The notes beneath the pieces are model-generated. The model saw only the letters and a program-made list of their open reading frames with translations, ran no database searches and had not been told where the DNA came from. This document shows, piece by piece, positions 1-64,000 of a stretch of DNA of 64,000 nt. A program made the position numbers and the translations under genes. The DNA comes from Escherichia phage EI-SP-GF. How positions within the stretch are numbered: position 1 is the first letter of the stretch; each line of letters opens with the position of its first letter. The stretch lies in the sequence record OR992645.1; one strand, written 5' to 3'.

Positions 1-630
1 TTTGACGATGGTCAGCTTAATATTACTGGCTATAACAAGTTCGGGGAGTGTCGCACTGGGGATCGTAACCCTATAAACTACCCGAGCGAGACGGCCTGGA
101 ATGTTGATCATGTGTGGAGAGCAGACCGTGCGTTTGTGATCCGGACTTTTGATAACCAGTTTTTCTACATCGGCTGCACTGCAGGTCTTATCGGATCCAC
201 TGCGGCAGGTGGTAACGATGTTTGCGTAAACGAGTGGACACCTCTTCCGGAACAGATTGTTAAAGGATTGCACCTTGACACCCACCCAGAGCGCCTTATT
301 GAGGTAATGGGAGGTATTAACAACACTGTCTGGGTTATTGCAGAGGCAGAAGGTACTGGCATACTGAACCTGTATGGGTCTGGTAACAACACCTACGGAT
401 CTTTACATGTAGATAAAAACCAGCATGCAACTCCTGTAAAGATTGGTGAAACATCAGAAAATCCTGAAACAGGCCCTTGGAAAAACCCAAGTATCAACTG
501 CGAGGTGCATGACAACTCTGTTATTTTCGGTGGGCCTAGAGGTTTTTGGATTGCTGGATACGACTTTCTGAGAAACAACAGTAGAAACGACCTTGTTTGG
601 CCCCTGCTCAGATTACTCGCAACGATTTGA
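1..630 (+). CDS. Structural (tail-fibre-like) protein, C-terminal fragment; 5' end outside window
   Basis: Frame 1 is open from base 1 to stop at 628-630; Gly/Asn/Thr-rich fibre-like composition; may be fused to next ORF by frameshift. Confidence 0.5.
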   Translation, partial: FDDGQLNITGYNKFGECRTGDRNPINYPSETAWNVDHVWRADRAFVIRTFDNQFFYIGCTAGLIGSTAAGGNDVCVNEWTPLPEQIVKGLHLDTHPERLIEVMGGINNTVWVIAEAEGTGILNLYGSGNNTYGSLHVDKNQHATPVKIGETSENPETGPWKNPSINCEVHDNSVIFGGPRGFWIAGYDFLRNNSRNDLVWPLLRLLATI

Positions 631-3600
631 AAGGCATTCCTGCAGATGAGGAGTGGAAAGGATTCATGTGTGGTCCGAACGGGGCGATAATTGCAACGCA
701 GAGGATGCACAAGCCTAATGATCAGCAACTTGTTAACGTATTCTACGGGCAAGATGTCTGGGGAGATGATACATGGCGTTCCTTAAATATTACCTACACC
801 CATGAAGTAATAATGGCTCGTGGGTACGGAACAAGTGGCATTTTCTTCAATAATGGTACTAAGCAGTATCGCGGATTCTCTCGCAACCTGTGCAACGATA
901 TTGGAGCACAATCTGCAAACAATAATCCTCGCGCCAATTTTATCCATTATCAAGCTCTTGCTACAGCCAAGTATGTTGAGCAACGACTGCCAGTTAGCTG
1001 GACAGAGAGTGTTTACTTCCAGGGTATTCATAGAGAAGGTTTTTTAGGGACCTTTACCGTTGTTAATGGCAAACTTTGGTGGTCAGGCATCCCAAGGGGA
1101 AGTTTTGCAGGATCTAATAACCTGTTTGGCGGCAGACTTAACAGCCAGGGGTTCACAGAGGTTCCTGAGAATTGGTATAAAAATGTCCCAGTAGATAGTT
1201 GGGATATTGATGATATTTTTGACGTTAACGGTGTTAGCAGTGTTAGCAATATTTACATCGGTGACACGGTCAAGATGAAATTGAAGCCTCAACCAGAGGG
1301 GGCCACGTTCATTATTGACAAGATTGAACTGGTAAATGCTGCAGGCACGGTTGTTACAGATGCAAATTACCAATTCTCCACCAACTGGAACCACGGCGGG
1401 GCCAACGAGGTTGTTGTTACTCAGTATAACAGAAATGTTAACAGACGCGGTCTGTACTCTGTAAAAATAACCTATCATGACAAGCATGGCACGGGCAGAA
1501 CTCACACAACAAGGACTTTGAACTGGAACACTATAGTTCCTGCGTATCCGTCTGATGGTAAATGGCACACTGTAGGCAGAAACAAACAGTTCCATGTTAA
1601 CGATACTGTGTACTTTGGGCTTAACGCTGCTCAGCCAGCTCCAGAAAGCGATACAGCGTATATGGTTCGGCTGCACAGGCAAGATGCTGGGTCTGTTACC
1701 TACGATGTGACCCAAGAGATCTACAATCAGAGACGCTCCACGTATGACAATATTGTGAAAACACAAGCCTTGTGGGAGTTCAACCCTAACGGCAAAGGTG
1801 GTAAAATGTTGCAGGTTAACGAGCAAAACGGAACATCGTTAACTGTCCACGAACACCCAGACCCTTGGCCTGACCCTGGTAAACCTAACTCAGGTGCTCG
1901 CACACTGCAAGTTGTCAGTCATGATGTAGGCTATTTTGGGATACGTTGGGAGGCCACAGTAAAATATGCCGATGGGACAACAAACAACATAGGGATTACG
2001 CTTGGTGGCACTAGTGAGAGTAACTCGCTGAAAATTGCCTACACTCCTAGAGGTATCTCTATTGACAACATGGATATAGTCCGTAACGGTTACGGAGATG
2101 TAAACATCAAAGTTACTCTTGGTGAGCATCTTGGCGGAGAAAGGATCATTATGTATGCCTTTGATCATGACCCTCGAACCAACGGAACTTATGCAAATCA
2201 GGCCTGGAGTTACCTGATAAGTGCACCTGAGCCGAATACTAAAGAATTCTACTACGGTATGAAGCGAGATGTGTGCAAGAAAACAGGAACACACGACTGG
2301 ATTGCTATCTGTGTTAAAGATGAGAGAACAGCTTGGGATGAGCCTGTTAACCGCTGGTTCATAGGTATTCCCACCAGAAGTGATAAATACGTTGAAGAAT
2401 ATATTGTATGTATGGGCGGCACCAACCTCAACATGTGTTGGAACGAGGACGCAAACAAATATTCTGATTATGACTATATGAGGGACTACTCTTGTAATCA
2501 ATGGTTCAACCAATCCGGGTATGCTAATAGACAGTCAAGGGTAAACCCTGCAATCTTCACAGATACGCAGGTTTTCTTGACAAAACAGGCCAACGAGGTT
2601 CAGACCTTCAAGAACAACTATGATCCTAACAAGTGGTTCTACAACTGTTCCGGAGCAATATTCTGGGGGCCTGGTGAACTGCCTGATAGTGGTTCTTGCT
2701 TCGAGGCTGCAACCTATGGCAGTGACTATATTATGGGGCAGGTCAAGAAGTACAAGATGATTCCAGGACCTGAAACTTTAGGTAATGCTGTTGACCCGTA
2801 CATAAATTTCGCAGCTATACATGCTAATATGGATGGAGAGAGATATCCGTTTGTTGTTCCGTTAACTTGGGGGTACAAACGTGTCGTGATGATTATTAAA
2901 TGCGATCTGATCGGGAAGCAAGTTCTTGCAGAAAATGGAACATCCACACACCCTTTTGAAGTTGCTCTGCACTACCAGTTTGCAGACTCACCATATGCAG
3001 GGGATAAAAGAATATCCGACACAGACTCTAAGCGCTGTAAGAAAGTTTTACTTGGAGCCGGGTGGTGGTGGTACGAGTTTGATTTGACAGATAAGTTCAC
3101 AGATGATACCAAAACTCTCACAGGTATCCGTCTGGACCTTGGTGAGAACATGCATAAAAGTGTTTGTGATGGTACCTACGGTGACCCTACGGTATATCTA
3201 AAGTATGTTTCTCTTGAGCATCGCGAAGAGGATGTTTACGGTCCAAAACTGAGATTGTTTGGCGCATGGATTGCCAAAGACAGAGTAGGTATGGGTAAGA
3301 AGGTGAGAGGCTTCTTGATAGATGTAGGGACAGAGGACATGCTGGTTAATGCAGTATGGCCTGAATTACCCGGAACTCAGTGGAACAACTCTGCCAAATC
3401 TATAAACTGGTACAATATTCACAGAGCTATGTGGACCACTAACTGCTACTTGTGGAGAGAGCTTAACGATCAGGCCTTTGGCTTTAGTAACGGCAGAAGG
3501 ATGGCGATCATTTGCTGGACAACATTGCAAAGATGTTATGACCATGACTATGAGATTGGTGGTAGGGCATGGAAAGATATCAGGGACAGAGTTATATACA

Positions 3601-5477
3601 ATTTTGCAGACGATAATGGTGGCGGGGCATATAACTTTGGCACAAGCCGACTTATCCATTTGAACGGATCCTCAGCCTACAAGAAAGAGGGTTACTCTGG
3701 GTCTATGATTGAGTGGGGTCTGGTGAAAGATGCTCGCGTATTGATGGGTCAACAACTTGCTGCTGCAATAGGACCTAGCGCAGTGCAGTCGGTTAAACCA
3801 GCGTGGTTCGATATCCCAATATGGTCATCTGGAACACCAGGAACTGCGGCAATTAACCCTACCACCGGAGATTTGGAAATCTCTTGGGAGGACTTAAAGC
3901 AGGTCGGTGGCTGGGATAAGACTGGGTACCAGGTGCAATGGTGGAGATCTGACGGATCGTTAGCGGCTGATGAGTTTGTTAAGGACAATTTCTACACCAT
4001 GTCCTCTGCAAAAGCACAACAATTGTTTGGTCAGGCCACCCCGTCAACGATCACTATGTCCATGTGCTGTAAAGACAACAGGACGGGAGCTCTGGGACCA
4101 AGGGTTGCTAAAGTTTTCTCAGGTATTAAATGGAATCTCCCTGTTCAAAGTGTTTCATGGAAGCAAATAGGTGATAACAAGCTGCTGGTTACTCCTGCCT
4201 GTCAGTTCAACGCAACTCTTAACGTTGATCCTGCTGTTGCGGCAAACTCAGCTAAAGCTTCTGACTTCTCTGTGTCTAACACTGCTATGGCAGATGTGAG
4301 GAAGATTGACACACTGAACGCCAGAATTACCTGTAAAAACACTTATGGCACATTCCAGATCATCAACAACTTCACAGATGCTGATTCTAAGGTAGTAAGG
4401 ACAGCAAGCCAGACTATGCAGTTGGGCACTCTGGCATACTCTGCCCTGATCACTGAACAATCTCCTACTCTTCAGGGTGGGGGTGTTGGTAAGTTGATCA
4501 CAACACCTGTGTGGAAGCCAAATGAGTGGGTTGTGTTTGATTTGACTGTAGACTTCTCCAGTGACAATAACTGGACATGGGTAAGGAATTGCTTGCCACA
4601 GTTGATGGGCGGTCCAAATTCCGTTAGTGATAGCCACGACTCTACCGATCCGAGCGTGTTCCAGGTGGGGAAAACTCACCCAGAGACTGGGGAAACGTTG
4701 CCTGACAGGAAGTATGCTTTAGTTTGCATCTCCAACGGCAAGGCAGATATAACCTTCTCGGGGATACACTCGTATAACGGCACTTACAACTTCTCTAAAA
4801 AGTACAGCCTCAAGGCAGGTAACATTATAGACGAAGTTGGTCCGTTATATAACCCAGGTAACGGTATTGGGATTGTAACTGGTATTCTTCCTATGCAGGA
4901 GCCTTCTATAACCCCAGCCAACGTGCCTGGTATCAGAAAAACTTGGGAAAGTAGCAATACCAATATTGCAACAGTGGATGCTACCACAGGACTGGTAACA
5001 TTTAAGGCTACCGGGAATGTCACCATAAGGTTTGTAGTTACAGATGATGCAGGCCGCAAAACGTCTTCAACATCGTTTACTGTCAAACAGATGGCACCTC
5101 AGTGGTTTATTTGGGAAGGAAATCCTCTTGACGGGGCTTACCCTAGACCTGCAGGAACGTCTAATATGAGGGTCTTTACCGGTCCAGTCATGGACAATCC
5201 AACCACAACCACCAACCCTGCATTTTTTGGTGCTTACATACCTGAAATTATTGGCCTACCAAGGAACCAAATACAATTGCTTTTCGGGGCAGGCGTTGAT
5301 GGTCTAGCCACTTTCGGGTACAGTGACAACATTGATGCAGCCAGAAGCTCGGGTTGGATTGGATTTAAGTTCCAGTGGAACCCTGGTGGTAGAACATTAG
5401 GTCTTGCAAGTGTAGGTGTTATGCTGCCTGGCAACCAGCAATACCATCTCGAAGCTTATACAAACTTCCCTAGTTAA
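597..5477 (+). CDS. Large tail fibre / host-recognition structural protein (about 1600 aa) with C-terminal Big_2-like Ig domain
   Basis: 4.9 kb ORF; Ig-like segment ...TWESSNTNIATVDATTGLVTFKATGNVTIRFVVTDDAGR...; start uncertain (frame open from 585, TTG 597, first ATG 666); followed by strong terminator. Confidence 0.75.
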   Translation: MAPAQITRNDLKGIPADEEWKGFMCGPNGAIIATQRMHKPNDQQLVNVFYGQDVWGDDTWRSLNITYTHEVIMARGYGTSGIFFNNGTKQYRGFSRNLCNDIGAQSANNNPRANFIHYQALATAKYVEQRLPVSWTESVYFQGIHREGFLGTFTVVNGKLWWSGIPRGSFAGSNNLFGGRLNSQGFTEVPENWYKNVPVDSWDIDDIFDVNGVSSVSNIYIGDTVKMKLKPQPEGATFIIDKIELVNAAGTVVTDANYQFSTNWNHGGANEVVVTQYNRNVNRRGLYSVKITYHDKHGTGRTHTTRTLNWNTIVPAYPSDGKWHTVGRNKQFHVNDTVYFGLNAAQPAPESDTAYMVRLHRQDAGSVTYDVTQEIYNQRRSTYDNIVKTQALWEFNPNGKGGKMLQVNEQNGTSLTVHEHPDPWPDPGKPNSGARTLQVVSHDVGYFGIRWEATVKYADGTTNNIGITLGGTSESNSLKIAYTPRGISIDNMDIVRNGYGDVNIKVTLGEHLGGERIIMYAFDHDPRTNGTYANQAWSYLISAPEPNTKEFYYGMKRDVCKKTGTHDWIAICVKDERTAWDEPVNRWFIGIPTRSDKYVEEYIVCMGGTNLNMCWNEDANKYSDYDYMRDYSCNQWFNQSGYANRQSRVNPAIFTDTQVFLTKQANEVQTFKNNYDPNKWFYNCSGAIFWGPGELPDSGSCFEAATYGSDYIMGQVKKYKMIPGPETLGNAVDPYINFAAIHANMDGERYPFVVPLTWGYKRVVMIIKCDLIGKQVLAENGTSTHPFEVALHYQFADSPYAGDKRISDTDSKRCKKVLLGAGWWWYEFDLTDKFTDDTKTLTGIRLDLGENMHKSVCDGTYGDPTVYLKYVSLEHREEDVYGPKLRLFGAWIAKDRVGMGKKVRGFLIDVGTEDMLVNAVWPELPGTQWNNSAKSINWYNIHRAMWTTNCYLWRELNDQAFGFSNGRRMAIICWTTLQRCYDHDYEIGGRAWKDIRDRVIYNFADDNGGGAYNFGTSRLIHLNGSSAYKKEGYSGSMIEWGLVKDARVLMGQQLAAAIGPSAVQSVKPAWFDIPIWSSGTPGTAAINPTTGDLEISWEDLKQVGGWDKTGYQVQWWRSDGSLAADEFVKDNFYTMSSAKAQQLFGQATPSTITMSMCCKDNRTGALGPRVAKVFSGIKWNLPVQSVSWKQIGDNKLLVTPACQFNATLNVDPAVAANSAKASDFSVSNTAMADVRKIDTLNARITCKNTYGTFQIINNFTDADSKVVRTASQTMQLGTLAYSALITEQSPTLQGGGVGKLITTPVWKPNEWVVFDLTVDFSSDNNWTWVRNCLPQLMGGPNSVSDSHDSTDPSVFQVGKTHPETGETLPDRKYALVCISNGKADITFSGIHSYNGTYNFSKKYSLKAGNIIDEVGPLYNPGNGIGIVTGILPMQEPSITPANVPGIRKTWESSNTNIATVDATTGLVTFKATGNVTIRFVVTDDAGRKTSSTSFTVKQMAPQWFIWEGNPLDGAYPRPAGTSNMRVFTGPVMDNPTTTTNPAFFGAYIPEIIGLPRNQIQLLFGAGVDGLATFGYSDNIDAARSSGWIGFKFQWNPGGRTLGLASVGVMLPGNQQYHLEAYTNFPS

Positions 5478-5490
5478 CAGGAGACAAATA

Positions 5491-5519
5491 AAAAGGGGCC
5501 AAACGGCCCCTTTCTTTTT
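5491..5519. terminator. Rho-independent terminator, bidirectional
   Basis: GGGGCC-aaac-GGCCCC hairpin flanked by A-run 5' and TTTCTTTTT 3'; lies between convergent genes. Confidence 0.8.
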
Positions 5520-5523
5520 ATAG

Positions 5524-5724
5524 TTAGTAATACTCCCAACATGCCCCATCTTCAGACGGCTTGACTCGCTTACCCTTGTGGTCCACATAAGTGTAACCGC
5601 AACCTTCGCAGATAACAGGTGCCGCATAACCTTCCTTCCACTGATCTTCTGTGATCAGTCCTTCCAGATCTCTGCAGTCAAAACCAAACAACTCTTCAGA
5701 ACAATTTTTGCAAAAATCAGCCAT
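5524..5724 (-). CDS. Small zinc-ribbon protein
   Basis: 66 aa, CxxC...CxxC (FCKNCSEE...ICEGCGY). Confidence 0.6.
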   Translation of the reverse strand: MADFCKNCSEELFGFDCRDLEGLITEDQWKEGYAAPVICEGCGYTYVDHKGKRVKPSEDGACWEYY

Positions 5725-5727
5725 TTC

Positions 5728-6210
5728 TCAGTCCTCGCATTTAACAAATTTTTCTACAGATCCACCAAGCACAGCTTGTTGTTTGATGGCACTTTCTTCA
5801 TCATAGTGGATAGACTTATGTTCCGTACCTCCGAACTTACCTGTGTGGAAGGTGTGCACCCAAATCTCTTTGGGAAGGGATTTATTCTCTTCTTCCACCA
5901 ATTCCCACATACCCCACAAGTGATCTGTGATATCTTTGATGAAATATCCCTCGCCGAGGTTTGTATTCACACTATAGGCCGATTCGTGATCTCCGTGAAT
6001 ATAACGGAAGGCAGTATACTCTTTCCCTGGCGTGAAGTGGGTATCCATCAGTATAGCTGTTAGAGAATTAGGGTCTCGAAAGCCCAAGAACTTTAGTTTA
6101 ACAATTTCGACGTTCACACTTGCAAGATTATCCATGACAATCTCCTCTGCTTGGTTGATGAGATAATCATATATAAATCTGGTGTTGATGTCAAGCTTAA
6201 TTTTAAGCAA
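5728..6210 (-). CDS. Hypothetical protein (possible phosphoesterase-like, IHGDHES motif)
   Basis: 160 aa ORF tightly packed with neighbours; motif resemblance only. Confidence 0.55.
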   Translation of the reverse strand: MLKIKLDINTRFIYDYLINQAEEIVMDNLASVNVEIVKLKFLGFRDPNSLTAILMDTHFTPGKEYTAFRYIHGDHESAYSVNTNLGEGYFIKDITDHLWGMWELVEEENKSLPKEIWVHTFHTGKFGGTEHKSIHYDEESAIKQQAVLGGSVEKFVKCED

Positions 6211-6298
6211 TTTGAGAGGGTATTTTATTTAGAGAGGTAATCACACAGAGGTAGGCAGTTTATGAAGGCACAGGCCTCGTTTGAGGCCTTAAAACAGA

Positions 6299-6679
6299 TT
6301 ATGACGATTTGACGTAGCGCTCTGACAAAGCTGGGAAGCCAAAAGCAGCACCTACACTACCGTACGCTATCCACCATTGAAGTTCATCGTGACACCATTT
6401 TCCGATCAGAAAGGTGCTGGGGTAGCGAGTCAGTATTTTGGCATAAGCTTTAGGGTCTGCATCCTCTGGGATAATGATGCTTGGAACATCTTTGTTATGA
6501 CCACAGCAGCAGTTTAGAGTTTTCAATCCTGCCGCCCATAGACTCATGATAGGTTTAGCCATGCACTTATCAAGGCACACACGTTTTTTGCCGTCACGGA
6601 GCTTTTTAGGCACATCAACGATAACATTTGGATGCTTGGCACCTTTCACTTTCCAATTATAAGATTTACACTTGCACAT
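6299..6679 (-). CDS. Cys-rich hypothetical protein
   Basis: 126 aa ORF; CKCK...CCCGHN cysteine cluster. Confidence 0.55.
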   Translation of the reverse strand: MCKCKSYNWKVKGAKHPNVIVDVPKKLRDGKKRVCLDKCMAKPIMSLWAAGLKTLNCCCGHNKDVPSIIIPEDADPKAYAKILTRYPSTFLIGKWCHDELQWWIAYGSVGAAFGFPALSERYVKSS

Positions 6680-6710
6680 TTAGTCAGTCTCCATCTAGAA
6701 AGCCATACTT

Positions 6711-6880
6711 TACTTAAAGTCTTTGTCACCTATTACGATTGCACGAATCCACTCATTGTGATGCTCAATGGATGTAAGGTGTAACATAATGCAGTGATTG
6801 TCATTACCGAACACGGCTCGATAAGCCTTAGCAGCACCATGATATAACTTCCACATCACGTAATGGTATCTTCGTTTCAT
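6711..6880 (-). CDS. Small hypothetical protein (56 aa)
   Basis: ATG at 6880 immediately abutting stop of upstream gene; not in ORF track (below 60 aa). Confidence 0.3.
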
Positions 6881-7356
6881 GGTTCTTTCTCCGGTTCAGG
6901 ATCTGGGTAATCTTCAATAATAAAGGGCCATCCGTTACGCTTAGCGTCAGACTTATACTCAATCTCCTTCATTGCAAACTCTAACTGATTCTTAGCCGGA
7001 ATGCAAGCTGGAGAGTCATCAACCCAGATGTCTGGGTAGATATCAAACTGCGCCAGATAAGCGGCCTTCTGAACGCCTCCAGTATAAAACACTCCAACAT
7101 CGAGCTCCTTGCGCCAGTATTCGATGTCCACGTTGTCTTGAGTGATGAATCGGGAAGTCACAAGATAGACTGTCCACCCTTCCTTCTTCAGGTCCTTAAT
7201 AAGGCGGGAGAAGATGAAAGGGCTCGCATTAAACGTTCCATCAAAGTCAATAGCAATGATGTGTGTGCCGTGACGAGTCTCATATGGATTACTCGTGGTG
7301 AGATTGCTGTAGTTAAAAGGTACTTCTTCTCCGCAGTAGCTGTAGTCCATATTCAC
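6877..7356 (-). CDS. HAD-superfamily phosphatase (nucleotidase-like)
   Basis: Motif I IAIDFDGT (DxDGT) near N-terminus, later VDDSP; 159 aa. Confidence 0.7.
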   Translation of the reverse strand: MNMDYSYCGEEVPFNYSNLTTSNPYETRHGTHIIAIDFDGTFNASPFIFSRLIKDLKKEGWTVYLVTSRFITQDNVDIEYWRKELDVGVFYTGGVQKAAYLAQFDIYPDIWVDDSPACIPAKNQLEFAMKEIEYKSDAKRNGWPFIIEDYPDPEPEKEP

Positions 7357-7628
7357 ACCTTCTCGTTGATAAATTTACGGGCGGTTTGGTGAGTTGTTTC
7401 TGCTGTCTTCAGAATGATATTAATTTTATTGTCAAGATCATTCATCTCAGCAGTTAATTCAGGAATCTCTCCAGCATGCATGGTGAAATCATACATAGAC
7501 ATACCCAGGATCTCATTGATGCGGCGGTTGCATTCTGCAGCACGCTGGTTCATTTTCCAAGCTAACACCAAAGCCTCCTGCGTAGCCTCCAGTGCAAAGT
7601 CTAATACGTCAGCTTCTTCTTTCGTCAT
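7353..7628 (-). CDS. Hypothetical protein
   Basis: 91 aa ORF, 4 nt overlap with downstream gene. Confidence 0.55.
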   Translation of the reverse strand: MTKEEADVLDFALEATQEALVLAWKMNQRAAECNRRINEILGMSMYDFTMHAGEIPELTAEMNDLDNKINIILKTAETTHQTARKFINEKV

Positions 7629-7684
7629 CTCAGTCTCTCTTGTTGTATTGTTGATAGGTGTATGAATGCTTTATAACTCACCTT

Positions 7685-8251
7685 TTATTCAAACTGCAAT
7701 AGCAAATCCACTACCGCGCTAGGTCTGTCAACAAATTCCCCAGGCCCACATGCCCACAGAGGGTATCCGTCTACATACCGCCAAATCCAACCTGCAGTGT
7801 GGAGTTCTAGCAGGGCAGTACCGTCTTTACTGTCAACCACTCTTTCCCACAGTGTTGGGCAGCGAAGCTTGAGGATCGGATCCCCTCCCTTATACCCATC
7901 CATGTAGATACCCATCGCAAAGTTTAACATCATCTTTTTGTGCACTGACCTCTTACTGAGGGTGCTCATCACTTCCTCTTTGTGAATGTTTGTAAGCTTC
8001 TCCTTGGCTACCCGCAGATCGTTGCAGCCATTGTTCAGAAGATCTTCCAGACACTTGATCCGAAGGTCGTGAATATCTTTGTCGTGCACCGTTGGTACAG
8101 GGTCGTAGCGATAGAGCACCGTTGATACAAGGTTGCTCGGGTGTGGGTCTGACAGCAACCCATAACCCCAATACTCCTCTGTATCTGAAAGGACAAGACA
8201 CCCAATGTCTCTGTCAAGCTTTCCTGTGTTGTAAGCCACATTGACCGCCAT
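7685..8251 (-). CDS. Hypothetical protein
   Basis: 188 aa ORF in co-directional array. Confidence 0.6.
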   Translation of the reverse strand: MAVNVAYNTGKLDRDIGCLVLSDTEEYWGYGLLSDPHPSNLVSTVLYRYDPVPTVHDKDIHDLRIKCLEDLLNNGCNDLRVAKEKLTNIHKEEVMSTLSKRSVHKKMMLNFAMGIYMDGYKGGDPILKLRCPTLWERVVDSKDGTALLELHTAGWIWRYVDGYPLWACGPGEFVDRPSAVVDLLLQFE

Positions 8252-8253
8252 GA

Positions 8254-8499
8254 TTATAGCTCCACTAGCAAAGTGCTCTCAAAATGCCTCTCATGCAGAC
8301 CGTTATAAGGAACCACTTCCACAACACCGTCGCGGATGTATGGAGCCATCATGGTGACATAATCACCGAACGGGTTGACATTATCACTAACCACGACCAC
8401 ATGCTGGCCCTCCTTGGCAGAGTGCCAGATAGATCTGCACTTCATCATGTGTTCGAGAGCGCCAGGTAAAATCTTGTTACGTTCTTTACGGGTCTTCAT
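8254..8499 (-). CDS. Hypothetical protein
   Basis: 81 aa ORF, tight spacing. Confidence 0.5.
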   Translation of the reverse strand: MKTRKERNKILPGALEHMMKCRSIWHSAKEGQHVVVVSDNVNPFGDYVTMMAPYIRDGVVEVVPYNGLHERHFESTLLVEL

Positions 8500-8945
8500 A
8501 ACAGATATAGCTCCTTATGAAAGTGGGCTTTCAATTTCTCACCGAGAAACTTCTTGATACCTTCCTCTAAAGTGTTTTCGATGTAGTCCAACTTAACTGC
8601 TTCGATGGACATATCATAGATCGCCAGCTCTAAGCTGTCAAGTCCCATCATAGCATGAACCATAAGATTTTCATCTTCAGATACATTCAGGGGACTTCCT
8701 ATAACATCTGGAGGTAGAATAGTTTCCCAATTATTCTGGGCGGTAGATCTCCCGCCATCCACCTTACGTCTCAGCTCGAATGTATTCTTAGTGTAGAACA
8801 CTTCATAAGAAACGATACGACTGTCACTCTCATAATGGACGAAGTTCAAGTAGGAGCCCAGCCGTAGTCGGCAAACTTCTACCCCAAACCATTGTTTCTT
8901 ATAAGAATTCAGGCTAATGCTGTCGCATTCACGTTTGCTCAACAC
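8496..8945 (-). CDS. Hypothetical protein
   Basis: 149 aa ORF, overlapping stop/start with neighbour. Confidence 0.6.
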   Translation of the reverse strand: MLSKRECDSISLNSYKKQWFGVEVCRLRLGSYLNFVHYESDSRIVSYEVFYTKNTFELRRKVDGGRSTAQNNWETILPPDVIGSPLNVSEDENLMVHAMMGLDSLELAIYDMSIEAVKLDYIENTLEEGIKKFLGEKLKAHFHKELYLL

Positions 8946-8961
8946 GGCTCTCTCCTTCTTG

Positions 8962-9195
8962 TTAATCTTCGTAAATAATGATTTCTGCTTTAGGTTTTCG
9001 TGCTTTCAGGTCCAGCTCTATCCAGTGCACCATCGCTGTTTCAAGAAAAACAGCCTGGATGCATCCGTCTTCAGCGTGCCCTACCAGCATAACAAGATCT
9101 TCACATTCATCATCTGCATCACGGACATACAAGATCTCTCCAGATTCAAAGTCTTTCACAACCTGATTGCTGGATAATTTACGAATTTTTGCCAT
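8962..9195 (-). CDS. Hypothetical acidic protein
   Basis: 77 aa ORF. Confidence 0.5.
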   Translation of the reverse strand: MAKIRKLSSNQVVKDFESGEILYVRDADDECEDLVMLVGHAEDGCIQAVFLETAMVHWIELDLKARKPKAEIIIYED

Positions 9196-9196
9196 A

Positions 9197-9460
9197 TCAG
9201 AAACCCTCTAAAAAGCTCTTGTAGAAAATAATCTCAGTATCCACACCAGTCACGATCTTGTCGTTCCTGATTTCATCTGTAAGATAGGTGTCAAAACGCA
9301 GCACCTGTGTGGTATTGTCACACATCCACTCGGCTGTGACCATGGCAAAAATCTTGGCATCTTCATTATCTGGTGTGAATGTTACCACCTCACCGCATTT
9401 AAACTTTTCGATAGGTTGCGTGTTAGCTTTTGGTTCTGCAATGGTGATTTTTGTAGTCAT
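9197..9460 (-). CDS. Hypothetical protein
   Basis: 87 aa ORF. Confidence 0.5.
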   Translation of the reverse strand: MTTKITIAEPKANTQPIEKFKCGEVVTFTPDNEDAKIFAMVTAEWMCDNTTQVLRFDTYLTDEIRNDKIVTGVDTEIIFYKSFLEGF

Positions 9461-9717
9461 TACTCTTCCTCCATAGTTTCACCAAATACTTCGATACGAG
9501 CGTCAAGCTCTGTTGCTTTCAGCTCCCCGACAAAATCTTTCAGTTCTTTCTCGTCAAGATCGTATGCCCACACACAAGATGAGCATGCAGATTTCACGAT
9601 TAGCAGTGTAGATACACGGCCTGACTCTGTAATCATGCTCACAATGGTTCCTACAGGGAACGTGTTGATAGCTTTTTTAACTGGGCGTTCAGCTTTAATT
9701 ACTACCTCTGTTGCCAT
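9460..9717 (-). CDS. Hypothetical protein
   Basis: ATG at 9717 preceded by AGAGAGGA RBS (track start 9726 lacks RBS). Confidence 0.5.
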   Translation of the reverse strand: MATEVVIKAERPVKKAINTFPVGTIVSMITESGRVSTLLIVKSACSSCVWAYDLDEKELKDFVGELKATELDARIEVFGETMEEE

Positions 9718-9732
9718 AAATACCATCCTCTC

Positions 9733-11214
9733 TTACTTAGCATACTCGATTAATTCCACAGTTTTCCCAAAGCTCGGGATATAATTTTTATTATACCCTT
9801 CAGTGAGAACCCATAAAGTATCGTACTTTTTCCACTTGTTGTCAACAGCCTTTTGTTCAAAGTTATGCTCAAAGTAGAGGTCGGTAAGGACGATGACATC
9901 TTTTGCATTCGGTATGTTAGCATCCAGATACTCGAACACGCAGGCGGCTGTTGTGCCCCATGTTGAGTGGACCTCATAGTTGATCATCTCATCGATGTTA
10001 CCGCGAGTGTATACTTTAACCTCTCCAACCTCGGTTGACCAACAGAACATCGTAACCTTAAACTCTTTATACAAATTGCACAACCCGGTGATCTCATTGA
10101 ACATTTTCTTTAAAGTTCTTTGCGAGATCGATCCAGAAACGTCCAAAGCCACTACAATATCTATGGTGTTTTCCGGATTACGACCAGGAACAATAATGTG
10201 TTGATTCTTGTTTATAGCTCTAACTTTTCGCATTGTGGTGGTCAAAGACCCAGATCGGCGACCAGGTTTTCTGTAGGTTAGCTCGGCCTTTCGTTTAGAC
10301 AACATACGTTGCTTAATAATATCTATATAGTTGATTACAGGCTTGCCTCTGTTTTTGACAAACTCGCGCACCGCCTCAGGGCAACGACCTCCTGAAGCTT
10401 GCATTGCTGCTTCCAACATGTCACCAGAGTCCTGCATGGCCTGATCTTTATCAGATTGACTGATTACTGGTTGCGGCTGATCATACCCCATAGCCTTTCC
10501 AAGATCATCACTAGTGCCACCGTTCCCGCTCATGTGATCATCGGTTTGTCGTTTATCTCCTTGGGAGTTCTCGCCTTTACCATTCTTACTTTTACCGCTA
10601 TTCTGATCTCTTTGTTTATCAAGAACTGCATAGACGTTCTCAGCAATCCATCCATGAAACTTCATGTCGCAGTAGCAATTAGCTAAGAAGCCAAAAGGCT
10701 TACCTTTTACGAACTCAGTGCTTTTCCCCTTCGGGAAGAAAACACAAGGAGGCTTGCTAAAGTCAACCACAAGACCTGTGTTGATAACGTGATCACAAGC
10801 AATATTGAACAGTTCCGGCTCAAAGCTTTTACCACGGACCAGATGATCACAGATAATATGCCCCACCTCATGTGACAGAAGGAAGGCCACCTCTTTCACA
10901 GATTTTGGGGAATAGAAAACCTCAGCCATCTCAAACTGCTTGTCAGTCAGAGATGCTTTAAGAATGGTTTTACGCTCATCTGCCAACCCCATAATGAACT
11001 CAGGGCTGTAGTAGATGCGTTTATGGTCTGTTGCCATAGTGGAGCACCATGTGTGGTTTTCTACGAACTGCAACCCTGACAACAGTGTGCCATAAAACGG
11101 CAGCTTTTCAAGAAGGTACATGCGAGCGGCCTGCAGCATTCGCAAGGCATCATCTTTTTGTGCGGTAATGATTTCTGAACTTCTGCTATCCATTAAAACT
11201 CCAGAAGGGGCCAT
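9733..11214 (-). CDS. Fused putative zinc metallopeptidase / von Willebrand A-like domain protein (DUF2201-type)
   Basis: HExxH (LLSHEVGHIICDH) in N-terminal half; MIDAS-like DxSxS (IVVALDVSGSIS) in C-terminal half; Gly/Ser/Asp-rich linker. Confidence 0.75.
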   Translation of the reverse strand: MAPSGVLMDSRSSEIITAQKDDALRMLQAARMYLLEKLPFYGTLLSGLQFVENHTWCSTMATDHKRIYYSPEFIMGLADERKTILKASLTDKQFEMAEVFYSPKSVKEVAFLLSHEVGHIICDHLVRGKSFEPELFNIACDHVINTGLVVDFSKPPCVFFPKGKSTEFVKGKPFGFLANCYCDMKFHGWIAENVYAVLDKQRDQNSGKSKNGKGENSQGDKRQTDDHMSGNGGTSDDLGKAMGYDQPQPVISQSDKDQAMQDSGDMLEAAMQASGGRCPEAVREFVKNRGKPVINYIDIIKQRMLSKRKAELTYRKPGRRSGSLTTTMRKVRAINKNQHIIVPGRNPENTIDIVVALDVSGSISQRTLKKMFNEITGLCNLYKEFKVTMFCWSTEVGEVKVYTRGNIDEMINYEVHSTWGTTAACVFEYLDANIPNAKDVIVLTDLYFEHNFEQKAVDNKWKKYDTLWVLTEGYNKNYIPSFGKTVELIEYAK

Positions 11215-11226
11215 TGGCCCCTGTCA

Positions 11227-12216
11227 TTATTTAACGTGCTTGAAAATACCAGCCAACTCGGTCATTGTCATGCGAGTGGTCTTCATAAGGTCTGTCATAG
11301 CCTTCTCCATGATTGGAGATACTACCATGAAGTTACCTTTGGTGAAACCTTTGTTCCAGTCGGTAACTAATAGGGGTTTAAGTCCGGCACCGAGACGTTC
11401 ACCAGTTAAAGCACAACATTTTCGAATGTATGTGCTCTTAAACTGGCTGAATGACAGATCAACTTTCATACCTGCATCGTAGAACGTCTGGCAATAGAAA
11501 GTGTAAGCTTTGGCAATCTCAACATCGTCAGGCAGTGCAGGAACCTCTTCTGTAAGCTCTTCTTCGACCCCTTGAGGCTCTTTTTCCTCTTCGTAAGCCT
11601 GTTGCGTCATCTCTTCAATCTCCTCTACTACAGGCTCGTTTACAATGTCAGAAATGTGCTTGTTGGCTCCACGATTAGCCATGAAGTTTTTAAAATCCTG
11701 CATTGGTGACATATCTTCCTCCCATTCTTCGTCAAAGAGTGCTAGTTTATCCTCTTCCGTTCCATATTGCAAGATGAAATCTTCAAAAGTGTAATCACCT
11801 TTCAATTTCTCCATACGCTCTTCGCTCAGGTGGAGCATCATCTGCTGGACAATTTTTCGATCAGTTTTATCTTTAATCAGGACTGCGGTCTTTTTATCTA
11901 CCAGACAATCCTTTAGAGAGTTGCATCTCAATCCCACCACACAACAGTTATCAACCGCATAAGGACCTTCATCATCTATCCGCTCTAGAGATGGGTAGAA
12001 AGGATTTCCCAGTCCGTTTTCATCTGTGTGCATGTCGAAAGGTATAAGGGTATAGTCGCATACCCCCTCTCCTAAAAGTTTTTTACCAAATAGGAGATAT
12101 TCTTCCCATGACAGGTTGAACTCTATATCTCGTTTCCGTGCATTATTCTGTTTGCGTCTGTATTTTTTGAGCAAGCGCTCTAACTCTTCTGGTGTATAAT
12201 ATTTTTCAAGATTCAT
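11227..12216 (-). CDS. HNH_3-like endonuclease-family protein with acidic C-terminal half
   Basis: SLERIDDEGPYAVDNCCVVGLRCNSLK resembles the RID..GY..DN...N..K motif; start moved to ATG 12216 because a minus-strand promoter (12249-12277) lies inside the longer ORF. Confidence 0.5.
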   Translation of the reverse strand: MNLEKYYTPEELERLLKKYRRKQNNARKRDIEFNLSWEEYLLFGKKLLGEGVCDYTLIPFDMHTDENGLGNPFYPSLERIDDEGPYAVDNCCVVGLRCNSLKDCLVDKKTAVLIKDKTDRKIVQQMMLHLSEERMEKLKGDYTFEDFILQYGTEEDKLALFDEEWEEDMSPMQDFKNFMANRGANKHISDIVNEPVVEEIEEMTQQAYEEEKEPQGVEEELTEEVPALPDDVEIAKAYTFYCQTFYDAGMKVDLSFSQFKSTYIRKCCALTGERLGAGLKPLLVTDWNKGFTKGNFMVVSPIMEKAMTDLMKTTRMTMTELAGIFKHVK

Positions 12217-12248
12217 GAGTTGTCTCTTGTTCTCTGTGGGTGGAGAAA

Positions 12249-12277
12249 TCTTACCAAGCGCCTGGGGAGATGTCAAC
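12249..12277 (-). promoter_or_regulatory. Sigma70-like promoter (TTGACA-17-TAAGAT), minus strand
   Basis: Reverse complement of 12249-12277 reads TTGACA, 17 nt, TAAGAT; divergent from plus-strand promoter. Confidence 0.5.
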
Positions 12278-12289
12278 CTCAAAAACGTG

Positions 12290-12318
12290 TTGACTTTACT
12301 CTAAATCTCCGATATAGT
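12290..12318 (+). promoter_or_regulatory. Sigma70-like promoter (TTGACT-17-TATAGT) for the plus-strand replication block
   Basis: TTGACT 12290-12295, 17 nt spacer, TATAGT 12313-12318; AGGAG RBS and ATG at 12359 follow. Confidence 0.65.
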
Positions 12319-12358
12319 GCACCCATTCGAAAGAAAACTAACATAGGAGCACTTATTC

Positions 12359-13258
12359 ATGGCAAATCTTAACAGTTTTAGCACCAGGTGGCAACAGGAT
12401 ATAACAACCAATCTTTCAGCTGGAGATATCCTTTCTGCAATTTACGAGGCTTTGGATGATAAAGCTACTTCAAGATCGGTTTGTACTAATCCGCTAATTC
12501 CTATGGTGATGAAGGTAATTGAGCGGAGGTTGGTATCTGGGTCCGATAAGTGGACATACCTTGATAATGGAGGGCATACTTACTCCAACGGATATGTTGA
12601 TATAAAAGTGGAATACGCAGTATCATACCGCCGGAGCGGTTCTGTAACTTTCAACTTCTCTGGAGGTTTCCGATCTCTGGCAACTTCACCTTTTGTTTCC
12701 TCAGAGGAGAAGTATGAGCTGCCATTTCTTTGGATGATGGCTAACGCGACAGGAAAAACCCCCGTTAGCATCCGAGTAAAATACAACTACAACGGATCTA
12801 GTAAGATCTATGCCGAGAGTGTCTCAGCAAGTTTTTATTTTGTGATGGGGGATGGAATCCTCAAACATATAAAGATGTGCGATATGCATGATGTTATAAA
12901 TGAAGTGACTGATAAGAATGTCCTAGTGAAAGACCTCAATAATTTTTATACACCTGGAGACTATTACGTCAACCGCCCACTGTGCATCTTTAATGCCGCA
13001 CACCCTTTAGGTGAGTATTTGATCGCCAATAGCGATATTGCCAATAATCGCTTCGAGGTAGCAAGAGTACAGAATGAGGTGTTGACATCTTGCAAGAGCG
13101 GTGATAAGTTTACCGAAGAAGAGATGGGTGTTTTAGAGATGATGGGATATAAGTGTAGCCTTTGGGTAGATGAGGTGTTTAATGACGGCATCTATGGACA
13201 GGATATTTACCCACTAAAGAAGTATACTGATTCCAGTTTAATTTACGCGGAGATTTGA
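12359..13258 (+). CDS. Hypothetical protein
   Basis: 299 aa ORF with AGGAG RBS, first gene after promoter. Confidence 0.7.
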   Translation: MANLNSFSTRWQQDITTNLSAGDILSAIYEALDDKATSRSVCTNPLIPMVMKVIERRLVSGSDKWTYLDNGGHTYSNGYVDIKVEYAVSYRRSGSVTFNFSGGFRSLATSPFVSSEEKYELPFLWMMANATGKTPVSIRVKYNYNGSSKIYAESVSASFYFVMGDGILKHIKMCDMHDVINEVTDKNVLVKDLNNFYTPGDYYVNRPLCIFNAAHPLGEYLIANSDIANNRFEVARVQNEVLTSCKSGDKFTEEEMGVLEMMGYKCSLWVDEVFNDGIYGQDIYPLKKYTDSSLIYAEI

Positions 13259-13260
13259 CT

Positions 13261-13533
13261 ATGATGAAGTCATGTGGTAGTGTATATTATGTTGGTGAGA
13301 ATGTTCAGGCAGATAGTGTGTGGAAATCCATTAAGTCCACCACCGATGATGCCTTCTTGAGCGGGTTATGTTTCCCCAATCCTGGGGACATTCTCCCTCA
13401 CCCTGGGGATTTTGTTGTCAACAAGACAGACGGTTATACCGTGTGCCTGATGGTTGAAAAAATCTTTTTAGACACTAGACACAATCACCGTCTTGTGCTA
13501 AAATTTCAAGAATGTAAAATGACAGTTGCCTAA
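13261..13533 (+). CDS. Hypothetical protein
   Basis: ATG 13261 with GGAG RBS (track start 13255 is TTG). Confidence 0.5.
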   Translation: MMKSCGSVYYVGENVQADSVWKSIKSTTDDAFLSGLCFPNPGDILPHPGDFVVNKTDGYTVCLMVEKIFLDTRHNHRLVLKFQECKMTVA

Positions 13534-13545
13534 GGAGGCCTATCA

Positions 13546-13902
13546 ATGTCTAAAGTTACTTATCGTGCAGCTATTTACTGCAATGAGCAACCAATCAATA
13601 GTGATGGTCACTGCTTTTTTAAAGAAAATCAGTTGGGCTGTATTGCCCTCCCTGATGAAGGGGAAGGTTATATGATTGCATTGACAGGGTTTGAGCCTGA
13701 AGCCTTGGAAGCCAATCTGGACTACCTAGTAGAGAAGGGTGCTGCAGACTTGGTTGCCAATGGCCTCTCCATAAGCCTTGAAGAAGTGGAGCGCTTCATG
13801 GGCAATTACCGTGTAGTGCGTGAGTTCACTATCGAGGTGGAAACTCCAGAGTGGGGTAGCACTGAAACTAATGCTGAAGAAAAAGAAGAGGGGGTAGAAT
13901 AA
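13546..13902 (+). CDS. Hypothetical acidic protein
   Basis: AGGAGG RBS; 118 aa. Confidence 0.6.
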   Translation: MSKVTYRAAIYCNEQPINSDGHCFFKENQLGCIALPDEGEGYMIALTGFEPEALEANLDYLVEKGAADLVANGLSISLEEVERFMGNYRVVREFTIEVETPEWGSTETNAEEKEEGVE

Positions 13903-14159
13903 TGAAAGTGCAGATCTTGACTAATGCCGAGAAGATGTTTATCGAAGATACGCCTTTTGAAACTGGTGAGCTACAGTTTGTATATTTTGTTGACTTAGAT
14001 AAGGTTTTTCCTGCGCTGAATCTGGGTTTGGAGAAAGTACCTTATAAAACTCTATGCCAGGTTGTCCGTGCCTTAGCAGCAGATGGAGAGTTCCACACCC
14101 TTGAAGATATCCAGACCTATGGGTATCTTGAACTGCAACGAGAAGAAGAGGTAGACTGA
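13902..14159 (+). CDS. Hypothetical protein
   Basis: TAATG overlap with upstream gene; GGGGG RBS. Confidence 0.55.
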   Translation: MKVQILTNAEKMFIEDTPFETGELQFVYFVDLDKVFPALNLGLEKVPYKTLCQVVRALAADGEFHTLEDIQTYGYLELQREEEVD

Positions 14160-14161
14160 TA

Positions 14162-14542
14162 ATGGCCCAGTGGAAGACAACAGTTGACCTTCATGATCAG
14201 TGGTTAGGACGCATAACTGAAGACGGGAAACTGGTAGAGTGGGACAACAAGCATGTTAGCGAGTTGGCAAGTATTGTGGCTGGCAAGTTACGCTCCAAGT
14301 TCCCTGAACAACTGGATCCTGATAATTCAAAGTTCGATCCTGAGTTGGAGGATGTTGTATACTACTTCGATACCGTGGATGACTACGATGCGTGGCTTGC
14401 AGCACGGAATCTTTACCCGCAAGGCTCTGCTATGCGCCAGATGGAAGAAGATTATCCTCCGTGTGAGCAATTCAATAGCGCAATGACTTGCCTCTATGAT
14501 TGGGCAGATAAGAACCTTGTCTGGATTCGAACTGCATTCTAG
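14162..14542 (+). CDS. Hypothetical protein
   Basis: 126 aa ORF with GAGG RBS. Confidence 0.6.
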   Translation: MAQWKTTVDLHDQWLGRITEDGKLVEWDNKHVSELASIVAGKLRSKFPEQLDPDNSKFDPELEDVVYYFDTVDDYDAWLAARNLYPQGSAMRQMEEDYPPCEQFNSAMTCLYDWADKNLVWIRTAF

Positions 14543-14545
14543 TAG

Positions 14546-14851
14546 GTGGTGGCAGGGATGCCGCTTAGAAGAGTAATAAACATGTTATACCAGAAACACG
14601 AACTTTGTGCAGAAAAAGAGTTAAATTTTGACAAAGTTATCCACAGATATTGTTACGGGAAAACCGGAAGATACCTAAAAAGGTGGACTCCAGCATTCTT
14701 TCACCCCAGCAGGAGACTAAGCCCTGAAGAAGCAACAGCAGAAAGGGTTGCATACAACTGGGAAGTTGTGTACGATATTGACAGATCCGATGTGACATCT
14801 GTTTTGGAAAACTTTGAAAACACTTACACACAAGTAGAGGACTTTTACTAA
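14546..14851 (+). CDS. Hypothetical protein
   Basis: 101 aa ORF; start ambiguous (GTG 14546 or ATG 14558). Confidence 0.5.
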   Translation: MVAGMPLRRVINMLYQKHELCAEKELNFDKVIHRYCYGKTGRYLKRWTPAFFHPSRRLSPEEATAERVAYNWEVVYDIDRSDVTSVLENFENTYTQVEDFY

Positions 14852-16035
14852 TGTCAAGAAACGTATTTGAAAGTGGTCAAATCACTGTCCGTGAGTTGCC
14901 AGCTATTATTCAGTTTGCCCAGCGTCATAACCGATCTGTCCTGATTTTAGGACCAATGGGCGTGGGTAAGAGCCAGGTGATGAAGCAGATTGCCGATAAT
15001 ATGTTCGGTGAGCGAGATGACAACCTGGTTGACGTGCGACTGTCAGATAAAGATCCTGCCGACTTATCTGGGCTACCTATCCCTGTAGAAGCGGATGGAA
15101 CTACACGTACAGTGTTTGCAATTCCAGAATTTTGGCCTTCGGATCCGGACTGGAGCGGAATTATCTTTCTGGATGAGCTTACTCATGCAGATAATTACCT
15201 GCAAAAGGTTGCAATGCAGATTATGCTCGACCACAAGTGCGGCACCTATGCATTCCCTAAAGGCTCTGTTTTTGTGGCTGCGGGTAACCGTTCTACAGAT
15301 GGTGCGGTTCTTTCGGCGCTCGAAGCTCCTCTGGCTAACCGCTTTATCATTGTAGAGGTTACAAGCAATGCAGAGGTGTTTATTGAGGACTACGCATTCC
15401 TTAATGGGGTGCATTCCTCTGTAATTGGATATCTGAAAAGAGTTCCATCAGCTATCGATAATTATGAGGCTATGGCTGAGATTAATTGTCCATCTTTTGC
15501 CACACCGCGATCTTGGGTTGCTGCATCTGATATCTTGCACGATTTTGACAGCGGTATTATTTCTGACGCTATGGCCCGTGTTCTTCTGCAAGGTGCTATT
15601 GGTCACACTGCAGCGGTAGAGATCTGGACCTACCACACCAAGAAACGCAACTTACCGGAAATCGGTCGGATTATGGCAGGTGGTTGCAAAGAATACGTAG
15701 GTCCTAAGCAGCCAGACATCTTGTGGATTCTTGGATCTGAAGGTTGTATCGCTATTCGTAATATGATGGAAAATGCAAGTATCTCTGACGAAGATCTTGT
15801 CAGCTGCGTGGCAAACTTCCTCGATTTCCTTTGGGAAAACTTCAAGGACGAGAACCGAGATTTTGTATTCTCAGTCTTTATGGCGATGATGAAACCTAAC
15901 GCCTTAGGAAATGCCTTGCTTATCGGTAAAGGGCGTGACAAGATCGTTGCTCAACTGATCAAAGCGTACCCAAACCTGATGAAGATTGTAAAAGAGTTTG
16001 GTGAAGAGTTTAGCGCCATTTTAGCTAAAGCTTGA
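14851..16035 (+). CDS. MoxR-like AAA+ ATPase (AAA_5 type)
   Basis: Walker A GPMGVGKS, Walker B IIFLDELTHA, sensor AAGNRS; 394 aa. Confidence 0.8.
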   Translation: MSRNVFESGQITVRELPAIIQFAQRHNRSVLILGPMGVGKSQVMKQIADNMFGERDDNLVDVRLSDKDPADLSGLPIPVEADGTTRTVFAIPEFWPSDPDWSGIIFLDELTHADNYLQKVAMQIMLDHKCGTYAFPKGSVFVAAGNRSTDGAVLSALEAPLANRFIIVEVTSNAEVFIEDYAFLNGVHSSVIGYLKRVPSAIDNYEAMAEINCPSFATPRSWVAASDILHDFDSGIISDAMARVLLQGAIGHTAAVEIWTYHTKKRNLPEIGRIMAGGCKEYVGPKQPDILWILGSEGCIAIRNMMENASISDEDLVSCVANFLDFLWENFKDENRDFVFSVFMAMMKPNALGNALLIGKGRDKIVAQLIKAYPNLMKIVKEFGEEFSAILAKA

Positions 16036-16044
16036 GGAGGTTGT

Positions 16045-16425
16045 ATGGCTAAAGTAGGTAAGCGGGGAAACTACTTGGTGGTATTGACCGAGGAGCCGGA
16101 GAAGGAGTACGAATGCAGCTCCACTTGTGTGATCGATATCCGAGAAAAAGATGTGGATGAAATCTGGTTTAAAATACTGGACGCTTGCGACAGCAGTGAC
16201 TATTTCTTCATCTATGTCAACGATAAAGCTGGGTTCTTCCATGACGATGGGGAATTACCGTATGAAATTTATGAACTTGTAGAGGCTTGCCATCGTGGAG
16301 ATGCGGAGTTGTTTGGTCTACGGCTGAAAAGCGGTAAATTCTTCTATCAAGATGAATGCATGAATCTTCACAACTTCGTAGAGGGGACTTGCAACGATGG
16401 AGAGATTTTGGCACACTACGATTAA
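16045..16425 (+). CDS. Hypothetical protein
   Basis: GAGGAGG RBS; 126 aa; followed by terminator. Confidence 0.6.
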   Translation: MAKVGKRGNYLVVLTEEPEKEYECSSTCVIDIREKDVDEIWFKILDACDSSDYFFIYVNDKAGFFHDDGELPYEIYELVEACHRGDAELFGLRLKSGKFFYQDECMNLHNFVEGTCNDGEILAHYD

Positions 16426-16437
16426 TTTCTAAGACAC

Positions 16438-16467
16438 ACCCCCGCTTCGGCGGGGATTTTCTATTTG
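16438..16467 (+). terminator. Rho-independent terminator
   Basis: CCCCGC-ttcg-GCGGGG hairpin followed by ATTTTCTATTT. Confidence 0.65.
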
Positions 16468-16475
16468 GAGCTATT

Positions 16476-16976
16476 GTGAAAATTAAAATCTTTGCTATTA
16501 TTTTGAGCGCATTTTTATCGCTGCCTGTTGTTGCAGCACCAAAACAAAAAGTATATCACACTTGCAAGCCGTCGGATACTAAGGAAAACATTCTAGCATG
16601 CAATATCTACAGGGAGGCTAGAGGGGATGGCACGATGGGTATGCTGGCATCCGGATTTGCCACACTAAACAGGAAATCCCACCCCAAATACCCAGACACT
16701 ATAAGAAAGATTGTCTACCAACCTAACCAGTTTTCGTGGACAAACCACGGCAAAACTTTTAAGGTGACAGAAAAAGATTCATGGGATCACGCTAAAAGTC
16801 TTGCAAAGATGCTTCTAAAGGTCTATAATAACAACCATGTTGCATACATGGCTATGGATATAACAGGTGGAGCAACACACTACCATACAACAAAAGTACG
16901 ACCGAAATGGGCAAAAAAGATGCAGAGGACAGCTCAATTCGGGAGTCATATCTACTACAAGGAGCGCAATAAATGA
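16476..16976 (+). CDS. Secreted cell-wall hydrolase, SleB-like (Hydrolase_2 family)
   Basis: GTG start after GGAG RBS; N-terminal signal peptide VKIKIFAIILSAFLSLPVVAAP; NIYREARGDGTMGMLASGFATLNR resembles the SleB catalytic region; the track start 16356 would read through the terminator. Confidence 0.65.
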   Translation: MKIKIFAIILSAFLSLPVVAAPKQKVYHTCKPSDTKENILACNIYREARGDGTMGMLASGFATLNRKSHPKYPDTIRKIVYQPNQFSWTNHGKTFKVTEKDSWDHAKSLAKMLLKVYNNNHVAYMAMDITGGATHYHTTKVRPKWAKKMQRTAQFGSHIYYKERNK

Positions 16977-18955
16977 TTGTAAACAGCAATGAAACTAAAG
17001 CGGTGCTAACTGGGAATATGGAGGTAACCCGGGGATCAATTTCTCTGAACAAAGAGACTTTTGGGCTAATCATCAAAGGGATTTATGAAGATAAGGTACT
17101 GGCAAGCTGCCGTGAACCGATCTTCAATGCTGTGGACTCCCATGTTGAGTCTGGACGGGGTGATGTTCCGATCATCATTCACTCTCCTACAGACCTTGAA
17201 CCATACTTCTTTGTGCAGGACGTTGGATTAGGCATGTCAGAAGAGATGGTCCGCAACACCTTCATGAACCTCGGAGAGTCAACCAAGCGCAACAGCAACG
17301 CTCTGGTAGGCAATAAAGGTGTTGGTTCAAAGGCCCCGTTCAGTATGGTGGACACTTTCGATGTAATCAGTGTGCACAACGGTGTGGAAAGCACATACCT
17401 ATTGTTCTTAGACCAGGGTATCCCAAATGTCACCAAGATCCGTGAGCGGAAGACTGAAGAGCACAATGGGGTAAAAGTTCAGTTTCATGTTAAGAAAGAG
17501 CATGTTCTGAAATATCGTACCGCTATTGCATCATGCCTGCGCTATGCAAAATTTCCGTTCACTGTCACCGATCCGATGACGAGCAAGATGCTGGAGGGGG
17601 ACAAAGTAGAGGCGCAGTATCGCTACGAGAAAGATGGTTGGAAAATGACTATCCTGAAAGGTTATACCAGCTCTGATGAGAGCCGTGTTGTGATGGGTCA
17701 CCAACCTTACCGCTCTAAGTTCCTGGAGACATTGACCGATTACCCTGCAATCTGCGTGGAAATTCCTATTGGGGATTGCAATATTAACCCTGGGCGTGAA
17801 TGGACCATAGAGGGCCATGACGACGGTGGATTCCAGGATCGCCTGGAGGCCTTTGTCAAAGAAGGTATACGTCTTCGCGGGGCAGAAGTTGTTGCAGAAC
17901 TGGAGACGGCAAAAACCTCCGCAGAAGCACGTGAAATGATGAAGAATAGTGGGGTGTTCGGACACATCTTCGGTAAAAACTTTATGTGGAACCGTTGGGA
18001 AGAAACAGGACTTGGAGACTTAGGCGATTGTGAAATTTTCGCTGGCGGCTTAAATAAAGGCCGCATAGGCTATGCTCGTTATGGAAAGTCAGAGTTCTTA
18101 CGGGGAGTCTATTTAGTATTTAACGACGGAGACGGCAAATATAACCGAAATAAGTGTAACTACTTAAGCGAGATCACCGGACGCAACGTTTTCTATTGCC
18201 GTAACACGGATCTGGTGGAAGAGTTTAAAGAAGCGGCACACCACCCGTTCTTTGCAGATACGGTCAAATTGTTATCAGAGCTCCCTCGCCGACCTGTCAA
18301 GAAAGGTGAAACAAAAACTCGTTATGAGCCAGGCTATTGGGTTAAAAAACTTGAGAAGGATGGTTACTTCCGCCGTGAACGTATTACTAAGGCAGAGTTC
18401 CGGAAGATTAAACACTGCATCCCTTATGAGGGTGATATCCAACGTGGAAGTTGTTGGCTGGGGCAGATGAGTAACATCTACCAGCAAGATTATGACCGTG
18501 TACGTGCGGCACTTCAGATTCCTGAAGGTGAAGATCTGTATCTGGTATCTGAATCTCGTCTGCTTTGGACTGATCCTGATTGCCAGTATGTTACAGAGAA
18601 GAATGTGGAGCACCTGTTGAAAGAGGATGCTTGGAAATTCTTACTGACCCGTGCAGCAAATGAGACTTCTTATGACAGCCTGTATAGACAATTAGGGAAA
18701 ATTATTCCCATGCAAGATTTTGGAAATTATCGGCCACATTTCCACAAGTGGGAAGGTAACACCACGTGGAAGCACAGTGAGCTAAATCATCGTGCCAAAA
18801 TCTTAATCGCCAACCGAGTTAAATGCGGGAAGGCCTATATTGCAAGATTGGAAAAGAAATACCCACTTTTGAAGCATGTAGGCTTGAAATATTGGGACAC
18901 CCCTGCTATGATTGAATACCGTGAGCTGATTGATACAAAGAATAACACCAAATAA
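16973..18955 (+). CDS. rIIA: rIIA-like protein with N-terminal GHKL ATPase fold
   Basis: GHKL N-box EPIFNAVDSH, G1 box VQDVGLGMS, G2 box GNKGVGSKA; 660 aa, similar in size and position to phage rIIA. Confidence 0.65.
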   Translation: MIVNSNETKAVLTGNMEVTRGSISLNKETFGLIIKGIYEDKVLASCREPIFNAVDSHVESGRGDVPIIIHSPTDLEPYFFVQDVGLGMSEEMVRNTFMNLGESTKRNSNALVGNKGVGSKAPFSMVDTFDVISVHNGVESTYLLFLDQGIPNVTKIRERKTEEHNGVKVQFHVKKEHVLKYRTAIASCLRYAKFPFTVTDPMTSKMLEGDKVEAQYRYEKDGWKMTILKGYTSSDESRVVMGHQPYRSKFLETLTDYPAICVEIPIGDCNINPGREWTIEGHDDGGFQDRLEAFVKEGIRLRGAEVVAELETAKTSAEAREMMKNSGVFGHIFGKNFMWNRWEETGLGDLGDCEIFAGGLNKGRIGYARYGKSEFLRGVYLVFNDGDGKYNRNKCNYLSEITGRNVFYCRNTDLVEEFKEAAHHPFFADTVKLLSELPRRPVKKGETKTRYEPGYWVKKLEKDGYFRRERITKAEFRKIKHCIPYEGDIQRGSCWLGQMSNIYQQDYDRVRAALQIPEGEDLYLVSESRLLWTDPDCQYVTEKNVEHLLKEDAWKFLLTRAANETSYDSLYRQLGKIIPMQDFGNYRPHFHKWEGNTTWKHSELNHRAKILIANRVKCGKAYIARLEKKYPLLKHVGLKYWDTPAMIEYRELIDTKNNTK

Positions 18956-18965
18956 GGAGACAGTT

Positions 18966-20171
18966 ATGATTTTCATCTACGAACACTTCAAAACTCGTAA
19001 AGAAGCACGCGACCGCCGTGCAGAACTTGAGAAGAAGGGTTTCACATGTGCCATTGAGAAAGGTGACACAACCTGGACACTGGCAGTTGGTGCCCCAGAG
19101 TTGTTCGATCCTGACCGTGACAGCGTCTGCTACACCCGTGAGGATTTTGAAACCCGCGAAGAGGCCCGTTTATTTCGATACGGTCTGGAAGATAACGGTA
19201 AGTACGCTATGATCTTAGATTTAGGCGAAGGTTCCGTTAAACGTTGGGGCGTGGTATACCCACTGTGTGTTGTTCACGGTGTGGGGTTCACTGGGGTAGC
19301 AATCAAGTCAGAAGAACCTTTAGTAGAAGTCAAAGATCCGGTGCTGGAGGTGGTGAGCAGTGTGTCTCAGCAACAGACTCGAAGCATCGAGCCTTTGGTG
19401 GTTATTTGCGGGGAACTCCTCCAGATCACCTGCAACGAAGGCATTTTTGAAATTCGCCGCAGTGAAAGTGAGGAAGTTTACCAGAAAGTCTTCGACCATA
19501 TCTCTGTTCAGGAATATGACGAGGCAATTGGTGAAATCCTTGTCTGGCTGGAACGCAAGAATGAGTTCACCACACTTGCAGACAACCTGATCATGAAAGA
19601 TGGTAAGCTCTACTACTACGGTGTAGAGATGCGATCCACCATTGCAAAGAAAATTGAGAAAGATTATGCAGACGGAACACTGGATGACCGCTATGTGAAA
19701 TTCCTCGTTCGCCTGCTACGCAATCCTTCTGCAAAATCTGTAAACATGCTCTACGATTTTATGCAGGCAAACGACATTCAGATTGCAGAAGATGGTCGAA
19801 TCATTTGCTACAAAGGGGTTCAGTTTAACGGCGACAAGTGGGTGGATTGGCACAGTGGTAAAGTCCCACAATACCAGGGGGCTTTTGTATCCATGCCTCG
19901 TAACTTTGTAGAGGATGATCCGGAAGCTGCATGCTCTTATGGCCTGCACTGTGCCAGCAAAGAGTATGCAAAGAGCTACGGAACTGTGATGACGGTTATG
20001 GTTGACCCTGCCGATGTAGTTAGTGTACCTTACCAACACAACAGCGCCAAGTGTCGTGCATGCCGCTACGAAATCGTAGTAGCTCCAGAATCACGCAAAG
20101 ATGGCGACCCAATTGAGTACGTGGTTGACCGCGACGGTAATACTATCGACATTATCTACGAGGAGGCGTAA
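18966..20171 (+). CDS. Hypothetical protein, possibly rIIB-like (by position only)
   Basis: 401 aa ORF directly after rIIA-like gene, AAGGAGA RBS; no motif recognised. Confidence 0.55.
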   Translation: MIFIYEHFKTRKEARDRRAELEKKGFTCAIEKGDTTWTLAVGAPELFDPDRDSVCYTREDFETREEARLFRYGLEDNGKYAMILDLGEGSVKRWGVVYPLCVVHGVGFTGVAIKSEEPLVEVKDPVLEVVSSVSQQQTRSIEPLVVICGELLQITCNEGIFEIRRSESEEVYQKVFDHISVQEYDEAIGEILVWLERKNEFTTLADNLIMKDGKLYYYGVEMRSTIAKKIEKDYADGTLDDRYVKFLVRLLRNPSAKSVNMLYDFMQANDIQIAEDGRIICYKGVQFNGDKWVDWHSGKVPQYQGAFVSMPRNFVEDDPEAACSYGLHCASKEYAKSYGTVMTVMVDPADVVSVPYQHNSAKCRACRYEIVVAPESRKDGDPIEYVVDRDGNTIDIIYEEA

Positions 20172-21541
20172 TGGAAAAAGGGCAGTACGATGTAGGCACA
20201 GATGCTGCCCTTGTTGCAATCATGAGTGGTGAGAATGTCTTCGTAAGTGGACCTGGTGGAACCGGGAAGACATATCTTATCAACATGATCCAGTCCATGT
20301 ATGGAGACTCTTGCATAACGGTTGCCCCGACAGGGGTAGCCGCTTTAAACGTTAATGGAGCAACAGCGCACCGAACTTTCGATCTTGCCGCAGGTGTGAG
20401 CATGGAGTCAGACTGGACAGCAATAAGGGCAAAAACAGCAAAGCCTCTGAAAAGCAAGGCATTTACCATCCTAATTATCGATGAAATTTCTATGATCCGT
20501 GCTGACAAGTTCATAGAGATGGATAGAAAACTCCGCTTTCTTCGGAAAAATGACAAACCTTTCGGGGGCATTCAGGTGTTATTGTTTGGAGATTTCTACC
20601 AAGCACCTCCGGTTGTCTCTTCTATGGAGAAGGAAGCCTACTTCAACTTCTACCACACAGATCTGTGTTGCTATACAGAGTCTTGGGAGGATCTTAATCT
20701 TCACAATATAGCTTTAGTAGACCAGTTCCGTCAGGAATCTGTTCGCTTCGCCACAATGTTGAACTGTGTTCGTGAAGGTCGTCGCATAAAAGAGGTTGTA
20801 GCAGAGCTTAACACTCGTTGCTATCATGGTGGTGTCCCAACCGATGCCTTGACCATCTGTGCCACCAATAAGCAAGCAGAAGAGGTGAACAGACGTTTCT
20901 ATGATGCCATCAAGGCCCCAGAGAAGACCTACATTGGTAAAATGAAAGGTAAGTTCCCCTCCACACTACCTGTGGAGCAGGAAATGAGGCTGAAGATAGG
21001 GATGAAGGTTATGATAACCTCAAACGATGTTGACCCGACACACAAAGTTCCGTACTATGTCAACGGGACACGCGCCACAGTGGTAAAATTCAAGACCAAG
21101 TCTGTGGTGGTTGAGCTGGAAGACGGGACACAGGTTGAAATCGAGCCGAGATTGTGGGAGAATAACGAGTACAAACCTTCCCAGAGGTACAATATTGCCG
21201 AAAGGAAGATGGAGAAGTTCATAGAGAGGGTTGTGATCGGGTCTTATGAGCAACTTCCTTTGAAATCTGGGTACGCAGTAACATCGCATAAAAGTCAAGG
21301 ACTTACGTTAGATTGTTACAACCTAGACCTCGGAAAGAACGGAGCTTTCTCTCCCGGAATGACGTATGTTGCCTTGAGTCGGGTTAAGACGATACAAGGA
21401 ATAAACTTGTTGCGTCCATTAAGAGAGGTGGATATTATTGTTGACCCGAGAGTCGTAGAGTTTTATAATACAACTTTCCCTGGCTTAGACGAGAAAGTCA
21501 GGAAAGATTTTGAAACTAGAGCAGAAAAGGGGGACGTATGA
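20171..21541 (+). CDS. dda: SF1 DNA helicase, Dda/Pif1/RecD-like
   Basis: Walker A GPGGTGKT, motif TVAPTGVAA, Walker B LIIDEISM, later VTSHKSQG. Confidence 0.8.
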   Translation: MEKGQYDVGTDAALVAIMSGENVFVSGPGGTGKTYLINMIQSMYGDSCITVAPTGVAALNVNGATAHRTFDLAAGVSMESDWTAIRAKTAKPLKSKAFTILIIDEISMIRADKFIEMDRKLRFLRKNDKPFGGIQVLLFGDFYQAPPVVSSMEKEAYFNFYHTDLCCYTESWEDLNLHNIALVDQFRQESVRFATMLNCVREGRRIKEVVAELNTRCYHGGVPTDALTICATNKQAEEVNRRFYDAIKAPEKTYIGKMKGKFPSTLPVEQEMRLKIGMKVMITSNDVDPTHKVPYYVNGTRATVVKFKTKSVVVELEDGTQVEIEPRLWENNEYKPSQRYNIAERKMEKFIERVVIGSYEQLPLKSGYAVTSHKSQGLTLDCYNLDLGKNGAFSPGMTYVALSRVKTIQGINLLRPLREVDIIVDPRVVEFYNTTFPGLDEKVRKDFETRAEKGDV

Positions 21542-21879
21542 GTTTGTGGAGAAATATAGTTAACTACGTGTGCGGTAATCCAAATCCTGAAGAGAAGGAT
21601 GTTGTGATTCACGATTTTACTAAAAGATCTCGTGAAAAAGACCTCCTGCTAACAAAGGTGATCGATAAAGACCCTGCAGTAGGAGATTGGGCAGGTTTTG
21701 CGTTTACATCTGACAAATACACCTTTAACAAAGGTGACTACCTTGTTGTGGATTTTAACGAAGACATCGAGGGTGCTGAACCTTACTATCAGACCCTTAT
21801 CGTTGCAGAGTGTGTTGAGCTCTCTGCAAACATGCACAGTTTGATTCTTTTTGAGCTTGACTCTGAAGACCTTCAGTAG
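21538..21879 (+). CDS. Hypothetical protein
   Basis: 113 aa ORF, overlapping start/stop, GGGGG RBS. Confidence 0.55.
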   Translation: MSLWRNIVNYVCGNPNPEEKDVVIHDFTKRSREKDLLLTKVIDKDPAVGDWAGFAFTSDKYTFNKGDYLVVDFNEDIEGAEPYYQTLIVAECVELSANMHSLILFELDSEDLQ

Positions 21880-21939
21880 TAAGATGTGAGTCTAAAGGGG
21901 AGGCACTCCTCCCCACAAAAACTAAGGAAGCACTAAACG

Positions 21940-22242
21940 ATGAAACGTTATAAACCATACACTTTTGAAATCGATTTCGAACTTGACGATATGTTTACTG
22001 TGGAAGCTCAGGCAGTTGTCCAGTTGCCAGACCCGGAGTGCCGTGATTCTGATGTTGACTATTACGGATTTAGACAAATTACCGATGTGCATGTTTACCA
22101 CAACGGTGAAGAGGTGAACTTCCACCAACTGCCAAACGATATGCGCCACTCAATTTACAAACGTGCAGCCCGTGAACTAGAGTCCTATCTGGATGCAGCG
22201 ACGACAGCAGCTGCGTTTGCGGAAGAAGTAGGAGGTTTCTGA
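21940..22242 (+). CDS. Hypothetical protein
   Basis: AAGGAAG RBS; 100 aa. Confidence 0.55.
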   Translation: MKRYKPYTFEIDFELDDMFTVEAQAVVQLPDPECRDSDVDYYGFRQITDVHVYHNGEEVNFHQLPNDMRHSIYKRAARELESYLDAATTAAAFAEEVGGF

Positions 22243-22637
22243 TGATTACAGGTGTGAAGATTATCCAATACCACTTAACCAAATTGGAGGATGCTGAAAA
22301 AGAGCTTGCAGAAGTTCTGAATAGTGGATATACTTTGCTATCATGCGCCTGCTCAGACACCTACGCTGTGTGGACACTTATCCGGAAGGAAGAGCCTGCG
22401 GGGATCTTGGTGCCAAACCCTAAGATCATTAGTGAGGTGGATGACTACGCTCAGGACGGCCTTCCAGAAGGCTGGGAAGTATGGGAAGGTGGTGAAAACC
22501 CTGCGCCAGGTAAGTGGGTAAAATACAAACTACGTAGCGGTGCACAGCACGCTGGATACTCTGATAACCTGGACTGGAGTCATTCTTCACCGGAATCATT
22601 GGTAAGTGCATATGATATCATAGCTTTTAAGGAATAA
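22242..22637 (+). CDS. Hypothetical protein
   Basis: AGGAGG RBS; 131 aa. Confidence 0.55.
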   Translation: MITGVKIIQYHLTKLEDAEKELAEVLNSGYTLLSCACSDTYAVWTLIRKEEPAGILVPNPKIISEVDDYAQDGLPEGWEVWEGGENPAPGKWVKYKLRSGAQHAGYSDNLDWSHSSPESLVSAYDIIAFKE

Positions 22638-22649
22638 GGAGAAGGCGGT

Positions 22650-23132
22650 ATGTCAGATTTTATGTGGAAAGTGGGTTATGCCTCTCCTGAAATGTGCGAG
22701 GCTTGCTTTGTAAAAATAGGCCGCGAGGATATTGACAAAGTAATCTTTAAGTTTCGTGATGTATCTGTGATCGGCAACCGAGTGCTTAAGCACTTAAAGA
22801 ATCTGAAGCTCACCAAAAAGAAGTTCTTCGGACTTTTCGAAGAGAAAGTTGATGCTTGGACCCATTGCATTCAGGAAGCTAAATCTCACTACAGTGCTAT
22901 CGTTACCCCAGAACGGGTAGCCAAGATGGAAGGATTCATCAACAGCACAGAGTTTGAGTGCCTAAAGGCTGCCCTTGATAGCTATCCAAAGTGCCTCAAA
23001 CACCTTGACAAGTATGTAGAAAAGGATGGTGAAATGTATCTCACTCTGGACGCATACTATGAGATGCAAGAAATTTTAAATTTAGATTTGACATTGGTAT
23101 CCACCGAGTATACAATAGGTATCCGGGTTTAA
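22650..23132 (+). CDS. Hypothetical protein
   Basis: AAGGAGAAGG RBS; 160 aa; followed by terminator. Confidence 0.6.
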   Translation: MSDFMWKVGYASPEMCEACFVKIGREDIDKVIFKFRDVSVIGNRVLKHLKNLKLTKKKFFGLFEEKVDAWTHCIQEAKSHYSAIVTPERVAKMEGFINSTEFECLKAALDSYPKCLKHLDKYVEKDGEMYLTLDAYYEMQEILNLDLTLVSTEYTIGIRV

Positions 23133-23138
23133 CACTAG

Positions 23139-23166
23139 GCCCTGCCCGAAAGGGTGGGGCTTTTTG
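23139..23166 (+). terminator. Rho-independent terminator (hairpin identical to the one at 33948)
   Basis: GCCCTGCCC-gaaa-GGGTGGGGC hairpin with two G-U pairs, then TTTTTG. Confidence 0.7.
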
Positions 23167-23183
23167 CATTAGGAGACAGCAAA

Positions 23184-23948
23184 TTGAAATTTATCTACAA
23201 AGACCACTACCACAAAGGTGTTGTGTGGAGTCTATTTGACGGGTCTGGTGGTGCAGTTATTGACTGGGCAAAAGCTGGGTACCTGTGCCTGTGCTTTAAT
23301 GCAGAAGGTGCTGACCACGGTAGTTATGCAGAGGTGATAACCGATCATCCCAATATTCACTATGTGGATTATTGGATTGACCCATGGTTCCCTCAGGAAA
23401 CTTTTTGCATGTACCCAGCTCCAGACTTTATTCTTGCATTTCCTCCGTGCACGCATTTAGCGGTGTCGGGTGCTGCACATTTTAAGAAAAAGCTGGCTAA
23501 GGACCCCCTGATCCAAATTAATGCTGTAAAGGATGCTCGGGTTGCGGAAGAGCTGGGAGAGATTTACGATTGCCCGTGGCATGTAGAGAATCCTGTTGGT
23601 GTTATGTCCACACTGTGGCGCAAACCTGATTACCGTTTTCATCCTTCTGACTATGGCGGGTATTTACCGGAGGATGATGTAAACCCCTGGTTTCCTGAAT
23701 TTATAGCTCCACGTGATGCCTATCCAAAAATAACTTGCGGCTGGATAGGTAATGGATTTATAATCCCGGCCACAAAACCTGTCCCGCAAATAGTTGACGC
23801 GGTTAGCGGGTATTCCATGCAACACGCCAAGCTGGGTGGAAAGAGTGCAAGAACGAAGATGATCCGAAGCCTCACACCACGTGGCTGGGCAAAAGCCGTA
23901 TTCTTAGCAAATGAGCCTGTAGTAAGGAGCAGAATTAATGGGAAGTAA
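23184..23948 (+). CDS. DNA cytosine-5 methyltransferase-like protein (compact)
   Basis: Motif I LFDGSGG, motif IV PPCTHLAVSG, motif VI ENPVGV; start taken as TTG 23184 after AGGAGA RBS because the longer ORF begins inside the terminator. Confidence 0.6.
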   Translation: MKFIYKDHYHKGVVWSLFDGSGGAVIDWAKAGYLCLCFNAEGADHGSYAEVITDHPNIHYVDYWIDPWFPQETFCMYPAPDFILAFPPCTHLAVSGAAHFKKKLAKDPLIQINAVKDARVAEELGEIYDCPWHVENPVGVMSTLWRKPDYRFHPSDYGGYLPEDDVNPWFPEFIAPRDAYPKITCGWIGNGFIIPATKPVPQIVDAVSGYSMQHAKLGGKSARTKMIRSLTPRGWAKAVFLANEPVVRSRINGK

Positions 23949-26016
23949 ATTTATGGCATCTGCATACAACCGTTTCGGTGAGCCAAACCCGAAAGCAACT
24001 AAGTATAAAAGTGGGGGAAGTGTGAAACGAGACTATCGTGATGAAAAAGAAGTTGAAACTGTAGAGACTGTTTTAGAAAATACTAAAATTGTCCCTGTTC
24101 CACAACAAAATATCGGACTGATGGCTGCACAGTATTTCGGTGTACGATCATCCCTATCCCAAGAGGATGGTGTAACTGTTACTGCCACCTACTTCCCGTA
24201 TTATGACCGCTACGGTAATCTATCTGGCTTTAAAAAGCGTGACTGGACAATCCCTAAAGAGCAAAGGGGCCATTTCTCAGTTGTTGGCATAGTAAAAGCC
24301 AACTCCCAGATGTTTGGTCAAAAGCTGTGTGCATCTTCCAACAACCGTAAGCAGATTAACGTTTGTGAGGGAGAAGGTGATGTTATTGCAGCATGGCAGG
24401 CTGCATATCAGGTGCAAGTAAAAGGAATTCTCACCAATGCTAAAGCCCCAGCGAAGGTGGAGCAGTGGGCTAAAGAGGTCCAGGATGGGATCGATGCAGT
24501 TATCAACGGCGGCGATCTTGCAGGAAAACCCTGCCTACCTTTTGTTGGAATTAACTGCGGGTGTGCAAACGCAGTAGACACTTTTGCGAACAATGAGAAA
24601 TTTATCCGTAGCTACGGAACAGTAGTCCTTGCAATGGACAACGATGCAGCTAACGAGGTAGAGAAGCAAAAACACGTTATCAAAGGTGTTGAAGCCACAC
24701 ATAATATCGCGGCATTTTTGATGGCTGATAACGTTTACCACGTGGAATACCCCAGTGAGGTAAACGACCCTGACGGTGTAAAAGATATCCGTGACATGCT
24801 GAAGGCTAAAAAGCTGGAAGATATTGTCAACATGTTCCGTCACCCAGTCAAATATGTGCCTGATGCTGTATCTGATTTAGAAGACTTCTCCATTGAATCT
24901 CTTCGTAAGAAGACTTCTAATGGCGTAGATATCAGCGCGGAGTTCCCTAAATTGCAGAAGATGCTGAAAGGACTTCACAAAGGCACCTTGATGATGCTGA
25001 CAGGCCCATCTGGCGGTGGTAAAACAACTGTAGCCAAGAAACTAGAACACTGCATTGCAAAATACTTGATGGATCCTACATGCCCTAAAGCCGATGATTA
25101 TGAAGAGGATGATCGCCTGTGTCTGATTCACCTTGAAGAGGACCCTGAGGAAGCAATTAACTCTCTATACGCCAACCAGTTGGGGTTTGATGTTAAAGAG
25201 TTTGTTGAAGACCCTAGTCAGTTCCTGACTGATCAGGAGCATGCTGAGATTCACCAATCTTGGGCCAAGGCTGGAAAAATCAAAGTGTTCAAGCATTTTG
25301 GGTCTATTCCTGTAGATGAGTTGATCACTAAGCTTAAACAAATGGTGTGTCTGTATCACTGCCGTTATATTGTGCTGGATCACCTATCCATGGTAATTTC
25401 AGGGCTTAATGTTAAGGATGAGCGAAAAGAGCTGGACATGGCTATGACCCAACTAGCCGCGTTCTGTAAGCAGTTTAATGTATTTATCTTGGTGATCGCT
25501 CACCTGAAACGCACAGAGATTGTGCCTCCAAAGGACAAGGATGGGAATCCGTTACCTTTCTGGTATCCTGTACGAAAAGAGAACCTTCGAGGTAGTGCCG
25601 GATTGGAGCAACTTAGCTGGGTAGTTGTTGGGGTGGAGGCAGAAGAGATGGTGGATCGTTCCCGTGGACGTGTCCGACTGGTAGGTCTTAAAAACCGCCC
25701 AGCAAAAACGTTAGGCATTGCGGATACCTTAGTTATGGATCCTCACACAGGTAAGTTCCATGATGCCAGCAATTGGTACTGGGACAAAGAAATGCAGATG
25801 TTCACAGACGGCGAAGGCGGGGAGGTTGTTTGGAGACCTCAAGCTATGTTTGAGGATCAAGAGCACGCAGTTGTAGAAACACCTGTAGGTAGGGTTGTGG
25901 CTGATAAGGTTGTAACTCCTACTGTTAACCCTGTTGACACACAAGAAGACCTTCCGTATGATGATCCGTCCTCTGACCCTGTTCCCGGTTTTGAAGACGA
26001 TGAAACACCTTTTTAA
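23938..26016 (+). CDS. Bifunctional DNA primase/helicase (TOPRIM primase plus DnaB-like helicase, T7 gp4-like layout)
   Basis: TOPRIM motifs VCEGEGDVIAAW and VVLAMDNDAAN; helicase Walker A GPSGGGKTT and IVLDHLSM; 692 aa. Confidence 0.8.
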   Translation: MGSKFMASAYNRFGEPNPKATKYKSGGSVKRDYRDEKEVETVETVLENTKIVPVPQQNIGLMAAQYFGVRSSLSQEDGVTVTATYFPYYDRYGNLSGFKKRDWTIPKEQRGHFSVVGIVKANSQMFGQKLCASSNNRKQINVCEGEGDVIAAWQAAYQVQVKGILTNAKAPAKVEQWAKEVQDGIDAVINGGDLAGKPCLPFVGINCGCANAVDTFANNEKFIRSYGTVVLAMDNDAANEVEKQKHVIKGVEATHNIAAFLMADNVYHVEYPSEVNDPDGVKDIRDMLKAKKLEDIVNMFRHPVKYVPDAVSDLEDFSIESLRKKTSNGVDISAEFPKLQKMLKGLHKGTLMMLTGPSGGGKTTVAKKLEHCIAKYLMDPTCPKADDYEEDDRLCLIHLEEDPEEAINSLYANQLGFDVKEFVEDPSQFLTDQEHAEIHQSWAKAGKIKVFKHFGSIPVDELITKLKQMVCLYHCRYIVLDHLSMVISGLNVKDERKELDMAMTQLAAFCKQFNVFILVIAHLKRTEIVPPKDKDGNPLPFWYPVRKENLRGSAGLEQLSWVVVGVEAEEMVDRSRGRVRLVGLKNRPAKTLGIADTLVMDPHTGKFHDASNWYWDKEMQMFTDGEGGEVVWRPQAMFEDQEHAVVETPVGRVVADKVVTPTVNPVDTQEDLPYDDPSSDPVPGFEDDETPF

Positions 26017-26074
26017 TGTTTAACCAAGAGTGGGAGGGGTAGTACAACCGCCTCCCCTTTAAGGAGAACTGTAT

Positions 26075-28852
26075 ATGAGTATGTGGTCTTTCGACCTGGA
26101 GGCCTCTGGTTTACTAGAAGACCTAGATCTTTATTATCACTGCGGCTTGTTTAAAGAGCTGAATAAGAACCGTTTTATGCTGTTCCTTCCTCTAAATGAC
26201 CGCACACACTACTCTGAAGAGGATATAGAGAAGGCTAAGAACTTTATTCTGGCAAAGAAAACTCTTTATAAAGATTTTGAAGTTCGCATAGCAGATTTTT
26301 CAGAGTTGGAAGGTTGGCTTACAGGCAATTCTGACTGGTCACCCACAGCTTTGAACTGCCACAACTGCTACAGCTACGACTTTATGCTGATGGAGAGATT
26401 GTCCGGTATTCATTTTGATATGTTCCGTGACCCTAAGTGTATGGGGACTATCAACGACCACCAGGTTAATCTGTTTGATACGTTGGCGATGAGCCGAATC
26501 TTGTGGCCTGATCGCCCTTTACCAAAAGGTTGTCCGGACTCTGTATTCAACCCGGTTACTAAGAAAATGCAGCCTGTTGGTCCTCACGGACTTATGGCAT
26601 GGGGCTACGCCCTTGGTAACCAGAAAGTTCAAATTGATGACTGGCGCGATCTTCCGTTGTGGAAGTATGTGGATCGTGTATTCGAGGACGTTATCATCCA
26701 GGAGCTGCTCTGGAAAGAGCTGGTAGCGGAATCAAAAGGTGTATTCTACGGCAAATCTGACATGCAGAACTTTATGTACGATCCAGCCAAAGAGAAGCCG
26801 AAAGGGTTCAAGAAGATCACCTGGAAGAACGCATTACGTCGAGGCATGCTGCAGCACTTCCTGATGGAGCTGCAGGCCCGTCAGGGTGTATACTTCGACA
26901 TAGATGGAGCTATTGCTTTACGTGACCGTTGCGATGCGTGGATGAAAGAAATAGCTGATCGTGTTGAACCACAACTGCCTTTAAAAGAGCTGTCAATGTC
27001 TCAGCGGCCCAAGTTCCCTGAAAAGCCGTTTAACCAAGACGGGACAATCTCTAATAATGGTTGGAAATGGTTAAAAGATAAGCTTGGCTATCCTGTAGAC
27101 ATGAGCGCTTTAGAGTTCAAAGCCCCGCCTAAGAGAGCATTTACCTCTACAGGGGATGTCAGCAAGATGGGGATAAAATGGTGTGAAGAGATGGGCTGCA
27201 AAGACCCCGATAAGATGGCTGATTTCTTGAGAGGCTATATTAAGGGCACTTCCACACCACACCCTTTGCCTAAAGAGCTGATGGATCAGGCAATAAGTGA
27301 TCTACAGCAGAAGCGAATGCCGGACTGCAAGATACCTATGAAAATCAGCAATCAGGACGACATTAAGCGGTATCTGATCAGCGCTGGCTGGCTCCCGACA
27401 ATGTGGAGAACTAAGGATGTAACTAAAGACAGCAAGAAGAAAGCTCTACCTGATGCAGATGTTGATGCACGAGTATATGCTTATATGGACGAGCTTTTAG
27501 AGTCAGAGTATTGTGACCTAATTATCAACTTCTGGAACAAAACTGATGCTAAGTTCCAGACAACCGTGCACAAGTTCCGAAGCTTTCCTAACTCCGAAAG
27601 GATTAAAAAGGAAGTGTTCGGGAAAATACGTAGAAAAGCCAGGGCACTTATTACTTCTCCGCAACTGAAAGATACGTTTGGACACCTGTGTCCGAATCTT
27701 GAAAAATTGAACGGAGAGATGGCTAAAGATATCGTCTTGTGGTTATCATTGCGAAACCGCAGATCGGTCCTTGACCCAATCAAGGAGGATAAGGTTGATA
27801 CTGGTCTTCTTAATCACCCACGTTTGAAGATTGACCATAAGCTTCCTGCTAAAAGTTCTGGGCTAACAAACACTTCCAGACAGAAACACAGTATTTGTGC
27901 AAACATGCCTAAACCATCTCCTAAAGTGGTTATGGGTAAAGAGATGCGTAGTCTATGGGGTGTTCCTCCTGGATACTTTCAGATCGGTATTGACGGGTCC
28001 AACTTAGAGCAGCTTATCGGGGCTTGGGGTGCCTTTGAGTTCGACAACGGCCTGTATTATGATGTTGTAAGTAACGGAGACGCACACCAAAACAATGCTG
28101 AGGCATATACAAAAGTAGCAGGCAGAGAGGTGTCCCGTAACGACGGTAAACCTATCACGTATGGTGTTATGTACGGGGCACAAAAAGATAAAGTTGCAGA
28201 TATGCTGGACATCTCTCCAGAGTTGGGGCAAAGGGTAATAGATGCACTTTGGGATGCCAACCCCGGTCTTAAGGGGCGCAAAGAGGATCTGGAGAAATTC
28301 TGGGAAGCAACAGGTAAGAAGTTTATCTACTCTTTTGACGGTCATGCTATTTGGACACGCTCTAAACACTCTTTGCTTAATGCATATCAGCAAAATGGCG
28401 GTGCATCACTGTGTGACCTAGTTGGGATACTCATGCACCACCAGATGGTGAAGCGTGGATGGTATGATGAGGGTGTTCGTCGTATTATCTATTACCATGA
28501 CGAATATCAGCTTCAAGTGCCTGACACACCTAAGTATAAAACCGTATACACCTTCGACACAATTGAAGAGCTGGAAACATTTAAAGCCCAACAAGAGGCT
28601 AAACTTCATGTGTTCGACGGTCATAAGTACAAAAAGGCACGCAAAGATGAGGACGGAAACGAAGTGGTTGACAAGGATGGAAATACGGTATACGATCCTA
28701 TCTTGAACGATGACGGAAAGCTTGAACTTATCTGGAGCCCTGTGGGCGAAATGGTGGTGCATTGCTTCTGGCAGGCTTCTAAAATGATGGGCGTTCCGTT
28801 CCAGATCACAGGTGAATACTTGTGCGGTCGTAACTGGGGCGATTGTCACTAA
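26075..28852 (+). CDS. DNA polymerase, family A, with 3'-5' exonuclease motif
   Basis: Exo motif FDLEASGL at N-terminus; motif B RNDGKPITYGVMYGA; motif C YYHDEYQLQV; 925 aa. Confidence 0.85.
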   Translation: MSMWSFDLEASGLLEDLDLYYHCGLFKELNKNRFMLFLPLNDRTHYSEEDIEKAKNFILAKKTLYKDFEVRIADFSELEGWLTGNSDWSPTALNCHNCYSYDFMLMERLSGIHFDMFRDPKCMGTINDHQVNLFDTLAMSRILWPDRPLPKGCPDSVFNPVTKKMQPVGPHGLMAWGYALGNQKVQIDDWRDLPLWKYVDRVFEDVIIQELLWKELVAESKGVFYGKSDMQNFMYDPAKEKPKGFKKITWKNALRRGMLQHFLMELQARQGVYFDIDGAIALRDRCDAWMKEIADRVEPQLPLKELSMSQRPKFPEKPFNQDGTISNNGWKWLKDKLGYPVDMSALEFKAPPKRAFTSTGDVSKMGIKWCEEMGCKDPDKMADFLRGYIKGTSTPHPLPKELMDQAISDLQQKRMPDCKIPMKISNQDDIKRYLISAGWLPTMWRTKDVTKDSKKKALPDADVDARVYAYMDELLESEYCDLIINFWNKTDAKFQTTVHKFRSFPNSERIKKEVFGKIRRKARALITSPQLKDTFGHLCPNLEKLNGEMAKDIVLWLSLRNRRSVLDPIKEDKVDTGLLNHPRLKIDHKLPAKSSGLTNTSRQKHSICANMPKPSPKVVMGKEMRSLWGVPPGYFQIGIDGSNLEQLIGAWGAFEFDNGLYYDVVSNGDAHQNNAEAYTKVAGREVSRNDGKPITYGVMYGAQKDKVADMLDISPELGQRVIDALWDANPGLKGRKEDLEKFWEATGKKFIYSFDGHAIWTRSKHSLLNAYQQNGGASLCDLVGILMHHQMVKRGWYDEGVRRIIYYHDEYQLQVPDTPKYKTVYTFDTIEELETFKAQQEAKLHVFDGHKYKKARKDEDGNEVVDKDGNTVYDPILNDDGKLELIWSPVGEMVVHCFWQASKMMGVPFQITGEYLCGRNWGDCH

Positions 28853-28903
28853 TGTAAACTATCAACACACGGAAGTGTTGTTAGACAAAGAGAGGAGACT
28901 TTT

Positions 28904-29188
28904 ATGGTAGTAGAACCAACAAAAACATTTACCTCCATGACTATCCCTGTCATTATGCAGGTAGAATGCGTTCAGGTGTCCCAAGTATGGCCCGGTACTA
29001 AAATTCCAACAGGACCTGATTTCTTTCAGGTTGGCAAAGTGTACAATGTCTGGAAGGCACCAGATTGTTATCCTTTCATTAAAGATGACCGTGGAATGCT
29101 GTGGTATCTTGGAAATGATTTGACACTGCACCTTGGGAATGCTATTATTGCAGTATTCAGACTTAACAAGAAGGAGACTGATCAATGA
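28904..29188 (+). CDS. Small hypothetical protein, paralogue A of a tandem triplet
   Basis: GAGGAG RBS; shares pattern FF.VGKVY.V...IKDDRG..WY with next two genes. Confidence 0.6.
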   Translation: MVVEPTKTFTSMTIPVIMQVECVQVSQVWPGTKIPTGPDFFQVGKVYNVWKAPDCYPFIKDDRGMLWYLGNDLTLHLGNAIIAVFRLNKKETDQ

Positions 29189-29412
29189 CGACTTTGGTTA
29201 AAGCTACCTTTGTAGAAGAAAAGATGACAGACCTGTCATTCTTTAAAGAAGGAAAGACCTACGAGGTTTATTACGATAAAGCTCGTGCAAATAAAATGAT
29301 TAAAGACGAGGAGGGTATCTCCTGGTATATCTCCCATCTGGCAAATGGTGAGTATCATATCTATGGAACCACCCTACTTGCCAAGTTTGTAGCTGTTGAA
29401 GAGGATCTATGA
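29185..29412 (+). CDS. Small hypothetical protein, paralogue B
   Basis: AAGGAG RBS; FFKEGKTYEVYY...IKDEEGISWY. Confidence 0.6.
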   Translation: MTTLVKATFVEEKMTDLSFFKEGKTYEVYYDKARANKMIKDEEGISWYISHLANGEYHIYGTTLLAKFVAVEEDL

Positions 29413-29603
29413 AAGTAAAGTATCTGGCTGAAGGTATGAGTAGGTATTTTACCCTTGGAGAAGAATATTGGCCCTTTACAAGTAACGGCGATGTCTACGT
29501 GAAAGATAATTTCGGTACGCCGTGGTTTTTACACTCTAACGGGTTAGGATATTCTATTTATCGCAGTGCAATGAGTAACACAACCCTTGCAGAGTTTGTA
29601 TAG
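29409..29603 (+). CDS. Small hypothetical protein, paralogue C
   Basis: YFTLGEEYWPF...VKDNFGTPWF; 64 aa. Confidence 0.55.
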   Translation: MKVKYLAEGMSRYFTLGEEYWPFTSNGDVYVKDNFGTPWFLHSNGLGYSIYRSAMSNTTLAEFV

Positions 29604-29613
29604 AGGAGGTAGA

Positions 29614-29985
29614 ATGTTAGTAAAAGGTACCCACACAGTCAAACAGCGTATTGAAGTTGAGATTGATGATTGTGAGCTGAAGCATATTCTACGGTCATGC
29701 TCTAACGTTTTGCTCCTTAGTATTCTCCAGGAGCGAGCGGAGAACGAGTTCTTAAATGCACTGGCAGGCCACCCTGGCGACTTCTGTGTGCGTAAACGTG
29801 GAAATAACAAGCCTTGGCTATGGGAAATTGATGCCAGTTGGGATTACCACAAAAATGAAGGCATAGACGAACCTATCCGAGAGCTAACCGAAAATGAGGT
29901 TCAGATGTATGAAGATGTTTGCCAATGGGCAAAAAGTCAACAGACCTATCTCGATCCCTGGTGGATGATTGAAAATAGTCGTTGA
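29614..29985 (+). CDS. Hypothetical protein
   Basis: ATG 29614 after AGGAGG RBS. Confidence 0.55.
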   Translation: MLVKGTHTVKQRIEVEIDDCELKHILRSCSNVLLLSILQERAENEFLNALAGHPGDFCVRKRGNNKPWLWEIDASWDYHKNEGIDEPIRELTENEVQMYEDVCQWAKSQQTYLDPWWMIENSR

Positions 29986-30010
29986 CAAGAAGTAAGATTA
30001 GATATAAGAT
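29982..30010 (+). promoter_or_regulatory. Sigma70-like promoter (TTGACA-17-TAAGAT)
   Basis: TTGACA 29982-29987; GAGGAG RBS and ATG 30062 downstream. Confidence 0.55.
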
Positions 30011-30061
30011 GCTCCACACAAATAGGGAGTTGATTTTTAAACAATTGAGGAGACTGCTAAA

Positions 30062-30316
30062 ATGAAAATTACTTTGAAGCCAGAATGCGTTGCAAATGAC
30101 CGAGCTTTTAAAGATTGCACACTCGGTGCAATTTATGAAGCAGAGTTTTGTGAGAACCCTCTGGTAAAAGCCCTTCTGGAAGAAGGAACCTGTTTATCAC
30201 AAGAAGAACTTGATGAGTTGGAAAACTCGGCCCAGTGTCTTACCTTTAAAGATGATGAAGGGGATTCTGTCTGGTGCACTGTTAACGAAGTAGTTTTTGT
30301 AAAACCTGAGCATTAA
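30062..30316 (+). CDS. Small hypothetical protein, paralogue 1 of a tandem pair
   Basis: KPECVANDRAFKDCT...FKDDEGDSVWCT matches the next gene. Confidence 0.6.
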   Translation: MKITLKPECVANDRAFKDCTLGAIYEAEFCENPLVKALLEEGTCLSQEELDELENSAQCLTFKDDEGDSVWCTVNEVVFVKPEH

Positions 30317-30319
30317 TAC

Positions 30320-30348
30320 TTGACAATAGAGATGGGGTCTAATATAAT
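30320..30348 (+). promoter_or_regulatory. Sigma70 consensus promoter (TTGACA-17-TATAAT)
   Basis: TTGACA 30320-30325, 17 nt spacer, TATAAT 30343-30348. Confidence 0.7.
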
Positions 30349-30379
30349 GGCCCTATCAAAACGAAAGGAGACCACAGCA

Positions 30380-30652
30380 ATGACCAAACAATATCAACGA
30401 ATTAAAGCCAAGGTTAAGCCAGACTATCTGGAGAAGGACTCTGCTTTTCGGGACTGCACAGCAGACAAAATTTACACAGGGGCCGTCCTGCTAAACGATG
30501 AATTTGAAGTGGATGTGCTAGGTAAGGAGGCTACTATCAAGGATGACCAGGGAGATTATGTTTGTTGCACCACCAGAGAGCTGGAGGTATTAGAATACTT
30601 CGGTGAAATCTTCACCTCTCTTGATGATTACTTAGATGACGAGGAAGCGTGA
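30380..30652 (+). CDS. Small hypothetical protein, paralogue 2
   Basis: ATG 30380 after AAGGAG RBS downstream of promoter; KPDYLEKDSAFRDCT...IKDDQGDYVCCT. Confidence 0.6.
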   Translation: MTKQYQRIKAKVKPDYLEKDSAFRDCTADKIYTGAVLLNDEFEVDVLGKEATIKDDQGDYVCCTTRELEVLEYFGEIFTSLDDYLDDEEA

Positions 30653-31053
30653 TGAAAAACATTTGGGATATTAATATCTTTGAAGCCTCTGAGCTTGACG
30701 GTGCCGATGGAGTTATTATAGTCTCTGATGGAAAGGCAACATTGACCTCTGGACTGACCTATGAGGACACTACCTACGCACTGGGAGATCTTGCCTTGTT
30801 GAAATCCACAGGTGACTCTCTGGAAGAACGTCTGCAAGGATTTGCCTTTAAAGAAGGCACAAGCACCACACTGATGTGCACTACACGCACTGTTCAGTTG
30901 GGCAACGGAGTCTATATGGTCATTGCAGTGTGCCCCAAATTCAGCAACATCAATAAAGATGATGCTGACGCTGTCAACGACGTGGTTGTCCTCTTCGTTG
31001 GTGACGCTATGGCAGATCTGATGAATGCAGGAGAAGCAGCAAATGAAGACTGA
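30649..31053 (+). CDS. Hypothetical protein
   Basis: 134 aa ORF, overlapping start. Confidence 0.55.
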   Translation: MMKNIWDINIFEASELDGADGVIIVSDGKATLTSGLTYEDTTYALGDLALLKSTGDSLEERLQGFAFKEGTSTTLMCTTRTVQLGNGVYMVIAVCPKFSNINKDDADAVNDVVVLFVGDAMADLMNAGEAANED

Positions 31054-31345
31054 AAACATAAACCCAACAGGGTTCTTGAAAGTATACCGTGAACTGCTGT
31101 ATACTACAGAGGACAGTGTTCTAGAGTATCCAGAATACCTTTTGCTGTATAAGTATCTACAGGAAGCTGGTGAAAATCTACCAGTTAGTGCAGAAGGCGG
31201 TCCGAACTGGATATACAGCGCATGGAGAAAGGTTGACATTCTCCCAGATCCAGGAAAAGATATGGTAGTTTGGCAGCTTATCAACAACATCGGGATTCCA
31301 ATCTTTGATGAAGCTGTTAAAATCTATTTTGAACTTGACGATTAA
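31043..31345 (+). CDS. Hypothetical protein
   Basis: ATG 31043 after AGGAGAAG RBS. Confidence 0.5.
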   Translation: MKTENINPTGFLKVYRELLYTTEDSVLEYPEYLLLYKYLQEAGENLPVSAEGGPNWIYSAWRKVDILPDPGKDMVVWQLINNIGIPIFDEAVKIYFELDD

Positions 31346-31362
31346 TATCAGGAGACCTTAAG

Positions 31363-31608
31363 ATGGCTGAAGTAGTTGCTCGCGCAGGACAGAAAGTACG
31401 TTGTGTTGAAGTAGGTTTTGGTGGCAAAGGGTGTCAAAACTTGACTCAAGGTAAGGAATACACTGTTGTTTCTGGTGGTGGTGACGAAAGTATTGTGTTC
31501 GATGACCATATTCTGGATGTTGAAAACTTTGAAATAATTGACGATGATGGTGATCCGATCACCTGCCTGCTGAACGGGAGTTGGGGCACTTTCGAAGTAA
31601 TTGGCTAA
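31363..31608 (+). CDS. Hypothetical protein
   Basis: AGGAGA RBS; 81 aa. Confidence 0.55.
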   Translation: MAEVVARAGQKVRCVEVGFGGKGCQNLTQGKEYTVVSGGGDESIVFDDHILDVENFEIIDDDGDPITCLLNGSWGTFEVIG

Positions 31609-31645
31609 TAAATAGCTGTTGTAATTTACAGAAGGAGATGCTAAA

Positions 31646-32056
31646 ATGGTGTCTCCTTTATGTTGTTCAAATAAAATCGGAGATTCCACAATGGAACAAA
31701 TGAACGATCAAGCGTCGGTTGCGATGAACGAGCAAGAACAACCTCAAGAATTTTTCTTAGGGTTAAGCAAAGATCAAGTGTCTCTTCTGCTGGTACTTTC
31801 TTCTTTTATGGGAAGACTTCAGGAGCTCACACAACAACCAGAGGCTGAACAGTTATTTCAGGCTCTGCGCGAAGAAGAAAAATATCGTCGTTTGGATTAT
31901 GCCTTAGGTTGGGTAGCTCAGCAACGAGATATGCTAATGGCCCTTTCTGGGACGACAAGTTTTGCAATGGGCCTGTTGGCTCAAGTGCAGGACAAATTAA
32001 TTCAAGCAGGGTTTGCACACACAGCAAACACCAACGAAGAACAAGGAGACAAATAA
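31646..32056 (+). CDS. Hypothetical Gln-rich protein
   Basis: GAAGGAGA RBS; 136 aa. Confidence 0.5.
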   Translation: MVSPLCCSNKIGDSTMEQMNDQASVAMNEQEQPQEFFLGLSKDQVSLLLVLSSFMGRLQELTQQPEAEQLFQALREEEKYRRLDYALGWVAQQRDMLMALSGTTSFAMGLLAQVQDKLIQAGFAHTANTNEEQGDK

Positions 32057-33327
32057 TGAGCGTTATTCAACAATTTGCCAACCCGATGAATCCGCGTGAA
32101 ACTGTTTTACTGGCTCACGGTATGATTAAACGTGTCAGCATCAAGCCCATTAAAGGTGCTGATCCTACAACAGGTATTAAAACCACTGTGTGGCAAGGTA
32201 AGAAAATTGAATCCAGCCACACCATCTCTTTACTGATTTCTGAACTGGACTCCTCTGATAACCTGCTCCAAGGTGGTGAAGAAGTTTGGATCAGTATGGG
32301 TGATAAACTGCTTAAGCATGGTCATCAAGACTCCGTCTCTGTTAAAATTGACGACAAGTGGGAAACCGTAACGCCAGGATGGATCGTAAATATCCCTTTG
32401 AAGGCAAACGAGCATAACGGCAAGACCTACTACAAAGGCTCACTGGCTAAAATGGTTAAGTTGGGGGCAGGAGAGGCTCCAGCAGCGCCACAGCAACAAA
32501 AACAGCAACAAGGCACACAATCACAAGGCCAGAAGCAGAAACCTCAGCAGAATGCCAATCAGGACGTTTTACGCATCTATGGTGATGTGACTCAGATTGT
32601 TGGCAACGTGGTTACTGTCAATGATCACAAGATTGGTGAAGGTGCTATGGTTGTCACGGATGAGCAGCTTAAAGACCTGGTGGTAGGTGGTCGTGTTGCA
32701 GCCATTGTTGACAAAGACACCGGAAACATTATCAGTGGTTTCAAAGCCTACCCACCTAAGGCAGAGAACGGTACACAAGGTTCTGGTGGTAAGCGTAAAT
32801 CCTCTTACGACCCCATCGGTGTAGAGACAGGGCACAGTATCAATGCATTGCAGATCATCCTGGATCGCGGGTTTAAGATTGACAGCCCTTTAGATGTGGC
32901 TAAAACACTGCACGTGGTCACCATCGAGCTTAAGAAAGAGTACGCTCAAGCCACTAACCGAACTGAAGATGAAGTAGGTGCCAGTGTTGGTAATGCGGTA
33001 TTGAACGCTTGTCGCCGTATTGACAAGAAAACGAAAGTTGATGATTTTGCAGTAGCAATTACTGCAGAGGCAAAAGATGTCTTGACTAATCTTGCTGAAC
33101 CGTTGTATGATTGGATCAAGAACGGTGCTGGAGCCACTGACCATCAAGAGCCTCAAGCTGCCAAACAGGAAGCCGCCCCACAGCAAAACACTGTAGACGC
33201 TCCTCCTGTAGATGATGCGGAAGACGACCCGATGGATCAGAATCCGGCACAGTACGACTTCTGTGATGACATACCTTTCGCTCCGGTAGGTCTGCAATAT
33301 GGTAAAAGTAGAATCTACGCATTGTAA
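32056..33327 (+). CDS. Putative ssDNA-binding protein with SSB-like acidic DDIPF motif near C-terminus
   Basis: ATG 32056 after AAGGAGA RBS; Q-rich linker; acidic tail [23 protein letters not shown] followed by 16 more residues; OB fold not verified. Confidence 0.6.
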
Positions 33328-33922
33328 GAGGTGCATCAAGTGCGGAGAGGTGAAAAACCTCTCCGAGTTCTACAAACATCCAAAGATGGCTGACGGTCAT
33401 CTTAATAAGTGCAAAGAGTGCTGTAAGAAGGCCAGCAGAGAGGCTGACCAGTTTTCCCACAACTCTTCGGAAAAAGGTGTAATACGCGTGCTGTACAAGT
33501 CTCAAAAGTGCAACAGCAAGCAAAGAGGTCACCCTCCTCCGACTTACACCAAAAAAGAGTTTAAGGAGTGGCTATACCTAAACGGTTACAAAGAGTTGTA
33601 TGATCAGTGGGTAGCCAGCGGATACGACAAAAGGAAAAAGCCTTCTTGTGACAGGATAGATGATTTCAAAGGGTACTCTTTTGATAATATCCGTTTAACG
33701 ACTTGGGGAGAAAATAAAGATAAGCAGACGGAGGATATTCTGTTGCATAGAAGCACCAGCGGTAGACGGTGTAAAAATGTAAGGAGGCTGGACATGAATG
33801 GCAACGTTCTTAAAGAATGGGTATCCCACAATTCTTGCCGAAGAGAAACAGGGATATGTGTTGATTACTACATTCATGAAAAAATTCCAGCTCCCGATGG
33901 ATACCTCTATGAATACTTCTAA
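33299..33922 (+). CDS. HNH_3-like homing endonuclease with zinc ribbon
   Basis: CxxC...CxxC zinc-ribbon-like N-terminus; [27 protein letters not shown]; overlaps 3' end of SSB-like gene by 29 nt. Confidence 0.55.
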
Positions 33923-33947
33923 CATTTAGTTAACATAGCCCTGCCCG

Positions 33948-33976
33948 AAAGGGTGGGGCATTTTTGTATAAGGAGA
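33948..33976 (+). terminator. Rho-independent terminator (same hairpin as 23139)
   Basis: GCCCTGCCC-gaaa-GGGTGGGGC followed by ATTTTTG. Confidence 0.7.
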
Positions 33977-33983
33977 TCTAAAA

Positions 33984-34400
33984 ATGACATTAGAAGATAT
34001 CATTGTTAAACCTGAGAACTATGACCGATACAACCTGTCAACTCAATCTGTAGACCTTGGATGCGCCACGGTCAGTGCGTGGCTGGTTAACGGAAAAGAG
34101 CTGGATAAATGCTTAGAAGCTCACATGTCTATTAACAAGTTTCTGGATGAAAATACTCACTGGCTGGAAGGTGCAGGTGTATACGCTTCGTGGCTAGAGA
34201 GTATGGGATTTGACTACCAATCTGAAGAGGGGTGGTGGAGCTATCTGGCTATCTGTCCAGAGACATTGCAATGCTTCATGAAATATTCTGAAGATTTGGA
34301 GTACCGGGCGGTGGTTGACAGTGCTATTGCTCGTTATAGCCGTAAACCTTTTTCCCACGACATTAAAACTGTGGAAGAATTTGTTGAAGTTTTCTGTTGA
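33984..34400 (+). CDS. Hypothetical protein
   Basis: AAGGAGA RBS; 138 aa. Confidence 0.6.
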   Translation: MTLEDIIVKPENYDRYNLSTQSVDLGCATVSAWLVNGKELDKCLEAHMSINKFLDENTHWLEGAGVYASWLESMGFDYQSEEGWWSYLAICPETLQCFMKYSEDLEYRAVVDSAIARYSRKPFSHDIKTVEEFVEVFC

Positions 34401-34426
34401 CACAGGTTGTAAGGTGTGCAATTATA
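34397..34426 (+). promoter_or_regulatory. Possible sigma70-like promoter (TTGACA-18-ATTATA)
   Basis: TTGACA 34397-34402 with A/T-rich -10 candidate. Confidence 0.4.
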
Positions 34427-34496
34427 ACCTTGTTGAGCTGGAGGATGTGATGAACGAAGAAAACTGGGATGTATAACTAACAGGAGGCCACTGCCC

Positions 34497-34694
34497 ATGA
34501 TTTATCGAATCCGTGTGAGAGAAGATGCACCAGGTTGTTACTTTGACTGGCGTGGGTGGTGGTTTCTCCACCCAATGGATGGACTCACAGATAGAATGCT
34601 AGATGCTGCCCTTTACACAGATACTGACATAGAGTATAATCTTTACTTGAAGGATGGTATCGATAACGGCCTGTTTGAAGCAATTCCTGCGTAA
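34497..34694 (+). CDS. Hypothetical protein
   Basis: AGGAGG RBS; 65 aa. Confidence 0.5.
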   Translation: MIYRIRVREDAPGCYFDWRGWWFLHPMDGLTDRMLDAALYTDTDIEYNLYLKDGIDNGLFEAIPA

Positions 34695-34759
34695 GAGAAT
34701 GTGATCGCCATGTTTTATGATCTTCCTGTAGCACCACCTATTGATCCTGGAGAACTACG

Positions 34760-35185
34760 ATGATTTATGAAATGCCAAAACTGATTCGTGACGATGCACG
34801 AAACGCCCACACCTTTATTATGGGCAAGCGCATGGATATTATTTGCCACAAAGACTTCTGGGAAGGAAGCTACTTCACAGAATATTTTGGAAAAATGGAT
34901 GATGGCCTACTGATCCAGTTTTACACCGATGCGGAAAACAACATTAGTTGGGAGTTCGAGACCGAAGATATCCATAAACTTTTCACCTTCCTCGACATTA
35001 AGGTTAAGGCCAAGTTTGAAGAAGGTGAGTGCGACGATTGTGGATTTTATGAGGTAACAGATTTCTATCTTCCGAGCGGTAAAAACCTTTACTATGAAAG
35101 CCACTTCGGTAACTCCAATATGCCACAGTGCTGGACTGAGTTTTTTGAAATTGTGGAAGAGGAGCTGGAATATCGTGATTATTGA
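34760..35185 (+). CDS. Hypothetical protein
   Basis: GGAGAA RBS; 141 aa. Confidence 0.6.
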   Translation: MIYEMPKLIRDDARNAHTFIMGKRMDIICHKDFWEGSYFTEYFGKMDDGLLIQFYTDAENNISWEFETEDIHKLFTFLDIKVKAKFEEGECDDCGFYEVTDFYLPSGKNLYYESHFGNSNMPQCWTEFFEIVEEELEYRDY

Positions 35186-35633
35186 TACTGTAGAGGGAGA
35201 TTTAATCTCCCTTTTTAAGAGCGGTGCTGGTCACCTGATCCACGGTTGTAACTGCTTCCACACAATGGGTAAGGGTGTAGCAAAACAGATTGCCCGTGAG
35301 TTCCCTCAAGCATTGGAAGCTGATAAAATGACTATGCACGGTTGCCTAAGCAAACTGGGCGCGTTCTCCCGCTGGGAGCACTTATCTCCGATAGGTATTG
35401 TCTACGGAATAAATCTGTATACTCAGTTCTACCCAGGGCCTAATGCTGAATATTTCTCAATACTGAAAGGCTTTGAGCGAGTCAATGAAGTATTTGAGGG
35501 GTCGATTTTACCATTCTACATCCCTAAGATCGGGTGCGGCATAGGCGGTTTGAAGTGGGAACATGTAGAGGACATTATTAACCTTGCCACTTTTGATATA
35601 GATATTATAGTGGTGGAGTACAAAGGGTGTTGA
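35175..35633 (+). CDS. Macro domain protein, DarG/Poa1p-like ADP-ribosyl hydrolase family
   Basis: GDLISLFKSGAGHLIHGCNCFHTMGKGVAKQIAREFP and IPKIGCGIGGLKWEHVEDII match the DarG-type macro signature from memory; start GTG 35175 uncertain (in-frame ATG 35094 would overlap upstream gene). Confidence 0.7.
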   Translation: MIIDTVEGDLISLFKSGAGHLIHGCNCFHTMGKGVAKQIAREFPQALEADKMTMHGCLSKLGAFSRWEHLSPIGIVYGINLYTQFYPGPNAEYFSILKGFERVNEVFEGSILPFYIPKIGCGIGGLKWEHVEDIINLATFDIDIIVVEYKGC

Positions 35634-35658
35634 CAGCTATATTTTAAGGTGGTATAGT
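35630..35658 (+). promoter_or_regulatory. Sigma70-like promoter (TTGACA-17-TATAGT)
   Basis: TTGACA 35630-35635, TATAGT 35653-35658; GGGGAG RBS and ATG 35688 follow. Confidence 0.65.
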
Positions 35659-35687
35659 CACCACAACGATTAAGACAGGGGAGCACT

Positions 35688-35882
35688 ATGGAGACTAAAA
35701 TCCTAATTCTAGCTGTGATAGATACAACAGAAGGAGCCATGTTTGAATCTGCAGGAGGGTATTTCTACCTGCCCTATGGAAAAAGAACTTCCGAGCCGAG
35801 TAAAGATTCAATCCTCAAAGTGTTCCCGTGTGCTTTCTGGCTGGAGATTCTGGTAGAAGATTGCAGAGGACTAGGGAGATAA
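35688..35882 (+). CDS. Hypothetical protein
   Basis: 64 aa ORF downstream of promoter. Confidence 0.55.
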   Translation: METKILILAVIDTTEGAMFESAGGYFYLPYGKRTSEPSKDSILKVFPCAFWLEILVEDCRGLGR

Positions 35883-35884
35883 TT

Positions 35885-36079
35885 ATGAGAAACAAGAAAG
35901 AGCTTTACTCTGGTGAGTGGATAAACGATCAACAGGTAGGAGAGGTAACCTGCTTCCGGTGCTTTACTCGGTACAATCTTAAAACTGCACCAAAAAGTGT
36001 TCCAAAGACTGATGGTTATTACATAAAAGAACCCCATTGCCCGAAGTGTAAATGCCGATTATACTGGAGTAACCTGTAA
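35885..36079 (+). CDS. Small zinc-ribbon protein
   Basis: ATG 35885 after GGGAG RBS; CFRCF...CPKCKC. Confidence 0.5.
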   Translation: MRNKKELYSGEWINDQQVGEVTCFRCFTRYNLKTAPKSVPKTDGYYIKEPHCPKCKCRLYWSNL

Positions 36080-36083
36080 AAGG

Positions 36084-36111
36084 TTGACATCTGAAAACTG
36101 CAGTATATAAT
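36084..36111 (+). promoter_or_regulatory. Sigma70 consensus promoter (TTGACA-16-TATAAT)
   Basis: TTGACA 36084-36089, TATAAT 36106-36111. Confidence 0.65.
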
Positions 36112-36142
36112 ACAAACATAGACTAGCAGAGAGGGATAAATT

Positions 36143-36334
36143 ATGGTAATTTTTAATCGAGACGGTATCATAGTTAGACAGCACCCATTCCTTGAATACT
36201 ATCAAGTTGAGCAATGGTGTTACGGGGATTGCAGTCATTCCTATGGGCAAAGTTGGGGATATCGCACAGTTTTTGAATCAACAGACATTGATAAAGTAAA
36301 ACAGAAAGTTTTAGAACTTCTTAACAACAAGTGA
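36143..36334 (+). CDS. Hypothetical protein
   Basis: GAGAGGGA RBS; 63 aa. Confidence 0.5.
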   Translation: MVIFNRDGIIVRQHPFLEYYQVEQWCYGDCSHSYGQSWGYRTVFESTDIDKVKQKVLELLNNK

Positions 36335-36344
36335 GTATCGTACC

Positions 36345-36677
36345 ATGGTAACATTAGAAAGACGTAAAGCTATCGCCGCCACACTGGCAGACATTTTTTG
36401 GGATTGTAATTTAAAATCTACCCGAAATTGTGGCGCATCTGTAGATGTATTATTCCCACGGCCTACTATTGTTGCAATGGGCAACCTGCTCGATGTGGTA
36501 TATGGAGCATGGGACAAGGAAGGTGGATTCTATATCTGGCAACCTGACTACGGGACTTGGAAAGAGGTTAGTGGTTCTACGGACTTCACCCCTGCAGTGG
36601 CTAAAATGGATGGCTGGAAAATCTATGTCGGTAACGACATGGAACTGAAAGGCGAAATTGTTTACTGGTTACCTTAA
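36345..36677 (+). CDS. Hypothetical protein
   Basis: 110 aa ORF. Confidence 0.55.
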   Translation: MVTLERRKAIAATLADIFWDCNLKSTRNCGASVDVLFPRPTIVAMGNLLDVVYGAWDKEGGFYIWQPDYGTWKEVSGSTDFTPAVAKMDGWKIYVGNDMELKGEIVYWLP

Positions 36678-36697
36678 GAAAGTGCAGGAGATAAAGT

Positions 36698-36943
36698 ATG
36701 AACAAAGGGTGGACATTTGTAGACGGCGTTAAAAACATGCCTCTCGGAAAGTATATTGTAGCCATGGCAGATGAGAATGGCAAGGTGGATTTCGGAGTTT
36801 GCGAGATTGTTCTTGCAGGATCTGGTGACTATGCCCACAAAACTGGGATAATTAACGGTCATTTCTACTTTGATTACAACCCTGTCGTGGCGTATATGGC
36901 TATGCCAGAGTTAGAGCTCCCAAAGGAGGGTGCAGATGTTTAA
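36698..36943 (+). CDS. Hypothetical protein
   Basis: AGGAGA RBS; 81 aa. Confidence 0.55.
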   Translation: MNKGWTFVDGVKNMPLGKYIVAMADENGKVDFGVCEIVLAGSGDYAHKTGIINGHFYFDYNPVVAYMAMPELELPKEGADV

Positions 36944-37133
36944 GCTTAAATCTGCATGGAACATTGCTGTGGGTGATGAGATCCGCATTCCGGGTGGGAA
37001 GACCGTTATGAAGATATCCCGTATTGAATACGAAGGAGACCGTGTATTCCACATCTTTGCAGAAGATGGTCGGGAAATTTATGTACAAGCAGGCTCTCAC
37101 ATCTATATCCGTAAGAAAGGGGATGACAAATGA
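36930..37133 (+). CDS. Hypothetical protein
   Basis: AAGGAGGG RBS; 67 aa. Confidence 0.55.
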   Translation: MQMFKLKSAWNIAVGDEIRIPGGKTVMKISRIEYEGDRVFHIFAEDGREIYVQAGSHIYIRKKGDDK

Positions 37134-37459
37134 CAGAGATCATTATTTCAACTGCAGGGTATGTATTCCTGACAATCATTGCTCTGACCATTTTGGTGGC
37201 GGTATATGGATTTGTTATTCTACCTATTCTTGAGACAATTAGTTTGTGTCGGTGTTGGAGAAAGGCTTACGGTCCACAGCCGTGGAGGGACTGGCCCCAC
37301 CTGGTTCGCATAGCGTTCTCTTATGCTTATGATCACGCCAGCAGTGCATGCATAACAGGGTATCACGCTCACAATTGGAACTGGGAAGGGTTGGGTAGAT
37401 GGAATGTTATAAAGACCATACCTCTACGTATGCACAAGCCTAAAAACAAAGACAATTGA
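37130..37459 (+). CDS. Membrane protein (one N-terminal TM helix)
   Basis: Hydrophobic stretch AGYVFLTIIALTILVAVYGFVILPIL; AAGGGG RBS. Confidence 0.55.
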   Translation: MTEIIISTAGYVFLTIIALTILVAVYGFVILPILETISLCRCWRKAYGPQPWRDWPHLVRIAFSYAYDHASSACITGYHAHNWNWEGLGRWNVIKTIPLRMHKPKNKDN

Positions 37460-37480
37460 TACTTGAAAATCCCTGGCACA

Positions 37481-37530
37481 TCAAGTATAAGGAGGATTTC
37501 TAAAATGGATTTCCTCCTTTTGATATTTTA
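37481..37530 (+). terminator. Hairpin plus T-rich tract; candidate terminator closing the replication block
   Basis: AAGGAGG...CCTCCTT inverted repeat followed by TTGATATTTTA. Confidence 0.4.
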
Positions 37531-37770
37531 CCTAGCCGGATATTTTAAAATTCTTAGAAAATCAGAAAATGGATCGAAAACTAAAATGGATTTTTCAAGA
37601 CAGGCGCGATAAGATGTGCTGCTCATTCTATCGTTCGCACCGTACTTTAAGTTACTATTCCAGATTTTCCGCACATACCCTCACCCTTCTACCAGAACTT
37701 TCCCAGCTTACCTTTGACCTTTTATAACAATAAGCCCATTATTCTCAGTAGGTTTTGATACATCTCTCTC

Positions 37771-37858
37771 AGTACTCGATCTGTTTTTCGTTTCAAAGAT
37801 TGAATTTTCTGAAAATTTTTCTCGATAAATTTCTTAGTACTCGATCTGTTTTTCGTTT
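37771..37858. repeat. Direct repeats (23 bp AGTACTCGATCTGTTTTTCGTTT x2, plus degenerate third copy) in non-coding region
   Basis: Identical 23-mers at 37771-37793 and 37836-37858; related CGATTTTTCGTTTTCGG at about 37915. Confidence 0.7.
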
Positions 37859-38060
37859 TCTGAATCAGATTTTCTGGAAATCGTTCCGGAGCTCGACCTG
37901 AAATTTTTGGGGACGAAATCGATTTTTCGTTTTCGGAAATGGATTTTTAAAATTTGTATATGGAAATATTTAAGGAGGTATTATTTTATATAGAATTGTC
38001 ACGGTAGGTAATTAGCATGCTAACTAAATTTATGAAATGCGAAAAGTTCTCATTTAGAAT

Positions 38061-38260
38061 TTTGAATGATAATCATTCTCGTTTGCAGAATAACGGGCAC
38101 CCCCGGTGATTGTCTCCCGGCCCCTGTTGCCCCGGCTTGTTATTATAGTATCACACAGGACAAAGAAAGCAAGGATTTTTTGCATAAATTTTTAAATGAT
38201 AATGATAACCGTTCTCATTTTATGCAGCGCCCATCCCCGGTGGTTGTCTCCCCCGTCACC
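38061..38260. repeat. Duplicated roughly 65 bp GC-rich element
   Basis: Two copies sharing AATGATAAT...TTCTC.TTT...CCCCGGTG.TTGTCTCCC, at about 38061-38130 and 38190-38260. Confidence 0.55.
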
Positions 38261-38719
38261 GGTGCCTGCCGTCCTTTCGATAGGTATATTGTGCCACCTG
38301 TCGGGGCCGCTGTCAACACTTTTCAAAAAAAAAATTCTAACCTGATGCGCTAACCGTTGCAACCTGGCGGGGCCAGCCTGACCAGGTAGGAGAGAGTGAA
38401 AGCTTGCAAACCTGGTAGGCCTATGCTACAGGGCAGGTAACAATTGAAGAGGAGGTACAAAAATGAAAGGTAATTTGATCCCCTGGAAATGTAGCGATTA
38501 ATGACGCTGAGGCTATCGCCCTGGTTGAAAAGGCTATGGCGGGAGCGTTGGAACATAAAGAAGAGTACGAAAAAATGATGGTTAACCTGGTAGGGGCGGC
38601 GGCTGGAGAATTCTGCCCAAAAAATAATTCTAACTAATGGTTGACAGCTCGGATAGTTCTGTTATTCTTATCCTTGCAAGGTGAACAACACCACACTAAT
38701 TAACAGAGAGGATAAAATC

Positions 38720-38917
38720 ATGAACGCCTACGGAATTAAAGTACGTCGCAACACTTGCCAGGCCGTCACCGATCAAATGATTTGCCAGGTGGACGTAACC
38801 ATCAACAACGGGCAAGGCCTTTATAAATTCCGTCGCGGTCAGAGCTATACCCGGCAACAGCTTAATCGTTGCGCCCTGACAAAAGGCCAGATCAACCACT
38901 GGTTTAATAAAAAATAA
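38720..38917 (+). CDS. Small hypothetical protein
   Basis: ATG 38720 after GAGAGGATAAAATC RBS. Confidence 0.55.
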   Translation: MNAYGIKVRRNTCQAVTDQMICQVDVTINNGQGLYKFRRGQSYTRQQLNRCALTKGQINHWFNKK

Positions 38918-38920
38918 GTA

Positions 38921-38949
38921 TTGACATACAGTCCGACACCAAATACACT
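38921..38949 (+). promoter_or_regulatory. Sigma70-like promoter (TTGACA-17-TACACT)
   Basis: TTGACA 38921-38926; AAGAGGATAAAATC RBS and ATG 38982 downstream. Confidence 0.55.
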
Positions 38950-38981
38950 AAAAGCACAAAAGACACTAAGAGGATAAAATC

Positions 38982-39380
38982 ATGAAAACCACTACCTTTA
39001 ATTTTGATAATGCGGACTTTTCTTTTTCTGATGTCAAGAACTGCCGCCGTGATCGTGGATTTTACAAGGCTTATAATCTGGTGGGCCTGGACGATGACAA
39101 TAATTTGCACGAAGTAGCTGAGATCCGGTATTATGCCGCCGCCAGCGGGAACACTCAATACTGCGTTTTTTGGATTCACGACAACAAGAACAATAAGTAC
39201 GGTTATACTGGCGGGAAGGCGAGCGGTCACGGTTACGATAAAGCTAATGCAGCACTTGAGAGCGCATTAAATGCTATGGGGATCACTGCCAACGGCTGGA
39301 TCTATGAAGAAGAGTTTTTGTCGGCACTTGCTAACCACCTGGGCTATAAAAAGCACATTGTAACATGCGCCCACGAATAA
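38982..39380 (+). CDS. Hypothetical protein
   Basis: 132 aa ORF with strong RBS. Confidence 0.6.
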   Translation: MKTTTFNFDNADFSFSDVKNCRRDRGFYKAYNLVGLDDDNNLHEVAEIRYYAAASGNTQYCVFWIHDNKNNKYGYTGGKASGHGYDKANAALESALNAMGITANGWIYEEEFLSALANHLGYKKHIVTCAHE

Positions 39381-39387
39381 AAAATTA

Positions 39388-39416
39388 TTGACACGCTGCA
39401 AAATTAAAGTAAACTA
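39388..39416 (+). promoter_or_regulatory. Promoter (TTGACA-N13-TAAAGTAAACT type) with 5' UTR hairpin
   Basis: TTGACA 39388-39393; same TAAAGTAAACT block as in the 44 bp repeat; hairpin GGCGGGAATGTTTCCCGCC follows. Confidence 0.55.
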
Positions 39417-39463
39417 GGCACAAAAGGCGGGAATGTTTCCCGCCAACACAAAGGAAAAAGATC

Positions 39464-39859
39464 ATGAATAAGAACGTACGCCGCATCATGAACGAACTGG
39501 CAAACGATGAAAAAATTATTGATATGCATTTGGTCAACATTTGCCGCCGTTGTGTAACATATAACAACCGCGCCGCAAAAGCGCGTGAGATGAACGCAAA
39601 AGGCACCTTAAAGCCCTTTCAGGTGGTTGTAAAATCTATAACTAATGCAGCAGGCCAGGCGCATGACCACAACAACGAGAGCACTAATATTGATCCGTCT
39701 TACGTAATGAAACGGATCCGGACTTGCAAGAATAAAGATCAGGTGTATAACGTCATAGATTGGCTGGACTCCATGGGCGATGTTGTTTATAATAGGTTTT
39801 CTGCAGCTATCGAGATCCAGCTTGACAGACTGGACGGGAAAGTACTGAAAACTTACTAA
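39464..39859 (+). CDS. Hypothetical protein
   Basis: 131 aa ORF; GGAAAAAG RBS. Confidence 0.6.
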   Translation: MNKNVRRIMNELANDEKIIDMHLVNICRRCVTYNNRAAKAREMNAKGTLKPFQVVVKSITNAAGQAHDHNNESTNIDPSYVMKRIRTCKNKDQVYNVIDWLDSMGDVVYNRFSAAIEIQLDRLDGKVLKTY

Positions 39860-39861
39860 GT

Positions 39862-39906
39862 TTATTTTTAGATGGCCTTGACTCCAGGGCCATCAATAAA
39901 GTAAAC
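39862..39906 (+). repeat. Conserved 44 bp element, copy 1 (TTATTTTTAGATGGCCTTGACTCCAGGGCCATCAATAAAGTAAA)
   Basis: Identical in three copies; contains ATGGCC/GGCCAT inverted repeat and TTGACT...TAAACT promoter-like spacing. Confidence 0.8.
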
Positions 39907-39938
39907 TAATCCCAGTTAAGCTAAAAGGGGGCTTAAAG

Positions 39939-40058
39939 ATGAGCACTACACGCCAGCACACAAAGGTAACTATTATCGTTTGCATCATTGGTTATATCCT
40001 GGCGCAAATGTTGATGGGTAGCGCCAACAGTGTCGCAAAATTTTTCTTAAACTTTTAA
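39939..40058 (+). CDS. Putative small membrane peptide (39 aa)
   Basis: GGGGG RBS then ATG directly after the 44 bp element; hydrophobic core VTIIVCIIGYILAQMLMG. Confidence 0.3.
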   Translation: MSTTRQHTKVTIIVCIIGYILAQMLMGSANSVAKFFLNF

Positions 40059-40086
40059 TTGACAAGCTAACTTAGATCAGTATACT
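40059..40086 (+). promoter_or_regulatory. Sigma70-like promoter (TTGACA-16-TATACT)
   Basis: TTGACA 40059-40064, TATACT 40081-40086; hairpin CGGGAAAACTTCCCAG then AAGGAGA RBS. Confidence 0.6.
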
Positions 40087-40136
40087 AAACACATCAACGG
40101 GAAAACTTCCCAGAACACACAAAAGGAGAAAACACC

Positions 40137-40478
40137 ATGACTACTATGACCGCCGCAGAAAAAGCTATTCAGATCGCTGCCCTGAAAAAACAGATCGCAG
40201 ACCTTGAGAATAAGATCGATAACTTTGAAATCGACGAGGACAAGTACGACGAAAACTATGATGAATGGTTAGACGAGATCTACGGCGAAATTATGATCGG
40301 AAACATTTCTTTTCTTCCGTCGCGTATCCTCAAGGAGCTAGATCCTATCGCTTACCGCTGCGGATTTAGCGACTACATCGACAGCCTGGATATTGAGGAC
40401 GATGAAGAATACCAGGAATTACAGACAGAGTTGGAAGAAGCAAAAGAAGAGCTTGCGGAGCTGGAAGAAAACGAGTAA
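40137..40478 (+). CDS. Highly acidic coiled-coil protein
   Basis: 113 aa, Asp/Glu-rich (EDDEEYQELQTELEEAKEELAELEENE). Confidence 0.6.
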   Translation: MTTMTAAEKAIQIAALKKQIADLENKIDNFEIDEDKYDENYDEWLDEIYGEIMIGNISFLPSRILKELDPIAYRCGFSDYIDSLDIEDDEEYQELQTELEEAKEELAELEENE

Positions 40479-40480
40479 GA

Positions 40481-40525
40481 TTATTTTTAGATGGCCTTGA
40501 CTCCAGGGCCATCAATAAAGTAAAC
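40481..40525 (+). repeat. Conserved 44 bp element, copy 2
   Basis: Identical to 39862-39906. Confidence 0.8.
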
Positions 40526-40567
40526 TTTATACTGTTAACACTGAACTAATGCATAGGAGTTAAAACC

Positions 40568-40813
40568 ATGGCAGCACTAATCACTAAATATTACGCCCCT
40601 ACCAACACCAAAAGCGCCCGTATCATGGTAAAAGGCTTCGGACGTAAAAAGGTTTACACCTGGGATTATTCCCTAGACATGGAAGACAACTACACCAACG
40701 CGATGACTGATTTTATTAATGAACTAAATAAGCAGATCTTAACCAATTATAAGGTGACCGACATCGCCTATGTTGGGGAAGGTGGGATCTGTTTTGTCGG
40801 TATTGTCAAATAA
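40568..40813 (+). CDS. Hypothetical protein
   Basis: AGGAGTT RBS; 81 aa. Confidence 0.55.
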   Translation: MAALITKYYAPTNTKSARIMVKGFGRKKVYTWDYSLDMEDNYTNAMTDFINELNKQILTNYKVTDIAYVGEGGICFVGIVK

Positions 40814-40825
40814 ACTGTTTTTTCG

Positions 40826-40849
40826 GTGGCCCTGGTGGCAGGGCCATCT
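40826..40849 (+). terminator. GC hairpin (TGGCCCTG-gtgg-CAGGGCCA), candidate terminator or processing site
   Basis: 8 bp stem after stop of upstream gene; T-rich tract upstream rather than downstream, so function uncertain. Confidence 0.35.
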
Positions 40850-40888
40850 ATAAAGATAGTTTATTAACACCATGAAAGGAGAAAGTAC

Positions 40889-41242
40889 ATGATCAGCGGG
40901 GCTAGTTTTATTATTGGCGCTATTGCTACAGCTTTAATTGTAAACAAGATCCAGGATAAAAAGGAAAGAGGAAGTACCGCCCTTGCAGAATATCCATTTT
41001 GGACATTCAACGATAACGAAGATTATATTATAAAGTATAAAAATAAAGAAGGTTACCAAGTAACACCGCGACCGATCCCGGCTTACAAGATGCAGGAAAC
41101 ACTATACCGCTTGGAGGCAGGGGGCGCAAAAATTGTGGACTTTTGGGGATACGATCACACAGATCAGGAAGTTATAAAGCGCCGTATCCGGGCTATTCAG
41201 GCCAATATTGAAGTTAGCAAGGGGGGAATATATGAAGATTAA
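40889..41242 (+). CDS. Membrane-anchored hypothetical protein
   Basis: N-terminal hydrophobic MISGASFIIGAIATALIV; AAGGAGAAAG RBS. Confidence 0.55.
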   Translation: MISGASFIIGAIATALIVNKIQDKKERGSTALAEYPFWTFNDNEDYIIKYKNKEGYQVTPRPIPAYKMQETLYRLEAGGAKIVDFWGYDHTDQEVIKRRIRAIQANIEVSKGGIYED

Positions 41243-41429
41243 TTTTGAGAAAATTGTAAAGCGATCTCATGATTCCGAAGAGCTGCCGGAACGCCGCCAG
41301 CGTAACAATAAACTGAATAAGCCAAAAAGATTTGGGAAGATCTGGCGGAATCATTATGATCGTAAATTGCCGGGCCTCCTTTTGGAACGTGAACGGCAGG
41401 CGGAACGATACCGCCACAAAGGCAACTAA
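41232..41429 (+). CDS. Small basic protein
   Basis: ATG 41232 after GGGGGG RBS; Arg/Lys-rich. Confidence 0.45.
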   Translation: MKINFEKIVKRSHDSEELPERRQRNNKLNKPKRFGKIWRNHYDRKLPGLLLERERQAERYRHKGN

Positions 41430-41436
41430 CAACCAA

Positions 41437-41466
41437 CGCCCCGCCATCGTGCGGGGCTTTTTATTT
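41437..41466 (+). terminator. Rho-independent terminator
   Basis: GCCCCGC-catcgt-GCGGGGC then TTTTTATTT. Confidence 0.7.
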
Positions 41467-41587
41467 CTACCCTACAAATAGCGCCCCTGGTTGGCCCCAC
41501 AACGCCCTAAAAGCCCCCTACCCATGCAATCCCCTTTCTTAACCTGAAAACATCGTCAAAGGCTGTTTTAAAGCGTTAAAAATATTG

Positions 41588-41615
41588 TTGACATCTAAAA
41601 TATTCTAGATATACT
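41588..41615 (+). promoter_or_regulatory. Sigma70-like promoter (TTGACA-16-TATACT)
   Basis: TTGACA 41588-41593, TATACT 41610-41615. Confidence 0.6.
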
Positions 41616-41650
41616 AATCACATCAAAGCGAGAAGTAAGGAGTAAACGCC

Positions 41651-41911
41651 ATGCGTAAATTGAAAAATTTTGATAAAGTCGATGTTGTCCTAAATAATTT
41701 TTACTACTGCAATAACAAGGCCGTTTGGTGGCGTGATAGTTCCACCGATAAAGTCAAGGCGCGCTTTCTCCAGGGGCACTGGCAAGGCCGCCCAGTGATT
41801 AAAATCATGGGGCAATTGGTAGCGTTTAAAAATTGCCGCCGTGTTGATGACGTTGAAGAGATTTTAAACATTTTGCGCCACAATAATTTAAAAAATAGTG
41901 TTGACAAGTAA
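41651..41911 (+). CDS. Hypothetical protein
   Basis: TAAGGAGT RBS; 86 aa. Confidence 0.55.
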   Translation: MRKLKNFDKVDVVLNNFYYCNNKAVWWRDSSTDKVKARFLQGHWQGRPVIKIMGQLVAFKNCRRVDDVEEILNILRHNNLKNSVDK

Positions 41912-41928
41912 ATCTCAATAAGTATACT
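41901..41928 (+). promoter_or_regulatory. Sigma70-like promoter (TTGACA-16-TATACT) with 5' UTR hairpin
   Basis: TTGACA 41901-41906, TATACT 41923-41928, hairpin GGCGGGAAAACTTCCCGCC. Confidence 0.6.
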
Positions 41929-41985
41929 TAAACACACAGGCGGGAAAACTTCCCGCCACCAACAAAGAAAATAGGAGAAAATATC

Positions 41986-42609
41986 ATGACTACCGTTAAC
42001 ATTACCACAGGTTACAATTTAGCTTTCGACGTGCTGACCGACGAACAAAAAGAAAAAGCCGTGGAAATGGTCCGCGAAAGAGAAGAACACAGCGGGGATA
42101 ACTTTTTTGCAGAAAGTGTAATTGAGTACTATAAAGAATATGTTTTTCCAGAGTACGGCCTTGAAGATACCGATGTACATTGGTCAGGCTTTTGGTGCCA
42201 GGGTGACGGCGCGTCAATCAGTGCGGAAAACGTGGATTTAGAAAAATTCTTGCGTAAAGTCAAGTCTCTGACTAAATTCCGCTCAATTCGTCACTTGTTC
42301 GGCACAATGCACGATGGCGAGTTATCCGCAAGTGTTGAGCGTGATCCATATAGCCGCTATAGTCACGAAAACACTGTAAACGGGTACATCGATACTACAT
42401 GGCTAGACCTGACCACCAAGCAAGAAAACAAAGTGGAAGATCTGGAAGAGCTGATCACCGAGACGGTACGGGAGTTATCCCGCAAGGTTTACGTAGACCT
42501 GGAGGAGGCCTATCTAGAACAGTTCACTACCGAAAACCTGATCGGCCTTATTGAGGCCAATGATTGGCGGTTTGATGTCGATGAACACGGTGAGATGACT
42601 TTTTCATAA
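41986..42609 (+). CDS. Acidic hypothetical protein (207 aa)
   Basis: ATAGGAGAAAA RBS; no motif recognised. Confidence 0.65.
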   Translation: MTTVNITTGYNLAFDVLTDEQKEKAVEMVREREEHSGDNFFAESVIEYYKEYVFPEYGLEDTDVHWSGFWCQGDGASISAENVDLEKFLRKVKSLTKFRSIRHLFGTMHDGELSASVERDPYSRYSHENTVNGYIDTTWLDLTTKQENKVEDLEELITETVRELSRKVYVDLEEAYLEQFTTENLIGLIEANDWRFDVDEHGEMTFS

Positions 42610-42698
42610 ATAAAGTGTTGCAATAACCTAAAAACCTGCTATATTAAAACTCAAGGGGCAAGACGTTTGCCCCCACACAAAACAAAGAGGTAAACATT

Positions 42699-43079
42699 AT
42701 GAAAAACACTACTAAAGCTATTGACACCGTTATGTTTAACCTGGTTACCTTTCGCGAGGATATGAAAGATCTTCCACGTGAAACAGTGTGCGATCACATT
42801 GAAAACTATCGCAAACTAATCAAAGAGTTGCCTTTAAAACGTGATCAGTATGCGGCTAACGCCATGCTTAATGCCATGATCAAAAAGATGATCCAGTGTG
42901 ATTTAACTTTGGCCTATGACTATGCTGGTGGTCGTTTTGCAGTATACAATCAGCCCGTGCCCGGTATGGGCACCACCGAAGAATTGCACGCGCTCAATCT
43001 AAAACAAGACGTGTGGGATAGTATGCCCCGCGTGGTGGTGTGGGCAGAAAGCGGAAAGATTTACGGCGATAATTTTTAA
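42699..43079 (+). CDS. Hypothetical protein
   Basis: AAGAGGTAAACA RBS preceded by hairpin GGGGCAAGACGTTTGCCCCC. Confidence 0.6.
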   Translation: MKNTTKAIDTVMFNLVTFREDMKDLPRETVCDHIENYRKLIKELPLKRDQYAANAMLNAMIKKMIQCDLTLAYDYAGGRFAVYNQPVPGMGTTEELHALNLKQDVWDSMPRVVVWAESGKIYGDNF

Positions 43080-43143
43080 TCAGGTAACAGGCGGCATATT
43101 TGCCGCCTTATTGTTAAACAGAACTGCAAAAGAGGTACATAGA

Positions 43144-43515
43144 ATGGAATTTATTATTTTGGCTGTATTGGTTGCCTTGTTTAACGCCTGGATCGCTGGC
43201 AAGATGGGCAGATCCGCCTTTTTATGGTTTATTATATCTATTTTCCTGGGGGTGGTTGCAACTATTGTATTGGTTATCCTTGCAATTGTTGACAAGGGGA
43301 ATAATAGAAAGGGTAAAGTATTTTCAGACCTGTACGACGCTCAAACGTTTGTCAACGCCTATTATAGTGATCTTCCAGTCTCCCTACGCTGCAGCCTGGC
43401 ACAACAGGTTTTTGATGAGGCTAAAACCAGAGATCAAGCCCATGAGATATGTTTAACTGAGGCGGATCGCCTATTTGAGAGGAATAGAAAATATGTGGGC
43501 CAACCGTTTAAATAA
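43144..43515 (+). CDS. Membrane protein (two predicted TM helices)
   Basis: ATG 43144 after AAGAGG RBS and hairpin GGCGGCATATTTGCCGCC; hydrophobic N-terminus. Confidence 0.55.
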   Translation: MEFIILAVLVALFNAWIAGKMGRSAFLWFIISIFLGVVATIVLVILAIVDKGNNRKGKVFSDLYDAQTFVNAYYSDLPVSLRCSLAQQVFDEAKTRDQAHEICLTEADRLFERNRKYVGQPFK

Positions 43516-43738
43516 TGCCACGTTAATTAATTCCTTTAGTGAAGATTTGAAGCCAGCCGCCTGGCGTGACGGATTCAATAACGAACGCTTTATTTTCAGG
43601 CCTGATCTTGAGGAATTTTATAACAATGGATCGAACAACAGCGGAGATAATTTTTCTTGTGGTGTGTGTCGTGATAGGACTCCTGGGGGCCATTGTAGAT
43701 CGCGTCACTACTACCGGGAGGAAAGGGGGAGACGATGA
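43493..43738 (+). CDS. Hypothetical protein (uncertain; competing small TM ORFs in other frames)
   Basis: ATG 43493 after GAGAGGAA RBS; alternative 43626-43751 encodes a TM peptide. Confidence 0.25.
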   Translation: MWANRLNNATLINSFSEDLKPAAWRDGFNNERFIFRPDLEEFYNNGSNNSGDNFSCGVCRDRTPGGHCRSRHYYREERGRR

Positions 43739-43855
43739 CAACCAAGGATAAGCCATGCACCGATAAGGTGCGCCGCGTTATGGTATGGCTTGAGATTATC
43801 GCCCTTGAAATATTGCTAGGCGTAGGGATGTACTTTATCGCTGTAAGTAACTAGG
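43736..43855 (+). CDS. Putative small membrane peptide (39 aa)
   Basis: AGGGGGAG RBS; hydrophobic WLEIIALEILLGVGMYFIAV; followed by terminator. Confidence 0.3.
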
Positions 43856-43857
43856 AA

Positions 43858-43890
43858 CGGCCCCCGATCATGGGGGCCTATCTTTTTAAA
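43858..43890 (+). terminator. Rho-independent terminator
   Basis: GGCCCCC-gatcat-GGGGGCC then TATCTTTTT. Confidence 0.7.
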
Positions 43891-43993
43891 AAATTTTTCT
43901 TCCGTGGTGTTGCAATCCGGTCCGGAATGTGGATAATAACAATCAACGGGGAGCTAATCCTCACCACCACAAAAACCAGAAAGGAGAAACAAA

Positions 43994-44194
43994 ATGAGCA
44001 ACAATATCCGCGTTATTAACTTCAAAAAAGAAGAAAAAATTGCCGTGCTGATTGACGGTCAAGAAATCTTCAAGGGCGACTATGAAGATCATCAAACGGC
44101 GATTAGTATCACTCGCGTGATTGGTTACCATAATTTTTACCCCCAAGGAGCTGAGGCAGCGGTTAAACGAATCAAAGAGATTGTAGGCCTGTAA
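43994..44194 (+). CDS. Hypothetical protein
   Basis: AAGGAGAAACA RBS; 66 aa. Confidence 0.55.
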   Translation: MSNNIRVINFKKEEKIAVLIDGQEIFKGDYEDHQTAISITRVIGYHNFYPQGAEAAVKRIKEIVGL

Positions 44195-44197
44195 AAT

Positions 44198-44242
44198 TTA
44201 TTTTTAGATGGCCTTGACTCCAGGGCCATCAATAAAGTAAAT
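44198..44242 (+). repeat. Conserved 44 bp element, copy 3
   Basis: Identical core to 39862 and 40481, ending GTAAAT instead of GTAAAC. Confidence 0.8.
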
Positions 44243-44287
44243 TTAAACCCTGTTAAAATACCACGCAGTTAACAAGGAGTGATAGAC

Positions 44288-44587
44288 ATGTTTATCCAGG
44301 CTAATAATCTTTATTTCTTTGATGGTCAGATCGTAGATGGTGTGGAAGTGGAGATCACTGGGTGCCCTGGCGGTCAGGCTATGACTTTTCGGAATAATGC
44401 CTTTGATGATTCTCATATCGTTATGAGAATGGAAGTTACGAAGCTGGATGACAAGAAAACACTCATTGACTATTCTGTGAAAGATCATCCAGACTACCAC
44501 ATGATCTATGGTGATTTGTGCATTGTTGACCGTGACAAGGTGAGCGGCATTGTGATCGCTATTGTGAACGATGTTTTCTCAAACTAA
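44288..44587 (+). CDS. Hypothetical protein
   Basis: ATG 44288 after AAGGAG RBS. Confidence 0.55.
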   Translation: MFIQANNLYFFDGQIVDGVEVEITGCPGGQAMTFRNNAFDDSHIVMRMEVTKLDDKKTLIDYSVKDHPDYHMIYGDLCIVDRDKVSGIVIAIVNDVFSN

Positions 44588-44604
44588 TTTCAACAGGTGA
44601 TTTT

Positions 44605-44955
44605 ATGAAAGTTAAATTATATTACCTTAATGAGCTTAACCCCCTTGCCCAGGTCCGCGCCCTAGCTAATACCTTGATTTGTGAGAAATCTGTATATTGT
44701 GTTGAGCTTAACGCCATGCGTGAACGTCTCAAAGGTGGTTACTTTAACATCCATGCTGCAATCAACGGCCTGAATATGGAATTTATCCGTTTACGTAACA
44801 GCCGCCGGAATCTGGCAAGAATGGAACAAGATCCGGCCCACCTTCGTAAGCTGGTTATTGAAAATCATCTGATGTTTAATGCCGAGGGTGATTATTACCA
44901 TTTTCACCGCAAACGCTGGTACCGTGGCGGCAATACAGGCAAGAATGCAAAATAA
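44605..44955 (+). CDS. Hypothetical protein
   Basis: 116 aa ORF. Confidence 0.55.
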   Translation: MKVKLYYLNELNPLAQVRALANTLICEKSVYCVELNAMRERLKGGYFNIHAAINGLNMEFIRLRNSRRNLARMEQDPAHLRKLVIENHLMFNAEGDYYHFHRKRWYRGGNTGKNAK

Positions 44956-45157
44956 GGCCCCAGGCAGGGCCTACAGCGACCTAAACACTAGCAGGCTATG
45001 CAATCGCATAGCCTTTATTGTTTTGACGTTACAACGGCCCTAAGGCGCTTAAAAAATTTTTAAAGAAGTACTTGCATCATTCCCGACAATATGGATAATA
45101 AGAGTTGTCGAGGGGGGAGGCCCCCAATCATTGACCAGATAGATAGGAGTTAAAATC

Positions 45158-45442
45158 ATGGCTATTGTTACCGCTGGCGATGTAGTAGAAATGGAAGCAA
45201 AATACTTAAAAGCGGGTATGCATATCCTACGGAATGATCAAGAGTTATTATTAACGATGGTTGACTATAATCCCGGCCAGGATTATCCAAGCATCGACTA
45301 CTTTTTTGAGTATGTTAATGAAGAGTTGAAAGAGGATGAGGCCTACTGCGGTGAGTTCTGCAACTTCTTTTGTCCTGATGAGGTTGTAAAGGTTATTTAT
45401 CAACCTGGCGTAGCTTTCCCGCTGCACGCTATCAATAAATAA
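45158..45442 (+). CDS. Hypothetical protein
   Basis: TAGGAGTT RBS; 94 aa. Confidence 0.55.
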   Translation: MAIVTAGDVVEMEAKYLKAGMHILRNDQELLLTMVDYNPGQDYPSIDYFFEYVNEELKEDEAYCGEFCNFFCPDEVVKVIYQPGVAFPLHAINK

Positions 45443-45506
45443 ACCTGGCGGGGCCGAAAAGGCCCCTACAGCATAAAATTATGAAAATAAAGAGAGGTAA
45501 ATCATC

Positions 45507-45740
45507 ATGATGGAACAAATTAAACGCACCGAGGCTATTAATGGCAATGTGATCTATTTTGTTAGCAATAACGAGAAAGGCGTACCATATGCAGCGGTAA
45601 TAGTACAGCCTGACGGTGATTATTGGTTTACTGTATACGGATCTTATTCTTTCGGGCGTCCGGTGCATGATAGAATTTTGAAAGTAGCGAACCCTACCGG
45701 GAAGAATATCACAGCAGAAAAATTTTTTGAAAATAGTTGA
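45507..45740 (+). CDS. Hypothetical protein
   Basis: AGAGAGG RBS; 77 aa. Confidence 0.5.
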   Translation: MMEQIKRTEAINGNVIYFVSNNEKGVPYAAVIVQPDGDYWFTVYGSYSFGRPVHDRILKVANPTGKNITAEKFFENS

Positions 45741-45764
45741 CATGACCATATAAAACTGTAATAT
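45737..45764 (+). promoter_or_regulatory. Sigma70-like promoter (TTGACA-16-TAATAT)
   Basis: TTGACA 45737-45742, TAATAT 45759-45764. Confidence 0.55.
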
Positions 45765-45815
45765 ATAAATCAAAGGGAGCAACAAGCCCCACCAACCACA
45801 AAGAGGATAAAAATC

Positions 45816-45995
45816 ATGGCTATTATTGCAAAGACCGAGATCGTAGGCTTAGATTCTATTCTCCTCGCATATGAGGAAGCTATAGAAATGTATGTGGTTT
45901 CCTATGGTGAGTATATCCGTGAATATGAATCTATTGATCTAGCTTTTGAATGTTATATTCGCCAGGTTAATAAAGCGTACGATGATTATCGTTAA
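45816..45995 (+). CDS. Small hypothetical protein (59 aa)
   Basis: AAGAGGATAAAAATC RBS; below ORF-track cutoff. Confidence 0.4.
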   Translation: MAIIAKTEIVGLDSILLAYEEAIEMYVVSYGEYIREYESIDLAFECYIRQVNKAYDDYR

Positions 45996-46087
45996 AATAG
46001 TTTGACAACAAACAACCATCTAACAAAGCATAATACATAAGGTGGTAGAATGATCCGCCACCCCGGAACAAAGAAGAGGTAAACACC

Positions 46088-46333
46088 ATGAAAAGCAATA
46101 AAGGTTATAACGGTTACAAAAACAAAACTCATTGGAATGTAAGCCTTTGGATTAATAACGATGAGTCATTGTACCGGTTGGCCCAAGGCTTTATTAACGC
46201 TAATGCTAATCGTAATGATGCGGCGCGGGATATGATGCTTTTTCTGGAGCTAACCGGACAAGATAAGACCCCGGACGGCTTCAAGTACAGCACTACGGCG
46301 ATCCGTGCCGCGATGGTTGGAATGAAACACTAA
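46088..46333 (+). CDS. Hypothetical protein
   Basis: AGAAGAGGTAAACACC RBS after hairpin GGTGGTAGAATGATCCGCCACC. Confidence 0.55.
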   Translation: MKSNKGYNGYKNKTHWNVSLWINNDESLYRLAQGFINANANRNDAARDMMLFLELTGQDKTPDGFKYSTTAIRAAMVGMKH

Positions 46334-46524
46334 AAGCACATAGCCGCCTTACCCTGGGGCTGTGGTAGCGGCCCCATGAATAAGGTTACTAACAGAAGAG
46401 AATAAACACCATGAAACAGAAATTAATCGATGCAGTGATCTTGATTATTGCCCTGGGTATTGGCCTGATTGCAACCATGTCTAATATGATCTTGTCTTCC
46501 AACGGTATCGGGTGAGGTTGGCAA

Positions 46525-46740
46525 ATGATCACTAACAAAACTGGCAAAACAGAATTTTTACGCAACTTACAGATCGGCAAGCCTGAGATCTGGTACTGCA
46601 CTAAAACACCGCGTGACGAAATGAAAGACTTCACCGCCACGCTGCAACGGGTAAAGATATCTATCACGCAGAAAAAGGCCTTACTAGTGGTGGAAGGGGA
46701 AATCCCCCAAACCGTTGTTATAGTTGAGCGTACAGCATAG
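46525..46740 (+). CDS. Hypothetical protein
   Basis: 71 aa ORF; GGTGAGG RBS. Confidence 0.5.
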   Translation: MITNKTGKTEFLRNLQIGKPEIWYCTKTPRDEMKDFTATLQRVKISITQKKALLVVEGEIPQTVVIVERTA

Positions 46741-46831
46741 TTTAATTTATACCGATACCCGAAAATTAACCAACAAATCATAAACAGGCGGTTACCGCCG
46801 CCTTAAACGTAGCAGAAAGAGGATAGACACA

Positions 46832-47122
46832 ATGAAAAAGATGATCGCAGTGGTTGCCCTGGTTGTTGGACTTAGTGCGCCTGCAATGGCTAATGAGCTG
46901 GCAAAAGAGGTTAATCTAACGGATATTCATGCCGTCAATCGAATCGGGGTTACTTATCGCTTATGCCTTGCCACTAAAACTTTTAATGACGGTACAACAG
47001 AGTACTACGGATTCGAGGGTATCCGGTGCGGTGAACTTGCTCGCGACCTTAAGGAAGATCCAGACCTGGAAGATTTGCCGATGACGGTAAACGGTAAAGC
47101 TTACGTAAACCGCCAACAATAA
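46832..47122 (+). CDS. Secreted/periplasmic small protein
   Basis: Signal peptide MKKMIAVVALVVGLSAPAMA; AAGAGGATAGACAC RBS. Confidence 0.6.
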   Translation: MKKMIAVVALVVGLSAPAMANELAKEVNLTDIHAVNRIGVTYRLCLATKTFNDGTTEYYGFEGIRCGELARDLKEDPDLEDLPMTVNGKAYVNRQQ

Positions 47123-47138
47123 GTAAGGGCGATGTAAA

Positions 47139-47330
47139 ATGAATACTGAACAAGTTAGAAAGGTATTGGCGGTACTGCGTTATCATAATCATAAAAAGGT
47201 GATAGACGATCCTGATTATGTAGATTCAAGCCTGGAAGAGGACACGCTACAAGCTATAGGCCATATGCAAGAATTGCTTAAACGCATGACAGAGAAAAAC
47301 CGACCGGACTACATAGGGGGTAAAATATGA
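47139..47330 (+). CDS. Hypothetical protein
   Basis: 63 aa ORF. Confidence 0.45.
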   Translation: MNTEQVRKVLAVLRYHNHKKVIDDPDYVDSSLEEDTLQAIGHMQELLKRMTEKNRPDYIGGKI

Positions 47331-47638
47331 TCGCTATTACGCCAACCGTTTTAGATTGGTATCGGCAACGCATAGCGCCTCCACTGGCTATCTTCAAAGA
47401 TGCGGAAGCAAAACAACGCCGGATCTCAATACATGAGATCATCAACCTTAACGCTGGAGGCACACCATACCGCCCAGGACCTGGCCGTGAGATGGACAAT
47501 ACATTGGCGATCCTGAAGATACGCCGTAAACGGTCCTCCCTTACGCTGGATTCATTACACACAATGCAGTCTCCGTTCCAGGTGACTGGGAAACGGATCG
47601 CCAGGTCCTGGACAAAGGCCAATGACCGGACCGTATAA
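47327..47638 (+). CDS. Hypothetical protein
   Basis: GGGGG RBS; 103 aa. Confidence 0.5.
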   Translation: MIAITPTVLDWYRQRIAPPLAIFKDAEAKQRRISIHEIINLNAGGTPYRPGPGREMDNTLAILKIRRKRSSLTLDSLHTMQSPFQVTGKRIARSWTKANDRTV

Positions 47639-47772
47639 ATAAAAGTGTTTTGGTACTGATTTTGGGGTTGACTTGTTCGGCCCCTTTTGCTATTCTTATT
47701 AAACGGGCGGCACTTGGGAACAGGTGGAGACAATCACCGGGCCTGCCTGTCATATAAGAACTATAAAAACCG

Positions 47773-47801
47773 TTGACATCTGCCATGGGGTGGGGTAACA
47801 T
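47773..47801 (+). promoter_or_regulatory. Sigma70-like promoter (TTGACA-17-TAACAT)
   Basis: TTGACA 47773-47778; AGAGAGGAAAACAC RBS downstream. Confidence 0.5.
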
Positions 47802-47855
47802 TTATCTTGAAGGGGCAAAGGTGCCCACACAACAACCAGAAGAGAGGAAAACACT

Positions 47856-48128
47856 ATGTCAAGCTGGATTAATCAAGAAGTCGAATCACGTTTTAATGCT
47901 ATTTGGGATCTCATCGAAAAAGAAGACGGCACATCAAGCCCCTACCTCAACAATTTGGAATTCCATTTTGTGGAAGCGATGAACGCAGAACATGATCACG
48001 AAGGTGGTGCGGACGAGTTCGCTAAAGGGTATGGCTTCAACAATGCCAACGAAATGATCGAGGCGGTTGTACTCCAGGCTGAGGAAGATTATCAATTAAA
48101 AACGCTTGAATTCTGCCGCCGTAAGTAA
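47856..48128 (+). CDS. Hypothetical acidic protein
   Basis: 90 aa ORF with strong RBS. Confidence 0.55.
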   Translation: MSSWINQEVESRFNAIWDLIEKEDGTSSPYLNNLEFHFVEAMNAEHDHEGGADEFAKGYGFNNANEMIEAVVLQAEEDYQLKTLEFCRRK

Positions 48129-48188
48129 TAAGATAATGACACGGGCCGGGAGGCCCACTAATCAGAACCGCACAAAGAGGTAAACATC

Positions 48189-48452
48189 ATGAAACGTCTT
48201 GATCAGCTTAAACTAGTTCAGTACATGGCCTACAAAATTCTTGAAGTCCAAAAAGGTAGCAAAAAAGAGGTTTGCGAGAAAGCGTACAAGATCTTTACTC
48301 GTAAAAAAGACGATTGGATGTTGCGCCAGACTAAAAAGGCTGACATCTTGGGGTACCTGGAAGAAGAGATCCGACTTGAAGAGCAAGAAGAGATCCGCCG
48401 TAGTGAGGCAGATTATCAGGCAGCCTGGGAAAGCTGGATGAATAACAAATAA
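48189..48452 (+). CDS. Hypothetical protein
   Basis: AAGAGGTAAACATC RBS; 87 aa. Confidence 0.55.
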   Translation: MKRLDQLKLVQYMAYKILEVQKGSKKEVCEKAYKIFTRKKDDWMLRQTKKADILGYLEEEIRLEEQEEIRRSEADYQAAWESWMNNK

Positions 48453-48519
48453 TACAACAGGTTGCATGGTCAGGGGCGATAAAGCCCCTTGATCACATAA
48501 AAAATTATGCTATCCCTTG

Positions 48520-48548
48520 TTGACAGGGATCGGCAGTTTTGCTATATT
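48520..48548 (+). promoter_or_regulatory. Sigma70-like promoter (TTGACA-17-TATATT)
   Basis: TTGACA 48520-48525, TATATT 48543-48548. Confidence 0.6.
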
Positions 48549-48597
48549 CTTTTTTGAAGGGAAGTTGTAAGAAAATTAACTAAGAGGTAAAAACACC

Positions 48598-49017
48598 ATG
48601 AACATTAAATCTGATAATCCGGCATATAGCTTTGATAACGCTTTTTGTCACGGTCCGGCGGCGAAAGGATTCGAAATCGATGGTAAACTAGTTATTGTCA
48701 ATGTTGACGGGGAAGAGGTTGCAGTATATCCGGTGGCAGACGTTAAAAGCCGTCTACAATGCCGCATCGATGTTACCGCCTACCAGCTTGATCCGGTCCG
48801 GGTAGTTGCCCTGGTCCTGGAAGAAGAAATTAAAGCAATGCACCACAGCAACAAGTTTATTGGTGACGCTCAAGATAATATGAAGGTGTGCCGCCATAAA
48901 GTTAATGAAGTGCTTAAAGAATATGGCTTTAAAGATCTGATGATCAAACGTGAGGAAAAATTCCGCTACCGTAACGACCTGGCAAATCGGATTTTTGAAA
49001 TATACGAATCATTATAA
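48598..49017 (+). CDS. Hypothetical protein; last gene of plus-strand array
   Basis: AAGAGGTAAAAACACC RBS; 139 aa; followed by terminator. Confidence 0.6.
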   Translation: MNIKSDNPAYSFDNAFCHGPAAKGFEIDGKLVIVNVDGEEVAVYPVADVKSRLQCRIDVTAYQLDPVRVVALVLEEEIKAMHHSNKFIGDAQDNMKVCRHKVNEVLKEYGFKDLMIKREEKFRYRNDLANRIFEIYESL

Positions 49018-49036
49018 TTTCTTAACTGAATTATCA

Positions 49037-49063
49037 AGGGGCTTAAAGGCCCCTTTCTTTTTG
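49037..49063 (+). terminator. Rho-independent terminator
   Basis: GGGGC-ttaaag-GCCCC then TTTCTTTTT. Confidence 0.7.
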
Positions 49064-49670
49064 TCTGCTCTTCTCCTACCATAAACGGCCCTACCTGGCA
49101 AGTGGAATAATTGACTAGCCATCAATCCCACACACTGTACAAATATACATGGAAAATAACTATTGCATAATCTTTCATTGTGTGGTAGCAAGGCCATTTT
49201 TACCCGTTTTCTCTCCCAAAAGTGCACGTAATGCAGCTATTGCACAAATTTTAACCTGATGCATATCTCCAATATCTTGTCAACAACTAAAAATCTTTAT
49301 AAGTCATACACTTACACAGCATCGAAAGCGTGTTCTACGCGAAAAATCGAGTATAACTATAGCCGCCAGATCTCAGAATTCACGTACGCACGCCATTCTA
49401 TAGCCTGCAAAGTATTTATTCCAACCACAGAATAACGGAATAGTCAATACCTGCATAAAATAATTATTCGTGTAAACTGCATAACATAAATCAGCTCAGG
49501 TGTCAACATTTTTCGTAAACAGTCCGAAATTATCACGATGAGTTATCATAAACAGAGAAATCTTTAGTCGTCTAATGTTTACTGTACATTACTATACTGA
49601 CTGGAATCATTAGATGACTAAGAAAAAGATAAGAAATAATTAATAATGTAATTGTTTTACCTGTAACAAT

Positions 49671-49849
49671 AAGGCAACTATGCAAACGAATGGCATGGCG
49701 CGACGGAGTCGCGACATAATATAAAAGCAGTAACCATCACCCCCGTGATGGTTTTTCTGCAATCTATTATTCAGATCATAGTTGCCTTGTATTTAGTTAA
49801 TCATGACATAACAAGCAAGGCAACTGTAGATCTTCTAATAGTTGCCCTG
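49671..49849. repeat. Inverted repeats of AAGGCAACT / AGTTGCC(T/C)T (four half-sites) plus CGCGAC-gga-GTCGCG palindrome
   Basis: AAGGCAACT at 49671 and 49816; ATAGTTGCC at 49777 and 49838; GC palindrome at about 49698-49715. Confidence 0.65.
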
Positions 49850-49879
49850 CTTTTATATTATGTCATAGATTATTAACTT

Positions 49880-50110
49880 ATTAACTGTCAGCTTGTTGGC
49901 TGTTAGCTTGTCAATTGTTATCTTGTTAATTGTTTTCATGCAAACGAATGTCATGGCTTATCATCTCTGTGTAAACAGTTTGGGCGTAAACTATTCAGGC
50001 GTAAACAGTCTATGAGTAAACAGTGAGATATGGAATAGTAACAGCCGTTATTGTGTCATATTGTGCTGCAGTGCGTTATGTTGTGCCATATTGTGTCACT
50101 ATTATGTCAG
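49880..50110. repeat. Three short tandem-repeat families in non-coding DNA (CTTGTT-type, GTAAACAGT x4-5, ATATTGTG x3)
   Basis: GTAAACAGT copies between about 49971 and 50035; TTGTTAGCTTGT-like units 49885-49935; ATATTGTG units 50058-50095. Confidence 0.65.
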
Positions 50111-51557
50111 ACAAGTTTTTCCTCTCTTTGTCAAGTGCTGCATGAAAAATTTACAAACTGGTATGGTAGCATTTTTGCGGCCCTGTTTACATTCAGTTGT
50201 GTATGTATAACCCTTGTTGTGTGGGCGTTTAGACGTCTGGACGGTCAGAAGTCCGCAGGTTAATATCTAATCTATTGGCTGCTGACTATATCCCACACAA
50301 ATAGTAAGAAATATAATTGTTATATGCGTAAACAGTAACCCATGTTATCAATCCCTGTATGTATCGCCAGTGGTGCGCATAATGGGTATTATGTTAAATT
50401 GCCCGTAATGATAACCATTCTCACAATGATAGGTATTCTCATTCACTCCCACAAGATAGATTGCAAATGTTGTGCCACTGTGTGAACGGCCTGGCCTATT
50501 AATTTGCCTCACTGCCTCGATATTTGAGAATTATTATAAAAATGAGAAGTATTCCCATTCCGTCCGCCTGGCAGCACTCCAGTCGCTACCGGCTCCTGAC
50601 AGGGCAGCACTCCTGTAGGACAAGCACAAAATCGGGGCATAACTGCCTGTTCAGATATTTCTGGCTAACTCTTCAGGCCTGTGTGGGAAAAGCCAACCTC
50701 TCCGGCGGCGGGGAGGGGTCAATTAAAAAATTTAGGTGGTGTATGAAGCGCTCTTCAGGCAAGGTGTGTATTATGGGATGAAACCCTCTTCAGGTGATGA
50801 TATTTGTGGGTGTGATATTTGCTGGAAAGCCAGATATGACGGGACTCCCGGCGGGGCAGGGGTAGTACAGGCAGGGAAAATGTGAGGATGTGGTGGGAGT
50901 AAATTGATCAGGCAGGTAGGATATGGAATATGTTACAAGTATGTTAAATATGGAGGCAGGATATTTGTAAGATTTGTGTGTAAAATCAAAGACTTAAGTG
51001 GTGTTGTGGTATTTTCTATAAATAATTCAAGTTTAATAGGTAATATTTGTCTCTATCCGCTTTGTGTGGTAAACAGATTCTAATTGAATTGGTTTACAAG
51101 TGTATATAAAGTATACAAATTAAAGATATAAGAAACCCCCCTCCCCCTTCGGCTACCATTCACCTTTTCCTCTGACTGGTACTTAAACACTTATTCAGAC
51201 TCTTCAGGTTATCACCCATATACTATATGGCAGTGACTGGTGTCCTCCGGCCCCTCTTTCGTCACCCGTCCGCTTCGCCATGCTAATGCCATAGCTAAAG
51301 GTTCGGTTGTTCACCCTGTTCACTCAGGTGTATCTCCATACCCCTTCAAACCGAAGAGAACAGAAAACCCGAATTACTCGGTAAAAGAAAAGAGAAGAAC
51401 TTAATTTTATCAGGATAGGCAAGAATGTCAAGGGATGACTGCTCACTAAACAAGCAAACAGTCATGTGTGGTAGGTAAGTGATTGTGGTGGTGGAAAATT
51501 TAGTTGAAAGATGTGTTATAGTGCTTCCAGCACTTTAGCCGGGCGGCTAATTGTGTG

Positions 51558-51773
51558 TCAGTCCAGCGGTTCATCCTCCACTTCACTGAAATCAATGTTC
51601 AGGGTCTCTTCCCAACCATCGATCTCAGCACAAGAGTGAAGTTCTTTAGGGTTTACTCCCAAAGCCTCAGCAACAGAGTCTATATTTAACACCTCTGGCA
51701 GGTATGATTCATCGAATTCAAGGTAAATCAGGCCACGAGTGTTGTCAGCTCCACCAAATATTTCTATCTTCAT
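51558..51773 (-). CDS. Small acidic hypothetical protein
   Basis: 71 aa ORF, last gene of minus-strand array. Confidence 0.5.
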   Translation of the reverse strand: MKIEIFGGADNTRGLIYLEFDESYLPEVLNIDSVAEALGVNPKELHSCAEIDGWEETLNIDFSEVEDEPLD

Positions 51774-51894
51774 GAAATCTCCTCTGGAAATGAGAGTGTG
51801 AACAGGGTTTTATACGTCCCAATGCACAGGAATTATGCACGTTTGCCTCTTCAGGCCATGCTTTAGCATGAGGAACCTGTGTGGGCTCGGTGCT

Positions 51895-52233
51895 TCATAG
51901 TCTACCACCTCTGAACTCTTCGTGCTCAGGCATAATAGAGAACCAGATATCTACGATGTCCTCCCACGTCAGGTCATCAGCCTCAGGATCTACCTGGAGC
52001 GAAGATGGAGAATCTTCAGAATCGAAGTTTTCCTCTTTCACTGGCTCAGCCAATGGACATATGGTCACTCCTTCAGATGTCTCTTCAGATGCATGTGTGT
52101 TGATCATGTTCCACCCGTGAGTATTCCGGCAACAGCCGCTATGGACGTAATGATCATCAGGATCACCACTAAAACTTCGGACAATGTTCTCATTGTGTAT
52201 TCCATATTCTCCAAACTGTGTGGATACTATCAC
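51895..52233 (-). CDS. Acidic hypothetical protein (start uncertain)
   Basis: Minus-strand promoter 52224-52252 overlaps the annotated start; true start probably at an internal Met. Confidence 0.4.
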   Translation of the reverse strand: MIVSTQFGEYGIHNENIVRSFSGDPDDHYVHSGCCRNTHGWNMINTHASEETSEGVTICPLAEPVKEENFDSEDSPSSLQVDPEADDLTWEDIVDIWFSIMPEHEEFRGGRL

Positions 52234-52252
52234 TGTAGCGGTAATGTGTCAA
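52224..52252 (-). promoter_or_regulatory. Sigma70-like promoter (TTGACA-17-TAGTAT), minus strand
   Basis: Reverse complement reads TTGACA, 17 nt, TAGTAT. Confidence 0.5.
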
Positions 52253-52417
52253 CAGAAACGCCGCGAGGGTTTGGTTAAAATCCGAGCGTATGGTGATTTG
52301 GGTCAAAACGGACGTGCGTTCTCGCTACGCTCGAAATAGAGAGTTGTTTGTAGGAAGCTCTTAAACGCTTTGTAATGAGATTAACTACCCAAGGTATGCA
52401 ATCGTGCACCAGATAAA

Positions 52418-52445
52418 GAAAAGGACGCCACAGAGCGTCCTAGGT
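52418..52445 (-). terminator. Rho-independent terminator, minus strand
   Basis: GGACGC-tctgtg-GCGTCC followed on the minus strand by TTTTCTTTAT. Confidence 0.65.
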
Positions 52446-52465
52446 GTCTTAAATTTGATGTTTTG

Positions 52466-52777
52466 CTATACCCATGAGGGCTTATCAAGGTTGGAGTAGC
52501 TGAAAGGTGTCAAAAGGTGACTGTCAAAATCTCTCAAACTATCCAGATCTTTTTCCTCGTCCTGACACCATCTGTGCCTACATTTATTGTTGTAGTGCAT
52601 AGAATGCATAGCGTTCTGCAACTTAACAGGCACAAGCGATTCAGGAGTAGATAGTATTGTTGGGTATGCCAGGACTATCTCAAACAATGGAAACACATCG
52701 AAACTGAAGTTTGTTTCTGCAGAGGTTGATGGCATGTAGGAGTATTTAGCCGCCTTTGTAGACATAATCCACCTCAC
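52466..52777 (-). CDS. Hypothetical protein
   Basis: 103 aa ORF. Confidence 0.5.
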   Translation of the reverse strand: MRWIMSTKAAKYSYMPSTSAETNFSFDVFPLFEIVLAYPTILSTPESLVPVKLQNAMHSMHYNNKCRHRWCQDEEKDLDSLRDFDSHLLTPFSYSNLDKPSWV

Positions 52778-53106
52778 ACAGGTTTGATAATACCTTCACC
52801 GAATAACTCTTCGTATCTAATCTTGTCCGGATCCCACTCCTGGATAATTTCGAAGATAATATCCAACCCTGGGATAATCACTTCTCCAGTGTCAAGCTTA
52901 GCAAGAACAAAACCGGAAGGTTGAATGGTTTCCCAGTTACGGCGATCAGAATAAAATACTTCGAAAATATCACCAACCTCAATCCGTTTCTGTTGCTCAA
53001 GATGCTCAAGGTTCTCTTTCATACGGATGCAGCGGATTTTTCGTGCAGGCCATAGACCACCTGCATCACGTTCATTCAATTCTTTTACAGTGATCGGCAT
53101 ACCCAT
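52774..53106 (-). CDS. Hypothetical protein
   Basis: 110 aa ORF. Confidence 0.55.
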   Translation of the reverse strand: MGMPITVKELNERDAGGLWPARKIRCIRMKENLEHLEQQKRIEVGDIFEVFYSDRRNWETIQPSGFVLAKLDTGEVIIPGLDIIFEIIQEWDPDKIRYEELFGEGIIKPV

Positions 53107-53127
53107 CTCAAATCTCCTTCATAGGTA

Positions 53128-53150
53128 GTAAAAAGAGGGGCTTGGGCCCC
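53128..53150 (-). terminator. Rho-independent terminator, minus strand
   Basis: AGAGGGGC-ttgg-GCCCCTCT with TTTTTAC on the minus strand. Confidence 0.65.
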
Positions 53151-53159
53151 TCTTTGTCA

Positions 53160-53465
53160 TTATTCTACAGAGCGTTTGAACAGAATGTCTGCCTCAGACA
53201 TGTGCTCAACCTCTTCTTCGATTTTAGCTCGACGTTTTTCAGCCTCATAGCGAATATCGAACTCGGTAGCCACCAGAGATTTGATGAATTTAGGAGAATA
53301 CAGGTGATCCTGCTTCTCAACGAGAATGATATCCTTAATGGCATCTTTCAGATCTTTAATCTGAAGTTGGAGTTCCACCAGTTCTTCGATTGTTTTGCGG
53401 AGGCGATCACGCTCTGCAGTGTCAGAAGGAAGAGAGGTGAACAGTTCAACTTTAGATTTAGCCAT
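53160..53465 (-). CDS. Coiled-coil hypothetical protein
   Basis: 101 aa, heptad-like charged repeats. Confidence 0.55.
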   Translation of the reverse strand: MAKSKVELFTSLPSDTAERDRLRKTIEELVELQLQIKDLKDAIKDIILVEKQDHLYSPKFIKSLVATEFDIRYEAEKRRAKIEEEVEHMSEADILFKRSVE

Positions 53466-53493
53466 AGTAAGAGTCTCCTTATGTTGTTTTAAA

Positions 53494-53745
53494 TTAACGT
53501 TCTACAAAAATACCGTTCAGTTCAATAACCAGGAATTTCTGGTCTTCACTATCGTCTCGTGCCAGCACCTCACAGACGTATCGGTCATCTCCATCATCAT
53601 CGCAGTCAAATACAAGACTGAGGACTTTATCATGATAAACCTTCGCCACTACCGCCTCGTAAGTATTGCCGATTGTGAATCCAAGATAATCTCCAATGCA
53701 TTTGACAACAACATGATCGCCAGCATTCAAGTCAATCTTCGTCAT
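53494..53745 (-). CDS. Hypothetical protein
   Basis: ATG 53745 after AAGGAG RBS (the longer track ORF lacks an RBS). Confidence 0.55.
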   Translation of the reverse strand: MTKIDLNAGDHVVVKCIGDYLGFTIGNTYEAVVAKVYHDKVLSLVFDCDDDGDDRYVCEVLARDDSEDQKFLVIELNGIFVER

Positions 53746-53900
53746 TACTGCGCTCCTTGGGTAATAATACTGTATGTAAAACTTTAACCAGAGATGTGAA
53801 TAACGCCCCAAAACACACCGATAGCGCTAAAACAGACAAGGCCATCATTAAAGCTTCAGTAAAATCAGTCACTCCTCACCTCTTGTTAGTCACTATACTG

Positions 53901-54164
53901 TCATTTATCCTTGCCGTCAAGAACTTTTTTAAATCTTTCAGGTATATCGCCTGTTCTTAGATAGCTCATGACCTCACAAGGTTCCCATTTGAATTTCTTG
54001 CAAAGCAGGGCGGCTGAGATTGTTTCATTGCGAAAAGAAAGGATATTAATATCCCATTCTGAGAACCCCAACTTCCGAAGGGTAGCTACAGAAATCCTCA
54101 CCGCAACCCAGCAGCAAAAACATGCAACAAACGCCACTGCTATAACCCACATCAGGATGTTCAT
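53901..54164 (-). CDS. Small membrane protein
   Basis: N-terminal TM MNILMWVIAVAFVACFCCWVAV. Confidence 0.5.
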   Translation of the reverse strand: MNILMWVIAVAFVACFCCWVAVRISVATLRKLGFSEWDINILSFRNETISAALLCKKFKWEPCEVMSYLRTGDIPERFKKVLDGKDK

Positions 54165-54253
54165 ACAAGCACCTCACTGAAATACAAGACACAGTGTTAA
54201 GGTTGCAGACCAGCAAATAATTAACAGTGCCGTTGCAACCTTGGCAAGATTTA

Positions 54254-54541
54254 TCATAGTGCCTCTAAGATTTCATACCCTTCGGGTCGGAATACAAGCC
54301 ACTCCGTGGATCCGTTTGGTCGATACGCTTTATACAGAACAACCTGATCTCGGCACATGCACATAGCTACATAGTTTTCATCCACACCTGCAGCCTGCAT
54401 TGCATCTTCTTCTCCGGTAACTGCTTTGCTTACAACCTCCTTAGTAGGCAGGTGTGCGATCAGCTCGTCACCATCATTAATTCCAAAATGGCTGAGTTCT
54501 CCACTGGTATCTTTAATCTTGATCTTAACCAAATCCTTCAT
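54254..54541 (-). CDS. Small acidic protein
   Basis: 95 aa; MK..KIKIKD start and acidic EGYEILEAL end, like neighbours. Confidence 0.55.
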   Translation of the reverse strand: MKDLVKIKIKDTSGELSHFGINDGDELIAHLPTKEVVSKAVTGEEDAMQAAGVDENYVAMCMCRDQVVLYKAYRPNGSTEWLVFRPEGYEILEAL

Positions 54542-54870
54542 TAGTCTTCCCCCAAGTTCAAAGGTCCTAAGATTTCATATGCCAGATTAGAAGTTACCAG
54601 GGGATCTTCTGCATCTTTAGTATTATACCACCCGTGAATAACCAGAGTCCCACTTTGCTTCATGTCTAACTGGAACTGTTCTGCCGTTTCCTCATCCATC
54701 TCCAAGATCTCCATGAGGTATTTGATGTTAGGAAGGTATGCAGCTGTTACAGTCCCCTCTACCAGGCCTTCAGGCCAACCTACATCCGGATGACAAGTAG
54801 GGACCAGAGAGGTCAGCTTGATAGTGTATGCTTTTTCTGCACGAGCCTTCAGTAACGGATCAATTTTCAT
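54541..54870 (-). CDS. Small acidic protein
   Basis: 109 aa ORF. Confidence 0.55.
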   Translation of the reverse strand: MKIDPLLKARAEKAYTIKLTSLVPTCHPDVGWPEGLVEGTVTAAYLPNIKYLMEILEMDEETAEQFQLDMKQSGTLVIHGWYNTKDAEDPLVTSNLAYEILGPLNLGED

Positions 54871-55220
54871 TATTCTTCCTCCTCTTCGGTGCCTGCTTCC
54901 AGTAGTAAGTTAAGAACATCTTCAGCAGAAGGTTCGTAGAACTCTTGGCCTTCGTTGTCGATGATACGATAGTCATCACCACGAATAATTAGAGGATCGT
55001 CATCAAAACCTTCAAGACCTTTAACAACGACAACACGGTCGATTGCCATCATTGTAAGAACTTTATCAACATCTTCCTCTGCTACACCATACTGCAGCAG
55101 AATGTCTTTGGTAGGAGGGACAGCATCCACCACAACACCGTTACCAAAACCTTCCGGAAGTTTAGCTAAAATATCTTCCGGAACCACATTCATATCAAAA
55201 CCTGTGATCTCTACTTTCAT
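54870..55220 (-). CDS. Small acidic protein with poly-Glu tail
   Basis: 116 aa; ends EAGTEEEEE. Confidence 0.55.
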   Translation of the reverse strand: MKVEITGFDMNVVPEDILAKLPEGFGNGVVVDAVPPTKDILLQYGVAEEDVDKVLTMMAIDRVVVVKGLEGFDDDPLIIRGDDYRIIDNEGQEFYEPSAEDVLNLLLEAGTEEEEE

Positions 55221-55481
55221 TTACAGAACCTCTTCGTCAACTACTTCATAAAAATGGCTTGGGATTGCAATGGCGTTCTCGCCTTCACCTAAGAACACTG
55301 TCCCACTAACGATTAACATTAGAAGAACGTCTGCGATACCTTCCTCTGGGACGTTGCCAAAACCTTTAATCAGCTCGTAGGTTGGAAGATTTACCTCTAA
55401 GATGTCACCATCCTTAGAACGGAAATCAACACCGTCCTGAATCTCTGCCGTTTCAAGGTTTTTCAATTTAATCTTCATCAA
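55221..55481 (-). CDS. Small acidic protein
   Basis: 86 aa; MMKIKLKNLE...YEVVDEEVL. Confidence 0.55.
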   Translation of the reverse strand: MMKIKLKNLETAEIQDGVDFRSKDGDILEVNLPTYELIKGFGNVPEEGIADVLLMLIVSGTVFLGEGENAIAIPSHFYEVVDEEVL

Positions 55482-55557
55482 TCAGTCTCCTGTCTTGTTA
55501 AGATGAAGGTATTATTGCACACAGGGTTGGTGTTGTCAACACCTGTGTGTCATAAAA

Positions 55558-55953
55558 TTACTGAAACAGTGCAGATAAATTACCTTCTGGTGGGAACTTA
55601 TCTGCCAGGAATGGGGTTAGAACAGTGGCCTTCTGAAGATCAGGGGTCCACTCATTGTTCAGAACATCCCAGTAGTACGCAATGTTGCTGTGTGGGTGAC
55701 GCATTACGAACTTTTTCCCTTCGTAGCCATCTGAAACCTCTACAGAAGAAATAACAACAGAATCTTCAAGGGTTTCTTCATAGAAAGATCCGCCTTCAAA
55801 TTTCCAACGAGATGCAAGAGCCCCTGCCTTGAACGCTGCAGATAACGGACTGTCGGCAAGAACATACATTTCTTGCACTCTGTCGCTGCGATCTTTGCTT
55901 CTTACGTTGTATACAGTATCTGAGCTATACTCAACACGGTATAGGCTTACCAT
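55558..55953 (-). CDS. Hypothetical protein, paralogue of 57760-58158
   Basis: Shares KKFVMRHPHSNIAYYWDVLNNEWTP with the other copy. Confidence 0.6.
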   Translation of the reverse strand: MVSLYRVEYSSDTVYNVRSKDRSDRVQEMYVLADSPLSAAFKAGALASRWKFEGGSFYEETLEDSVVISSVEVSDGYEGKKFVMRHPHSNIAYYWDVLNNEWTPDLQKATVLTPFLADKFPPEGNLSALFQ

Positions 55954-56312
55954 TACCGCACCTCCTCAATAACTTCCACATCTGAACCTACCACAAATGC
56001 AAAAGGACAGGTTTCATGAAAGATATCCGGATCGCCGCCAAGCTTGCTAACAATCTCTCCACCACTAATAAACACAAGCTCACCGATATTCATCAGATTG
56101 CTGAAATAGTACCCATAATGATTAAAGAATGCAGCAGGATCAGGTAGACTAGTAGCCTCAAGCACTACATCAGTTGAGGTTACTTTCTTATCATAACCTC
56201 TCGCCTTTTGAGATGCAAGATCTGCAGAATCCTCAGGAGACCGGAGATGCACAGGGATTGTTTCACCAATAAAGCGTACTTTCATATTATCACCCAACAA
56301 CCATAGCTTCAA
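55953..56312 (-). CDS. Hypothetical protein
   Basis: 119 aa ORF; internal alternative start MKVRF. Confidence 0.5.
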   Translation of the reverse strand: MKLWLLGDNMKVRFIGETIPVHLRSPEDSADLASQKARGYDKKVTSTDVVLEATSLPDPAAFFNHYGYYFSNLMNIGELVFISGGEIVSKLGGDPDIFHETCPFAFVVGSDVEVIEEVR

Positions 56313-56553
56313 AAGGAGTCATGAACGAATAAACGGCATCATCATCTGCTTCAGGGAATGCTCCCAAAGACTTCATGTCTGAGCCCTTGACAAATACAAG
56401 GTTTTGATCAAAGGCTTCTTGGGGGTCAATCCGATACATATTTCGTAGAATATCGCTTACCTCCTCATCAAGAGGTGAGTATGCTGTGCACGTTTTTCCG
56501 ATCAAGCTTTGAGAATCAGGGTATCCACCTGAAGTTTTAAAATAAACAATCAT
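56290..56553 (-). CDS. Small protein related to the DLIAAGA family
   Basis: VFVKGSDMKSLGAFPE resembles VMVKGKDLLAAGAES. Confidence 0.5.
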   Translation of the reverse strand: MIVYFKTSGGYPDSQSLIGKTCTAYSPLDEEVSDILRNMYRIDPQEAFDQNLVFVKGSDMKSLGAFPEADDDAVYSFMTPFEAMVVG

Positions 56554-56644
56554 ATAGTATCACCTCTGGTAAGAGATTGGGATTCCTTTCCCACAAATAA
56601 TTACAAACCTTCCTTATCGAGGAAGCATGCTAATCCGAGCAGGA

Positions 56645-56914
56645 TTATTCCTCTACAATCTCATACACATCAGGAGTTACAATCAACTCTTCTCCGTTAC
56701 CCGGTGCAACAAACACCACCAAGCCTTCAGGTGTGTGCTTTTTAGCCATCTCGATAACATCTTCTCGCAGAGCTGGCTCCATCAGATCAAAGCCTTCACC
56801 CAGGGCATCACGAACCACCTTCATATAGTCCACTGGTTGTGCTTCAACAATCATGCCTTCAACCAGTCCACAGTTTTTGTCTGCCAGCTCAGTTTTGAAT
56901 AATTTAATTTTCAT
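56645..56914 (-). CDS. Small acidic protein
   Basis: 89 aa; MKIKLFK...YEIVEE. Confidence 0.55.
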   Translation of the reverse strand: MKIKLFKTELADKNCGLVEGMIVEAQPVDYMKVVRDALGEGFDLMEPALREDVIEMAKKHTPEGLVVFVAPGNGEELIVTPDVYEIVEE

Positions 56915-57051
56915 TTAGAGGTCTCCTCAATTATTTGATATTAATAGCCGTAACCTAACACATTAACTACAACTGCGATTGCAAACATAATTTCAAAGCA
57001 TGCAATCTCTACATTTGGGACTAATTTCTTAATCATGCCCATTGTAGCACC

Positions 57052-57369
57052 TCATTCTCCAAAGTCAATCTTTACTTTGCCTTTCCCCTTACCTTTCTTT
57101 CCACCACATTTAGCCAACTGACGTGCTGCAACATCTACCATACGGTCAGTTGCCTCGTAAGCATCACTGCCTTTAGCTTTGGCAATAACTTCTTTTCCGG
57201 AAGTGTCAAAAATGAACGCCATAACTTCCTGGTGATCATTTTCAACTTTTACACTCACACGTGCATAGTTGGCAGAGGGGTGCAAACGCTCCAGCTTAGA
57301 CATTTTGTGGGAAATGAAAGACACCATACCTTCAGTGATTTCTACGTTGCCAGTGATTTCAATTTGCAT
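57052..57369 (-). CDS. hpf: Ribosome hibernation promoting factor homologue (HPF/RaiA/YfiA family)
   Basis: MQIEITGNVEITEGM...KLERL...VSVKVE...GKEVIAKAKGSDAYEATDRMVDVAARQLAK aligns along its length with the E. coli HPF sequence as recalled; Lys/Gly-rich tail. Confidence 0.8.
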   Translation of the reverse strand: MQIEITGNVEITEGMVSFISHKMSKLERLHPSANYARVSVKVENDHQEVMAFIFDTSGKEVIAKAKGSDAYEATDRMVDVAARQLAKCGGKKGKGKGKVKIDFGE

Positions 57370-57416
57370 AACGTGTTCCTTTTAAAGAAGAGGGAACCAA
57401 ACCCTCTTTGAAAACA

Positions 57417-57445
57417 ATGATACTAAATCTGAAGCGTTGTGTCAA
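57417..57445 (-). promoter_or_regulatory. Sigma70-like promoter (TTGACA-17-TATCAT), minus strand, driving the HPF gene
   Basis: Reverse complement reads TTGACA, 17 nt, TATCAT; followed by hairpin AGAGGG-tttggtt-CCCTCT and AAAGGAAC RBS. Confidence 0.6.
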
Positions 57446-57451
57446 CAGTTT

Positions 57452-57742
57452 TTACAGCTTGTCGTCGATAGTTTTTAAAATATCCACAGCAAGATCTGCC
57501 ATTTTTCGAACATACTCTGCAAACTCAACAGGATCCTTGATCAAAGAATTCACAGGGTCGTACCCTAGAGCGTTCAAAATGGCTGCAGCATCTACAACCT
57601 TCTCATCATTTGCGAAGATCTCTCCATCAAACTTGTAGGTCCATTTTGAGTCAATCTTGGCAGAGAAGGATTGGTCAACGCTTGTTACACCATCCTTTTT
57701 AAACTCTCCGGTGTTATCAGTGTCCAGAACTAAATCCATCAT
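57452..57742 (-). CDS. Hypothetical protein
   Basis: 96 aa ORF. Confidence 0.55.
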   Translation of the reverse strand: MMDLVLDTDNTGEFKKDGVTSVDQSFSAKIDSKWTYKFDGEIFANDEKVVDAAAILNALGYDPVNSLIKDPVEFAEYVRKMADLAVDILKTIDDKL

Positions 57743-57759
57743 GTTAGTACCTCACTGTT

Positions 57760-58158
57760 TCAGTCTAGCTTTTCTTCAACAACCCCATAACTTGGGGCAG
57801 AGTCAAGAGCTTTCTGGTTTAAAAGTGGCGTAGCAGAATCTGCAAACGGTGTCCAAGTTTTTGTTCTGGCATTCCAGTAATGCTTCACTCTGGAATCTGG
57901 ATGCACTATAACAAAAACTTTTTCACTTGTCAACACATTAATTTCTTCTACACCCTTGCTGATAATTTCTCCGTCATAGCCACCAATCTGGTATCCTTCG
58001 TACCAGGTTCTTGCATATGCATAGCCAGCCTGCCAGCATGCAGCCTCCTCCGAGGTGGAGACTACGTAGAAGTCTTTCTCAAATTCTGGGATACGCCCTT
58101 GCTTTACGCTCCAAGACCCGCGAATTTTCATTGTAACTTTGAACAGTTTATTTTTCAC
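57760..58158 (-). CDS. Hypothetical protein, paralogue of 55558-55953
   Basis: KVFVIVHPDSRVKHYWNARTKTWTP. Confidence 0.6.
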   Translation of the reverse strand: MKNKLFKVTMKIRGSWSVKQGRIPEFEKDFYVVSTSEEAACWQAGYAYARTWYEGYQIGGYDGEIISKGVEEINVLTSEKVFVIVHPDSRVKHYWNARTKTWTPFADSATPLLNQKALDSAPSYGVVEEKLD

Positions 58159-58170
58159 AACGGTTACCCC

Positions 58171-58425
58171 TCACAGCTCTACAATCTCTGCATCTGACCC
58201 TGCCCCAAAGGCATAATAGGATTCTTCCCCGAAATAATATTCCGGTGCACCAGCAGCGATCAGGTCTGATCCCAAGATAAACACCACGTTGTGGCCTACA
58301 TAACTGTGATGTTGCCGCACAGGATCATCCCACGGCAACCCTTCAAAGTATACCGCAGGAACGACCTTTCCATTCAGGAAGGATTGTCCCAAGTAGACGT
58401 TAGAATCAAGAATTTTAACCTTCAT
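58171..58425 (-). CDS. Small protein, DLIAAGA family member
   Basis: MKVKILDSNVYLGQ...GSDLIAAGAPE. Confidence 0.6.
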   Translation of the reverse strand: MKVKILDSNVYLGQSFLNGKVVPAVYFEGLPWDDPVRQHHSYVGHNVVFILGSDLIAAGAPEYYFGEESYYAFGAGSDAEIVEL

Positions 58426-58642
58426 TCTCGTCCTCCACTATCTCTACATCCTCACCAAGGGCAAAGTTGTAGGTCCACTGACTGTCAAAGCAGTCCTGAG
58501 ATGCACCAGCGGCAATAAGATCTGCACCTTTTATTTTTAAAAGGTCAGGATAATCTTCGTTAGGGATAGCGGTAAACACTTTCCCCACTAAGGGCTCCTG
58601 ACCAATATAGAAGCTTGAATCTAAAACTTTAACTTTCATCAA
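58415..58642 (-). CDS. Small protein, DLIAAGA family member
   Basis: MMKVKVLDSSFYIGQ...GADLIAAGASQ. Confidence 0.6.
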   Translation of the reverse strand: MMKVKVLDSSFYIGQEPLVGKVFTAIPNEDYPDLLKIKGADLIAAGASQDCFDSQWTYNFALGEDVEIVEDENEG

Positions 58643-58926
58643 CGGTCTCCCTCAGGCGGTTGTGGGACGTAAACACTGTTACGAATATCGTCAGCAGTGT
58701 AGTAATAAGTGGTTCCAACCCTATCTCGGGCTGCAATGTACTCTGCTATACCAATAAGTGCCATTGATTTGGTGGCGTATCTTCCCAACTCGTTAGCTCC
58801 CCAGTAGAATTTAGACCAGTAGGGAATAAGACCGAACAAATATACCTTTTGACGAACTTCCCAGTAAGTGCCTTTTCCGACAAGTTTAAACTCTACTTCA
58901 CTACTGTTAATCTTTTTCATTATCAA
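58639..58926 (-). CDS. Hypothetical protein
   Basis: 95 aa ORF. Confidence 0.55.
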   Translation of the reverse strand: MIMKKINSSEVEFKLVGKGTYWEVRQKVYLFGLIPYWSKFYWGANELGRYATKSMALIGIAEYIAARDRVGTTYYYTADDIRNSVYVPQPPEGDR

Positions 58927-59219
58927 TCTCCCTCTACCGTGGTCGGATTGTCAGTAAGAAATTGAGCATTGGCTGGAGGCACGCCTGACATTTTCCACAC
59001 AACCATAAGTTTGTAACCAGGCACTCTATTAAGTGCAGATCGAGTAGAGTTTGTGCACGTATACTTTCGCTTTCCAAACCCGTTCTCCATCATAATCCAG
59101 TACCCAGTATCTTTGTCACCAGGTATCGGTAGACCACCTTCATCAACCCACTGAATGGACCACGGCACGATGGCTACAGCTTTATATTTAAACTTTTTAA
59201 ACCACTCAAAAAGTTTCAT
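58923..59219 (-). CDS. Hypothetical protein
   Basis: 98 aa ORF. Confidence 0.55.
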   Translation of the reverse strand: MKLFEWFKKFKYKAVAIVPWSIQWVDEGGLPIPGDKDTGYWIMMENGFGKRKYTCTNSTRSALNRVPGYKLMVVWKMSGVPPANAQFLTDNPTTVEGD

Positions 59220-59519
59220 AATTCAGCCTCGCATAGACATAATCACTATAAACAGGCAAATAATGAATCCGAATGCCACGCCACCCATAAACGTTAATAT
59301 TGATGCGACCATAATCAATCAGCCTCGTTTGGCAGCTCTTCCATTTTTACATACCGGAAAGTGTTGCCGTAATAGTTGATCCATGACATCAGCTCACTTT
59401 CTTGCTCTTCCTCTGGGATGGACTCTCGAACGCTGACAAGTTTTAAGAAAACCCAATCACAATCCACCCCCCATCCTACCAGACAGACAATAGTGCTTCA
59501 TAAAACCCTCCCGCCTGGT

Positions 59520-59714
59520 TTAGAATATTGCTTCTTCCATTGCACCTGAGAGCAACAAAGAGGTAATCTGGCTAACATTCATCTCAGACTCCACTTCCTC
59601 TCCTTTGAAAGGTTCGCGGCAGAATAGGACTGTTTCAGGATTTTTACTTCGAACAATATAATACAAATCATTCAAAGTGTTGTAGTAATAAGTGTTAAAA
59701 TGTAAGTTTTTCAT
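59520..59714 (-). CDS. Hypothetical protein
   Basis: 64 aa ORF. Confidence 0.45.
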   Translation of the reverse strand: MKNLHFNTYYYNTLNDLYYIVRSKNPETVLFCREPFKGEEVESEMNVSQITSLLLSGAMEEAIF

Positions 59715-59998
59715 TTTCTAGTCCCCTTTTTAGATTTTTGTGCAGAAACGCTTTCTGCAATACGAGACAGGCGTTCTTCTGAAGCTTTACCTACCCCAGG
59801 TTTCTTGAGCGGATTATCTTTATGACCGCAATCCAATTGGATGCTAGATACATCCCCAACCTTGTAAGTCAATTCTAGCAAAAGGTTGTCGTCCTTGTCA
59901 AATGTTTTTACGATAAATTTTTTATCGTCCTCCTTAACTTCATATCTAGTACCTGCAGTATACAGCATGGTGCCATCAGCGTAGGATATCCAGATCAT
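59711..59998 (-). CDS. Hypothetical protein
   Basis: 95 aa ORF. Confidence 0.55.
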   Translation of the reverse strand: MIWISYADGTMLYTAGTRYEVKEDDKKFIVKTFDKDDNLLLELTYKVGDVSSIQLDCGHKDNPLKKPGVGKASEERLSRIAESVSAQKSKKGTRK

Positions 59999-60342
59999 TG
60001 CACCTCCTTCTGCTGCAACAGCATCAACTCTTTGTTGGAAATCTTTACTGCTGTCTTTATTGTCCCATCTTCACGGAACCACGACCAGAATTCTACAGTA
60101 TCACCACTATCAAGCAAGGCATGACCATGGTAAAAATCTTTGTCCTTAGACAGTTTCTCATCTATATCTGCATCGACACATTCGTGATCCATAGCATTCT
60201 GCCTGAATGCATCGGTTATGCCAATGCACGCCTTACTCTCAAGGCTGGTATACCCAATATCTTTTAATTCAGTTTCCCAAGTCCAGTATCCTACAAAAGC
60301 TACAACAGCCACCCACATTAATATCGATTTAATCTTTGACAT
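59995..60342 (-). CDS. Secreted or membrane-anchored hypothetical protein
   Basis: N-terminal hydrophobic MSKIKSILMWVAVVAFVGYWTW. Confidence 0.55.
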   Translation of the reverse strand: MSKIKSILMWVAVVAFVGYWTWETELKDIGYTSLESKACIGITDAFRQNAMDHECVDADIDEKLSKDKDFYHGHALLDSGDTVEFWSWFREDGTIKTAVKISNKELMLLQQKEVQ

Positions 60343-60402
60343 TCTCTCTACCTCTTTCTTAGTTTATTTAGTTATGGCACATCCTTTGTGCCATAATGCA
60401 CA

Positions 60403-60864
60403 TTACTTAAACAACAGTTCAAAATAGTGCAAAATTAACAGAAGTTGAATTACGCCTAGCACAACTGCAAGTATGTTGATCTTAGAATCAAAAAACTTCT
60501 TAACTTTTACCCTAAAAGGCTCCTTAATGTCCTTTACGATCCTATTTATAGATGATTTCATATCCCTGATTACCATCCTAAACATTAGAGACGGATCTTC
60601 CTTCTCTGTAACGGAATCGAAAACATACTCTCTTCGGTCATAAGGACCTCCAGATCTGCGTATTAACCTCTCCACAGATACCTCGTACGACACACCTGTA
60701 ACGTAATCATCTATGACAAGTAGTGACGGGTCTTTATCGTCCAAAGGTATCAAAGTTATCTTTCCAGATTTTGTTAAAATTTCTCCTTTTTCAAGCAGTG
60801 TGTACCAATGCTCTCTACCAAGGTTGTTGAGGCACGTTTTTACATATTTAACAAACATCGTCAC
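60403..60864 (-). CDS. Hypothetical protein with C-terminal TM helix
   Basis: 153 aa; C-terminal NILAVVLGVIQLLLILHYF. Confidence 0.6.
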   Translation of the reverse strand: MTMFVKYVKTCLNNLGREHWYTLLEKGEILTKSGKITLIPLDDKDPSLLVIDDYVTGVSYEVSVERLIRRSGGPYDRREYVFDSVTEKEDPSLMFRMVIRDMKSSINRIVKDIKEPFRVKVKKFFDSKINILAVVLGVIQLLLILHYFELLFK

Positions 60865-61046
60865 CCCTCATCGCACGTCTGATATAGCCATTCTATGAAA
60901 TCTTGATACCACTCTCCCTCTGAGCGCTCCGTAGGCCAATAATCTTCCCCCTCTCTTGCATTAAAATCTGAGTATTCAACTTTCCACTCCTTTACCAGCT
61001 CGTGGAGAAGGTTTTCAGCCTGTTCTAAGGATTTATTTTTTGTCAT
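60861..61046 (-). CDS. Small hypothetical protein
   Basis: ATG 61046 after AAGGGG RBS. Confidence 0.45.
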   Translation of the reverse strand: MTKNKSLEQAENLLHELVKEWKVEYSDFNAREGEDYWPTERSEGEWYQDFIEWLYQTCDEG

Positions 61047-61129
61047 TACTGTCCCCTTTTTCAATATAATTATACATCAGCGCCGCGCCACCTAAAATGG
61101 CTACCAGCAGTAATACCCCAGAGAGCATT

Positions 61130-61282
61130 TCAATAAACATGGCTTGAAACATTAGAAGGCCCCCCTAATTTCACGCACCATTTTAAATACATATTCTTTT
61201 CCCATAAAGGTGCCCGGCTAAGATCTGCGTAGAATGCAATCTCTTTAAGAACAGTATAAACAGTTTTAGGTGCGGTATCCAT
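61130..61282 (-). CDS. Small hypothetical protein (50 aa)
   Basis: ATG 61282 after AAGGAGAAAAAGGAGAG RBS. Confidence 0.35.
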   Translation of the reverse strand: MDTAPKTVYTVLKEIAFYADLSRAPLWEKNMYLKWCVKLGGPSNVSSHVY

Positions 61283-61502
61283 CCCTACTCTCCTTTTTCT
61301 CCTTACGGATATTCTTGCGGTAATCAACTAGGCACATTATTACGATGAAGATAACAACAGGCCAAAAGGGCGCAGCAGTGATGATGGTGATAAAATCATC
61401 AAACTTCACCCTTCGGGTAGACACGATGCATATACCTGCCAAGATTACTGCTGTTATAACAGCTACTACCAGGTAACCTATCAGCACAGCATCTATACTC
61501 AT
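61266..61502 (-). CDS. Small membrane protein (two TM helices)
   Basis: LIGYLVVAVITAVILAGICIV and AAPFWPVVIFIVIMCLV hydrophobic segments. Confidence 0.5.
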   Translation of the reverse strand: MSIDAVLIGYLVVAVITAVILAGICIVSTRRVKFDDFITIITAAPFWPVVIFIVIMCLVDYRKNIRKEKKESRDGYRT

Positions 61503-61520
61503 TGGCTCCTCCTTTGTAGG

Positions 61521-62066
61521 TTAAATTGTACACTGCAGGTGGTTGCCGAGGGTGTCAAGAAAATTATCCCGTTCTTTCTCAGAGTTTTCATGGGTGTAGC
61601 TGAAAAACATATCTAGAATAACCTTATTGATATATTCCAGCTCCTCTGTGTTCAGGTACTTAGCAGGATCTACAATGACATCCCAAATATCATACAAACC
61701 GCACTCATGATACCCCCAACGCCACTCAACTGTCAAACTGAGCGGCAAATCTTTACCATCACAAACAACCTTCCATCTGCAGATGTTGGTATCTGGACGT
61801 ACCTGTGCACGGTATACCTGTACAAAATCCAATTTGAATTTGAGGTACTCGTCATACAATTTAAGTACAAAACTCTCGATTTGTGGAGACACTTTTGCAG
61901 CAAACTGTGCGTATTTGTACTTGCACTGGATGATCTTTCTGCGTTTTGCAGTTAAATTTTTTGCAGCCAGTTGTTCTTCAGTGTACCTCCACCTACGATC
62001 AACAAACGCAACAGGGTCTTTGTCCCCATAGAGGTCTTCCCAGTTAATCAGAAGCATACCTGTCAC
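61521..62066 (-). CDS. Hypothetical protein
   Basis: 181 aa ORF. Confidence 0.6.
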   Translation of the reverse strand: MTGMLLINWEDLYGDKDPVAFVDRRWRYTEEQLAAKNLTAKRRKIIQCKYKYAQFAAKVSPQIESFVLKLYDEYLKFKLDFVQVYRAQVRPDTNICRWKVVCDGKDLPLSLTVEWRWGYHECGLYDIWDVIVDPAKYLNTEELEYINKVILDMFFSYTHENSEKERDNFLDTLGNHLQCTI

Positions 62067-62296
62067 TCCTCCACAACTTCAAGGCCTTTGCCGCCTCGTT
62101 CTGGTAGATTACTTAAAGACAGGTAATACGTATAGTCAGGAGAGATCCTGCCAGACTCTGCACCTGCAGCTAGTAAATCTTTTCCCTTAACCATGACAAC
62201 ATTATCGTTTGCAGATAGCCGTTTTGCTTCCACAATTTTACCAACGCAGTCAACCAAGGAAGGGTACCCTAAATCTGTAAGAAATTTAACTTTCAT
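62063..62296 (-). CDS. Small protein, DLIAAGA family member
   Basis: MKVKFLTDLGYPS...GKDLLAAGAES...LEVVEE. Confidence 0.6.
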   Translation of the reverse strand: MKVKFLTDLGYPSLVDCVGKIVEAKRLSANDNVVMVKGKDLLAAGAESGRISPDYTYYLSLSNLPERGGKGLEVVEE

Positions 62297-62335
62297 GCTA
62301 CCTCCTGCTTTTACCGTCCCTGGTAAGATAAATTA

Positions 62336-62734
62336 TTACTGAACAGATCGCGGAGCTGGGAAGGATAACTCTTCTAAAGAGAAGATTTCATTTCCCACAA
62401 TCCATGTTGCCGGATCATCCGGGTTGACTGGATAGATAATCATCACCTCGTCCGTGTTACATACTCGCTTTTTACCTGTGGAGTTATCAGCAACTAGCAT
62501 GCGAGGCTCTTCAGAGATACACAAGTATCCACCACGTCCAACTGTCCCTTCTACAGGATCCTGGCCTTTTATCACGATGAATATCTTCTCTCCTGCGGTG
62601 ATATTACCTTGCACACTCACCGTTTGACCAACCTTGGATGTGCCAATCTTAGTGACTTCGAACATTACATCACGGATAACTGTTGCATAGTTACCAGAGA
62701 CTTTCTTACCTTCTTCAGTAATCTCAATCTTCAT
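62336..62734 (-). CDS. Hypothetical protein
   Basis: 132 aa ORF. Confidence 0.6.
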   Translation of the reverse strand: MKIEITEEGKKVSGNYATVIRDVMFEVTKIGTSKVGQTVSVQGNITAGEKIFIVIKGQDPVEGTVGRGGYLCISEEPRMLVADNSTGKKRVCNTDEVMIIYPVNPDDPATWIVGNEIFSLEELSFPAPRSVQ

Positions 62735-62970
62735 AATTTAGGCTCCTTAAATGAATCTATATAGTCAATTAAATCCCAAGCATCTCTATGGCCTGTCAGA
62801 GGGTATACTTCTCCAAGAGGGATCATAGCAATAAGCCTATCAAAAACCCAATCTGGACGCAACATTTTATGATGATATTCCCACTCACCTTCCACAGATT
62901 TTTTCTGAGTGATCAGAATCTCTGTGTAGTGTTTTGTCTGTCTTGAGTAGATTGAAAATGACTTATACAT
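62731..62970 (-). CDS. Hypothetical protein
   Basis: ATG 62970 after AGAGGGGGG RBS (track start is TTG). Confidence 0.5.
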   Translation of the reverse strand: MYKSFSIYSRQTKHYTEILITQKKSVEGEWEYHHKMLRPDWVFDRLIAMIPLGEVYPLTGHRDAWDLIDYIDSFKEPKL

Positions 62971-63006
62971 AGATGACCCCCCTCTTGTTGAAAACAAAAT
63001 ACACTA

Positions 63007-63291
63007 CTACCAGGTCACTGTCAAGTAGGCAACTGTGTTATTTTTCTCCGGGGAGATGCCAACAACATCCACCTGCAGACCTCCTGCCCTCAAATCCCCA
63101 ACGATGTGTGGGAAGTAGTCTGAGAGGTGTGATGGAAGATTTATCGAAAATCCGCATCCCAGAAAGCCTGCTAACGCCTTATTTTGTATCTCCCCTACAA
63201 TCGCATCATAAATGGAGTTAAGCTCGTCAGGGAGAGTTACAGGACGTTTTAGCGCTAACTGGTGCAACTTGTCCTTAGCACTCATTTTCAT
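63007..63291 (-). CDS. Hypothetical protein
   Basis: ATG 63291 after GGAGG RBS; overlaps stop of upstream methyltransferase. Confidence 0.5.
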   Translation of the reverse strand: MKMSAKDKLHQLALKRPVTLPDELNSIYDAIVGEIQNKALAGFLGCGFSINLPSHLSDYFPHIVGDLRAGGLQVDVVGISPEKNNTVAYLTVTW

Positions 63292-63821
63292 TTCAAGTCT
63301 GCCTCCGGAGGTGCCAACCACATAAATGGTGGTAGGTCTAAACGGTTCTTCTTGTCCCACACAAAATATGCATATGCTTGCCCGTCAGTTCTGCCATTCG
63401 ATTGGAATGATGGACGCTTAGATATTGTGATCACAGTGGTAGGGGCATTATCAAGCCACCATTCAAATCTGGCCTTGCTTTCCAGAAAATTAAGACGCAA
63501 AAGCATAATAACTACGTCGGCATCTTTCAACGCCTTGTCCACAAACTCACGAGCCAGGCTGTACGGCGGGTTGGTGATAATACAGTCAACATGGTTGTAT
63601 TCTGTATTCAGATAGTCAACACCTTCTTGGATTTCTCCCCATGCAGATCCTAACGGCATACGGGAGTAGAACACACCTGAGGCGCTATTCCTGCAAGGCT
63701 CCAAATAGGTCCAATCTTCTGGGAACGGAATGAGGTCATACAACCCTTCTGCACACCACTCTGGTGTCACATATTCATCATAGGCGTTACGTTGTTCGTC
63801 AGGTTTTCTAGCACAAGTCAT
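63288..63821 (-). CDS. DNA N6-adenine methyltransferase, small phage Dam-like type
   Basis: Catalytic IITNPPY motif; 177 aa. Confidence 0.75.
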   Translation of the reverse strand: MTCARKPDEQRNAYDEYVTPEWCAEGLYDLIPFPEDWTYLEPCRNSASGVFYSRMPLGSAWGEIQEGVDYLNTEYNHVDCIITNPPYSLAREFVDKALKDADVVIMLLRLNFLESKARFEWWLDNAPTTVITISKRPSFQSNGRTDGQAYAYFVWDKKNRLDLPPFMWLAPPEADLK

Positions 63822-63837
63822 GCAAATCTCCAGATCA

Positions 63838-63861
63838 TAAAAGCCCTCCGAAGAGGGCTTT
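63838..63861 (-). terminator. Hairpin (AAAGCCCTC-cgaa-GAGGGCTTT), candidate terminator
   Basis: 9 bp stem; short T-run on the minus strand. Confidence 0.45.
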
Positions 63862-63872
63862 AAGATTAATGT

Positions 63873-64000
63873 TTAAGCTTCTTCGATAATTCCTGCGCCC
63901 AGGATTTTTTCATTGAGCTCTTTTGCTGTTTTAATAATATTGTCCACCAGACGCTTGCGGGTCTTATCTTTAACCTGAACTTCTTCACCTCCGTTCAGGG
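63873..64000 (-). CDS. C-terminal fragment of a protein whose 5' end lies outside the window
   Basis: Minus-strand frame open from window edge, ending ...LVDNIIKTAKELNEKILGAGIIEEA*. Confidence 0.4.
   Translation of the reverse strand, partial: LNGGEEVQVKDKTRKRLVDNIIKTAKELNEKILGAGIIEEA

Follow-up and report, generated by a model that had tools for sequence, protein, structure and literature searches.

Four paralogous RNA hairpins between early genes of an rV5-like Escherichia phage as candidate mRNA processing signals

Analyses of a 44 bp element that is repeated between small genes of Escherichia phage EI-SP-GF indicated that it belongs to a family of four paralogous RNA hairpins. By analogy with known systems, we consider that these hairpins probably act after transcription of the early mRNAs, most likely as RNase III processing signals of the T7 type, a reading to which we assign a probability of about one half. 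The window, the whole stretch of DNA that was analysed, comprised 64,000 nucleotides of one strand of sequence record OR992645.1, and the source phage is an rV5-like E. coli myovirus (Vequintavirus).

Results

A repeated 44-mer forms part of a four-member hairpin family

The initial annotation had reported three identical 44-mers, each located between genes directly after a stop codon, and both observations were borne out. The exact copies are all on the + strand (39862-39905, 40481-40524 and 44198-44241) and start 2-3 nt past the stop codon of a + strand ORF (stops at 39857-39859, 40476-40478 and 44192-44194 for copies 1, 2 and 3, respectively), with the next ATG 34-47 nt downstream. There were no extra matches with up to three mismatches, and 100 dinucleotide-preserving shuffles produced 0 matches. 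The ATGGCC/GGCCAT inverted repeat and the A/T-rich tract that had been described are present in the 44-mer. What had been missed is that the A/T-rich tract and the TAAAGTAAACT block are mutually complementary; in a hairpin, the supposed "A/T tract" forms one arm of the lower stem and the "TAAAGTAAACT -10" forms the other. In addition, a fourth, diverged copy that was absent from the initial annotation was found within the window at 40809-40865 (hairpin D).

The four copies share a fold on the sense strand, a single extended hairpin of ~51-57 nt in which a 2x3 internal loop separates an A/U lower stem of 10-14 bp from a 10 bp upper stem that is capped by a tetraloop. Folding of the + strand gave dG values of -22 to -32 kcal/mol with z of -5.0 to -7.4, whereas z was -2.1 and -4.1 for the - strand, and the covariance model scored 79-91 bits on the + strand versus 34-41 bits on the - strand. 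The hairpins and the parts of copy 1 are as follows:

39858-39908, + strand: hairpin copy 1, containing the first 44-mer (dG -25.0, z -7.2, 90.8 bits)
39858-39868 / 39898-39908, + strand: lower stem of copy 1
39869-39870 / 39895-39897, + strand: internal loop of copy 1
39871-39880 / 39885-39894, + strand: upper stem of copy 1
39881-39884, + strand: apical loop of copy 1, ACUC
40477-40527, + strand: hairpin copy 2, containing the second 44-mer (dG -22.3, z -5.0, 88.2 bits)
40809-40865, + strand: hairpin D, the diverged fourth paralogue (dG -32.1, z -7.4, 78.8 bits)
44194-44244, + strand: hairpin copy 3, containing the third 44-mer (dG -23.6, z -6.3, 83.2 bits)

Copy 2 has the architecture of copy 1 with a single A.A mismatch in the outer lower stem. 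Copy 3 has an A-U pair in the outer lower stem in place of the G-C pair of copies 1 and 2 (pair 16-64, GC/AU), a compensatory change by which TAAACT becomes TAAATT; the TTGACT...TAAACT spacing noted earlier is present as TTGACT-N18-TAAACT in copies 1 and 2, and copy 3 reads TAAATT. The lower stem of hairpin D is 14 bp long and includes the stop codon of the upstream ORF, its internal loop is UC/UAU, its upper stem is GGUGGCCCUG/CAGGGCCAUC and its loop is GUGG. Hairpin D thus has the stem of the 44-mer copies with a different loop and without TTGACT (best promoter match 7/12), and it was kept in 15 of 15 genomes. The ribosome-binding sites lie outside the pairing of the hairpins and are not sequestered. 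Whole intergenic gaps with a hairpin folded at -24 to -33 kcal/mol, compared with -3 to -17 kcal/mol for promoter gaps of equal size.

Relatives and covariation support selection on an RNA structure

The search of relatives proposed with the initial annotation was productive, as about three copies were found in each of ~120 related genomes. Distant blastn searches with the element and with a 1.9 kb region matched no records beyond Vequintavirus, and E. coli genomes contained no match to the element. A scan of IMG/VR with an 18-base pattern, for which ~4 chance matches are expected, identified only three rV5-like loci, L012, L017 and L018, from two contigs; its other matches were unrelated. Rfam searches of 39-45 kb at a permissive threshold gave chance-level matches only, the best overlapping one being the rhtB sRNA (23 bits versus a gathering score of 55, E = 1.7), and a search of eight GC-rich loci returned tRNAs only.

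A structural alignment was built from 37 distinct hairpin copies in 15 genomes, 27 of them distinct 44-mer copies. Paired cells made up 96.8% of this alignment, versus 35-57% in controls with slid partners. Compensatory changes on both sides occurred at 4 of 11 lower-stem pairs and at none of the 10 upper-stem pairs, in which changes were of the G.U-compatible kind only. The observed covariation score was reached by none of 500 shuffles, with the covariation itself deriving from few independent events, mostly between two paralogue types. G.U pairs were tolerated in the + strand sense only (~96 G.U cells versus 9 A.C cells). Diversity among orthologues was 0.004 in the upper stem, 0.020 in the internal loop, 0.060 in the lower stem and 0.095-0.099 in the flanks, and it rose to 0.226 in the hypervariable apical loop, where the final bases of the supposed -35 are located. 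The upper-stem sequence is near-invariant beyond what pairing needs, even between diverged paralogues, as is the internal loop. The stems and internal loop are under strong purifying selection and the apical loop is free to vary.

Based on the pairing, the covariation, the strand bias and the pattern of diversity, we conclude that selection acts on a structure at the RNA level and not on a linear promoter or on a DNA operator; a protein may bind the element, and would then do so at the RNA level. The initial annotation was right that the 44-mer is non-random, intergenic and more constrained than a generic promoter, but the reason it gave for this constraint, a promoter combined with a protein-specific DNA site, does not stand, since the bases are constrained in the manner of an RNA hairpin on the + strand.

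The hairpins lie within early transcription units

The features that define the transcription context of the hairpins, and the hexamers within the 44-mers, are the following:

39388-39415, + strand: strong early promoter TTGACA-N16-TAAACT, transcript running through hairpin 1
39878-39907 (copy 1) and 40497-40526 (copy 2), + strand: sigma70-like hexamers TTGACT-N18-TAAACT, 9/12, spacer 18
40059-40086, + strand: strong early promoter TTGACA-N16-TATACT, transcript passing hairpins 2 and D before the terminator at 41438
41438-41457, + strand: canonical intrinsic terminator ending the unit of hairpins 1, 2 and D
43910-43937, + strand: promoter-like site TTGCAA-N16-GATAAT, after a terminator at 43859
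44214-44243 (copy 3), + strand: sigma70-like hexamers TTGACT-N18-TAAATT, 9/12, spacer 18

The related block noted earlier at 39388 is a real promoter-like site and the equivalent of P194 in the rV5 paper; it has A[T/A]TAAAGTAAACTA in common with the 3' arm of the 44-mer. The unit headed by the site at 43910 contains gene 43994, hairpin 3, genes 44288 and 44605 and a terminator at 44993. No terminators were found between the upstream promoters and the hairpins. From their sequence, the hexamers of the 44-mers are possibly a weak or vestigial sigma70 promoter.

Two other readings of the structure were rejected. The stem is followed by CAAUAAAG on the + strand or CUAAAAAU on the - strand, and because no T-run follows it on either strand the hairpin is not an intrinsic terminator; it was also absent from the 23 terminator-like sites in 35-50 kb. 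A single-stranded DNA promoter of the Frpo type was discarded, with the -35 and -10 on opposite arms of the hairpin.

Searches of PHROGs and Pfam with nine flanking proteins gave no functional assignment. For the 81 aa downstream protein, tblastn identified homologues in unrelated phages only, so this protein is of no use for tracing the hairpin. A tandem-repeat search of the ORF-poor stretch at 37.4-38.8 kb revealed nothing notable.

Hairpin repeats are the endpoints of a natural deletion

Comparison of related genomes showed an indel with both endpoints inside the repeat:

39908-40477, + strand: segment between hairpins 1 and 2 that is deleted precisely in three related genomes

The deleted 570 bp comprise a 39 aa gene, a 113 aa gene and the promoter at 40059, and the genomes that lack them are L017, ECP26 (= L034) and ECP32 (= L035). 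Further indels nearby between related genomes did not involve the repeats. Concerted evolution of the hairpin copies was also seen.

Discussion

Candidate RNase III processing signals

In the mechanism that we propose, the hairpins would be transcribed within polycistronic early mRNAs from the strong upstream sigma70 promoters, each one directly past the stop codon of a small early gene and ahead of the gene that follows. Host RNase III would bind the helix of about two turns and nick the internal loop ~11 bp below the tetraloop, and the nick would split the mRNA between cistrons, with the upper stem-loop remaining on the upstream message as a protective 3' end. Identity of the three copies would be maintained by selection on the hairpin together with gene conversion between copies, and recombination of the direct repeats, with loss of the genes between them, would be a side effect. 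The TTGACT/TAAAYT hexamers have the appearance of early-promoter remnants, from which weak initiation may still occur.

Several features of the hairpins agree with the substrate rules published for RNase III (PMC1540722). These substrates have about two helical turns of dsRNA (at least 20-22 bp), and an internal loop or bulge ~11 bp from the tetraloop limits cleavage to one strand (PMC1540722); here, the 10 bp upper stem and the 10-14 bp lower stem (~21-24 bp) would be coaxial over the 2x3 loop, the upper stem has a length of exactly 10 bp, and each of the four copies has a non-Watson-Crick position 11. The distal box is described as U-A followed by U.G beside the loop-closing pair (PMC1540722), and all 27 distinct 44-mer copies have a G-C closing pair, U35-A43 and U34.G44, with copy D having U-A and then C-G in place of the U.G pair. 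The proximal box rules are G-C at pb1, A-U or U-A without G-C at pb2, A-U at pb3, and A-U, U-A or a non-Watson-Crick pair at pb4, the last being the state of native R1.1 (PMC1540722). In the hairpins, pb2 (A-U, or G.U in D) and the non-Watson-Crick pb4 fit, and pb1 (U-A) and pb3 (G-C) are off the optimum reported for a minimal substrate. Since RNase III substrates are diverse, such structural resemblance is weak proof of an RNase III site. A literature search for Vequintavirus transcriptome, TSS or cleavage data found none.

The early RNase III signals of T7 (R0.3, R0.5, R1, R1.1 and R1.3) are likewise a family of ~50-60 nt sense-strand hairpins in intergenic gaps of the early operon, with promoters interleaved in the same gaps. 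On folding, they showed an upper stem of ~10 bp whose sequence is conserved from site to site, a lower stem, and an internal loop at a distance of ~11 bp from the apical loop. The U-A / U.G distal box beside the loop-closing pair (PMC1540722) is a further common feature. When T7 R1.1 was folded with the same tool it had C-G, U-A and U.G; for this comparison, the T7 intergenic gaps were folded, the RefSeq T7 record having no RNase III site features. The two families differ in that there is no sequence homology, and the Vequintavirus lower stem is longer and more stable, its internal loop smaller (2x3) and its pb1 and pb3 non-optimal, with RNase III cleavage here being a prediction. In addition, the present phage is an unrelated myovirus with many host-type promoters, not three. 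Model R1 of the Vequintavirus hairpins had no matches when scanned against the lambda N leader, phi92 1-50 kb and T7 1-8 kb.

A close variant of the proposal is that the hairpin would stabilise the 3' end uncleaved. Intercistronic hairpins of the REP type in bacterial operons could act as barriers to 3'-5' exonucleases and make mRNA levels differ, and they resemble the Vequintavirus hairpins in being stable structures right after a stop codon within a polycistronic transcript. Against this likeness, there is no similarity to E. coli sequences, and the hairpins have conserved internal-loop and flank sequence that a passive barrier would not need.

Alternative explanations

It is possible, although clearly less probable than processing, that the 44-mers are primarily working sigma70 early promoters for the downstream gene, within a composite cassette of the PeSL (promoter-early stem-loop) type known from T4-type phages. 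The parts would be a UP-like T-tract, TTGACW, an 18 bp spacer and TAAAYT, and the overlapping stem-loop would insulate or attenuate transcription and act as a linker in recombination. PeSLs are repeated intergenic motifs of a plastic early region, followed by an SD and an ATG (PMC2839356, PMC4122927), with an AT-rich tract, sigma70-like hexamers and a stem-loop whose overlap with the -35 is covered by their definition (PMC2839356); neighbouring copies recombine, deleting intervening ORFs, and evolve in concert. The present element likewise has all four of its copies between genes of the early block, an ATG follows the three 44-mers, and a deletion between its repeats was observed. All three 44-mers have TTGACT-N18-TAAACT/TAAATT, and a 9/12 match on the right strand has a chance expectation of ~2% in 44 nt (shuffle rate). 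The 3' part of the 44-mer also differs little from the -10 region of P39388/P194, an accepted promoter, the Gotham record carries a PhagePromoter annotation, and one loop variant has a perfect TTGACA. However, the tail of the -35 falls at the most variable positions of the element, and the spacer is 19 bp owing to 1-nt insertions in 3 of 27 copies and 20 bp in the most divergent. Hairpin D was conserved in all 15 genomes without promoter hexamers, the "-10" varies between C and T together with a compensating G/A change 48 nt upstream, which a promoter would not need, and the upstream promoters already serve the downstream genes. PeSL stem-loops have been described as terminators with a G-run / C-run and flanking A/T runs (PMC2839356, PMC4122927), whereas the stem here has no T-run after it. 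In further contrast to PeSLs, the AT-rich tract and "-10" are base-paired with covariation, the copies number only four and all lie in a single stretch of 4.4 kb, and the real promoter cassettes of the Vequintavirus phage are a separate family.

Another reading, which we regard as unlikely, is that the hairpin is an RNA operator at which a sequence-specific RNA-binding protein of phage or host, other than RNase III, would jointly control how the four early genes that flank the sites are translated or how their mRNAs decay. The near-invariant upper stem could point to such a factor. The constancy of that stem and of the internal loop between diverged paralogues is consistent with this reading, as are the confinement of double changes to the lower stem and the clustering of the four sites within 4.4 kb. 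However, the sequence identity could equally stem from gene conversion and a recent common ancestor, the ribosome-binding sites are free of the hairpin, and no candidate RNA-binding protein was found among the neighbours by Pfam or functional PHROG assignment. We consider it very improbable that the site acts as DNA, in a form of the protein-binding site suggested by the initial annotation in which a palindromic operator or cruciform would be bound by a dimeric protein that switches promoters. The 22 bp near-palindrome over the -35 and spacer and conservation above the level of a generic promoter would suit such a site, but its half-sites are asymmetric as DNA, with + strand differences that are always of the G.T type, and both folding and model scores are far poorer for the - strand. 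An operator would not be expected to have complementarity that continues through an A/T lower stem of 10-14 bp, compensatory changes in that stem or an asymmetric 2x3 loop, and there were no DNA-binding protein candidates nearby.

Similar layouts in unrelated phages

The lambda N leader has its layout, not its sequence, in common with the hairpin. In temperate Pseudomonas siphophages, the same arrangement of stem, interruption and lower stem ends an early leader that contains a boxA. The stem shared with these phages may be a coincidence, given the number of chance matches expected for the 18-base pattern. We think it doubtful that the invariant upper stem (GAUGGCCUUG / CAGGGCCAUC, with the U.G pair) and the non-Watson-Crick position 11 are a portable RNA recognition module of unrelated phages. 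If the match is not coincidental, both phage groups would have come by an optimal site through convergence or exchange. The site would serve a conserved host factor (RNase III or some other protein that binds dsRNA), and this factor would govern the entry into early gene expression.

Implications

By comparison with described elements, the hairpin family appears not to have been listed previously, yet to be of known kinds (T7-type signals, PeSL-like). The element is one that promoter predictors and human readers mistake for a promoter. A 44 bp direct repeat that naturally removes two genes bears on how stable the genomes of engineered or production phages are. The rV5-like phages are widely used, in biocontrol, phage therapy and as models in the BASEL collection, and their early regulation is essentially uncharted; the hairpins provide them with a cis-acting RNA family, listed in no database, and with a testable candidate for post-transcriptional control of four early genes.

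A repeated hairpin among the early genes

The 44-mer TTATTTTTAGATGGCCTTGACTCCAGGGCCATCAATAAAGTAAA occurred exactly three times in the window, always on the + strand, with no additional matches in the window at ≤3 mismatches and 0 matches in dinucleotide-preserving shuffles (n = 100). Each copy starts 2–3 nt past the stop codon of a small + strand ORF, and the next ATG lies 34–47 nt downstream of its end. The inverted repeat is present, as is the promoter-like TTGACT-N18-TAAACT in copies 1 and 2 (TAAATT in copy 3), and the related block at 39388 is a real TTGACA-N16-TAAACT site. The initial annotation, which reported three identical copies in this setting and these motifs, was thus accurate in its description. 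A relaxed pattern search added a diverged fourth copy, D, which has the stem GGUGGCCCUG/CAGGGCCAUC of the other copies, a different loop (GUGG) and no TTGACT.

39862, + strand: copy 1
40481, + strand: copy 2
~40809–40865, + strand: copy D
44198, + strand: copy 3

Folded as + strand RNA, all four copies shared a single architecture: an A/U-rich lower stem of 10–14 pairs, a 2×3 internal loop (UA/AAU; UC/UAU in D), a 10 bp upper stem and an apical tetraloop. Folding energies were −22 to −32 kcal/mol (z −5.0 to −7.4) on this strand, and folding of the − strand was far poorer (z −2.1 and −4.1). What had been noted as an A/T-rich tract is the 5′ arm of the lower stem, and the TAAAGTAAACT block proposed as a −10 is its 3′ arm. 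In all four hairpins the stop codon of the upstream ORF falls at or within the base of the lower stem. A covariance model of the family, run over the 64 kb window, found exactly these four sites, with scores of 79–91 bits on the + strand versus 34–41 bits for the − strand images.

The hairpins sit among small early genes that form a block on the + strand (~35.5–49 kb), with many near-consensus sigma70 promoters (16–17 bp spacers) and few intrinsic terminators, and the proteins flanking them are without assigned function. Three units contain them:

Promoter 39388, gene 39464, hairpin 1, gene 39939
Promoter 40059, gene 40137, hairpin 2, gene 40568, hairpin D, genes 40889 and 41232, terminator 41438
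Terminator 43859, promoter 43910, gene 43994, hairpin 3, genes 44288 and 44605, terminator 44993

Every hairpin therefore lies within a unit already served by an upstream promoter. The 60–95 nt gaps formed two classes, those with strong promoters (≥10/12) folding weakly (−3 to −17 kcal/mol) versus the four hairpin gaps at −24 to −33 kcal/mol.

Comparative evidence for RNA structure

The comparison covered 53 hairpin copies, 37 of them distinct, taken from the window and from 15 related loci. Standard pairs filled 96.8% of the alignment pair cells of the distinct copies, and 35–57% when the 3′ partners were slid by 1–3 columns as a control; neither the observed covariation score nor the percentage paired was reached in any of 500 shuffles. 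Both sides change in four lower-stem pairs (GC/AU/GU, UA/CG, UA/GU/AU and AU/UA), the independent events being few and mostly dividing two paralogue types, and the upper stem varies only by one-sided, G.U-compatible changes. One compensatory pair is G...C in copies 1 and 2 versus A...U in copy 3, and its C/T is the base that separates TAAACT from TAAATT. Non-Watson–Crick cells comprised ~96 G.U versus 9 A.C, so the pairing works for the + strand only.

Mean pairwise diversity among orthologues, by hairpin region
Upper stem: 0.004 (2 of 80 columns variable)
Internal loop: 0.020
Lower stem: 0.060
Upstream flank: 0.095
Downstream flank: 0.099
Apical loop: 0.226 (11 of 16 columns variable)

Rare 1-nt insertions (CAAATAAAG) and substitutions (CGAT, CAGT) occurred in the internal loop, and in one genome, Gotham, copy 1 has lost its 3′ arm through a 5-nt deletion. 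The hairpin is a real, strongly selected feature, reinterpreted here as a structured RNA element rather than a promoter or DNA site for a protein.

The constraint had been ascribed to a specific protein-binding site; the + strand hairpin with covariation takes its place. Were a linear promoter under selection, the last "−35" bases would not be expected in a hypervariable loop, nor "spacers" of up to 19–20 bp; moreover, the structure is kept in D despite a promoter match of just 7/12, and a base 48 nt upstream of the "−10" covaries with it. The three 44-mers may nevertheless have promoter activity: they reach a 9/12 match, the spacer being 18 bp, and in their 3′ part they are almost identical to promoter 39388 over its −10 region, from which similarities we consider that they probably descend from a promoter of that kind. 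A DNA operator or cruciform is disfavoured by the strand asymmetry and by the long, asymmetric, covarying lower stem. An intrinsic terminator does not fit, as on both strands the stem lacks a T-run after it and the terminator scan did not list the site.

Distribution and recombination

The element region is 94–97.5% identical to rV5-like Escherichia myoviruses (genus Vequintavirus), and by blastn the element occupies ~3 places per genome in ~120 records, with no match from other phage groups. Of the 33 promoters in the rV5 genome paper, one is P194, the equivalent of 39388, and none contains GGCCAT (PMC3606486); the Gotham record, relying on PhagePromoter, labels the element a promoter. No Rfam family matched the hairpin, 5,426 E. 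coli genomes had no match, and the covariance model found none in phi92 (first 50 kb), T7 (1–8 kb) or lambda (N leader). The family seems confined to Vequintavirus and has apparently not been described before. Seventeen unannotated GenBank records (MG0656xx) named "Campylobacter phage", host Campylobacter jejuni, are 94–95% identical to E. coli rV5-like phages across the element region, and their host label looks doubtful.

In three genomes (IMG/VR locus L017, ECP26 and ECP32), the sequence upstream of copy 1 runs straight into the downstream flank of copy 2, with loss of 39908–40477 and thereby of two genes and a promoter. Copies 1 and 2 often carry the same loop variant within a genome and copy 3 another, which points to gene conversion. 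Such recombination behaviour has been described for the promoter-early stem-loop (PeSL) cassettes of T4-type phages (PMC2839356; PMC4122927), whose definition covers stem-loops overlapping the −35 (PMC2839356). The rV5 repeats share this deletion and gene-conversion-like behaviour, but PeSL stem-loops are terminators and the rV5 hairpin is not. Other indels in the surrounding 9 kb did not involve hairpins; the 116 aa gene 44605–44955 is missing in five related genomes (Gotham, L017, Aya, V18 and WM), the endpoints of its deletion (44588–44945) not being at any hairpin.

Classical PeSLs are more closely resembled by the promoter cassettes of the window than by the 44-mer. The true promoter gaps (39375–39466, 40046–40139, 41888–41988, 42605–42701, 45724–45818 and 47760–47858) hold their own repeated cassette: an AT-rich tract, TTGACA, N16–17, TAnnnT, a short GC-rich 5′-UTR stem-loop (e.g., GGCGGGAAAACTTCCCGCC), a CA-rich spacer, SD and ATG. 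Cross-matches of 75–77% over 93 nt were seen between cassettes 40059 and 41901 of different genomes. At 47664–47696 and 48520–48548, the −35 hexamer of the following promoter lies inside canonical terminator-like hairpins whose T-tract doubles as spacer (GGGGTTGACTTGTTCGGCCCC-TTTTGC-TATTCT), giving compact terminator-promoter overlaps.

The early block also has long stretches without convincing ORFs (37613–38179 and 38354–38719; predicted folding −118 and −100 kcal/mol), with internal cross-matches around 37767–37957 and nothing notable from Tandem Repeats Finder at 37.4–38.8 kb. The rV5 genetic map shows a "non-coding" box (PMC3606486), with no correspondence to these stretches implied. Homologues (35–44% identity) of the 81 aa product of gene 40568–40813, which lies between hairpins 2 and D, occur in unrelated phages: Seuratvirus-type coliphages, Pseudomonas myoviruses and ~40 kb Klebsiella phages, in whose records they map to the left end. 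This small gene is widespread and has no assigned function.

A candidate RNase III processing signal

E. coli RNase III substrates span about two helical turns, with a distal box of a U-A and a U.G pair; internal loops confine cleavage to one strand, leaving a 3′ hairpin protective of upstream RNA, and native T7 R1.1, an early processing signal, has a non-Watson–Crick pair at proximal-box position 4 (PMC1540722). In R1.1 as folded here, the distal-box pairs lie immediately beneath the loop-closing pair. The rV5 hairpin reads, from the loop downward, G-C, U-A, U.G, C-G, C-G, G-C, G-C, U-A, A-U, G-C, with the internal loop at position 11. Its distal box, interruption position and proximal-box position 2 (A-U) agree with the substrate rules, whereas positions 1 (U-A) and 3 (G-C) are off optimum and D lacks the U.G pair. 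We take the T7 early RNase III sites to be those placed in five early intergenic gaps (Dunn and Studier 1983). With the same folding tool, these five gaps had the layout of the rV5 hairpin, and the T7 sites likewise conserve their upper-stem sequence from site to site.

In layout, distal box and interruption position the hairpin resembles T7-type RNase III processing signals, and such processing is its most likely role. Host RNase III would nick the internal loop, separating the flanking cistrons, and the upper stem-loop would stay as a protective 3′ end. Close alternatives are a stabiliser hairpin that is not cleaved and a site for an RNA-binding protein other than RNase III.

An IMG/VR pattern scan also returned ~22 further GC-rich (51–65%) phage or prophage contigs (L004–L009, L011, L014–L016, L020–L025, L027–L032; e.g., L016 4620–4990) related to temperate Pseudomonas siphophages (LESphi3, phiPSA1, YMC11/07/P54). 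They have in common an unannotated early leader, with no Rfam match to it in eight of the loci, consisting of a sigma70-like promoter, a boxA-like GCTCTTTAACAA, ~250 nt of conserved structured RNA and a near-invariant hairpin, ATTTCCTCGA-TGGCCTTG-GNRA-CAGGGCCA-TCCGGGAAA, 20–30 nt ahead of the RBS of varied first genes. This layout is reminiscent of pL-nutL-RNase III site-N in lambda. The leader hairpin has exactly the 10 bp upper stem of the rV5 hairpin, together with a GNRA loop, a lower stem of 5–7 bp and, at position 11, a C.C mismatch; as ~4 chance matches to the 18-base pattern are expected in the collection, the shared stem may be a coincidence.

Intercistronic processing or stabiliser hairpins and PeSL-like repeats are kinds of element already known; what appears to be new is this Vequintavirus family.

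Follow-up and report, generated by a model that had tools for sequence, protein, structure and literature searches.

A gene-free, repeat-rich zone of an rV5-like Vequintavirus holds the homologue of its relatives' 459-bp direct terminal repeat and a candidate non-coding RNA

Phages T7 and T3 carry short direct terminal repeats of 160-230 bp, together with pac signals and with promoters (phiOL and phiOR) reading near the ends. In T5, the terminal repeat, the region of the injection-stop signal, has a large gene-free segment near the chromosome end with direct and inverted repeats, and reportedly includes DnaA-box-like sequences. Arrays of short repeats also lie beside the T7 terminal repeat, as Dunn and Studier are said to have described in 1983. 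The recognition sequences of T7 are located near the termini, and terminase is recruited by RNA polymerase that pauses at the concatemer junction (PMC3276506); T7 phagemids require both a pac site and the terminal repeat (PMC13236587).

For the vequintaviruses, many of which are candidates for therapy, the way DNA is packaged matters for the risk of transduction, and published accounts of it are inconsistent, the genomes being called "circularly permuted" or "headful" in some reports as against fixed 459-bp repeats in others. A terminal redundancy of 458 bp has been published (PMC6563267); 459-bp terminal repeats with a single specific packaging start in all virions came from the analysis of Gotham reads (PMC7471380); and for KPP-1, a phage of the Vequintavirinae whose 514-bp repeat is covered twofold, PhageTerm assigned T7-type packaging (PMC9862379).

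The stretch analyzed here (the window, 64,000 nucleotides of record OR992645.1) comes from a Vequintavirus, an rV5-like myovirus, and about 120 phage records match the whole of its zone 49018-51557 at 86-96% identity. Genes on the + strand stop at 49017 and those on the - strand at 51558, with coding-phase evidence on both sides, confirming the convergence of two gene arrays described in a previous sequence-only reading. The zone occupies the slot between rV5 genes 163 and 164, drawn as a "non-coding" box in the rV5 genome paper (2013). Low-stringency blastn matched the zone within the genus only, while scans of IMG/VR returned few loci, about half of the metagenome matches being due to chance.

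That the zone is non-coding, as had been proposed, was supported by several analyses. Its longest ORFs (85, 71 and 70 aa) are not credible as genes, and in a 10-genome alignment the substitutions were evenly spread over the three codon phases (218/226/228, p=0.88), whereas the six flanking genes displayed a strong third-position bias (p=1e-5 to 4e-16). The pN/pS values of the zone ORFs ranged from 0.38 to 1.5, compared with 0.06-0.17 for the flanking genes, most of these ORFs are disrupted in relatives, and the seven longest had no match in PHROGs or Pfam. The zone thus lacks the phase bias, the low pN/pS and the ORFs intact across relatives that mark protein-coding DNA, and a scan of the whole window for tRNA and tmRNA genes found none. 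Small genes missed by annotation are nevertheless suggested by several automatic annotations that place 12-16 "hypothetical proteins" in the zone, with many tiny CDSs in the records of NHEP1, Mangalyan, MiataMamis and PMBT16, and by a hydrophobic 47-aa ORF within the terminal repeat (50342-50485) which is intact in most relatives with a pN/pS of 0.38. However, no Shine-Dalgarno sequence precedes this ORF, which diverges far less at synonymous sites than real genes do and is cut at residue 22 in the lowest-ranked of the records listed, nine records having less than 80% query coverage; in addition, the curated annotations (rV5 and the BASEL phages) leave the zone empty. Together with the absence of phase bias and of family matches, this makes hidden genes extremely unlikely, and the dozen or more tiny proteins called here by some pipelines are spurious, a point useful to annotators and engineers.

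At the center of the zone, positions 50110-50568 match base for base the 459-bp direct terminal repeat of relatives, with 92-97% identity to them within the repeat. In the record of Gotham a repeat_region is annotated at 1-459 and 136567-137025, the two copies being identical at 459/459 positions and mapping to window positions 50568..50110, and HdK5, from an independent laboratory, has an exact 459-bp repeat at its start and end with the same boundaries. At least six more records open at one of the two boundary bases, making at least eight in all from several laboratories: those of bov10K2, bov22_2, EdH4 and YN3 start at the base equivalent to 50568, while the base equivalent to 50110 is the start of the Aya record and the end of that of ECP2303. 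The boundary sequences, ...TGTCA/GACAAG and ...CCGTCCGCC/TGGCAGC (the slash marks the boundary), are kept in 10/10 panel genomes, and conservation jumps exactly at both, the mean pairwise distance being 0.048 inside the repeat versus 0.287 directly outside on the left and 0.176 on the right, where copy-number indels also occur. Identical sequence is therefore found at both virion DNA ends in Gotham and HdK5, the ends are invariant, sequence-specific and conserved among relatives, and the window holds a single collapsed copy (GACAAGTTTTT...CCGTCCGCC). The repeat regions of Gotham, HdK5 and EdH4 (459/458 bp) and the rV5 non-coding box are homologous to it, with identical boundary sequences and no substantive difference except that the copy in the window is collapsed in mid-contig and that the copy numbers of the arrays vary by phage.

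These results directly support one of the options offered by the sequence-only reading, that of a genome-terminus junction. We consider it highly probable that circularization or collapse of the assembly has joined both physical ends of a linear virion chromosome within the zone, and we infer by homology that this particular phage would have the same ends as its relatives. Its chromosome would then start at 50110 and end at 50568, the contig being a collapsed and permuted representation. A terminal repeat with packaging signals is already documented for close relatives and known for the genus, and is in this sense largely ordinary.

The same records were also considered in the light of headful packaging, in which the genome would be circularly permuted and terminally redundant, the zone its pac region and the fixed record ends an arbitrary choice of the submitters. 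The rV5 paper describes the genome as circularly permuted, a 2026 paper reports that for vequintavirus BpE1AUH PhageTerm pointed to headful packaging and partial permutation, and the majority of deposited records have arbitrary starting points. Against this, the statement on rV5 was based on 3.6-fold Sanger coverage, the Gotham reads have their one specific start in all virions, and conservation changes abruptly at both boundaries, in keeping with defined cut sites. Arbitrary choice would moreover have to account for at least eight records from several laboratories that share exactly these two opening bases, including two with the exact 459-bp copy at both ends; we regard headful packaging as very unlikely.

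Since fixed-end repeats are cut from concatemers at specific sites, a packaging role for the zone follows by inference from the terminus reading. In the virion one copy of the repeat would begin the chromosome (5'-GACAAGTTTTT...) and another would end it (...CCGTCCGCC-3'). On the model of T7-type short-terminal-repeat phages, head-to-tail concatemers with one repeat per junction would arise by replication. The terminase would recognize sequences around the junction and make its cuts at both fixed boundaries, with duplication of the repeat during a T7-like maturation. Constrained arms of about 1 kb would hold the terminators of both converging transcription units. No obvious cleavage motif common to the two boundaries was found.

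The sequences adjoining the repeat are rich in shorter repeats. All the families named in the sequence-only reading were located there, far above chance, and further ones were detected that it had not listed (CTCTTCAGG x4, GATATTTG x4, TGTGTGGTA x3, an 18-nt inverted repeat and a 20-nt direct repeat). The left core (49661..49867) is ultra-conserved, with a pairwise distance of 0.025. The motif RGGCAACTRT, found 6 times in the window versus 0.53 expected, has four half-sites in this core, spread over 176 bp (49672 and 49818 on the + strand, 49778 and 49838 on the - strand), that form two inverted pairs. Also present are the CGCGAC-GGA-GTCGCG palindrome (49699-49713, read directly), the perfect 18-nt inverted repeat (49713-49730 / 49847-49864), a hairpin with a CCCC loop and T-runs on both strands (49732-49753), and the first copy of the 20-nt direct repeat ATGCAAACGAATGGCATGGC (49680-49699), whose second copy lies at 49938-49957. 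L020, a locus of a sister clade which corresponds neither to Septuagintavirus nor to any cultured phage in the collection searched, retains the inverted repeat, the hairpin and both copies of the direct repeat in altered sequence. In phage FV3 a 258-bp deletion (49700-49957) removes about 168 of the 207 bp of the core (49700-49867), or ~80%, but spares the first RGGCAACTRT half-site and leaves a single copy of the 20-nt direct repeat.

Between the core and the left boundary lie hypervariable tandem arrays (49868..50109, + strand; pairwise distance 0.287, many indels). From left to right, and all on the + strand, they comprise TTATTAAC x2 (49870-49886), 2.3 units of AGCTTGTCAAT / TGTTAGCTTGTCAAT with a 15-nt period (49901-49934), four GTAAAC(A/T)(G/A)T units also spaced by 15 nt (49971-50024), and about six units of T(A/G)TTGTGYCA (TRTTGTGYCA) with a 10-nt period (50049-50109), the last of which finishes at the cut site ...TATGTCA/GACAAG. 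The motif GTAAACAGT, four units of which make up the 15-nt-period array at 49971-50024, has 5 exact copies in the window, none of them outside the zone or on the - strand, versus 0.54 expected per 64 kb window. The copy number of GT(A/G)AAC varies from 1 to 7 across genomes, and V18 has no GTAAAC units while keeping the TGTGTCA repeats next to the boundary; in the sister clade the corresponding place is taken by another short array (AAGTATGCCTA x2). On the other side of the terminal repeat, the hypervariable right flank (50569..50667, + strand; distance 0.176) contains two + strand copies of GGCAGCACTCC(A/T)GT (50570-50583 and 50603-50616). A deletion has removed one of these copies from rV5, NHEP1 and Murica, and in EduardKellenberger and CM1 the segment is replaced.

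The arrays at the left boundary and the duplicated GGCAGCACTCC at the right one are the most likely candidates for recognition or positioning sites of the terminase (small subunit), the final ...TGTGTCA units that end at the cut being the strongest candidates. The GTAAAC array, missing in V18, and the ~80% of the left core deleted in FV3 are singly dispensable in deposited genomes, and therefore are not each essential packaging signals. The conserved repeat with hypervariable arrays at both cut sites provides a ready map for studying fixed ends in a large myovirus.

Another reading is that the zone is, or also contains, a replication origin, which could coexist with the terminus reading and would be either of the iteron type, with an initiator binding GTAAACAGT or the GGCAACT repeats beside an AT-rich unwinding segment, or primed by transcription, from a promoter at 51431-51404 (see below) or by rightward transcription through G-rich 50700-50900. 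The iteron-like direct repeats with 15-nt spacing do adjoin AT-rich pockets (GC 26-30%; 49550-49700, the AT-richest of the zone, and 49850-49950), a strong ultra-conserved promoter is present with no gene to serve, L020 has three perfect tandem DnaA boxes within its equivalent of the repeat, and in T7 secondary origins associated with promoters occur near each end. In the zone itself, however, no DnaA box was found even when one mismatch was allowed, the GTAAAC array varies between 1 and 7 units and is lacking in V18, and most of the GGCAACT and palindrome core is deleted in FV3. The cumulative GC skew, which had been put forward as a check, does turn in the zone, but the turn coincides with the change of coding strand, and the rV5 authors attributed the switch to transcription polarity. 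These phages have no known initiator protein, and our literature search found no replication-mapping data. An origin here, for which none of our computations gave support, appears doubtful.

Outside the cores, non-coding DNA is constrained for about 1 kb on each side of the terminal repeat, the arms evolving several-fold more slowly than synonymous sites. The + strand array ends in an intrinsic terminator (49036..49065, + strand; stem AAGGGGC/GCCCCTT followed by a T-run) that corresponds to t164 of rV5 (rV5 Table S4) and is annotated as a terminator in Murica and HdK5. It is followed by the AT-rich left outer arm (49061..49660), moderately constrained with a mean pairwise distance of 0.080 versus synonymous distances of 0.19-0.40 in the flanking genes; an island at 49257-49366 is alignable in the sister clade (BLAST to L020 and L046). 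The right arm (50668..51117, + strand) has motifs locked in orientation, namely CTCTTCAGG (50669, 50751 and 50786) and GATATTTG (50799, 50814 and 50960), all on the + strand, as well as G-cluster motifs, and its + strand is strongly depleted in C at ~50800-51050. An island at 50778-50861 is common to the sister clade, and both motif families recur in L020 where the surrounding sequence is unalignable. Just past the stop of the last - strand gene, a palindromic GC-rich hairpin (TTAGCCGGGCGGCTAA, 51535..51550) is a possible terminator of the - strand array. Across 48500-52000 neither sigma-70 promoters (14 vs 9.7 in shuffles) nor terminators (4 vs 2.7) were enriched, and only single sites are meaningful.

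One such site is a sigma-70 promoter on the - strand (TTGACA-N16-TGATAAAAT, 51431 to 51404; score 11/12 with TG) that reads toward the terminal repeat and is of the same class as the rV5 early promoters. It lies in an ultra-conserved element of ~300 nt (51139..51445, - strand), the slowest-evolving stretch of the region with a pairwise distance of 0.013. Downstream of the promoter, the element shows a CU-rich leader, a small hairpin with a U-run (51381-51369) and more helices, and it ends at the G-tract GGGGGAGGGGGG (~51139-51150). Directly upstream of the promoter an ATGACTG...CAGTCAT hairpin is found in the alignment (51435..51465, - strand), which the sister clade keeps with another stem (ATACCTAC...GTAGGTAT), and this clade also retains the promoter and compensated hairpins of the element. 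The consensus fold reached -32.9 kcal/mol versus -12.3 for the opposite strand (z -4.2 vs +0.75), and 12 doubly-changed pairs were counted compared with 0-4 in slid controls.

This covariation between two clades suggests that the element is a structured RNA, a candidate non-coding RNA of ~265 nt. When the block was folded as a single sequence, neither strand outperformed its shuffles (z -1.26 and -0.04), and the covariance-model scan proposed along with the sequence-only reading gave no Rfam 15 match, either over the whole window at gathering scores or over 48900-51700 at E<=1. In the mechanism outlined above, this host-type promoter of the right arm would transcribe toward the junction, probably yielding a structured non-coding RNA. 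The element with its promoter and RNA candidate is the sole part of the zone that looks undescribed and could be new biology. If host polymerase does transcribe such an RNA, the RNA or its transcription might act in end maturation or packaging, with the host enzyme in place of the T7 RNA polymerase that pauses at the concatemer junction, or else in replication priming at the chromosome end; this we rate as an unlikely, speculative reading.

Taken further, the zone could chiefly be a non-coding RNA locus, its conservation arising from one or more structured RNAs and not from packaging signals acting at the DNA level. The conserved promoter, the strand-specific consensus fold, the compensated pairs and the lowest distance of the region all speak for this; yet the element spans only ~300 of 2540 bases, its single sequence folds no better than shuffles, and all the covariation is one contrast between two clades, with the structure derived from the same alignment. 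Neither an Rfam family for the element nor, in the literature search, expression data or any transcriptome or replication-mapping study of the genus was found. An RNA locus would also leave the terminal repeat and the arrays unexplained, and we hold it as a tentative possibility, the chromosome-end reading being preferred.

Compared with T7 and T3, the zone shares the fixed ends, a repeat of a few hundred bp, adjoining short tandem repeats, a promoter toward the junction and the non-coding setting. Unlike them, this is a 137-kb myovirus and not a 40-kb podovirus, it has no phage RNA polymerase and its promoter is of the sigma-70 kind used by the host; transcription of both flanking arrays runs toward the ends, whereas in T7/T3 it runs away from the left end, and there is no sequence similarity. 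With T5 the zone has in common a gene-free segment packed with repeats near a chromosome end, and DnaA boxes in sister-clade L020; however, the T5 repeat is ~10 kb long, encodes pre-early genes, is not similar in sequence and acts in a two-step DNA transfer for which rV5-like phages offer no evidence. Phages of the Phapecoctavirus (phAPEC8/ESCO5/UP17 group) have the same 139-aa anchor gene (~90% amino-acid identity), after which come a terminator and a gap of ~1.6 kb with no genes, inside which the ESCO5 record was opened. This gap is unrelated in sequence beyond window position 49063, has none of the vequintavirus motifs, and the genes past it stay on the same strand without convergence.

Two other roles were considered. 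Chi sites as protection of the ends do not fit, the sole Chi in the window being at 42924. The motifs CTCTTCAGG, TGTGTGGTA and GATATTTG as parts of rightward promoters were left as an idea, their copies in the window having no usable -35/-10 spacing. One copy in L020, upstream of an HNH gene (TTGACTCTTCAGGCCGTGTGTGGTATATT), does fit this arrangement.

Approximately 120 phage records, including those retrieved by low-stringency blastn, matched the zone at 49018-51557 over its full length with 86-96% identity; nearly all of them are Escherichia phages of the genus Vequintavirus, rV5-like myoviruses with genomes of ~137 kb. The closest known counterpart is the same region in Gotham, HdK5, EdH4 and rV5, the window being simply another member. 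Nineteen records bearing the name 'Campylobacter phage' (flagged UNVERIFIED, with C. jejuni as host) are also 87-92% identical to the zone, and their host labels look doubtful. Curated annotations (rV5, BASEL phages) leave the zone without any feature, and some automatic ones place 12-16 tiny "hypothetical proteins" in it. The rV5 genome paper depicted the stretch with a grey box "labeled non-coding [that] contained no ORFs", flanked by the converging units whose last genes are 164 and 163, and ascribed the GC/AT-skew change at the box to transcription polarity (PMC3606486).

Several records found in the low-stringency search start or stop within the zone at two shared query positions, some of them carrying repeat_region features. 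In Gotham, repeat_region features at 1-459 and 136567-137025 are identical to each other (459/459) and map to window 50568..50110; HdK5 comes from another laboratory, and its record begins and ends with an exact 459-bp repeat that shares these boundaries. The first base of the bov10K2, bov22_2, EdH4 and YN3 records is the equivalent of 50568, while that of 50110 is the first base of the Aya record and the last of ECP2303. "Short terminal redundancies of 458 bp" were described for EdH4 and HdK5 (PMC6563267). Across these two phages and Gotham the fixed repeat is 458/459 bp. The more distant Vequintavirinae member KPP-1 displays a 514-bp repeat with twofold coverage and T7-type packaging by PhageTerm (PMC9862379). 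Published vequintavirus genome ends nevertheless disagree, being either permuted/headful or fixed repeats of 458/459 bp: rV5 was called "circularly permuted" in 2013, resting on 3.6-fold Sanger data (PMC3606486), and PhageTerm gave a headful result for another isolate, BpE1AUH (2026). We consider both statements outweighed because independent records agree base-exactly; GenBank records of the genus are mostly opened at arbitrary positions. Among the possibilities raised by the sequence-only reading (origin, pac/cos region or terminus junction), the shared record ends and deposited 459-bp end repeats of relatives support a terminus/packaging function, and indicate that window 50110-50568 is a single collapsed copy of a direct terminal repeat; the zone would be where the chromosome ends meet in an assembly that is permuted. 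The terminus finding is already known for the genus Vequintavirus, and only the fine map of the junction and a conserved promoter/RNA element appear to be undescribed.

Conservation shifts abruptly at exactly two bases, 50110 and 50568. Mean pairwise distance is 0.048 inside the repeat (50110-50568), 0.287 in the 240 bp to its left (49868-50109) and 0.176 in the 100 bp to its right (50569-50667), both flanks being indel-rich. The outer arms show values of 0.08-0.09, falling to 0.025 in the left core (49661-49867) and 0.013 in the right-arm element (51139-51445, minus strand), compared with 0.19-0.40 at synonymous sites of neighbouring genes; the zone minus the two boundary-flanking stretches is under nucleotide-level purifying selection. 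The left flank consists of tandem arrays throughout, whose copy number differs among phages (GT[AG]AAC units, 1 to 7 per phage), and its final T(A/G)TTGTGYCA-type unit reaches the cut exactly, with ...TATGTCA before and GACAAG after it. In the right flank the GGCAGCACTCC(A/T)GT motif is duplicated, being single copy or replaced in several phages. Shigella phage CM1 (MK962749) contains at ~2400-3100 of its locus a ~540-bp tandem duplication equivalent to window 50040-50568, that is, part of the left array and the entire terminal repeat; in it the end of the repeat, ...CCGTCCGCC, runs straight into array sequence, after which comes the second repeat copy. It reflects either true duplication at the junction or misassembly of the repeat.

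The zone lies between converging gene arrays, as in rV5, and holds no credible ORF; both points had been made from sequence and stood up here. Its longest ORFs are 85, 71 and 70 aa, and no zone ORF matched PHROGs or Pfam. In an alignment of ten vequintaviruses (window 47518 to 53057), substitutions in the six flanking genes were concentrated at third codon positions (p 9e-5 to 4e-16), whereas those in the zone were spread over the codon phases (218/226/228, p=0.88) and the majority of its ORFs were broken in relatives. Values of pN/pS were 0.38-1.5 for zone ORFs versus 0.06-0.17 for flanking genes. The covariance-model and tRNA scans suggested earlier were run and returned no tRNA and no Rfam match, even at E<=1. 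A weak coding hint came from a hydrophobic 47-aa ORF, MLSIPVCIASGAHNGYYVKLPVMITILTMIGILIHSHKIDCKCCATV, at 50342-50485 on the plus strand inside the terminal repeat: tblastn aligned 80% or more of its length in 110/119 records, and eight of the ten panel genomes have it intact; third-position bias is weak (p=0.03) and pN/pS is 0.38. It is probably not a gene; it lacks a Shine-Dalgarno, is truncated in some phages and has very low synonymous divergence.

Every repeat family named in the sequence-only reading was recovered, with counts far exceeding chance expectation: GTAAACAGT (5 copies versus 0.54 expected, every one within the zone and on the same strand), RGGCAACTRT (6 versus 0.53, four of the six inside 176 bp) and TRTTGTGYCA (6 versus 0.78), as well as the tandem arrays and the palindrome CGCGAC-GGA-GTCGCG, read directly in the sequence at 49699-49713. 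An unbiased k-mer screen added CTCTTCAGG, GATATTTG, TGTGTGGTA and TAATTGTT, each orientation-locked. Beyond the zone, CTCTTCAGG occurs at window 51847-51855, 4468-4476 and 21586-21594; one of these copies, also in plus orientation, lies immediately right of the zone, in the intergenic spacer separating two minus-strand genes. Separately, C is nearly missing from the plus strand over ~250 nt at 50800-51050, where GC skew reaches +0.70; minus-strand transcription across this stretch would give a C-rich, G-poor RNA resembling a Rho-utilisation site, and plus-strand transcription a G-rich, R-loop-prone one.

Scans of IMG/VR and metagenomes revealed a sister clade of uncultivated phages of ~137-140 kb (loci L020, L024, L025, L027, L028, L037, L038, L043 and L046); no cultured member was found in the phage collection. 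The protein of the anchor gene, the 139-aa gene flanking the zone on the left, is 92% identical, and only three zone islands are still alignable. Compared by eye, L020 (IMGVR_UViG_3300045988_159287) has the same architecture with diverged sequence. A 20-nt direct-repeat pair is spaced 243 bp (258 bp in the window), the inverted repeat reads GACATAATAACGCTGAG / CTCAGCGTTATTATGTC instead of GACATAATATAAAAGCAG / CTGCTTTTATATTATGTC, and a CCCC-loop hairpin has a changed stem with preserved pairing. A different short array, AAGTATGCCTA x2, occupies the expected left boundary, the right-boundary sequence is recognisable, and the CTCTTCAGG and GATATTTGTGGG families are present, a CTCTTCAGG copy lying at the equivalent right-of-zone spot (L020 8725). 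Because these arrangements were kept while their sequence changed, they argue for a function exerted through structure or through symmetric binding of protein. The right arm of L020 is gene-free except for a 256-aa HNH endonuclease gene (7216-7986, plus strand; Pfam HNH_3, E=1.6e-18), absent from the window and preceded by TTGACTCTTCAGGCCGTGTGTGGTATATT, a near-consensus extended -10 promoter containing two zone repeat motifs.

Natural deletions in deposited genomes show that some ultra-conserved segments of the left arm are dispensable there. FV3 (JQ031132) lacks 258 bp (49700-49957) between copies of the 20-nt direct repeat ATGCAAACGAATG(G/T)CATGGC, a clean repeat-mediated deletion that takes the palindrome, an 18-nt inverted repeat and three of the four GGCAACT sites; it also lacks the 139-aa flanking gene (window 48460-49029). 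V18 (KY683736) is without 49870-50082 and hence all GTAAAC units, having in place of the arrays 66 nt that include a T13 run, and keeps the boundary-proximal TGTGTCA repeats. The terminal repeat and right arm are kept in all genomes examined. A replication origin in the zone, alongside the terminus or instead of it, has a fairly low probability in our view: no computed result supported it specifically, and the candidate iterons are hypervariable or deletable. Such a role would fit the arrays that resemble iterons, two AT-rich pockets (49550-49700 and 49850-49950) and the DnaA boxes of the sister clade, where L020 has three perfect tandem copies (TGTGGATAA) with 12- and 19-nt spacing at 6344-6386, in the repeat-equivalent. 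The window zone has no DnaA box, allowing one mismatch.

As a terminal-repeat junction, the zone functionally resembles the concatemer junction of T7/T3 and, more loosely, the repeat-dense non-coding segment near the chromosome ends of T5. By analogy with T7-type phages, we infer that concatemers would carry one repeat per junction, that terminase would recognise near-end sequences and cut at fixed sites, and that the repeat would be duplicated during maturation; the arrays whose ends coincide with the cut sites are the natural candidate binding sites of the small terminase. The recognition sequences of T7 are found close to its genome ends, and a pause of RNA polymerase at the concatemer junction aids terminase recruitment (PMC3276506; PMC13236587).

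The best promoter match of the region, TTGACA-N16-TGATAAAAT (51431 to 51404, minus strand; 11/12, extended -10), falls in the class of early promoters listed for rV5, and is missing from that table because the study scanned solely upstream of genes. It points toward the terminal repeat and has no gene downstream; transcription in that direction would be an intriguing parallel to T7 polymerase pausing. The sister clade has a counterpart in the same place, TTGCAA-N17-TG(C/A)TATAAT, and both clades present a hairpin just upstream and a small hairpin with a U-run just downstream, whose stems differ between clades yet still pair. The conserved block stops sharply at a G-tract, right after which three phages diverge. 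The consensus fold of 11 sequences from both clades reached -32.9 kcal/mol on the promoter strand versus -12.3 on the opposite one (column shuffles, mean -15.5 +/- 4.2; z -4.2 and +0.75), with 99.4% of cells paired. Twelve pairs changed on both sides, versus 0-4 with slid partners, all compensations representing a single clade-to-clade contrast in a structure derived from the same alignment; the single-sequence fold was unremarkable (z -1.26). Transcription of this element into a structured RNA of ~265 nt, or into an attenuated product of 40 nt, is a plausible prediction; a literature search for expression data returned none.

Phapecoctaviruses (UP17, locus L018, 5420-7020; ESCO5, loci L016/L017) display an analogous gene-free gap of ~1.6 kb after the same anchor gene (139 aa, ~90% amino-acid identity), unrelated in sequence to the zone. 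The ESCO5 record is opened within its own post-anchor gap, hinting at an analogous terminus position.

Follow-up and report, generated by a model that had tools for sequence, protein, structure and literature searches.

Five paralogous small proteins with predicted SH3-like barrels in an accessory gene block of an rV5-like coliphage

The stretch of DNA analyzed here, referred to throughout as the window, comprises 64,000 nucleotides of Escherichia phage EI-SP-GF (OR992645.1) and represents a Vequintavirus (an rV5-like coliphage) with approximately 95% identity to LL12 and AlexBoehm. The features considered below, including the members of a protein family that we call family 1 (A, B, C, D, and H) and a second set of small genes (family 2), are as follows:

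58171-58425, minus strand: A, 84 aa; starts MKVKILD, contains GSDLIAAGA; phrog_5009, E = 4.4e-32
58415-58639, minus strand: B, 74 aa; starts MKVKVLD, contains GADLIAAGA; phrog_5009, E = 3.9e-37
62063-62296, minus strand: C, 77 aa; starts MKVKFL, contains GKDLLAAGA; phrog_5009, E = 2.5e-36
56290-56553, minus strand: D, 87 aa, divergent; starts MIVYFKTSGGY, contains GSDMKSLGA; phrog_5009, E = 1.2e-4, and also phrog_13920
55953-56285, minus strand: H, 110 aa; starts MKVRFIGE, contains GGEIVSKLGG; phrog_13661
57760-58158, minus strand: X1, directly downstream of the B-A pair; phrog_7379
55558-55953, minus strand: X2, a paralog of X1, directly downstream of the D-H pair; phrog_7379
56645-56914, 55221-55478, 54870-55220, 54541-54870, and 54254-54541, minus strand: the five genes of family 2
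60403-60864: neighboring gene matching a "virion structural protein" PHROG
57417-57445, minus strand: sigma-70-like promoter match, scoring at least 10/12 in a consensus scan
61736-61707, 59901-59872, 57933-57905, and 55539-55511, minus strand: further sigma-70-like matches from the same scan

The four minus-strand ORFs singled out by an earlier sequence-only reading are all present at the coordinates given there. Two start codons, those of B and H, need correction: The likeliest start of B is the ATG at 58639 rather than the TTG at 58642, with a GAGGGAGA Shine-Dalgarno sequence upstream, and H starts at the ATG at 56285, matching the AlexBoehm annotation. It is well supported that the five copies sit on the minus strand, in a dense block of non-structural accessory genes that are translationally coupled. 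The first 11 nt of A coincide with the end of B, and H adjoins D on its downstream side. We note in passing that several genes encode an acidic C-terminal tail, E-[IV]-V-E-E, that overlaps the Shine-Dalgarno sequence of the next gene. The phrog_7379 matches of X1 and X2 have E values of 8e-73 and 1e-65, and the two align to each other by BLASTP at 28% identity (E = 2e-9). Ten sigma-70-like matches scoring at least 10/12 were located, all on the minus strand of 50000-64000, a pattern consistent with, but not diagnostic of, transcription by host RNA polymerase, as the total is not enriched relative to shuffled sequence (38 versus 30.1 ± 5.8). These promoter-like consensus sites, unenriched in total, are also the one pointer to early expression of the block. 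For comparison, the rV5 paper lists 33 sigma-70-type promoters across the rV5 genome.

The relationship among the copies is apparent at several levels of comparison. The G.DL[IL]AAGA block and the MKVK[IVF]L start, from which the sequence-only reading had proposed a family, occur together in A, B, and C and nowhere else in the six-frame ORFs of the window; the block itself is found exactly three times in that ORF set (71,260 residues), against approximately 2e-5 occurrences expected from composition. BLASTP within an 11-sequence database aligns A with B at 42% identity (E = 1e-15) and B with C at 32% identity (E = 3e-8), and also connects A with C (E = 3e-4), H with B (E = 3e-5), and H with A (E = 2e-4). 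An HMM trained on A, B, and C alone and run over the window's 1119 six-frame ORFs of 30 aa or more retrieved D (E = 1.4e-5) and H (E = 1.7e-4), and no sixth member was found among these ORFs, the next match having an E value of 1.4. All five members passed leave-one-out tests, with E values from 3e-14 to 5e-5 (D, 1.9e-5; H, 5e-5). The profile comparison thus bears out the proposed kinship, including that of D, which had been regarded as the weaker case. The earlier estimate of three to four copies holds insofar as A, B, C, and D are related, but the count is five, H having been missed. H has no direct match to phrog_5009 and is reached through the A+B+C HMM. In the PHROG catalogue, phrog_5009 and its satellites phrog_13920 and phrog_13661 are uncharacterized phage groups belonging to this same family; D and H are filed separately there, so that the five-fold paralogy is invisible, and phrog_5009 itself has no function, fold, or literature attached to it.

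The possibility that the family is unreal, with the similarity arising by chance or from shared terminal constraints (translation initiation at the N-terminus, a downstream Shine-Dalgarno sequence at the C-terminus), is negligible: Tails overlapping the next Shine-Dalgarno sequence could inflate the likeness at the extreme C-terminus, but the similarity spans the full length with HMM and PHROG E values down to 1e-37, the internal motif is far too rare by composition, and a search of 1.84 billion proteins recovered full-length relatives from unrelated phages, so that PHROG, HMM, leave-one-out, and motif statistics together refute it. We consider it highly probable that A, B, C, D, and H form a paralogous family of rV5-like Vequintavirus, composed of predicted SH3-like barrels and produced by old duplications that have since been maintained by purifying selection.

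The structural part of that description comes from modeling. An AlphaFold2 model of B (pLDDT 93.7, pTM 0.81), built from a shallow alignment of 41 sequences, contains five strands and a short helix, and each copy is predicted to be a five-stranded, strongly bent antiparallel SH3-like barrel with SH3 strand order. MKVK forms strand 1 in the model, and the G-x-D-L-I-x-A-G-A block covers the end of strand 3, a helix of one to two turns, and the following turn; the block is thus probably in the main a fold-determining core motif. There are 17 columns with at least 70% conservation, of which 12 hold Met, Gly, or a hydrophobic or aromatic residue; the other five are K2, K4, K20, E66, and E69, lying on or beside strands 1, 2, and 5. 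The loops, which in B comprise residues 7-16, 25-32, and 47-55, are variable and carry the indels. Residues 25-32 mark the insertion site; between strands 2 and 3, A has a 14-aa insertion and D one of approximately 25 aa. H has two insertions, and C carries a C-terminal insert, LPERGGKGLEVVEE, and represents the subtype common to mEpimmI temperate phages.

Searches of characterized families were negative. Pfam gave no family at E ≤ 1 for any of the five window members and no SH3-family match in any of the 41 aligned relatives, so that no match to the canonical SH3 signature (ALYDY-type RT loop, WW dipeptide, and SNY motif) was obtained; neither Pfam matches to KOW, Sm, Tudor, or PsaE nor the KOW motif were found. 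NCBIfam yielded noise alone (E ≥ 0.0026, far short of its cut-offs), none of the 41 members matched the PADLOC-DB defence HMMs at E ≤ 0.1, and the sole match in a profile search of PDB sequences was a designed ankyrin repeat (E = 1.8), recovered through a trivial LL-AGAD string. Structure matches in BFVD, with TM scores up to 0.87, are to other uncharacterized small phage proteins. PsaE, the KOW domains of Spt5/NusG, and eukaryotic SH3 domains have no sequence relationship to family 1, in which, unlike in all of these, the short helix comes after strand 3. Structural scores against SH3 barrels are generic to the fold and imply no shared function.

Family 2 passed leave-one-out tests of its own (E = 2.4e-4 to 3.8e-3), the left-out member always being the top non-training match. 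Its AlphaFold2 model (pLDDT 93.3) shows a barrel like that of family 1 with a helical insert of approximately 30 aa; the two families have the same predicted strand order, and their weak BFVD match lists overlap, which are the two hints of a shared fold. Profile-profile comparison by hhalign does not support a single superfamily (28% probability over 28 N-terminal columns alone, and at most 3% with other groupings). The C-terminal E-V-V-E-E common to both families may partly reflect the Shine-Dalgarno overlap.

Repeated duplication, as the sequence-only reading had suggested, is borne out by the five paralogs and by the arrangement of four of them in two tandem pairs, B-A and D-H, with a phrog_7379 paralog after each pair. 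That the duplications are old, and that one tandem pair was itself duplicated, is well supported. In L007, a diverged relative with orthologs at 44-75% protein identity, all five copies are present in the same order and the whole 5+5 arrangement of families 1 and 2 is kept, with X1 swapped for an unrelated gene. Relative to AlexBoehm, dN/dS is 0.06-0.25 for four copies, A having no synonymous differences; wherever synonymous sites are short of saturation, the L007 comparison gives 0.06-0.30. Judged by these ratios, every copy is under purifying selection, and the comparisons do not indicate recent or rapid turnover of copies. At the same time, part of the family can be lost: Bas59 (EduardKellenberger), a viable BASEL phage, has a natural 3.8-kb deletion corresponding to 57846-61660 of the window that removes A, B, and most of X1, and A and B are therefore dispensable on E. 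coli K-12. Neither family 1 nor family 2 was found in the syntenic region of the Seunavirus PVP-SE1; the block is a genus-specific accessory region, missing as a whole from that sister genus.

Beyond the genus, single or paired copies turn up patchily, in temperate coliphages of the mEpimmI group and in a few phages from Vibrio, Proteus, and metagenomes, and some unrelated phages (CHOED, L052, and L056) again carry the gene in tandem or in multiple copies. Metagenomic phage sequences, which the sequence-only reading had proposed to search, contain relatives as well: A degenerate DNA pattern located them mainly in mEpimmI-type prophage contigs, and in a few Vequintavirus contigs, of IMG/VR, and had no match in bacterial genomes sampled at one genome per species. 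A word-indexed protein search with B returned close Vequintavirus orthologs and nothing further. The mEpimmI phages are a group of Nus-dependent temperate coliphages, and their proteins (mEp021_40, mEp010_59, and the E. coli prophage protein P0031) are true homologs of C, likewise uncharacterized; C is 50% identical to P0031 and the mEp010 ORF (E = 1.5e-19). Whereas family 1 forms an array in a lytic myophage here, the mEpimmI homologs occur as one copy per genome between the Q antiterminator and the holin, and this location downstream of Q is a late or moron-type position. No other gene is shared between the mEpimmI prophage neighborhood and the window, which points to single-gene transfer. 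In mEp021, the gene beside the homolog carries the annotation "virion structural protein."

Several apparent leads from these relatives were set aside. In Vibrio phage CHOED, the apparent fusion to an HNH endonuclease has an internal Met where the domain begins (MQVKLIG) and may reflect read-through in the annotation. P0044, a 1140-aa repeat protein retrieved by the large HMM search, was taken to be spurious and left out. An obligatory cassette of two family 1 genes and a phrog_7379 gene was rejected in view of the replacement of X1 in L007 and of the lack of any phrog_7379 relative beside family 1 in other phages, and a consistent link to replication genes was rejected because other homologs lie upstream of lysis cassettes.

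A literature search for these genes found nothing, and we turn to what their features suggest about function. We propose, tentatively, that family 1 proteins are small protein-binding modulators with the partner set by the variable loops, a reading that we hold to be possible and yet somewhat more likely wrong than right. On this view, each paralog would work on its own during infection, as a module that binds a host or phage protein and modulates or inhibits it. The conserved barrel would act as scaffold, the three variable loops would determine the partner, different paralogs would have different partners, and the family would pass between phages as a single-gene accessory unit. As a whole, family identity and binding-module mechanism taken together, this is our best explanation, held at slightly less than even confidence. 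Action on a variable host target, as the sequence-only reading had it, is plausible but putative. Counted toward it are the predominance of fold-determining residues among the conserved columns while the loops vary, the natural deletion of two copies in a viable phage, and the missing block in Seunavirus. The negative charge of four of the five proteins speaks for the mechanism too, but acidity is common to most small neighbors and not specific to family 1. A variable target in a fast arms race would not be expected to leave each paralog so strictly conserved or synteny so stable, and both count against the mechanism, as does the late or moron position of the mEpimmI homolog.

In an extended and unlikely version, the family 1 paralogs, possibly with family 2, would be a battery of SH3-like decoys or inhibitors, each directed through its loops against a different host defence or nucleic-acid-handling protein. 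They would then constitute an anti-host "array" comparable to anti-CRISPR loci, with cassettes traded with the temperate mEpimmI coliphages. T7 Gp2, Gp5.7, and Gp5.9, T4 Arn, and the products of anti-CRISPR loci are small host-takeover or anti-defence proteins of virulent phages, and, like family 1, they consist of one short domain, are mostly acidic and non-essential, and have their genes in tightly packed accessory blocks, often in multiple copies and horizontally exchanged. They have no homology to family 1.

A sub-case of protein binding, in our judgment improbable, is that the proteins are acidic DNA-mimic decoys that tie up a DNA-binding protein of the host, for example a nuclease of a restriction or defence system, a nucleoid protein, or a repressor. 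Ocr, Arn, and Gp5.9 are phage proteins that act as DNA mimics, and CarS of Myxococcus xanthus is an acidic SH3-topology DNA mimic and antirepressor; like family 1, CarS is a small, acidic, stand-alone SH3-like protein, and it acts purely by binding another protein, but it is bacterial rather than phage-encoded, and no sequence or specific structural match to family 1 was found. The family 1 proteins (74-110 aa) are acidic, with pI values of about 4.0-5.4, and the strong acidity of A, B, D, and H (pI 4.05-4.65, net charge -7 to -10) could fit a mimic of the Ocr, ArdA, Arn, or CarS type, as could the predicted fold and the accessory, partly dispensable genes. However, C is mildly acidic (pI 5.39, net charge -1), and most neighboring small proteins, including unrelated ones, are equally acidic. 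The exceptional sensitivity to restriction-modification systems that is reported for Vequintavirinae (BASEL paper, PMC8594841) also argues against effective anti-restriction mimics.

Equally doubtful is a role as KOW-, Sm-, or Tudor-like nucleic-acid-binding regulators, with RNA, DNA, or the machinery of transcription, translation, or replication as their target. The net acidity and the lack of conserved basic residues other than K2, K4, and K20 are unfavorable for direct nucleic-acid binding, the corresponding Pfam families do not match, and the neighborhoods are inconsistent, the gene lying upstream of a lysis cassette in other phages. It is very unlikely that the proteins are virion-associated or assembly/chaperone components rather than host-directed effectors, as the gene at 60403-60864 and the annotation beside the mEp021 homolog might suggest: The family 1 genes are remote from the morphogenesis modules, a phage that has lost A and B is viable, and the rV5 virion proteins that the main text of PMC3606486 names include no member of family 1.

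The family is real and partly non-essential, and represents an ordinary case of phage accessory "dark matter." The annotation gain is that five "hypothetical proteins" become one SH3-like family, and five more a second family. The natural Bas59 deletion and the BASEL collection allow comparison without engineering. Phage cocktails against E. coli commonly contain rV5-like phages, and should each paralog bind a distinct host protein, the set would provide compact, easily expressed natural inhibitors or probes from a therapeutically relevant genus; if the proposed binding role is true, phrog_5009 would gain a function.

The relationship proposed by a sequence-only reading among three to four small minus-strand genes, on the basis of an MKVK start and a DLIAAGA block, is borne out and extends to a fifth copy. 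The five members (family 1) and the genes X1 and X2, which lie beside them, are as follows.

Family-1 genes and the associated phrog_7379 genes
62063-62296, minus strand, C
58415-58639, minus strand, B (start probably the ATG at 58639)
58171-58425, minus strand, A
57760-58158, minus strand, X1
56290-56553, minus strand, D
55953-56285, minus strand, H (start probably the ATG at 56285)
55558-55953, minus strand, X2

The four open reading frames (ORFs) originally claimed are all present as described. The pattern G.DL[IL]AAGA, common to A, B, and C, occurs 3 times in the ORFs of all six frames, where composition predicts 2e-5 occurrences, and the three ORFs beginning MKVK[IVF]L are the only ones carrying it. 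Similarity among the three is full-length in BLASTP (A–B, E 1e-15; B–C, E 3e-8), and the independent profile phrog_5009 matches all three at E 1e-32 to 1e-37, as well as D, the proposed weaker relative, at E 1.2e-4. In the profile comparison chosen beforehand as the refutation test, a profile of A, B, and C run against 1119 six-frame ORFs finds D at E 1.4e-5, a significant relationship, and H at E 1.7e-4, with no match better than E 1.4 beyond these two. In leave-one-out searches, each member is the best non-training match (E 3e-14 to 5e-5). The profile and leave-one-out results thus confirm the observation while raising the number of copies in the window to five, H having been overlooked. Family 1 is a genuine, already catalogued, uncharacterised family, whose five-fold paralogy and predicted SH3-like fold appear not to have been described earlier.

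The family-1 proteins are 74-110 aa long and, with one exception, strongly acidic (pI 4.05-4.65). Pfam matched none of the five, and sequence searches of NCBIfam, PADLOC, and PDB gave no match. An AlphaFold2 model of B, made from a 41-sequence alignment, is confident (pLDDT 93.7, pTM 0.81) and predicts strands at residues 2-5, 21-26, 33-37, 56-61, and 65-69 with a short helix at 38-43; MKVK forms strand 1, and G38-x-D-L-I-x-A-G45-A covers the last part of strand 3, the helix, and the next turn. Conservation reaches at least 70% in 17 alignment columns, 12 of which are Met, Gly, hydrophobic, or aromatic (M1, V3, L6, Y11, G19, A24, G38, L41, G45, A46, Y57, F59), the other five (K2, K4, K20, E66, E69) lying on or beside strands 1, 2, and 5. 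Variability falls in loops 7-16, 25-32, and 47-55 (B numbering), with all insertions in loop 25-32. We infer that the DLIAAGA motif plays a mainly structural role and that any specificity would reside in the loops.

The surrounding region (56000-62800) aligns end to end with more than 100 Vequintavirus genomes at 94.5-95.1% identity; these belong to rV5-like E. coli myophages such as LL12, NHEP1, and, from the BASEL collection, AlexBoehm and RudolfGeigy. Nearly every gene in the region is annotated "hypothetical protein." In AlexBoehm the equivalent block is an unbroken series of approximately 45 small minus-strand genes downstream of anaerobic ribonucleotide reductase, PhoH-like, ClpP-like, and Dam-like genes; in the window, GC skew is negative all along 52-64 kb, consistent with minus-strand coding throughout. 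We note in passing that 18 records (MG0656xx) titled "Campylobacter phage," with C. jejuni as host, show 90-95% identity to this E. coli Vequintavirus region; either these host labels are wrong or the phages are contaminants, probably. Other genes of the block include a second family of small acidic proteins (family 2; leave-one-out E 2e-4 to 4e-3).

Family-2 genes and other genes of the block
56645-56914, minus strand, family 2
55221-55478, minus strand, family 2
54870-55220, minus strand, family 2
54541-54870, minus strand, family 2
54254-54541, minus strand, family 2
57052-57369, minus strand, ribosome hibernation factor homolog (Pfam Ribosomal_S30AE, E 1.9e-12) amid small-gene arrays
60403-60864, minus strand, 153-aa gene within the accessory block, matching the "virion structural protein" PHROG phrog_7821
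61521-62066, minus strand, 181-aa gene, "putative glycosidase" in BASEL genomes; phrog_13467, unknown function
62336-62734, minus strand, small ORF starting MKIEI, in the style of families 1 and 2
51561-51809, minus strand, a second such MKIEI ORF

Family 2 carries a C-terminal Y-E-I-[VL]-E motif and is found solely in Vequintavirus-like contigs. Its predicted structure (pLDDT 93.3) has the strand order of family 1 with a helical insert of ~30 aa at the equivalent loop, and its weak BFVD matches overlap with those of family 1; profile-profile comparison of the two families shows no significant relationship, and shared ancestry, though possible, is unproven. Neither family's HMM picks up the two MKIEI ORFs. 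For the 181-aa gene, Pfam gave no match and phrog_13467 was the only PHROG match; the glycosidase label looks unsupported. Judged by position, gene 60403-60864 may be the same as rV5 gp133, a virion protein of unexpectedly high abundance (PMC3606486).

Between 50 and 64 kb there are ten sigma-70-like matches (at least 10/12), all on the minus strand and several with a perfect TTGACA; putative promoters at 61736, 59901, 57445, and 55539 are among them. The overall number of matches is not enriched relative to shuffles. As rV5 is reported to have 33 sigma-70-type promoters across its genome and no RNA polymerase of its own (PMC3606486), transcription of the block by host RNA polymerase is likely. 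Its genes adjoin or overlap, with the Shine-Dalgarno sequence lying in the coding sequence for the acidic C-terminus of the preceding gene; at minus-strand junctions across 54541-62066, many small genes have acidic tails (E-[IV]-V-E-E, EEEEE) that overlap the next Shine-Dalgarno (e.g., gtggaggacgagaATG, gaagaggaggaagaataATG), so that a common C-terminal motif can stem from translational coupling rather than homology.

The duplications appear old. A diverged metagenomic relative (L007) retains the order of all five family-1 and five family-2 genes at ortholog identities of only 44-75%, whereas family-1 paralogs within the window share 22-50%, placing the duplications before the L007 split. The hibernation factor homolog is conserved in L007 as well. 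The dN/dS values are 0.06-0.25 for B, C, D, and H in the AlexBoehm comparison (A has zero synonymous differences) and 0.06-0.30 for B, D, and H relative to L007 (dS unsaturated); the family-1 genes are real and under purifying selection. X1 and X2 are both phrog_7379 members and share 28% identity (E 2e-9); a tandem family-1 pair lies immediately upstream of each, and the parallel orders B-A-X1 and D-H-X2 suggest an old three-gene segmental duplication. L007 has an unrelated gene in place of X1, and thus the trio is not obligatory.

A natural 3.8-kb deletion removes the equivalent of window 57846-61660 from BASEL phage EduardKellenberger (Bas59; junction at ~9622-9636 of MZ501061.1, 15-bp overlap), leaving the 181-aa gene fused with the X1 tail in an ORF annotated "putative glycosidase" and eliminating A, B, and roughly a dozen more genes. 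Bas59 was isolated and propagated on K-12, so this host does not require the deleted genes, some 15 small ones in all. In Salmonella phage PVP-SE1, from the sister genus Seunavirus, no family-1, family-2, or phrog_7379 member occurs in the 20 kb (20921-40903) that lie downstream of the ClpP and Dam genes, marking the block as a genus-specific, replaceable accessory region.

Direct searches found close family-1 relatives nowhere but in Vequintavirus, and a profile run against 1.84 billion representative proteins returned just 27 matches at E ≤1e-3, nearly all of 63-107 aa with the consensus MKVKLLNDGGY..VGKVVEA..I.G.DLI.AGA...F....Y.F..G.E.EVVEE. A pattern scan of bacterial genomes, one per species, gave no family-1 match. 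A C-like subtype (50% identity to C) occurs in the mEpimmI temperate coliphages mEp010, mEp021_40, and mEp554 and their prophages, flanked by the Q antiterminator and holin genes; it is present, annotated as hypothetical, in 35 of 5426 complete E. coli genomes, and is the sole gene that the prophage neighbourhood shares with the window's small-gene block. Other homologs lie within small-gene arrays in differing settings, adjoining a primase-polymerase and AAA_24, a DnaB-like ATPase or RNA ligase, or (Vibrio phage CHOED) a DNA polymerase and exonuclease, or upstream of the lysis cassette (Proteus phage ZX7), with no constant neighbour across the phage settings compared. CHOED and the homolog-bearing loci L052 and L056 again carry tandem or second copies. 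In CHOED (3557-4216 and 4206-4409), an annotated HNH endonuclease continues in frame, with no intervening stop, into a family-1 domain that has its own Met (MQVKLIG), followed by a second family-1 gene; either the fusion is genuine or the annotation has read through.

As to function, we tentatively favor a reading in which each family-1 paralog would act as a stand-alone SH3-like module that binds a host or phage protein and modulates it, with the conserved barrel as scaffold and the variable loops setting the partner. That these proteins are acidic DNA-mimic decoys is unlikely, given that C is just mildly acidic, that acidity is general across the gene block, and that Vequintavirinae are reported to be highly sensitive to restriction-modification systems (PMC8594841). 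A role as KOW- or Sm-like nucleic-acid-binding regulators, to which the acidic charge and zero motif matches are opposed, seems equally improbable. A virion or assembly role is very improbable, and chance similarity among the family-1 genes is excluded. Family 1 is typical phage accessory "dark matter," unsurprising to a specialist, that merits a targeted experiment.
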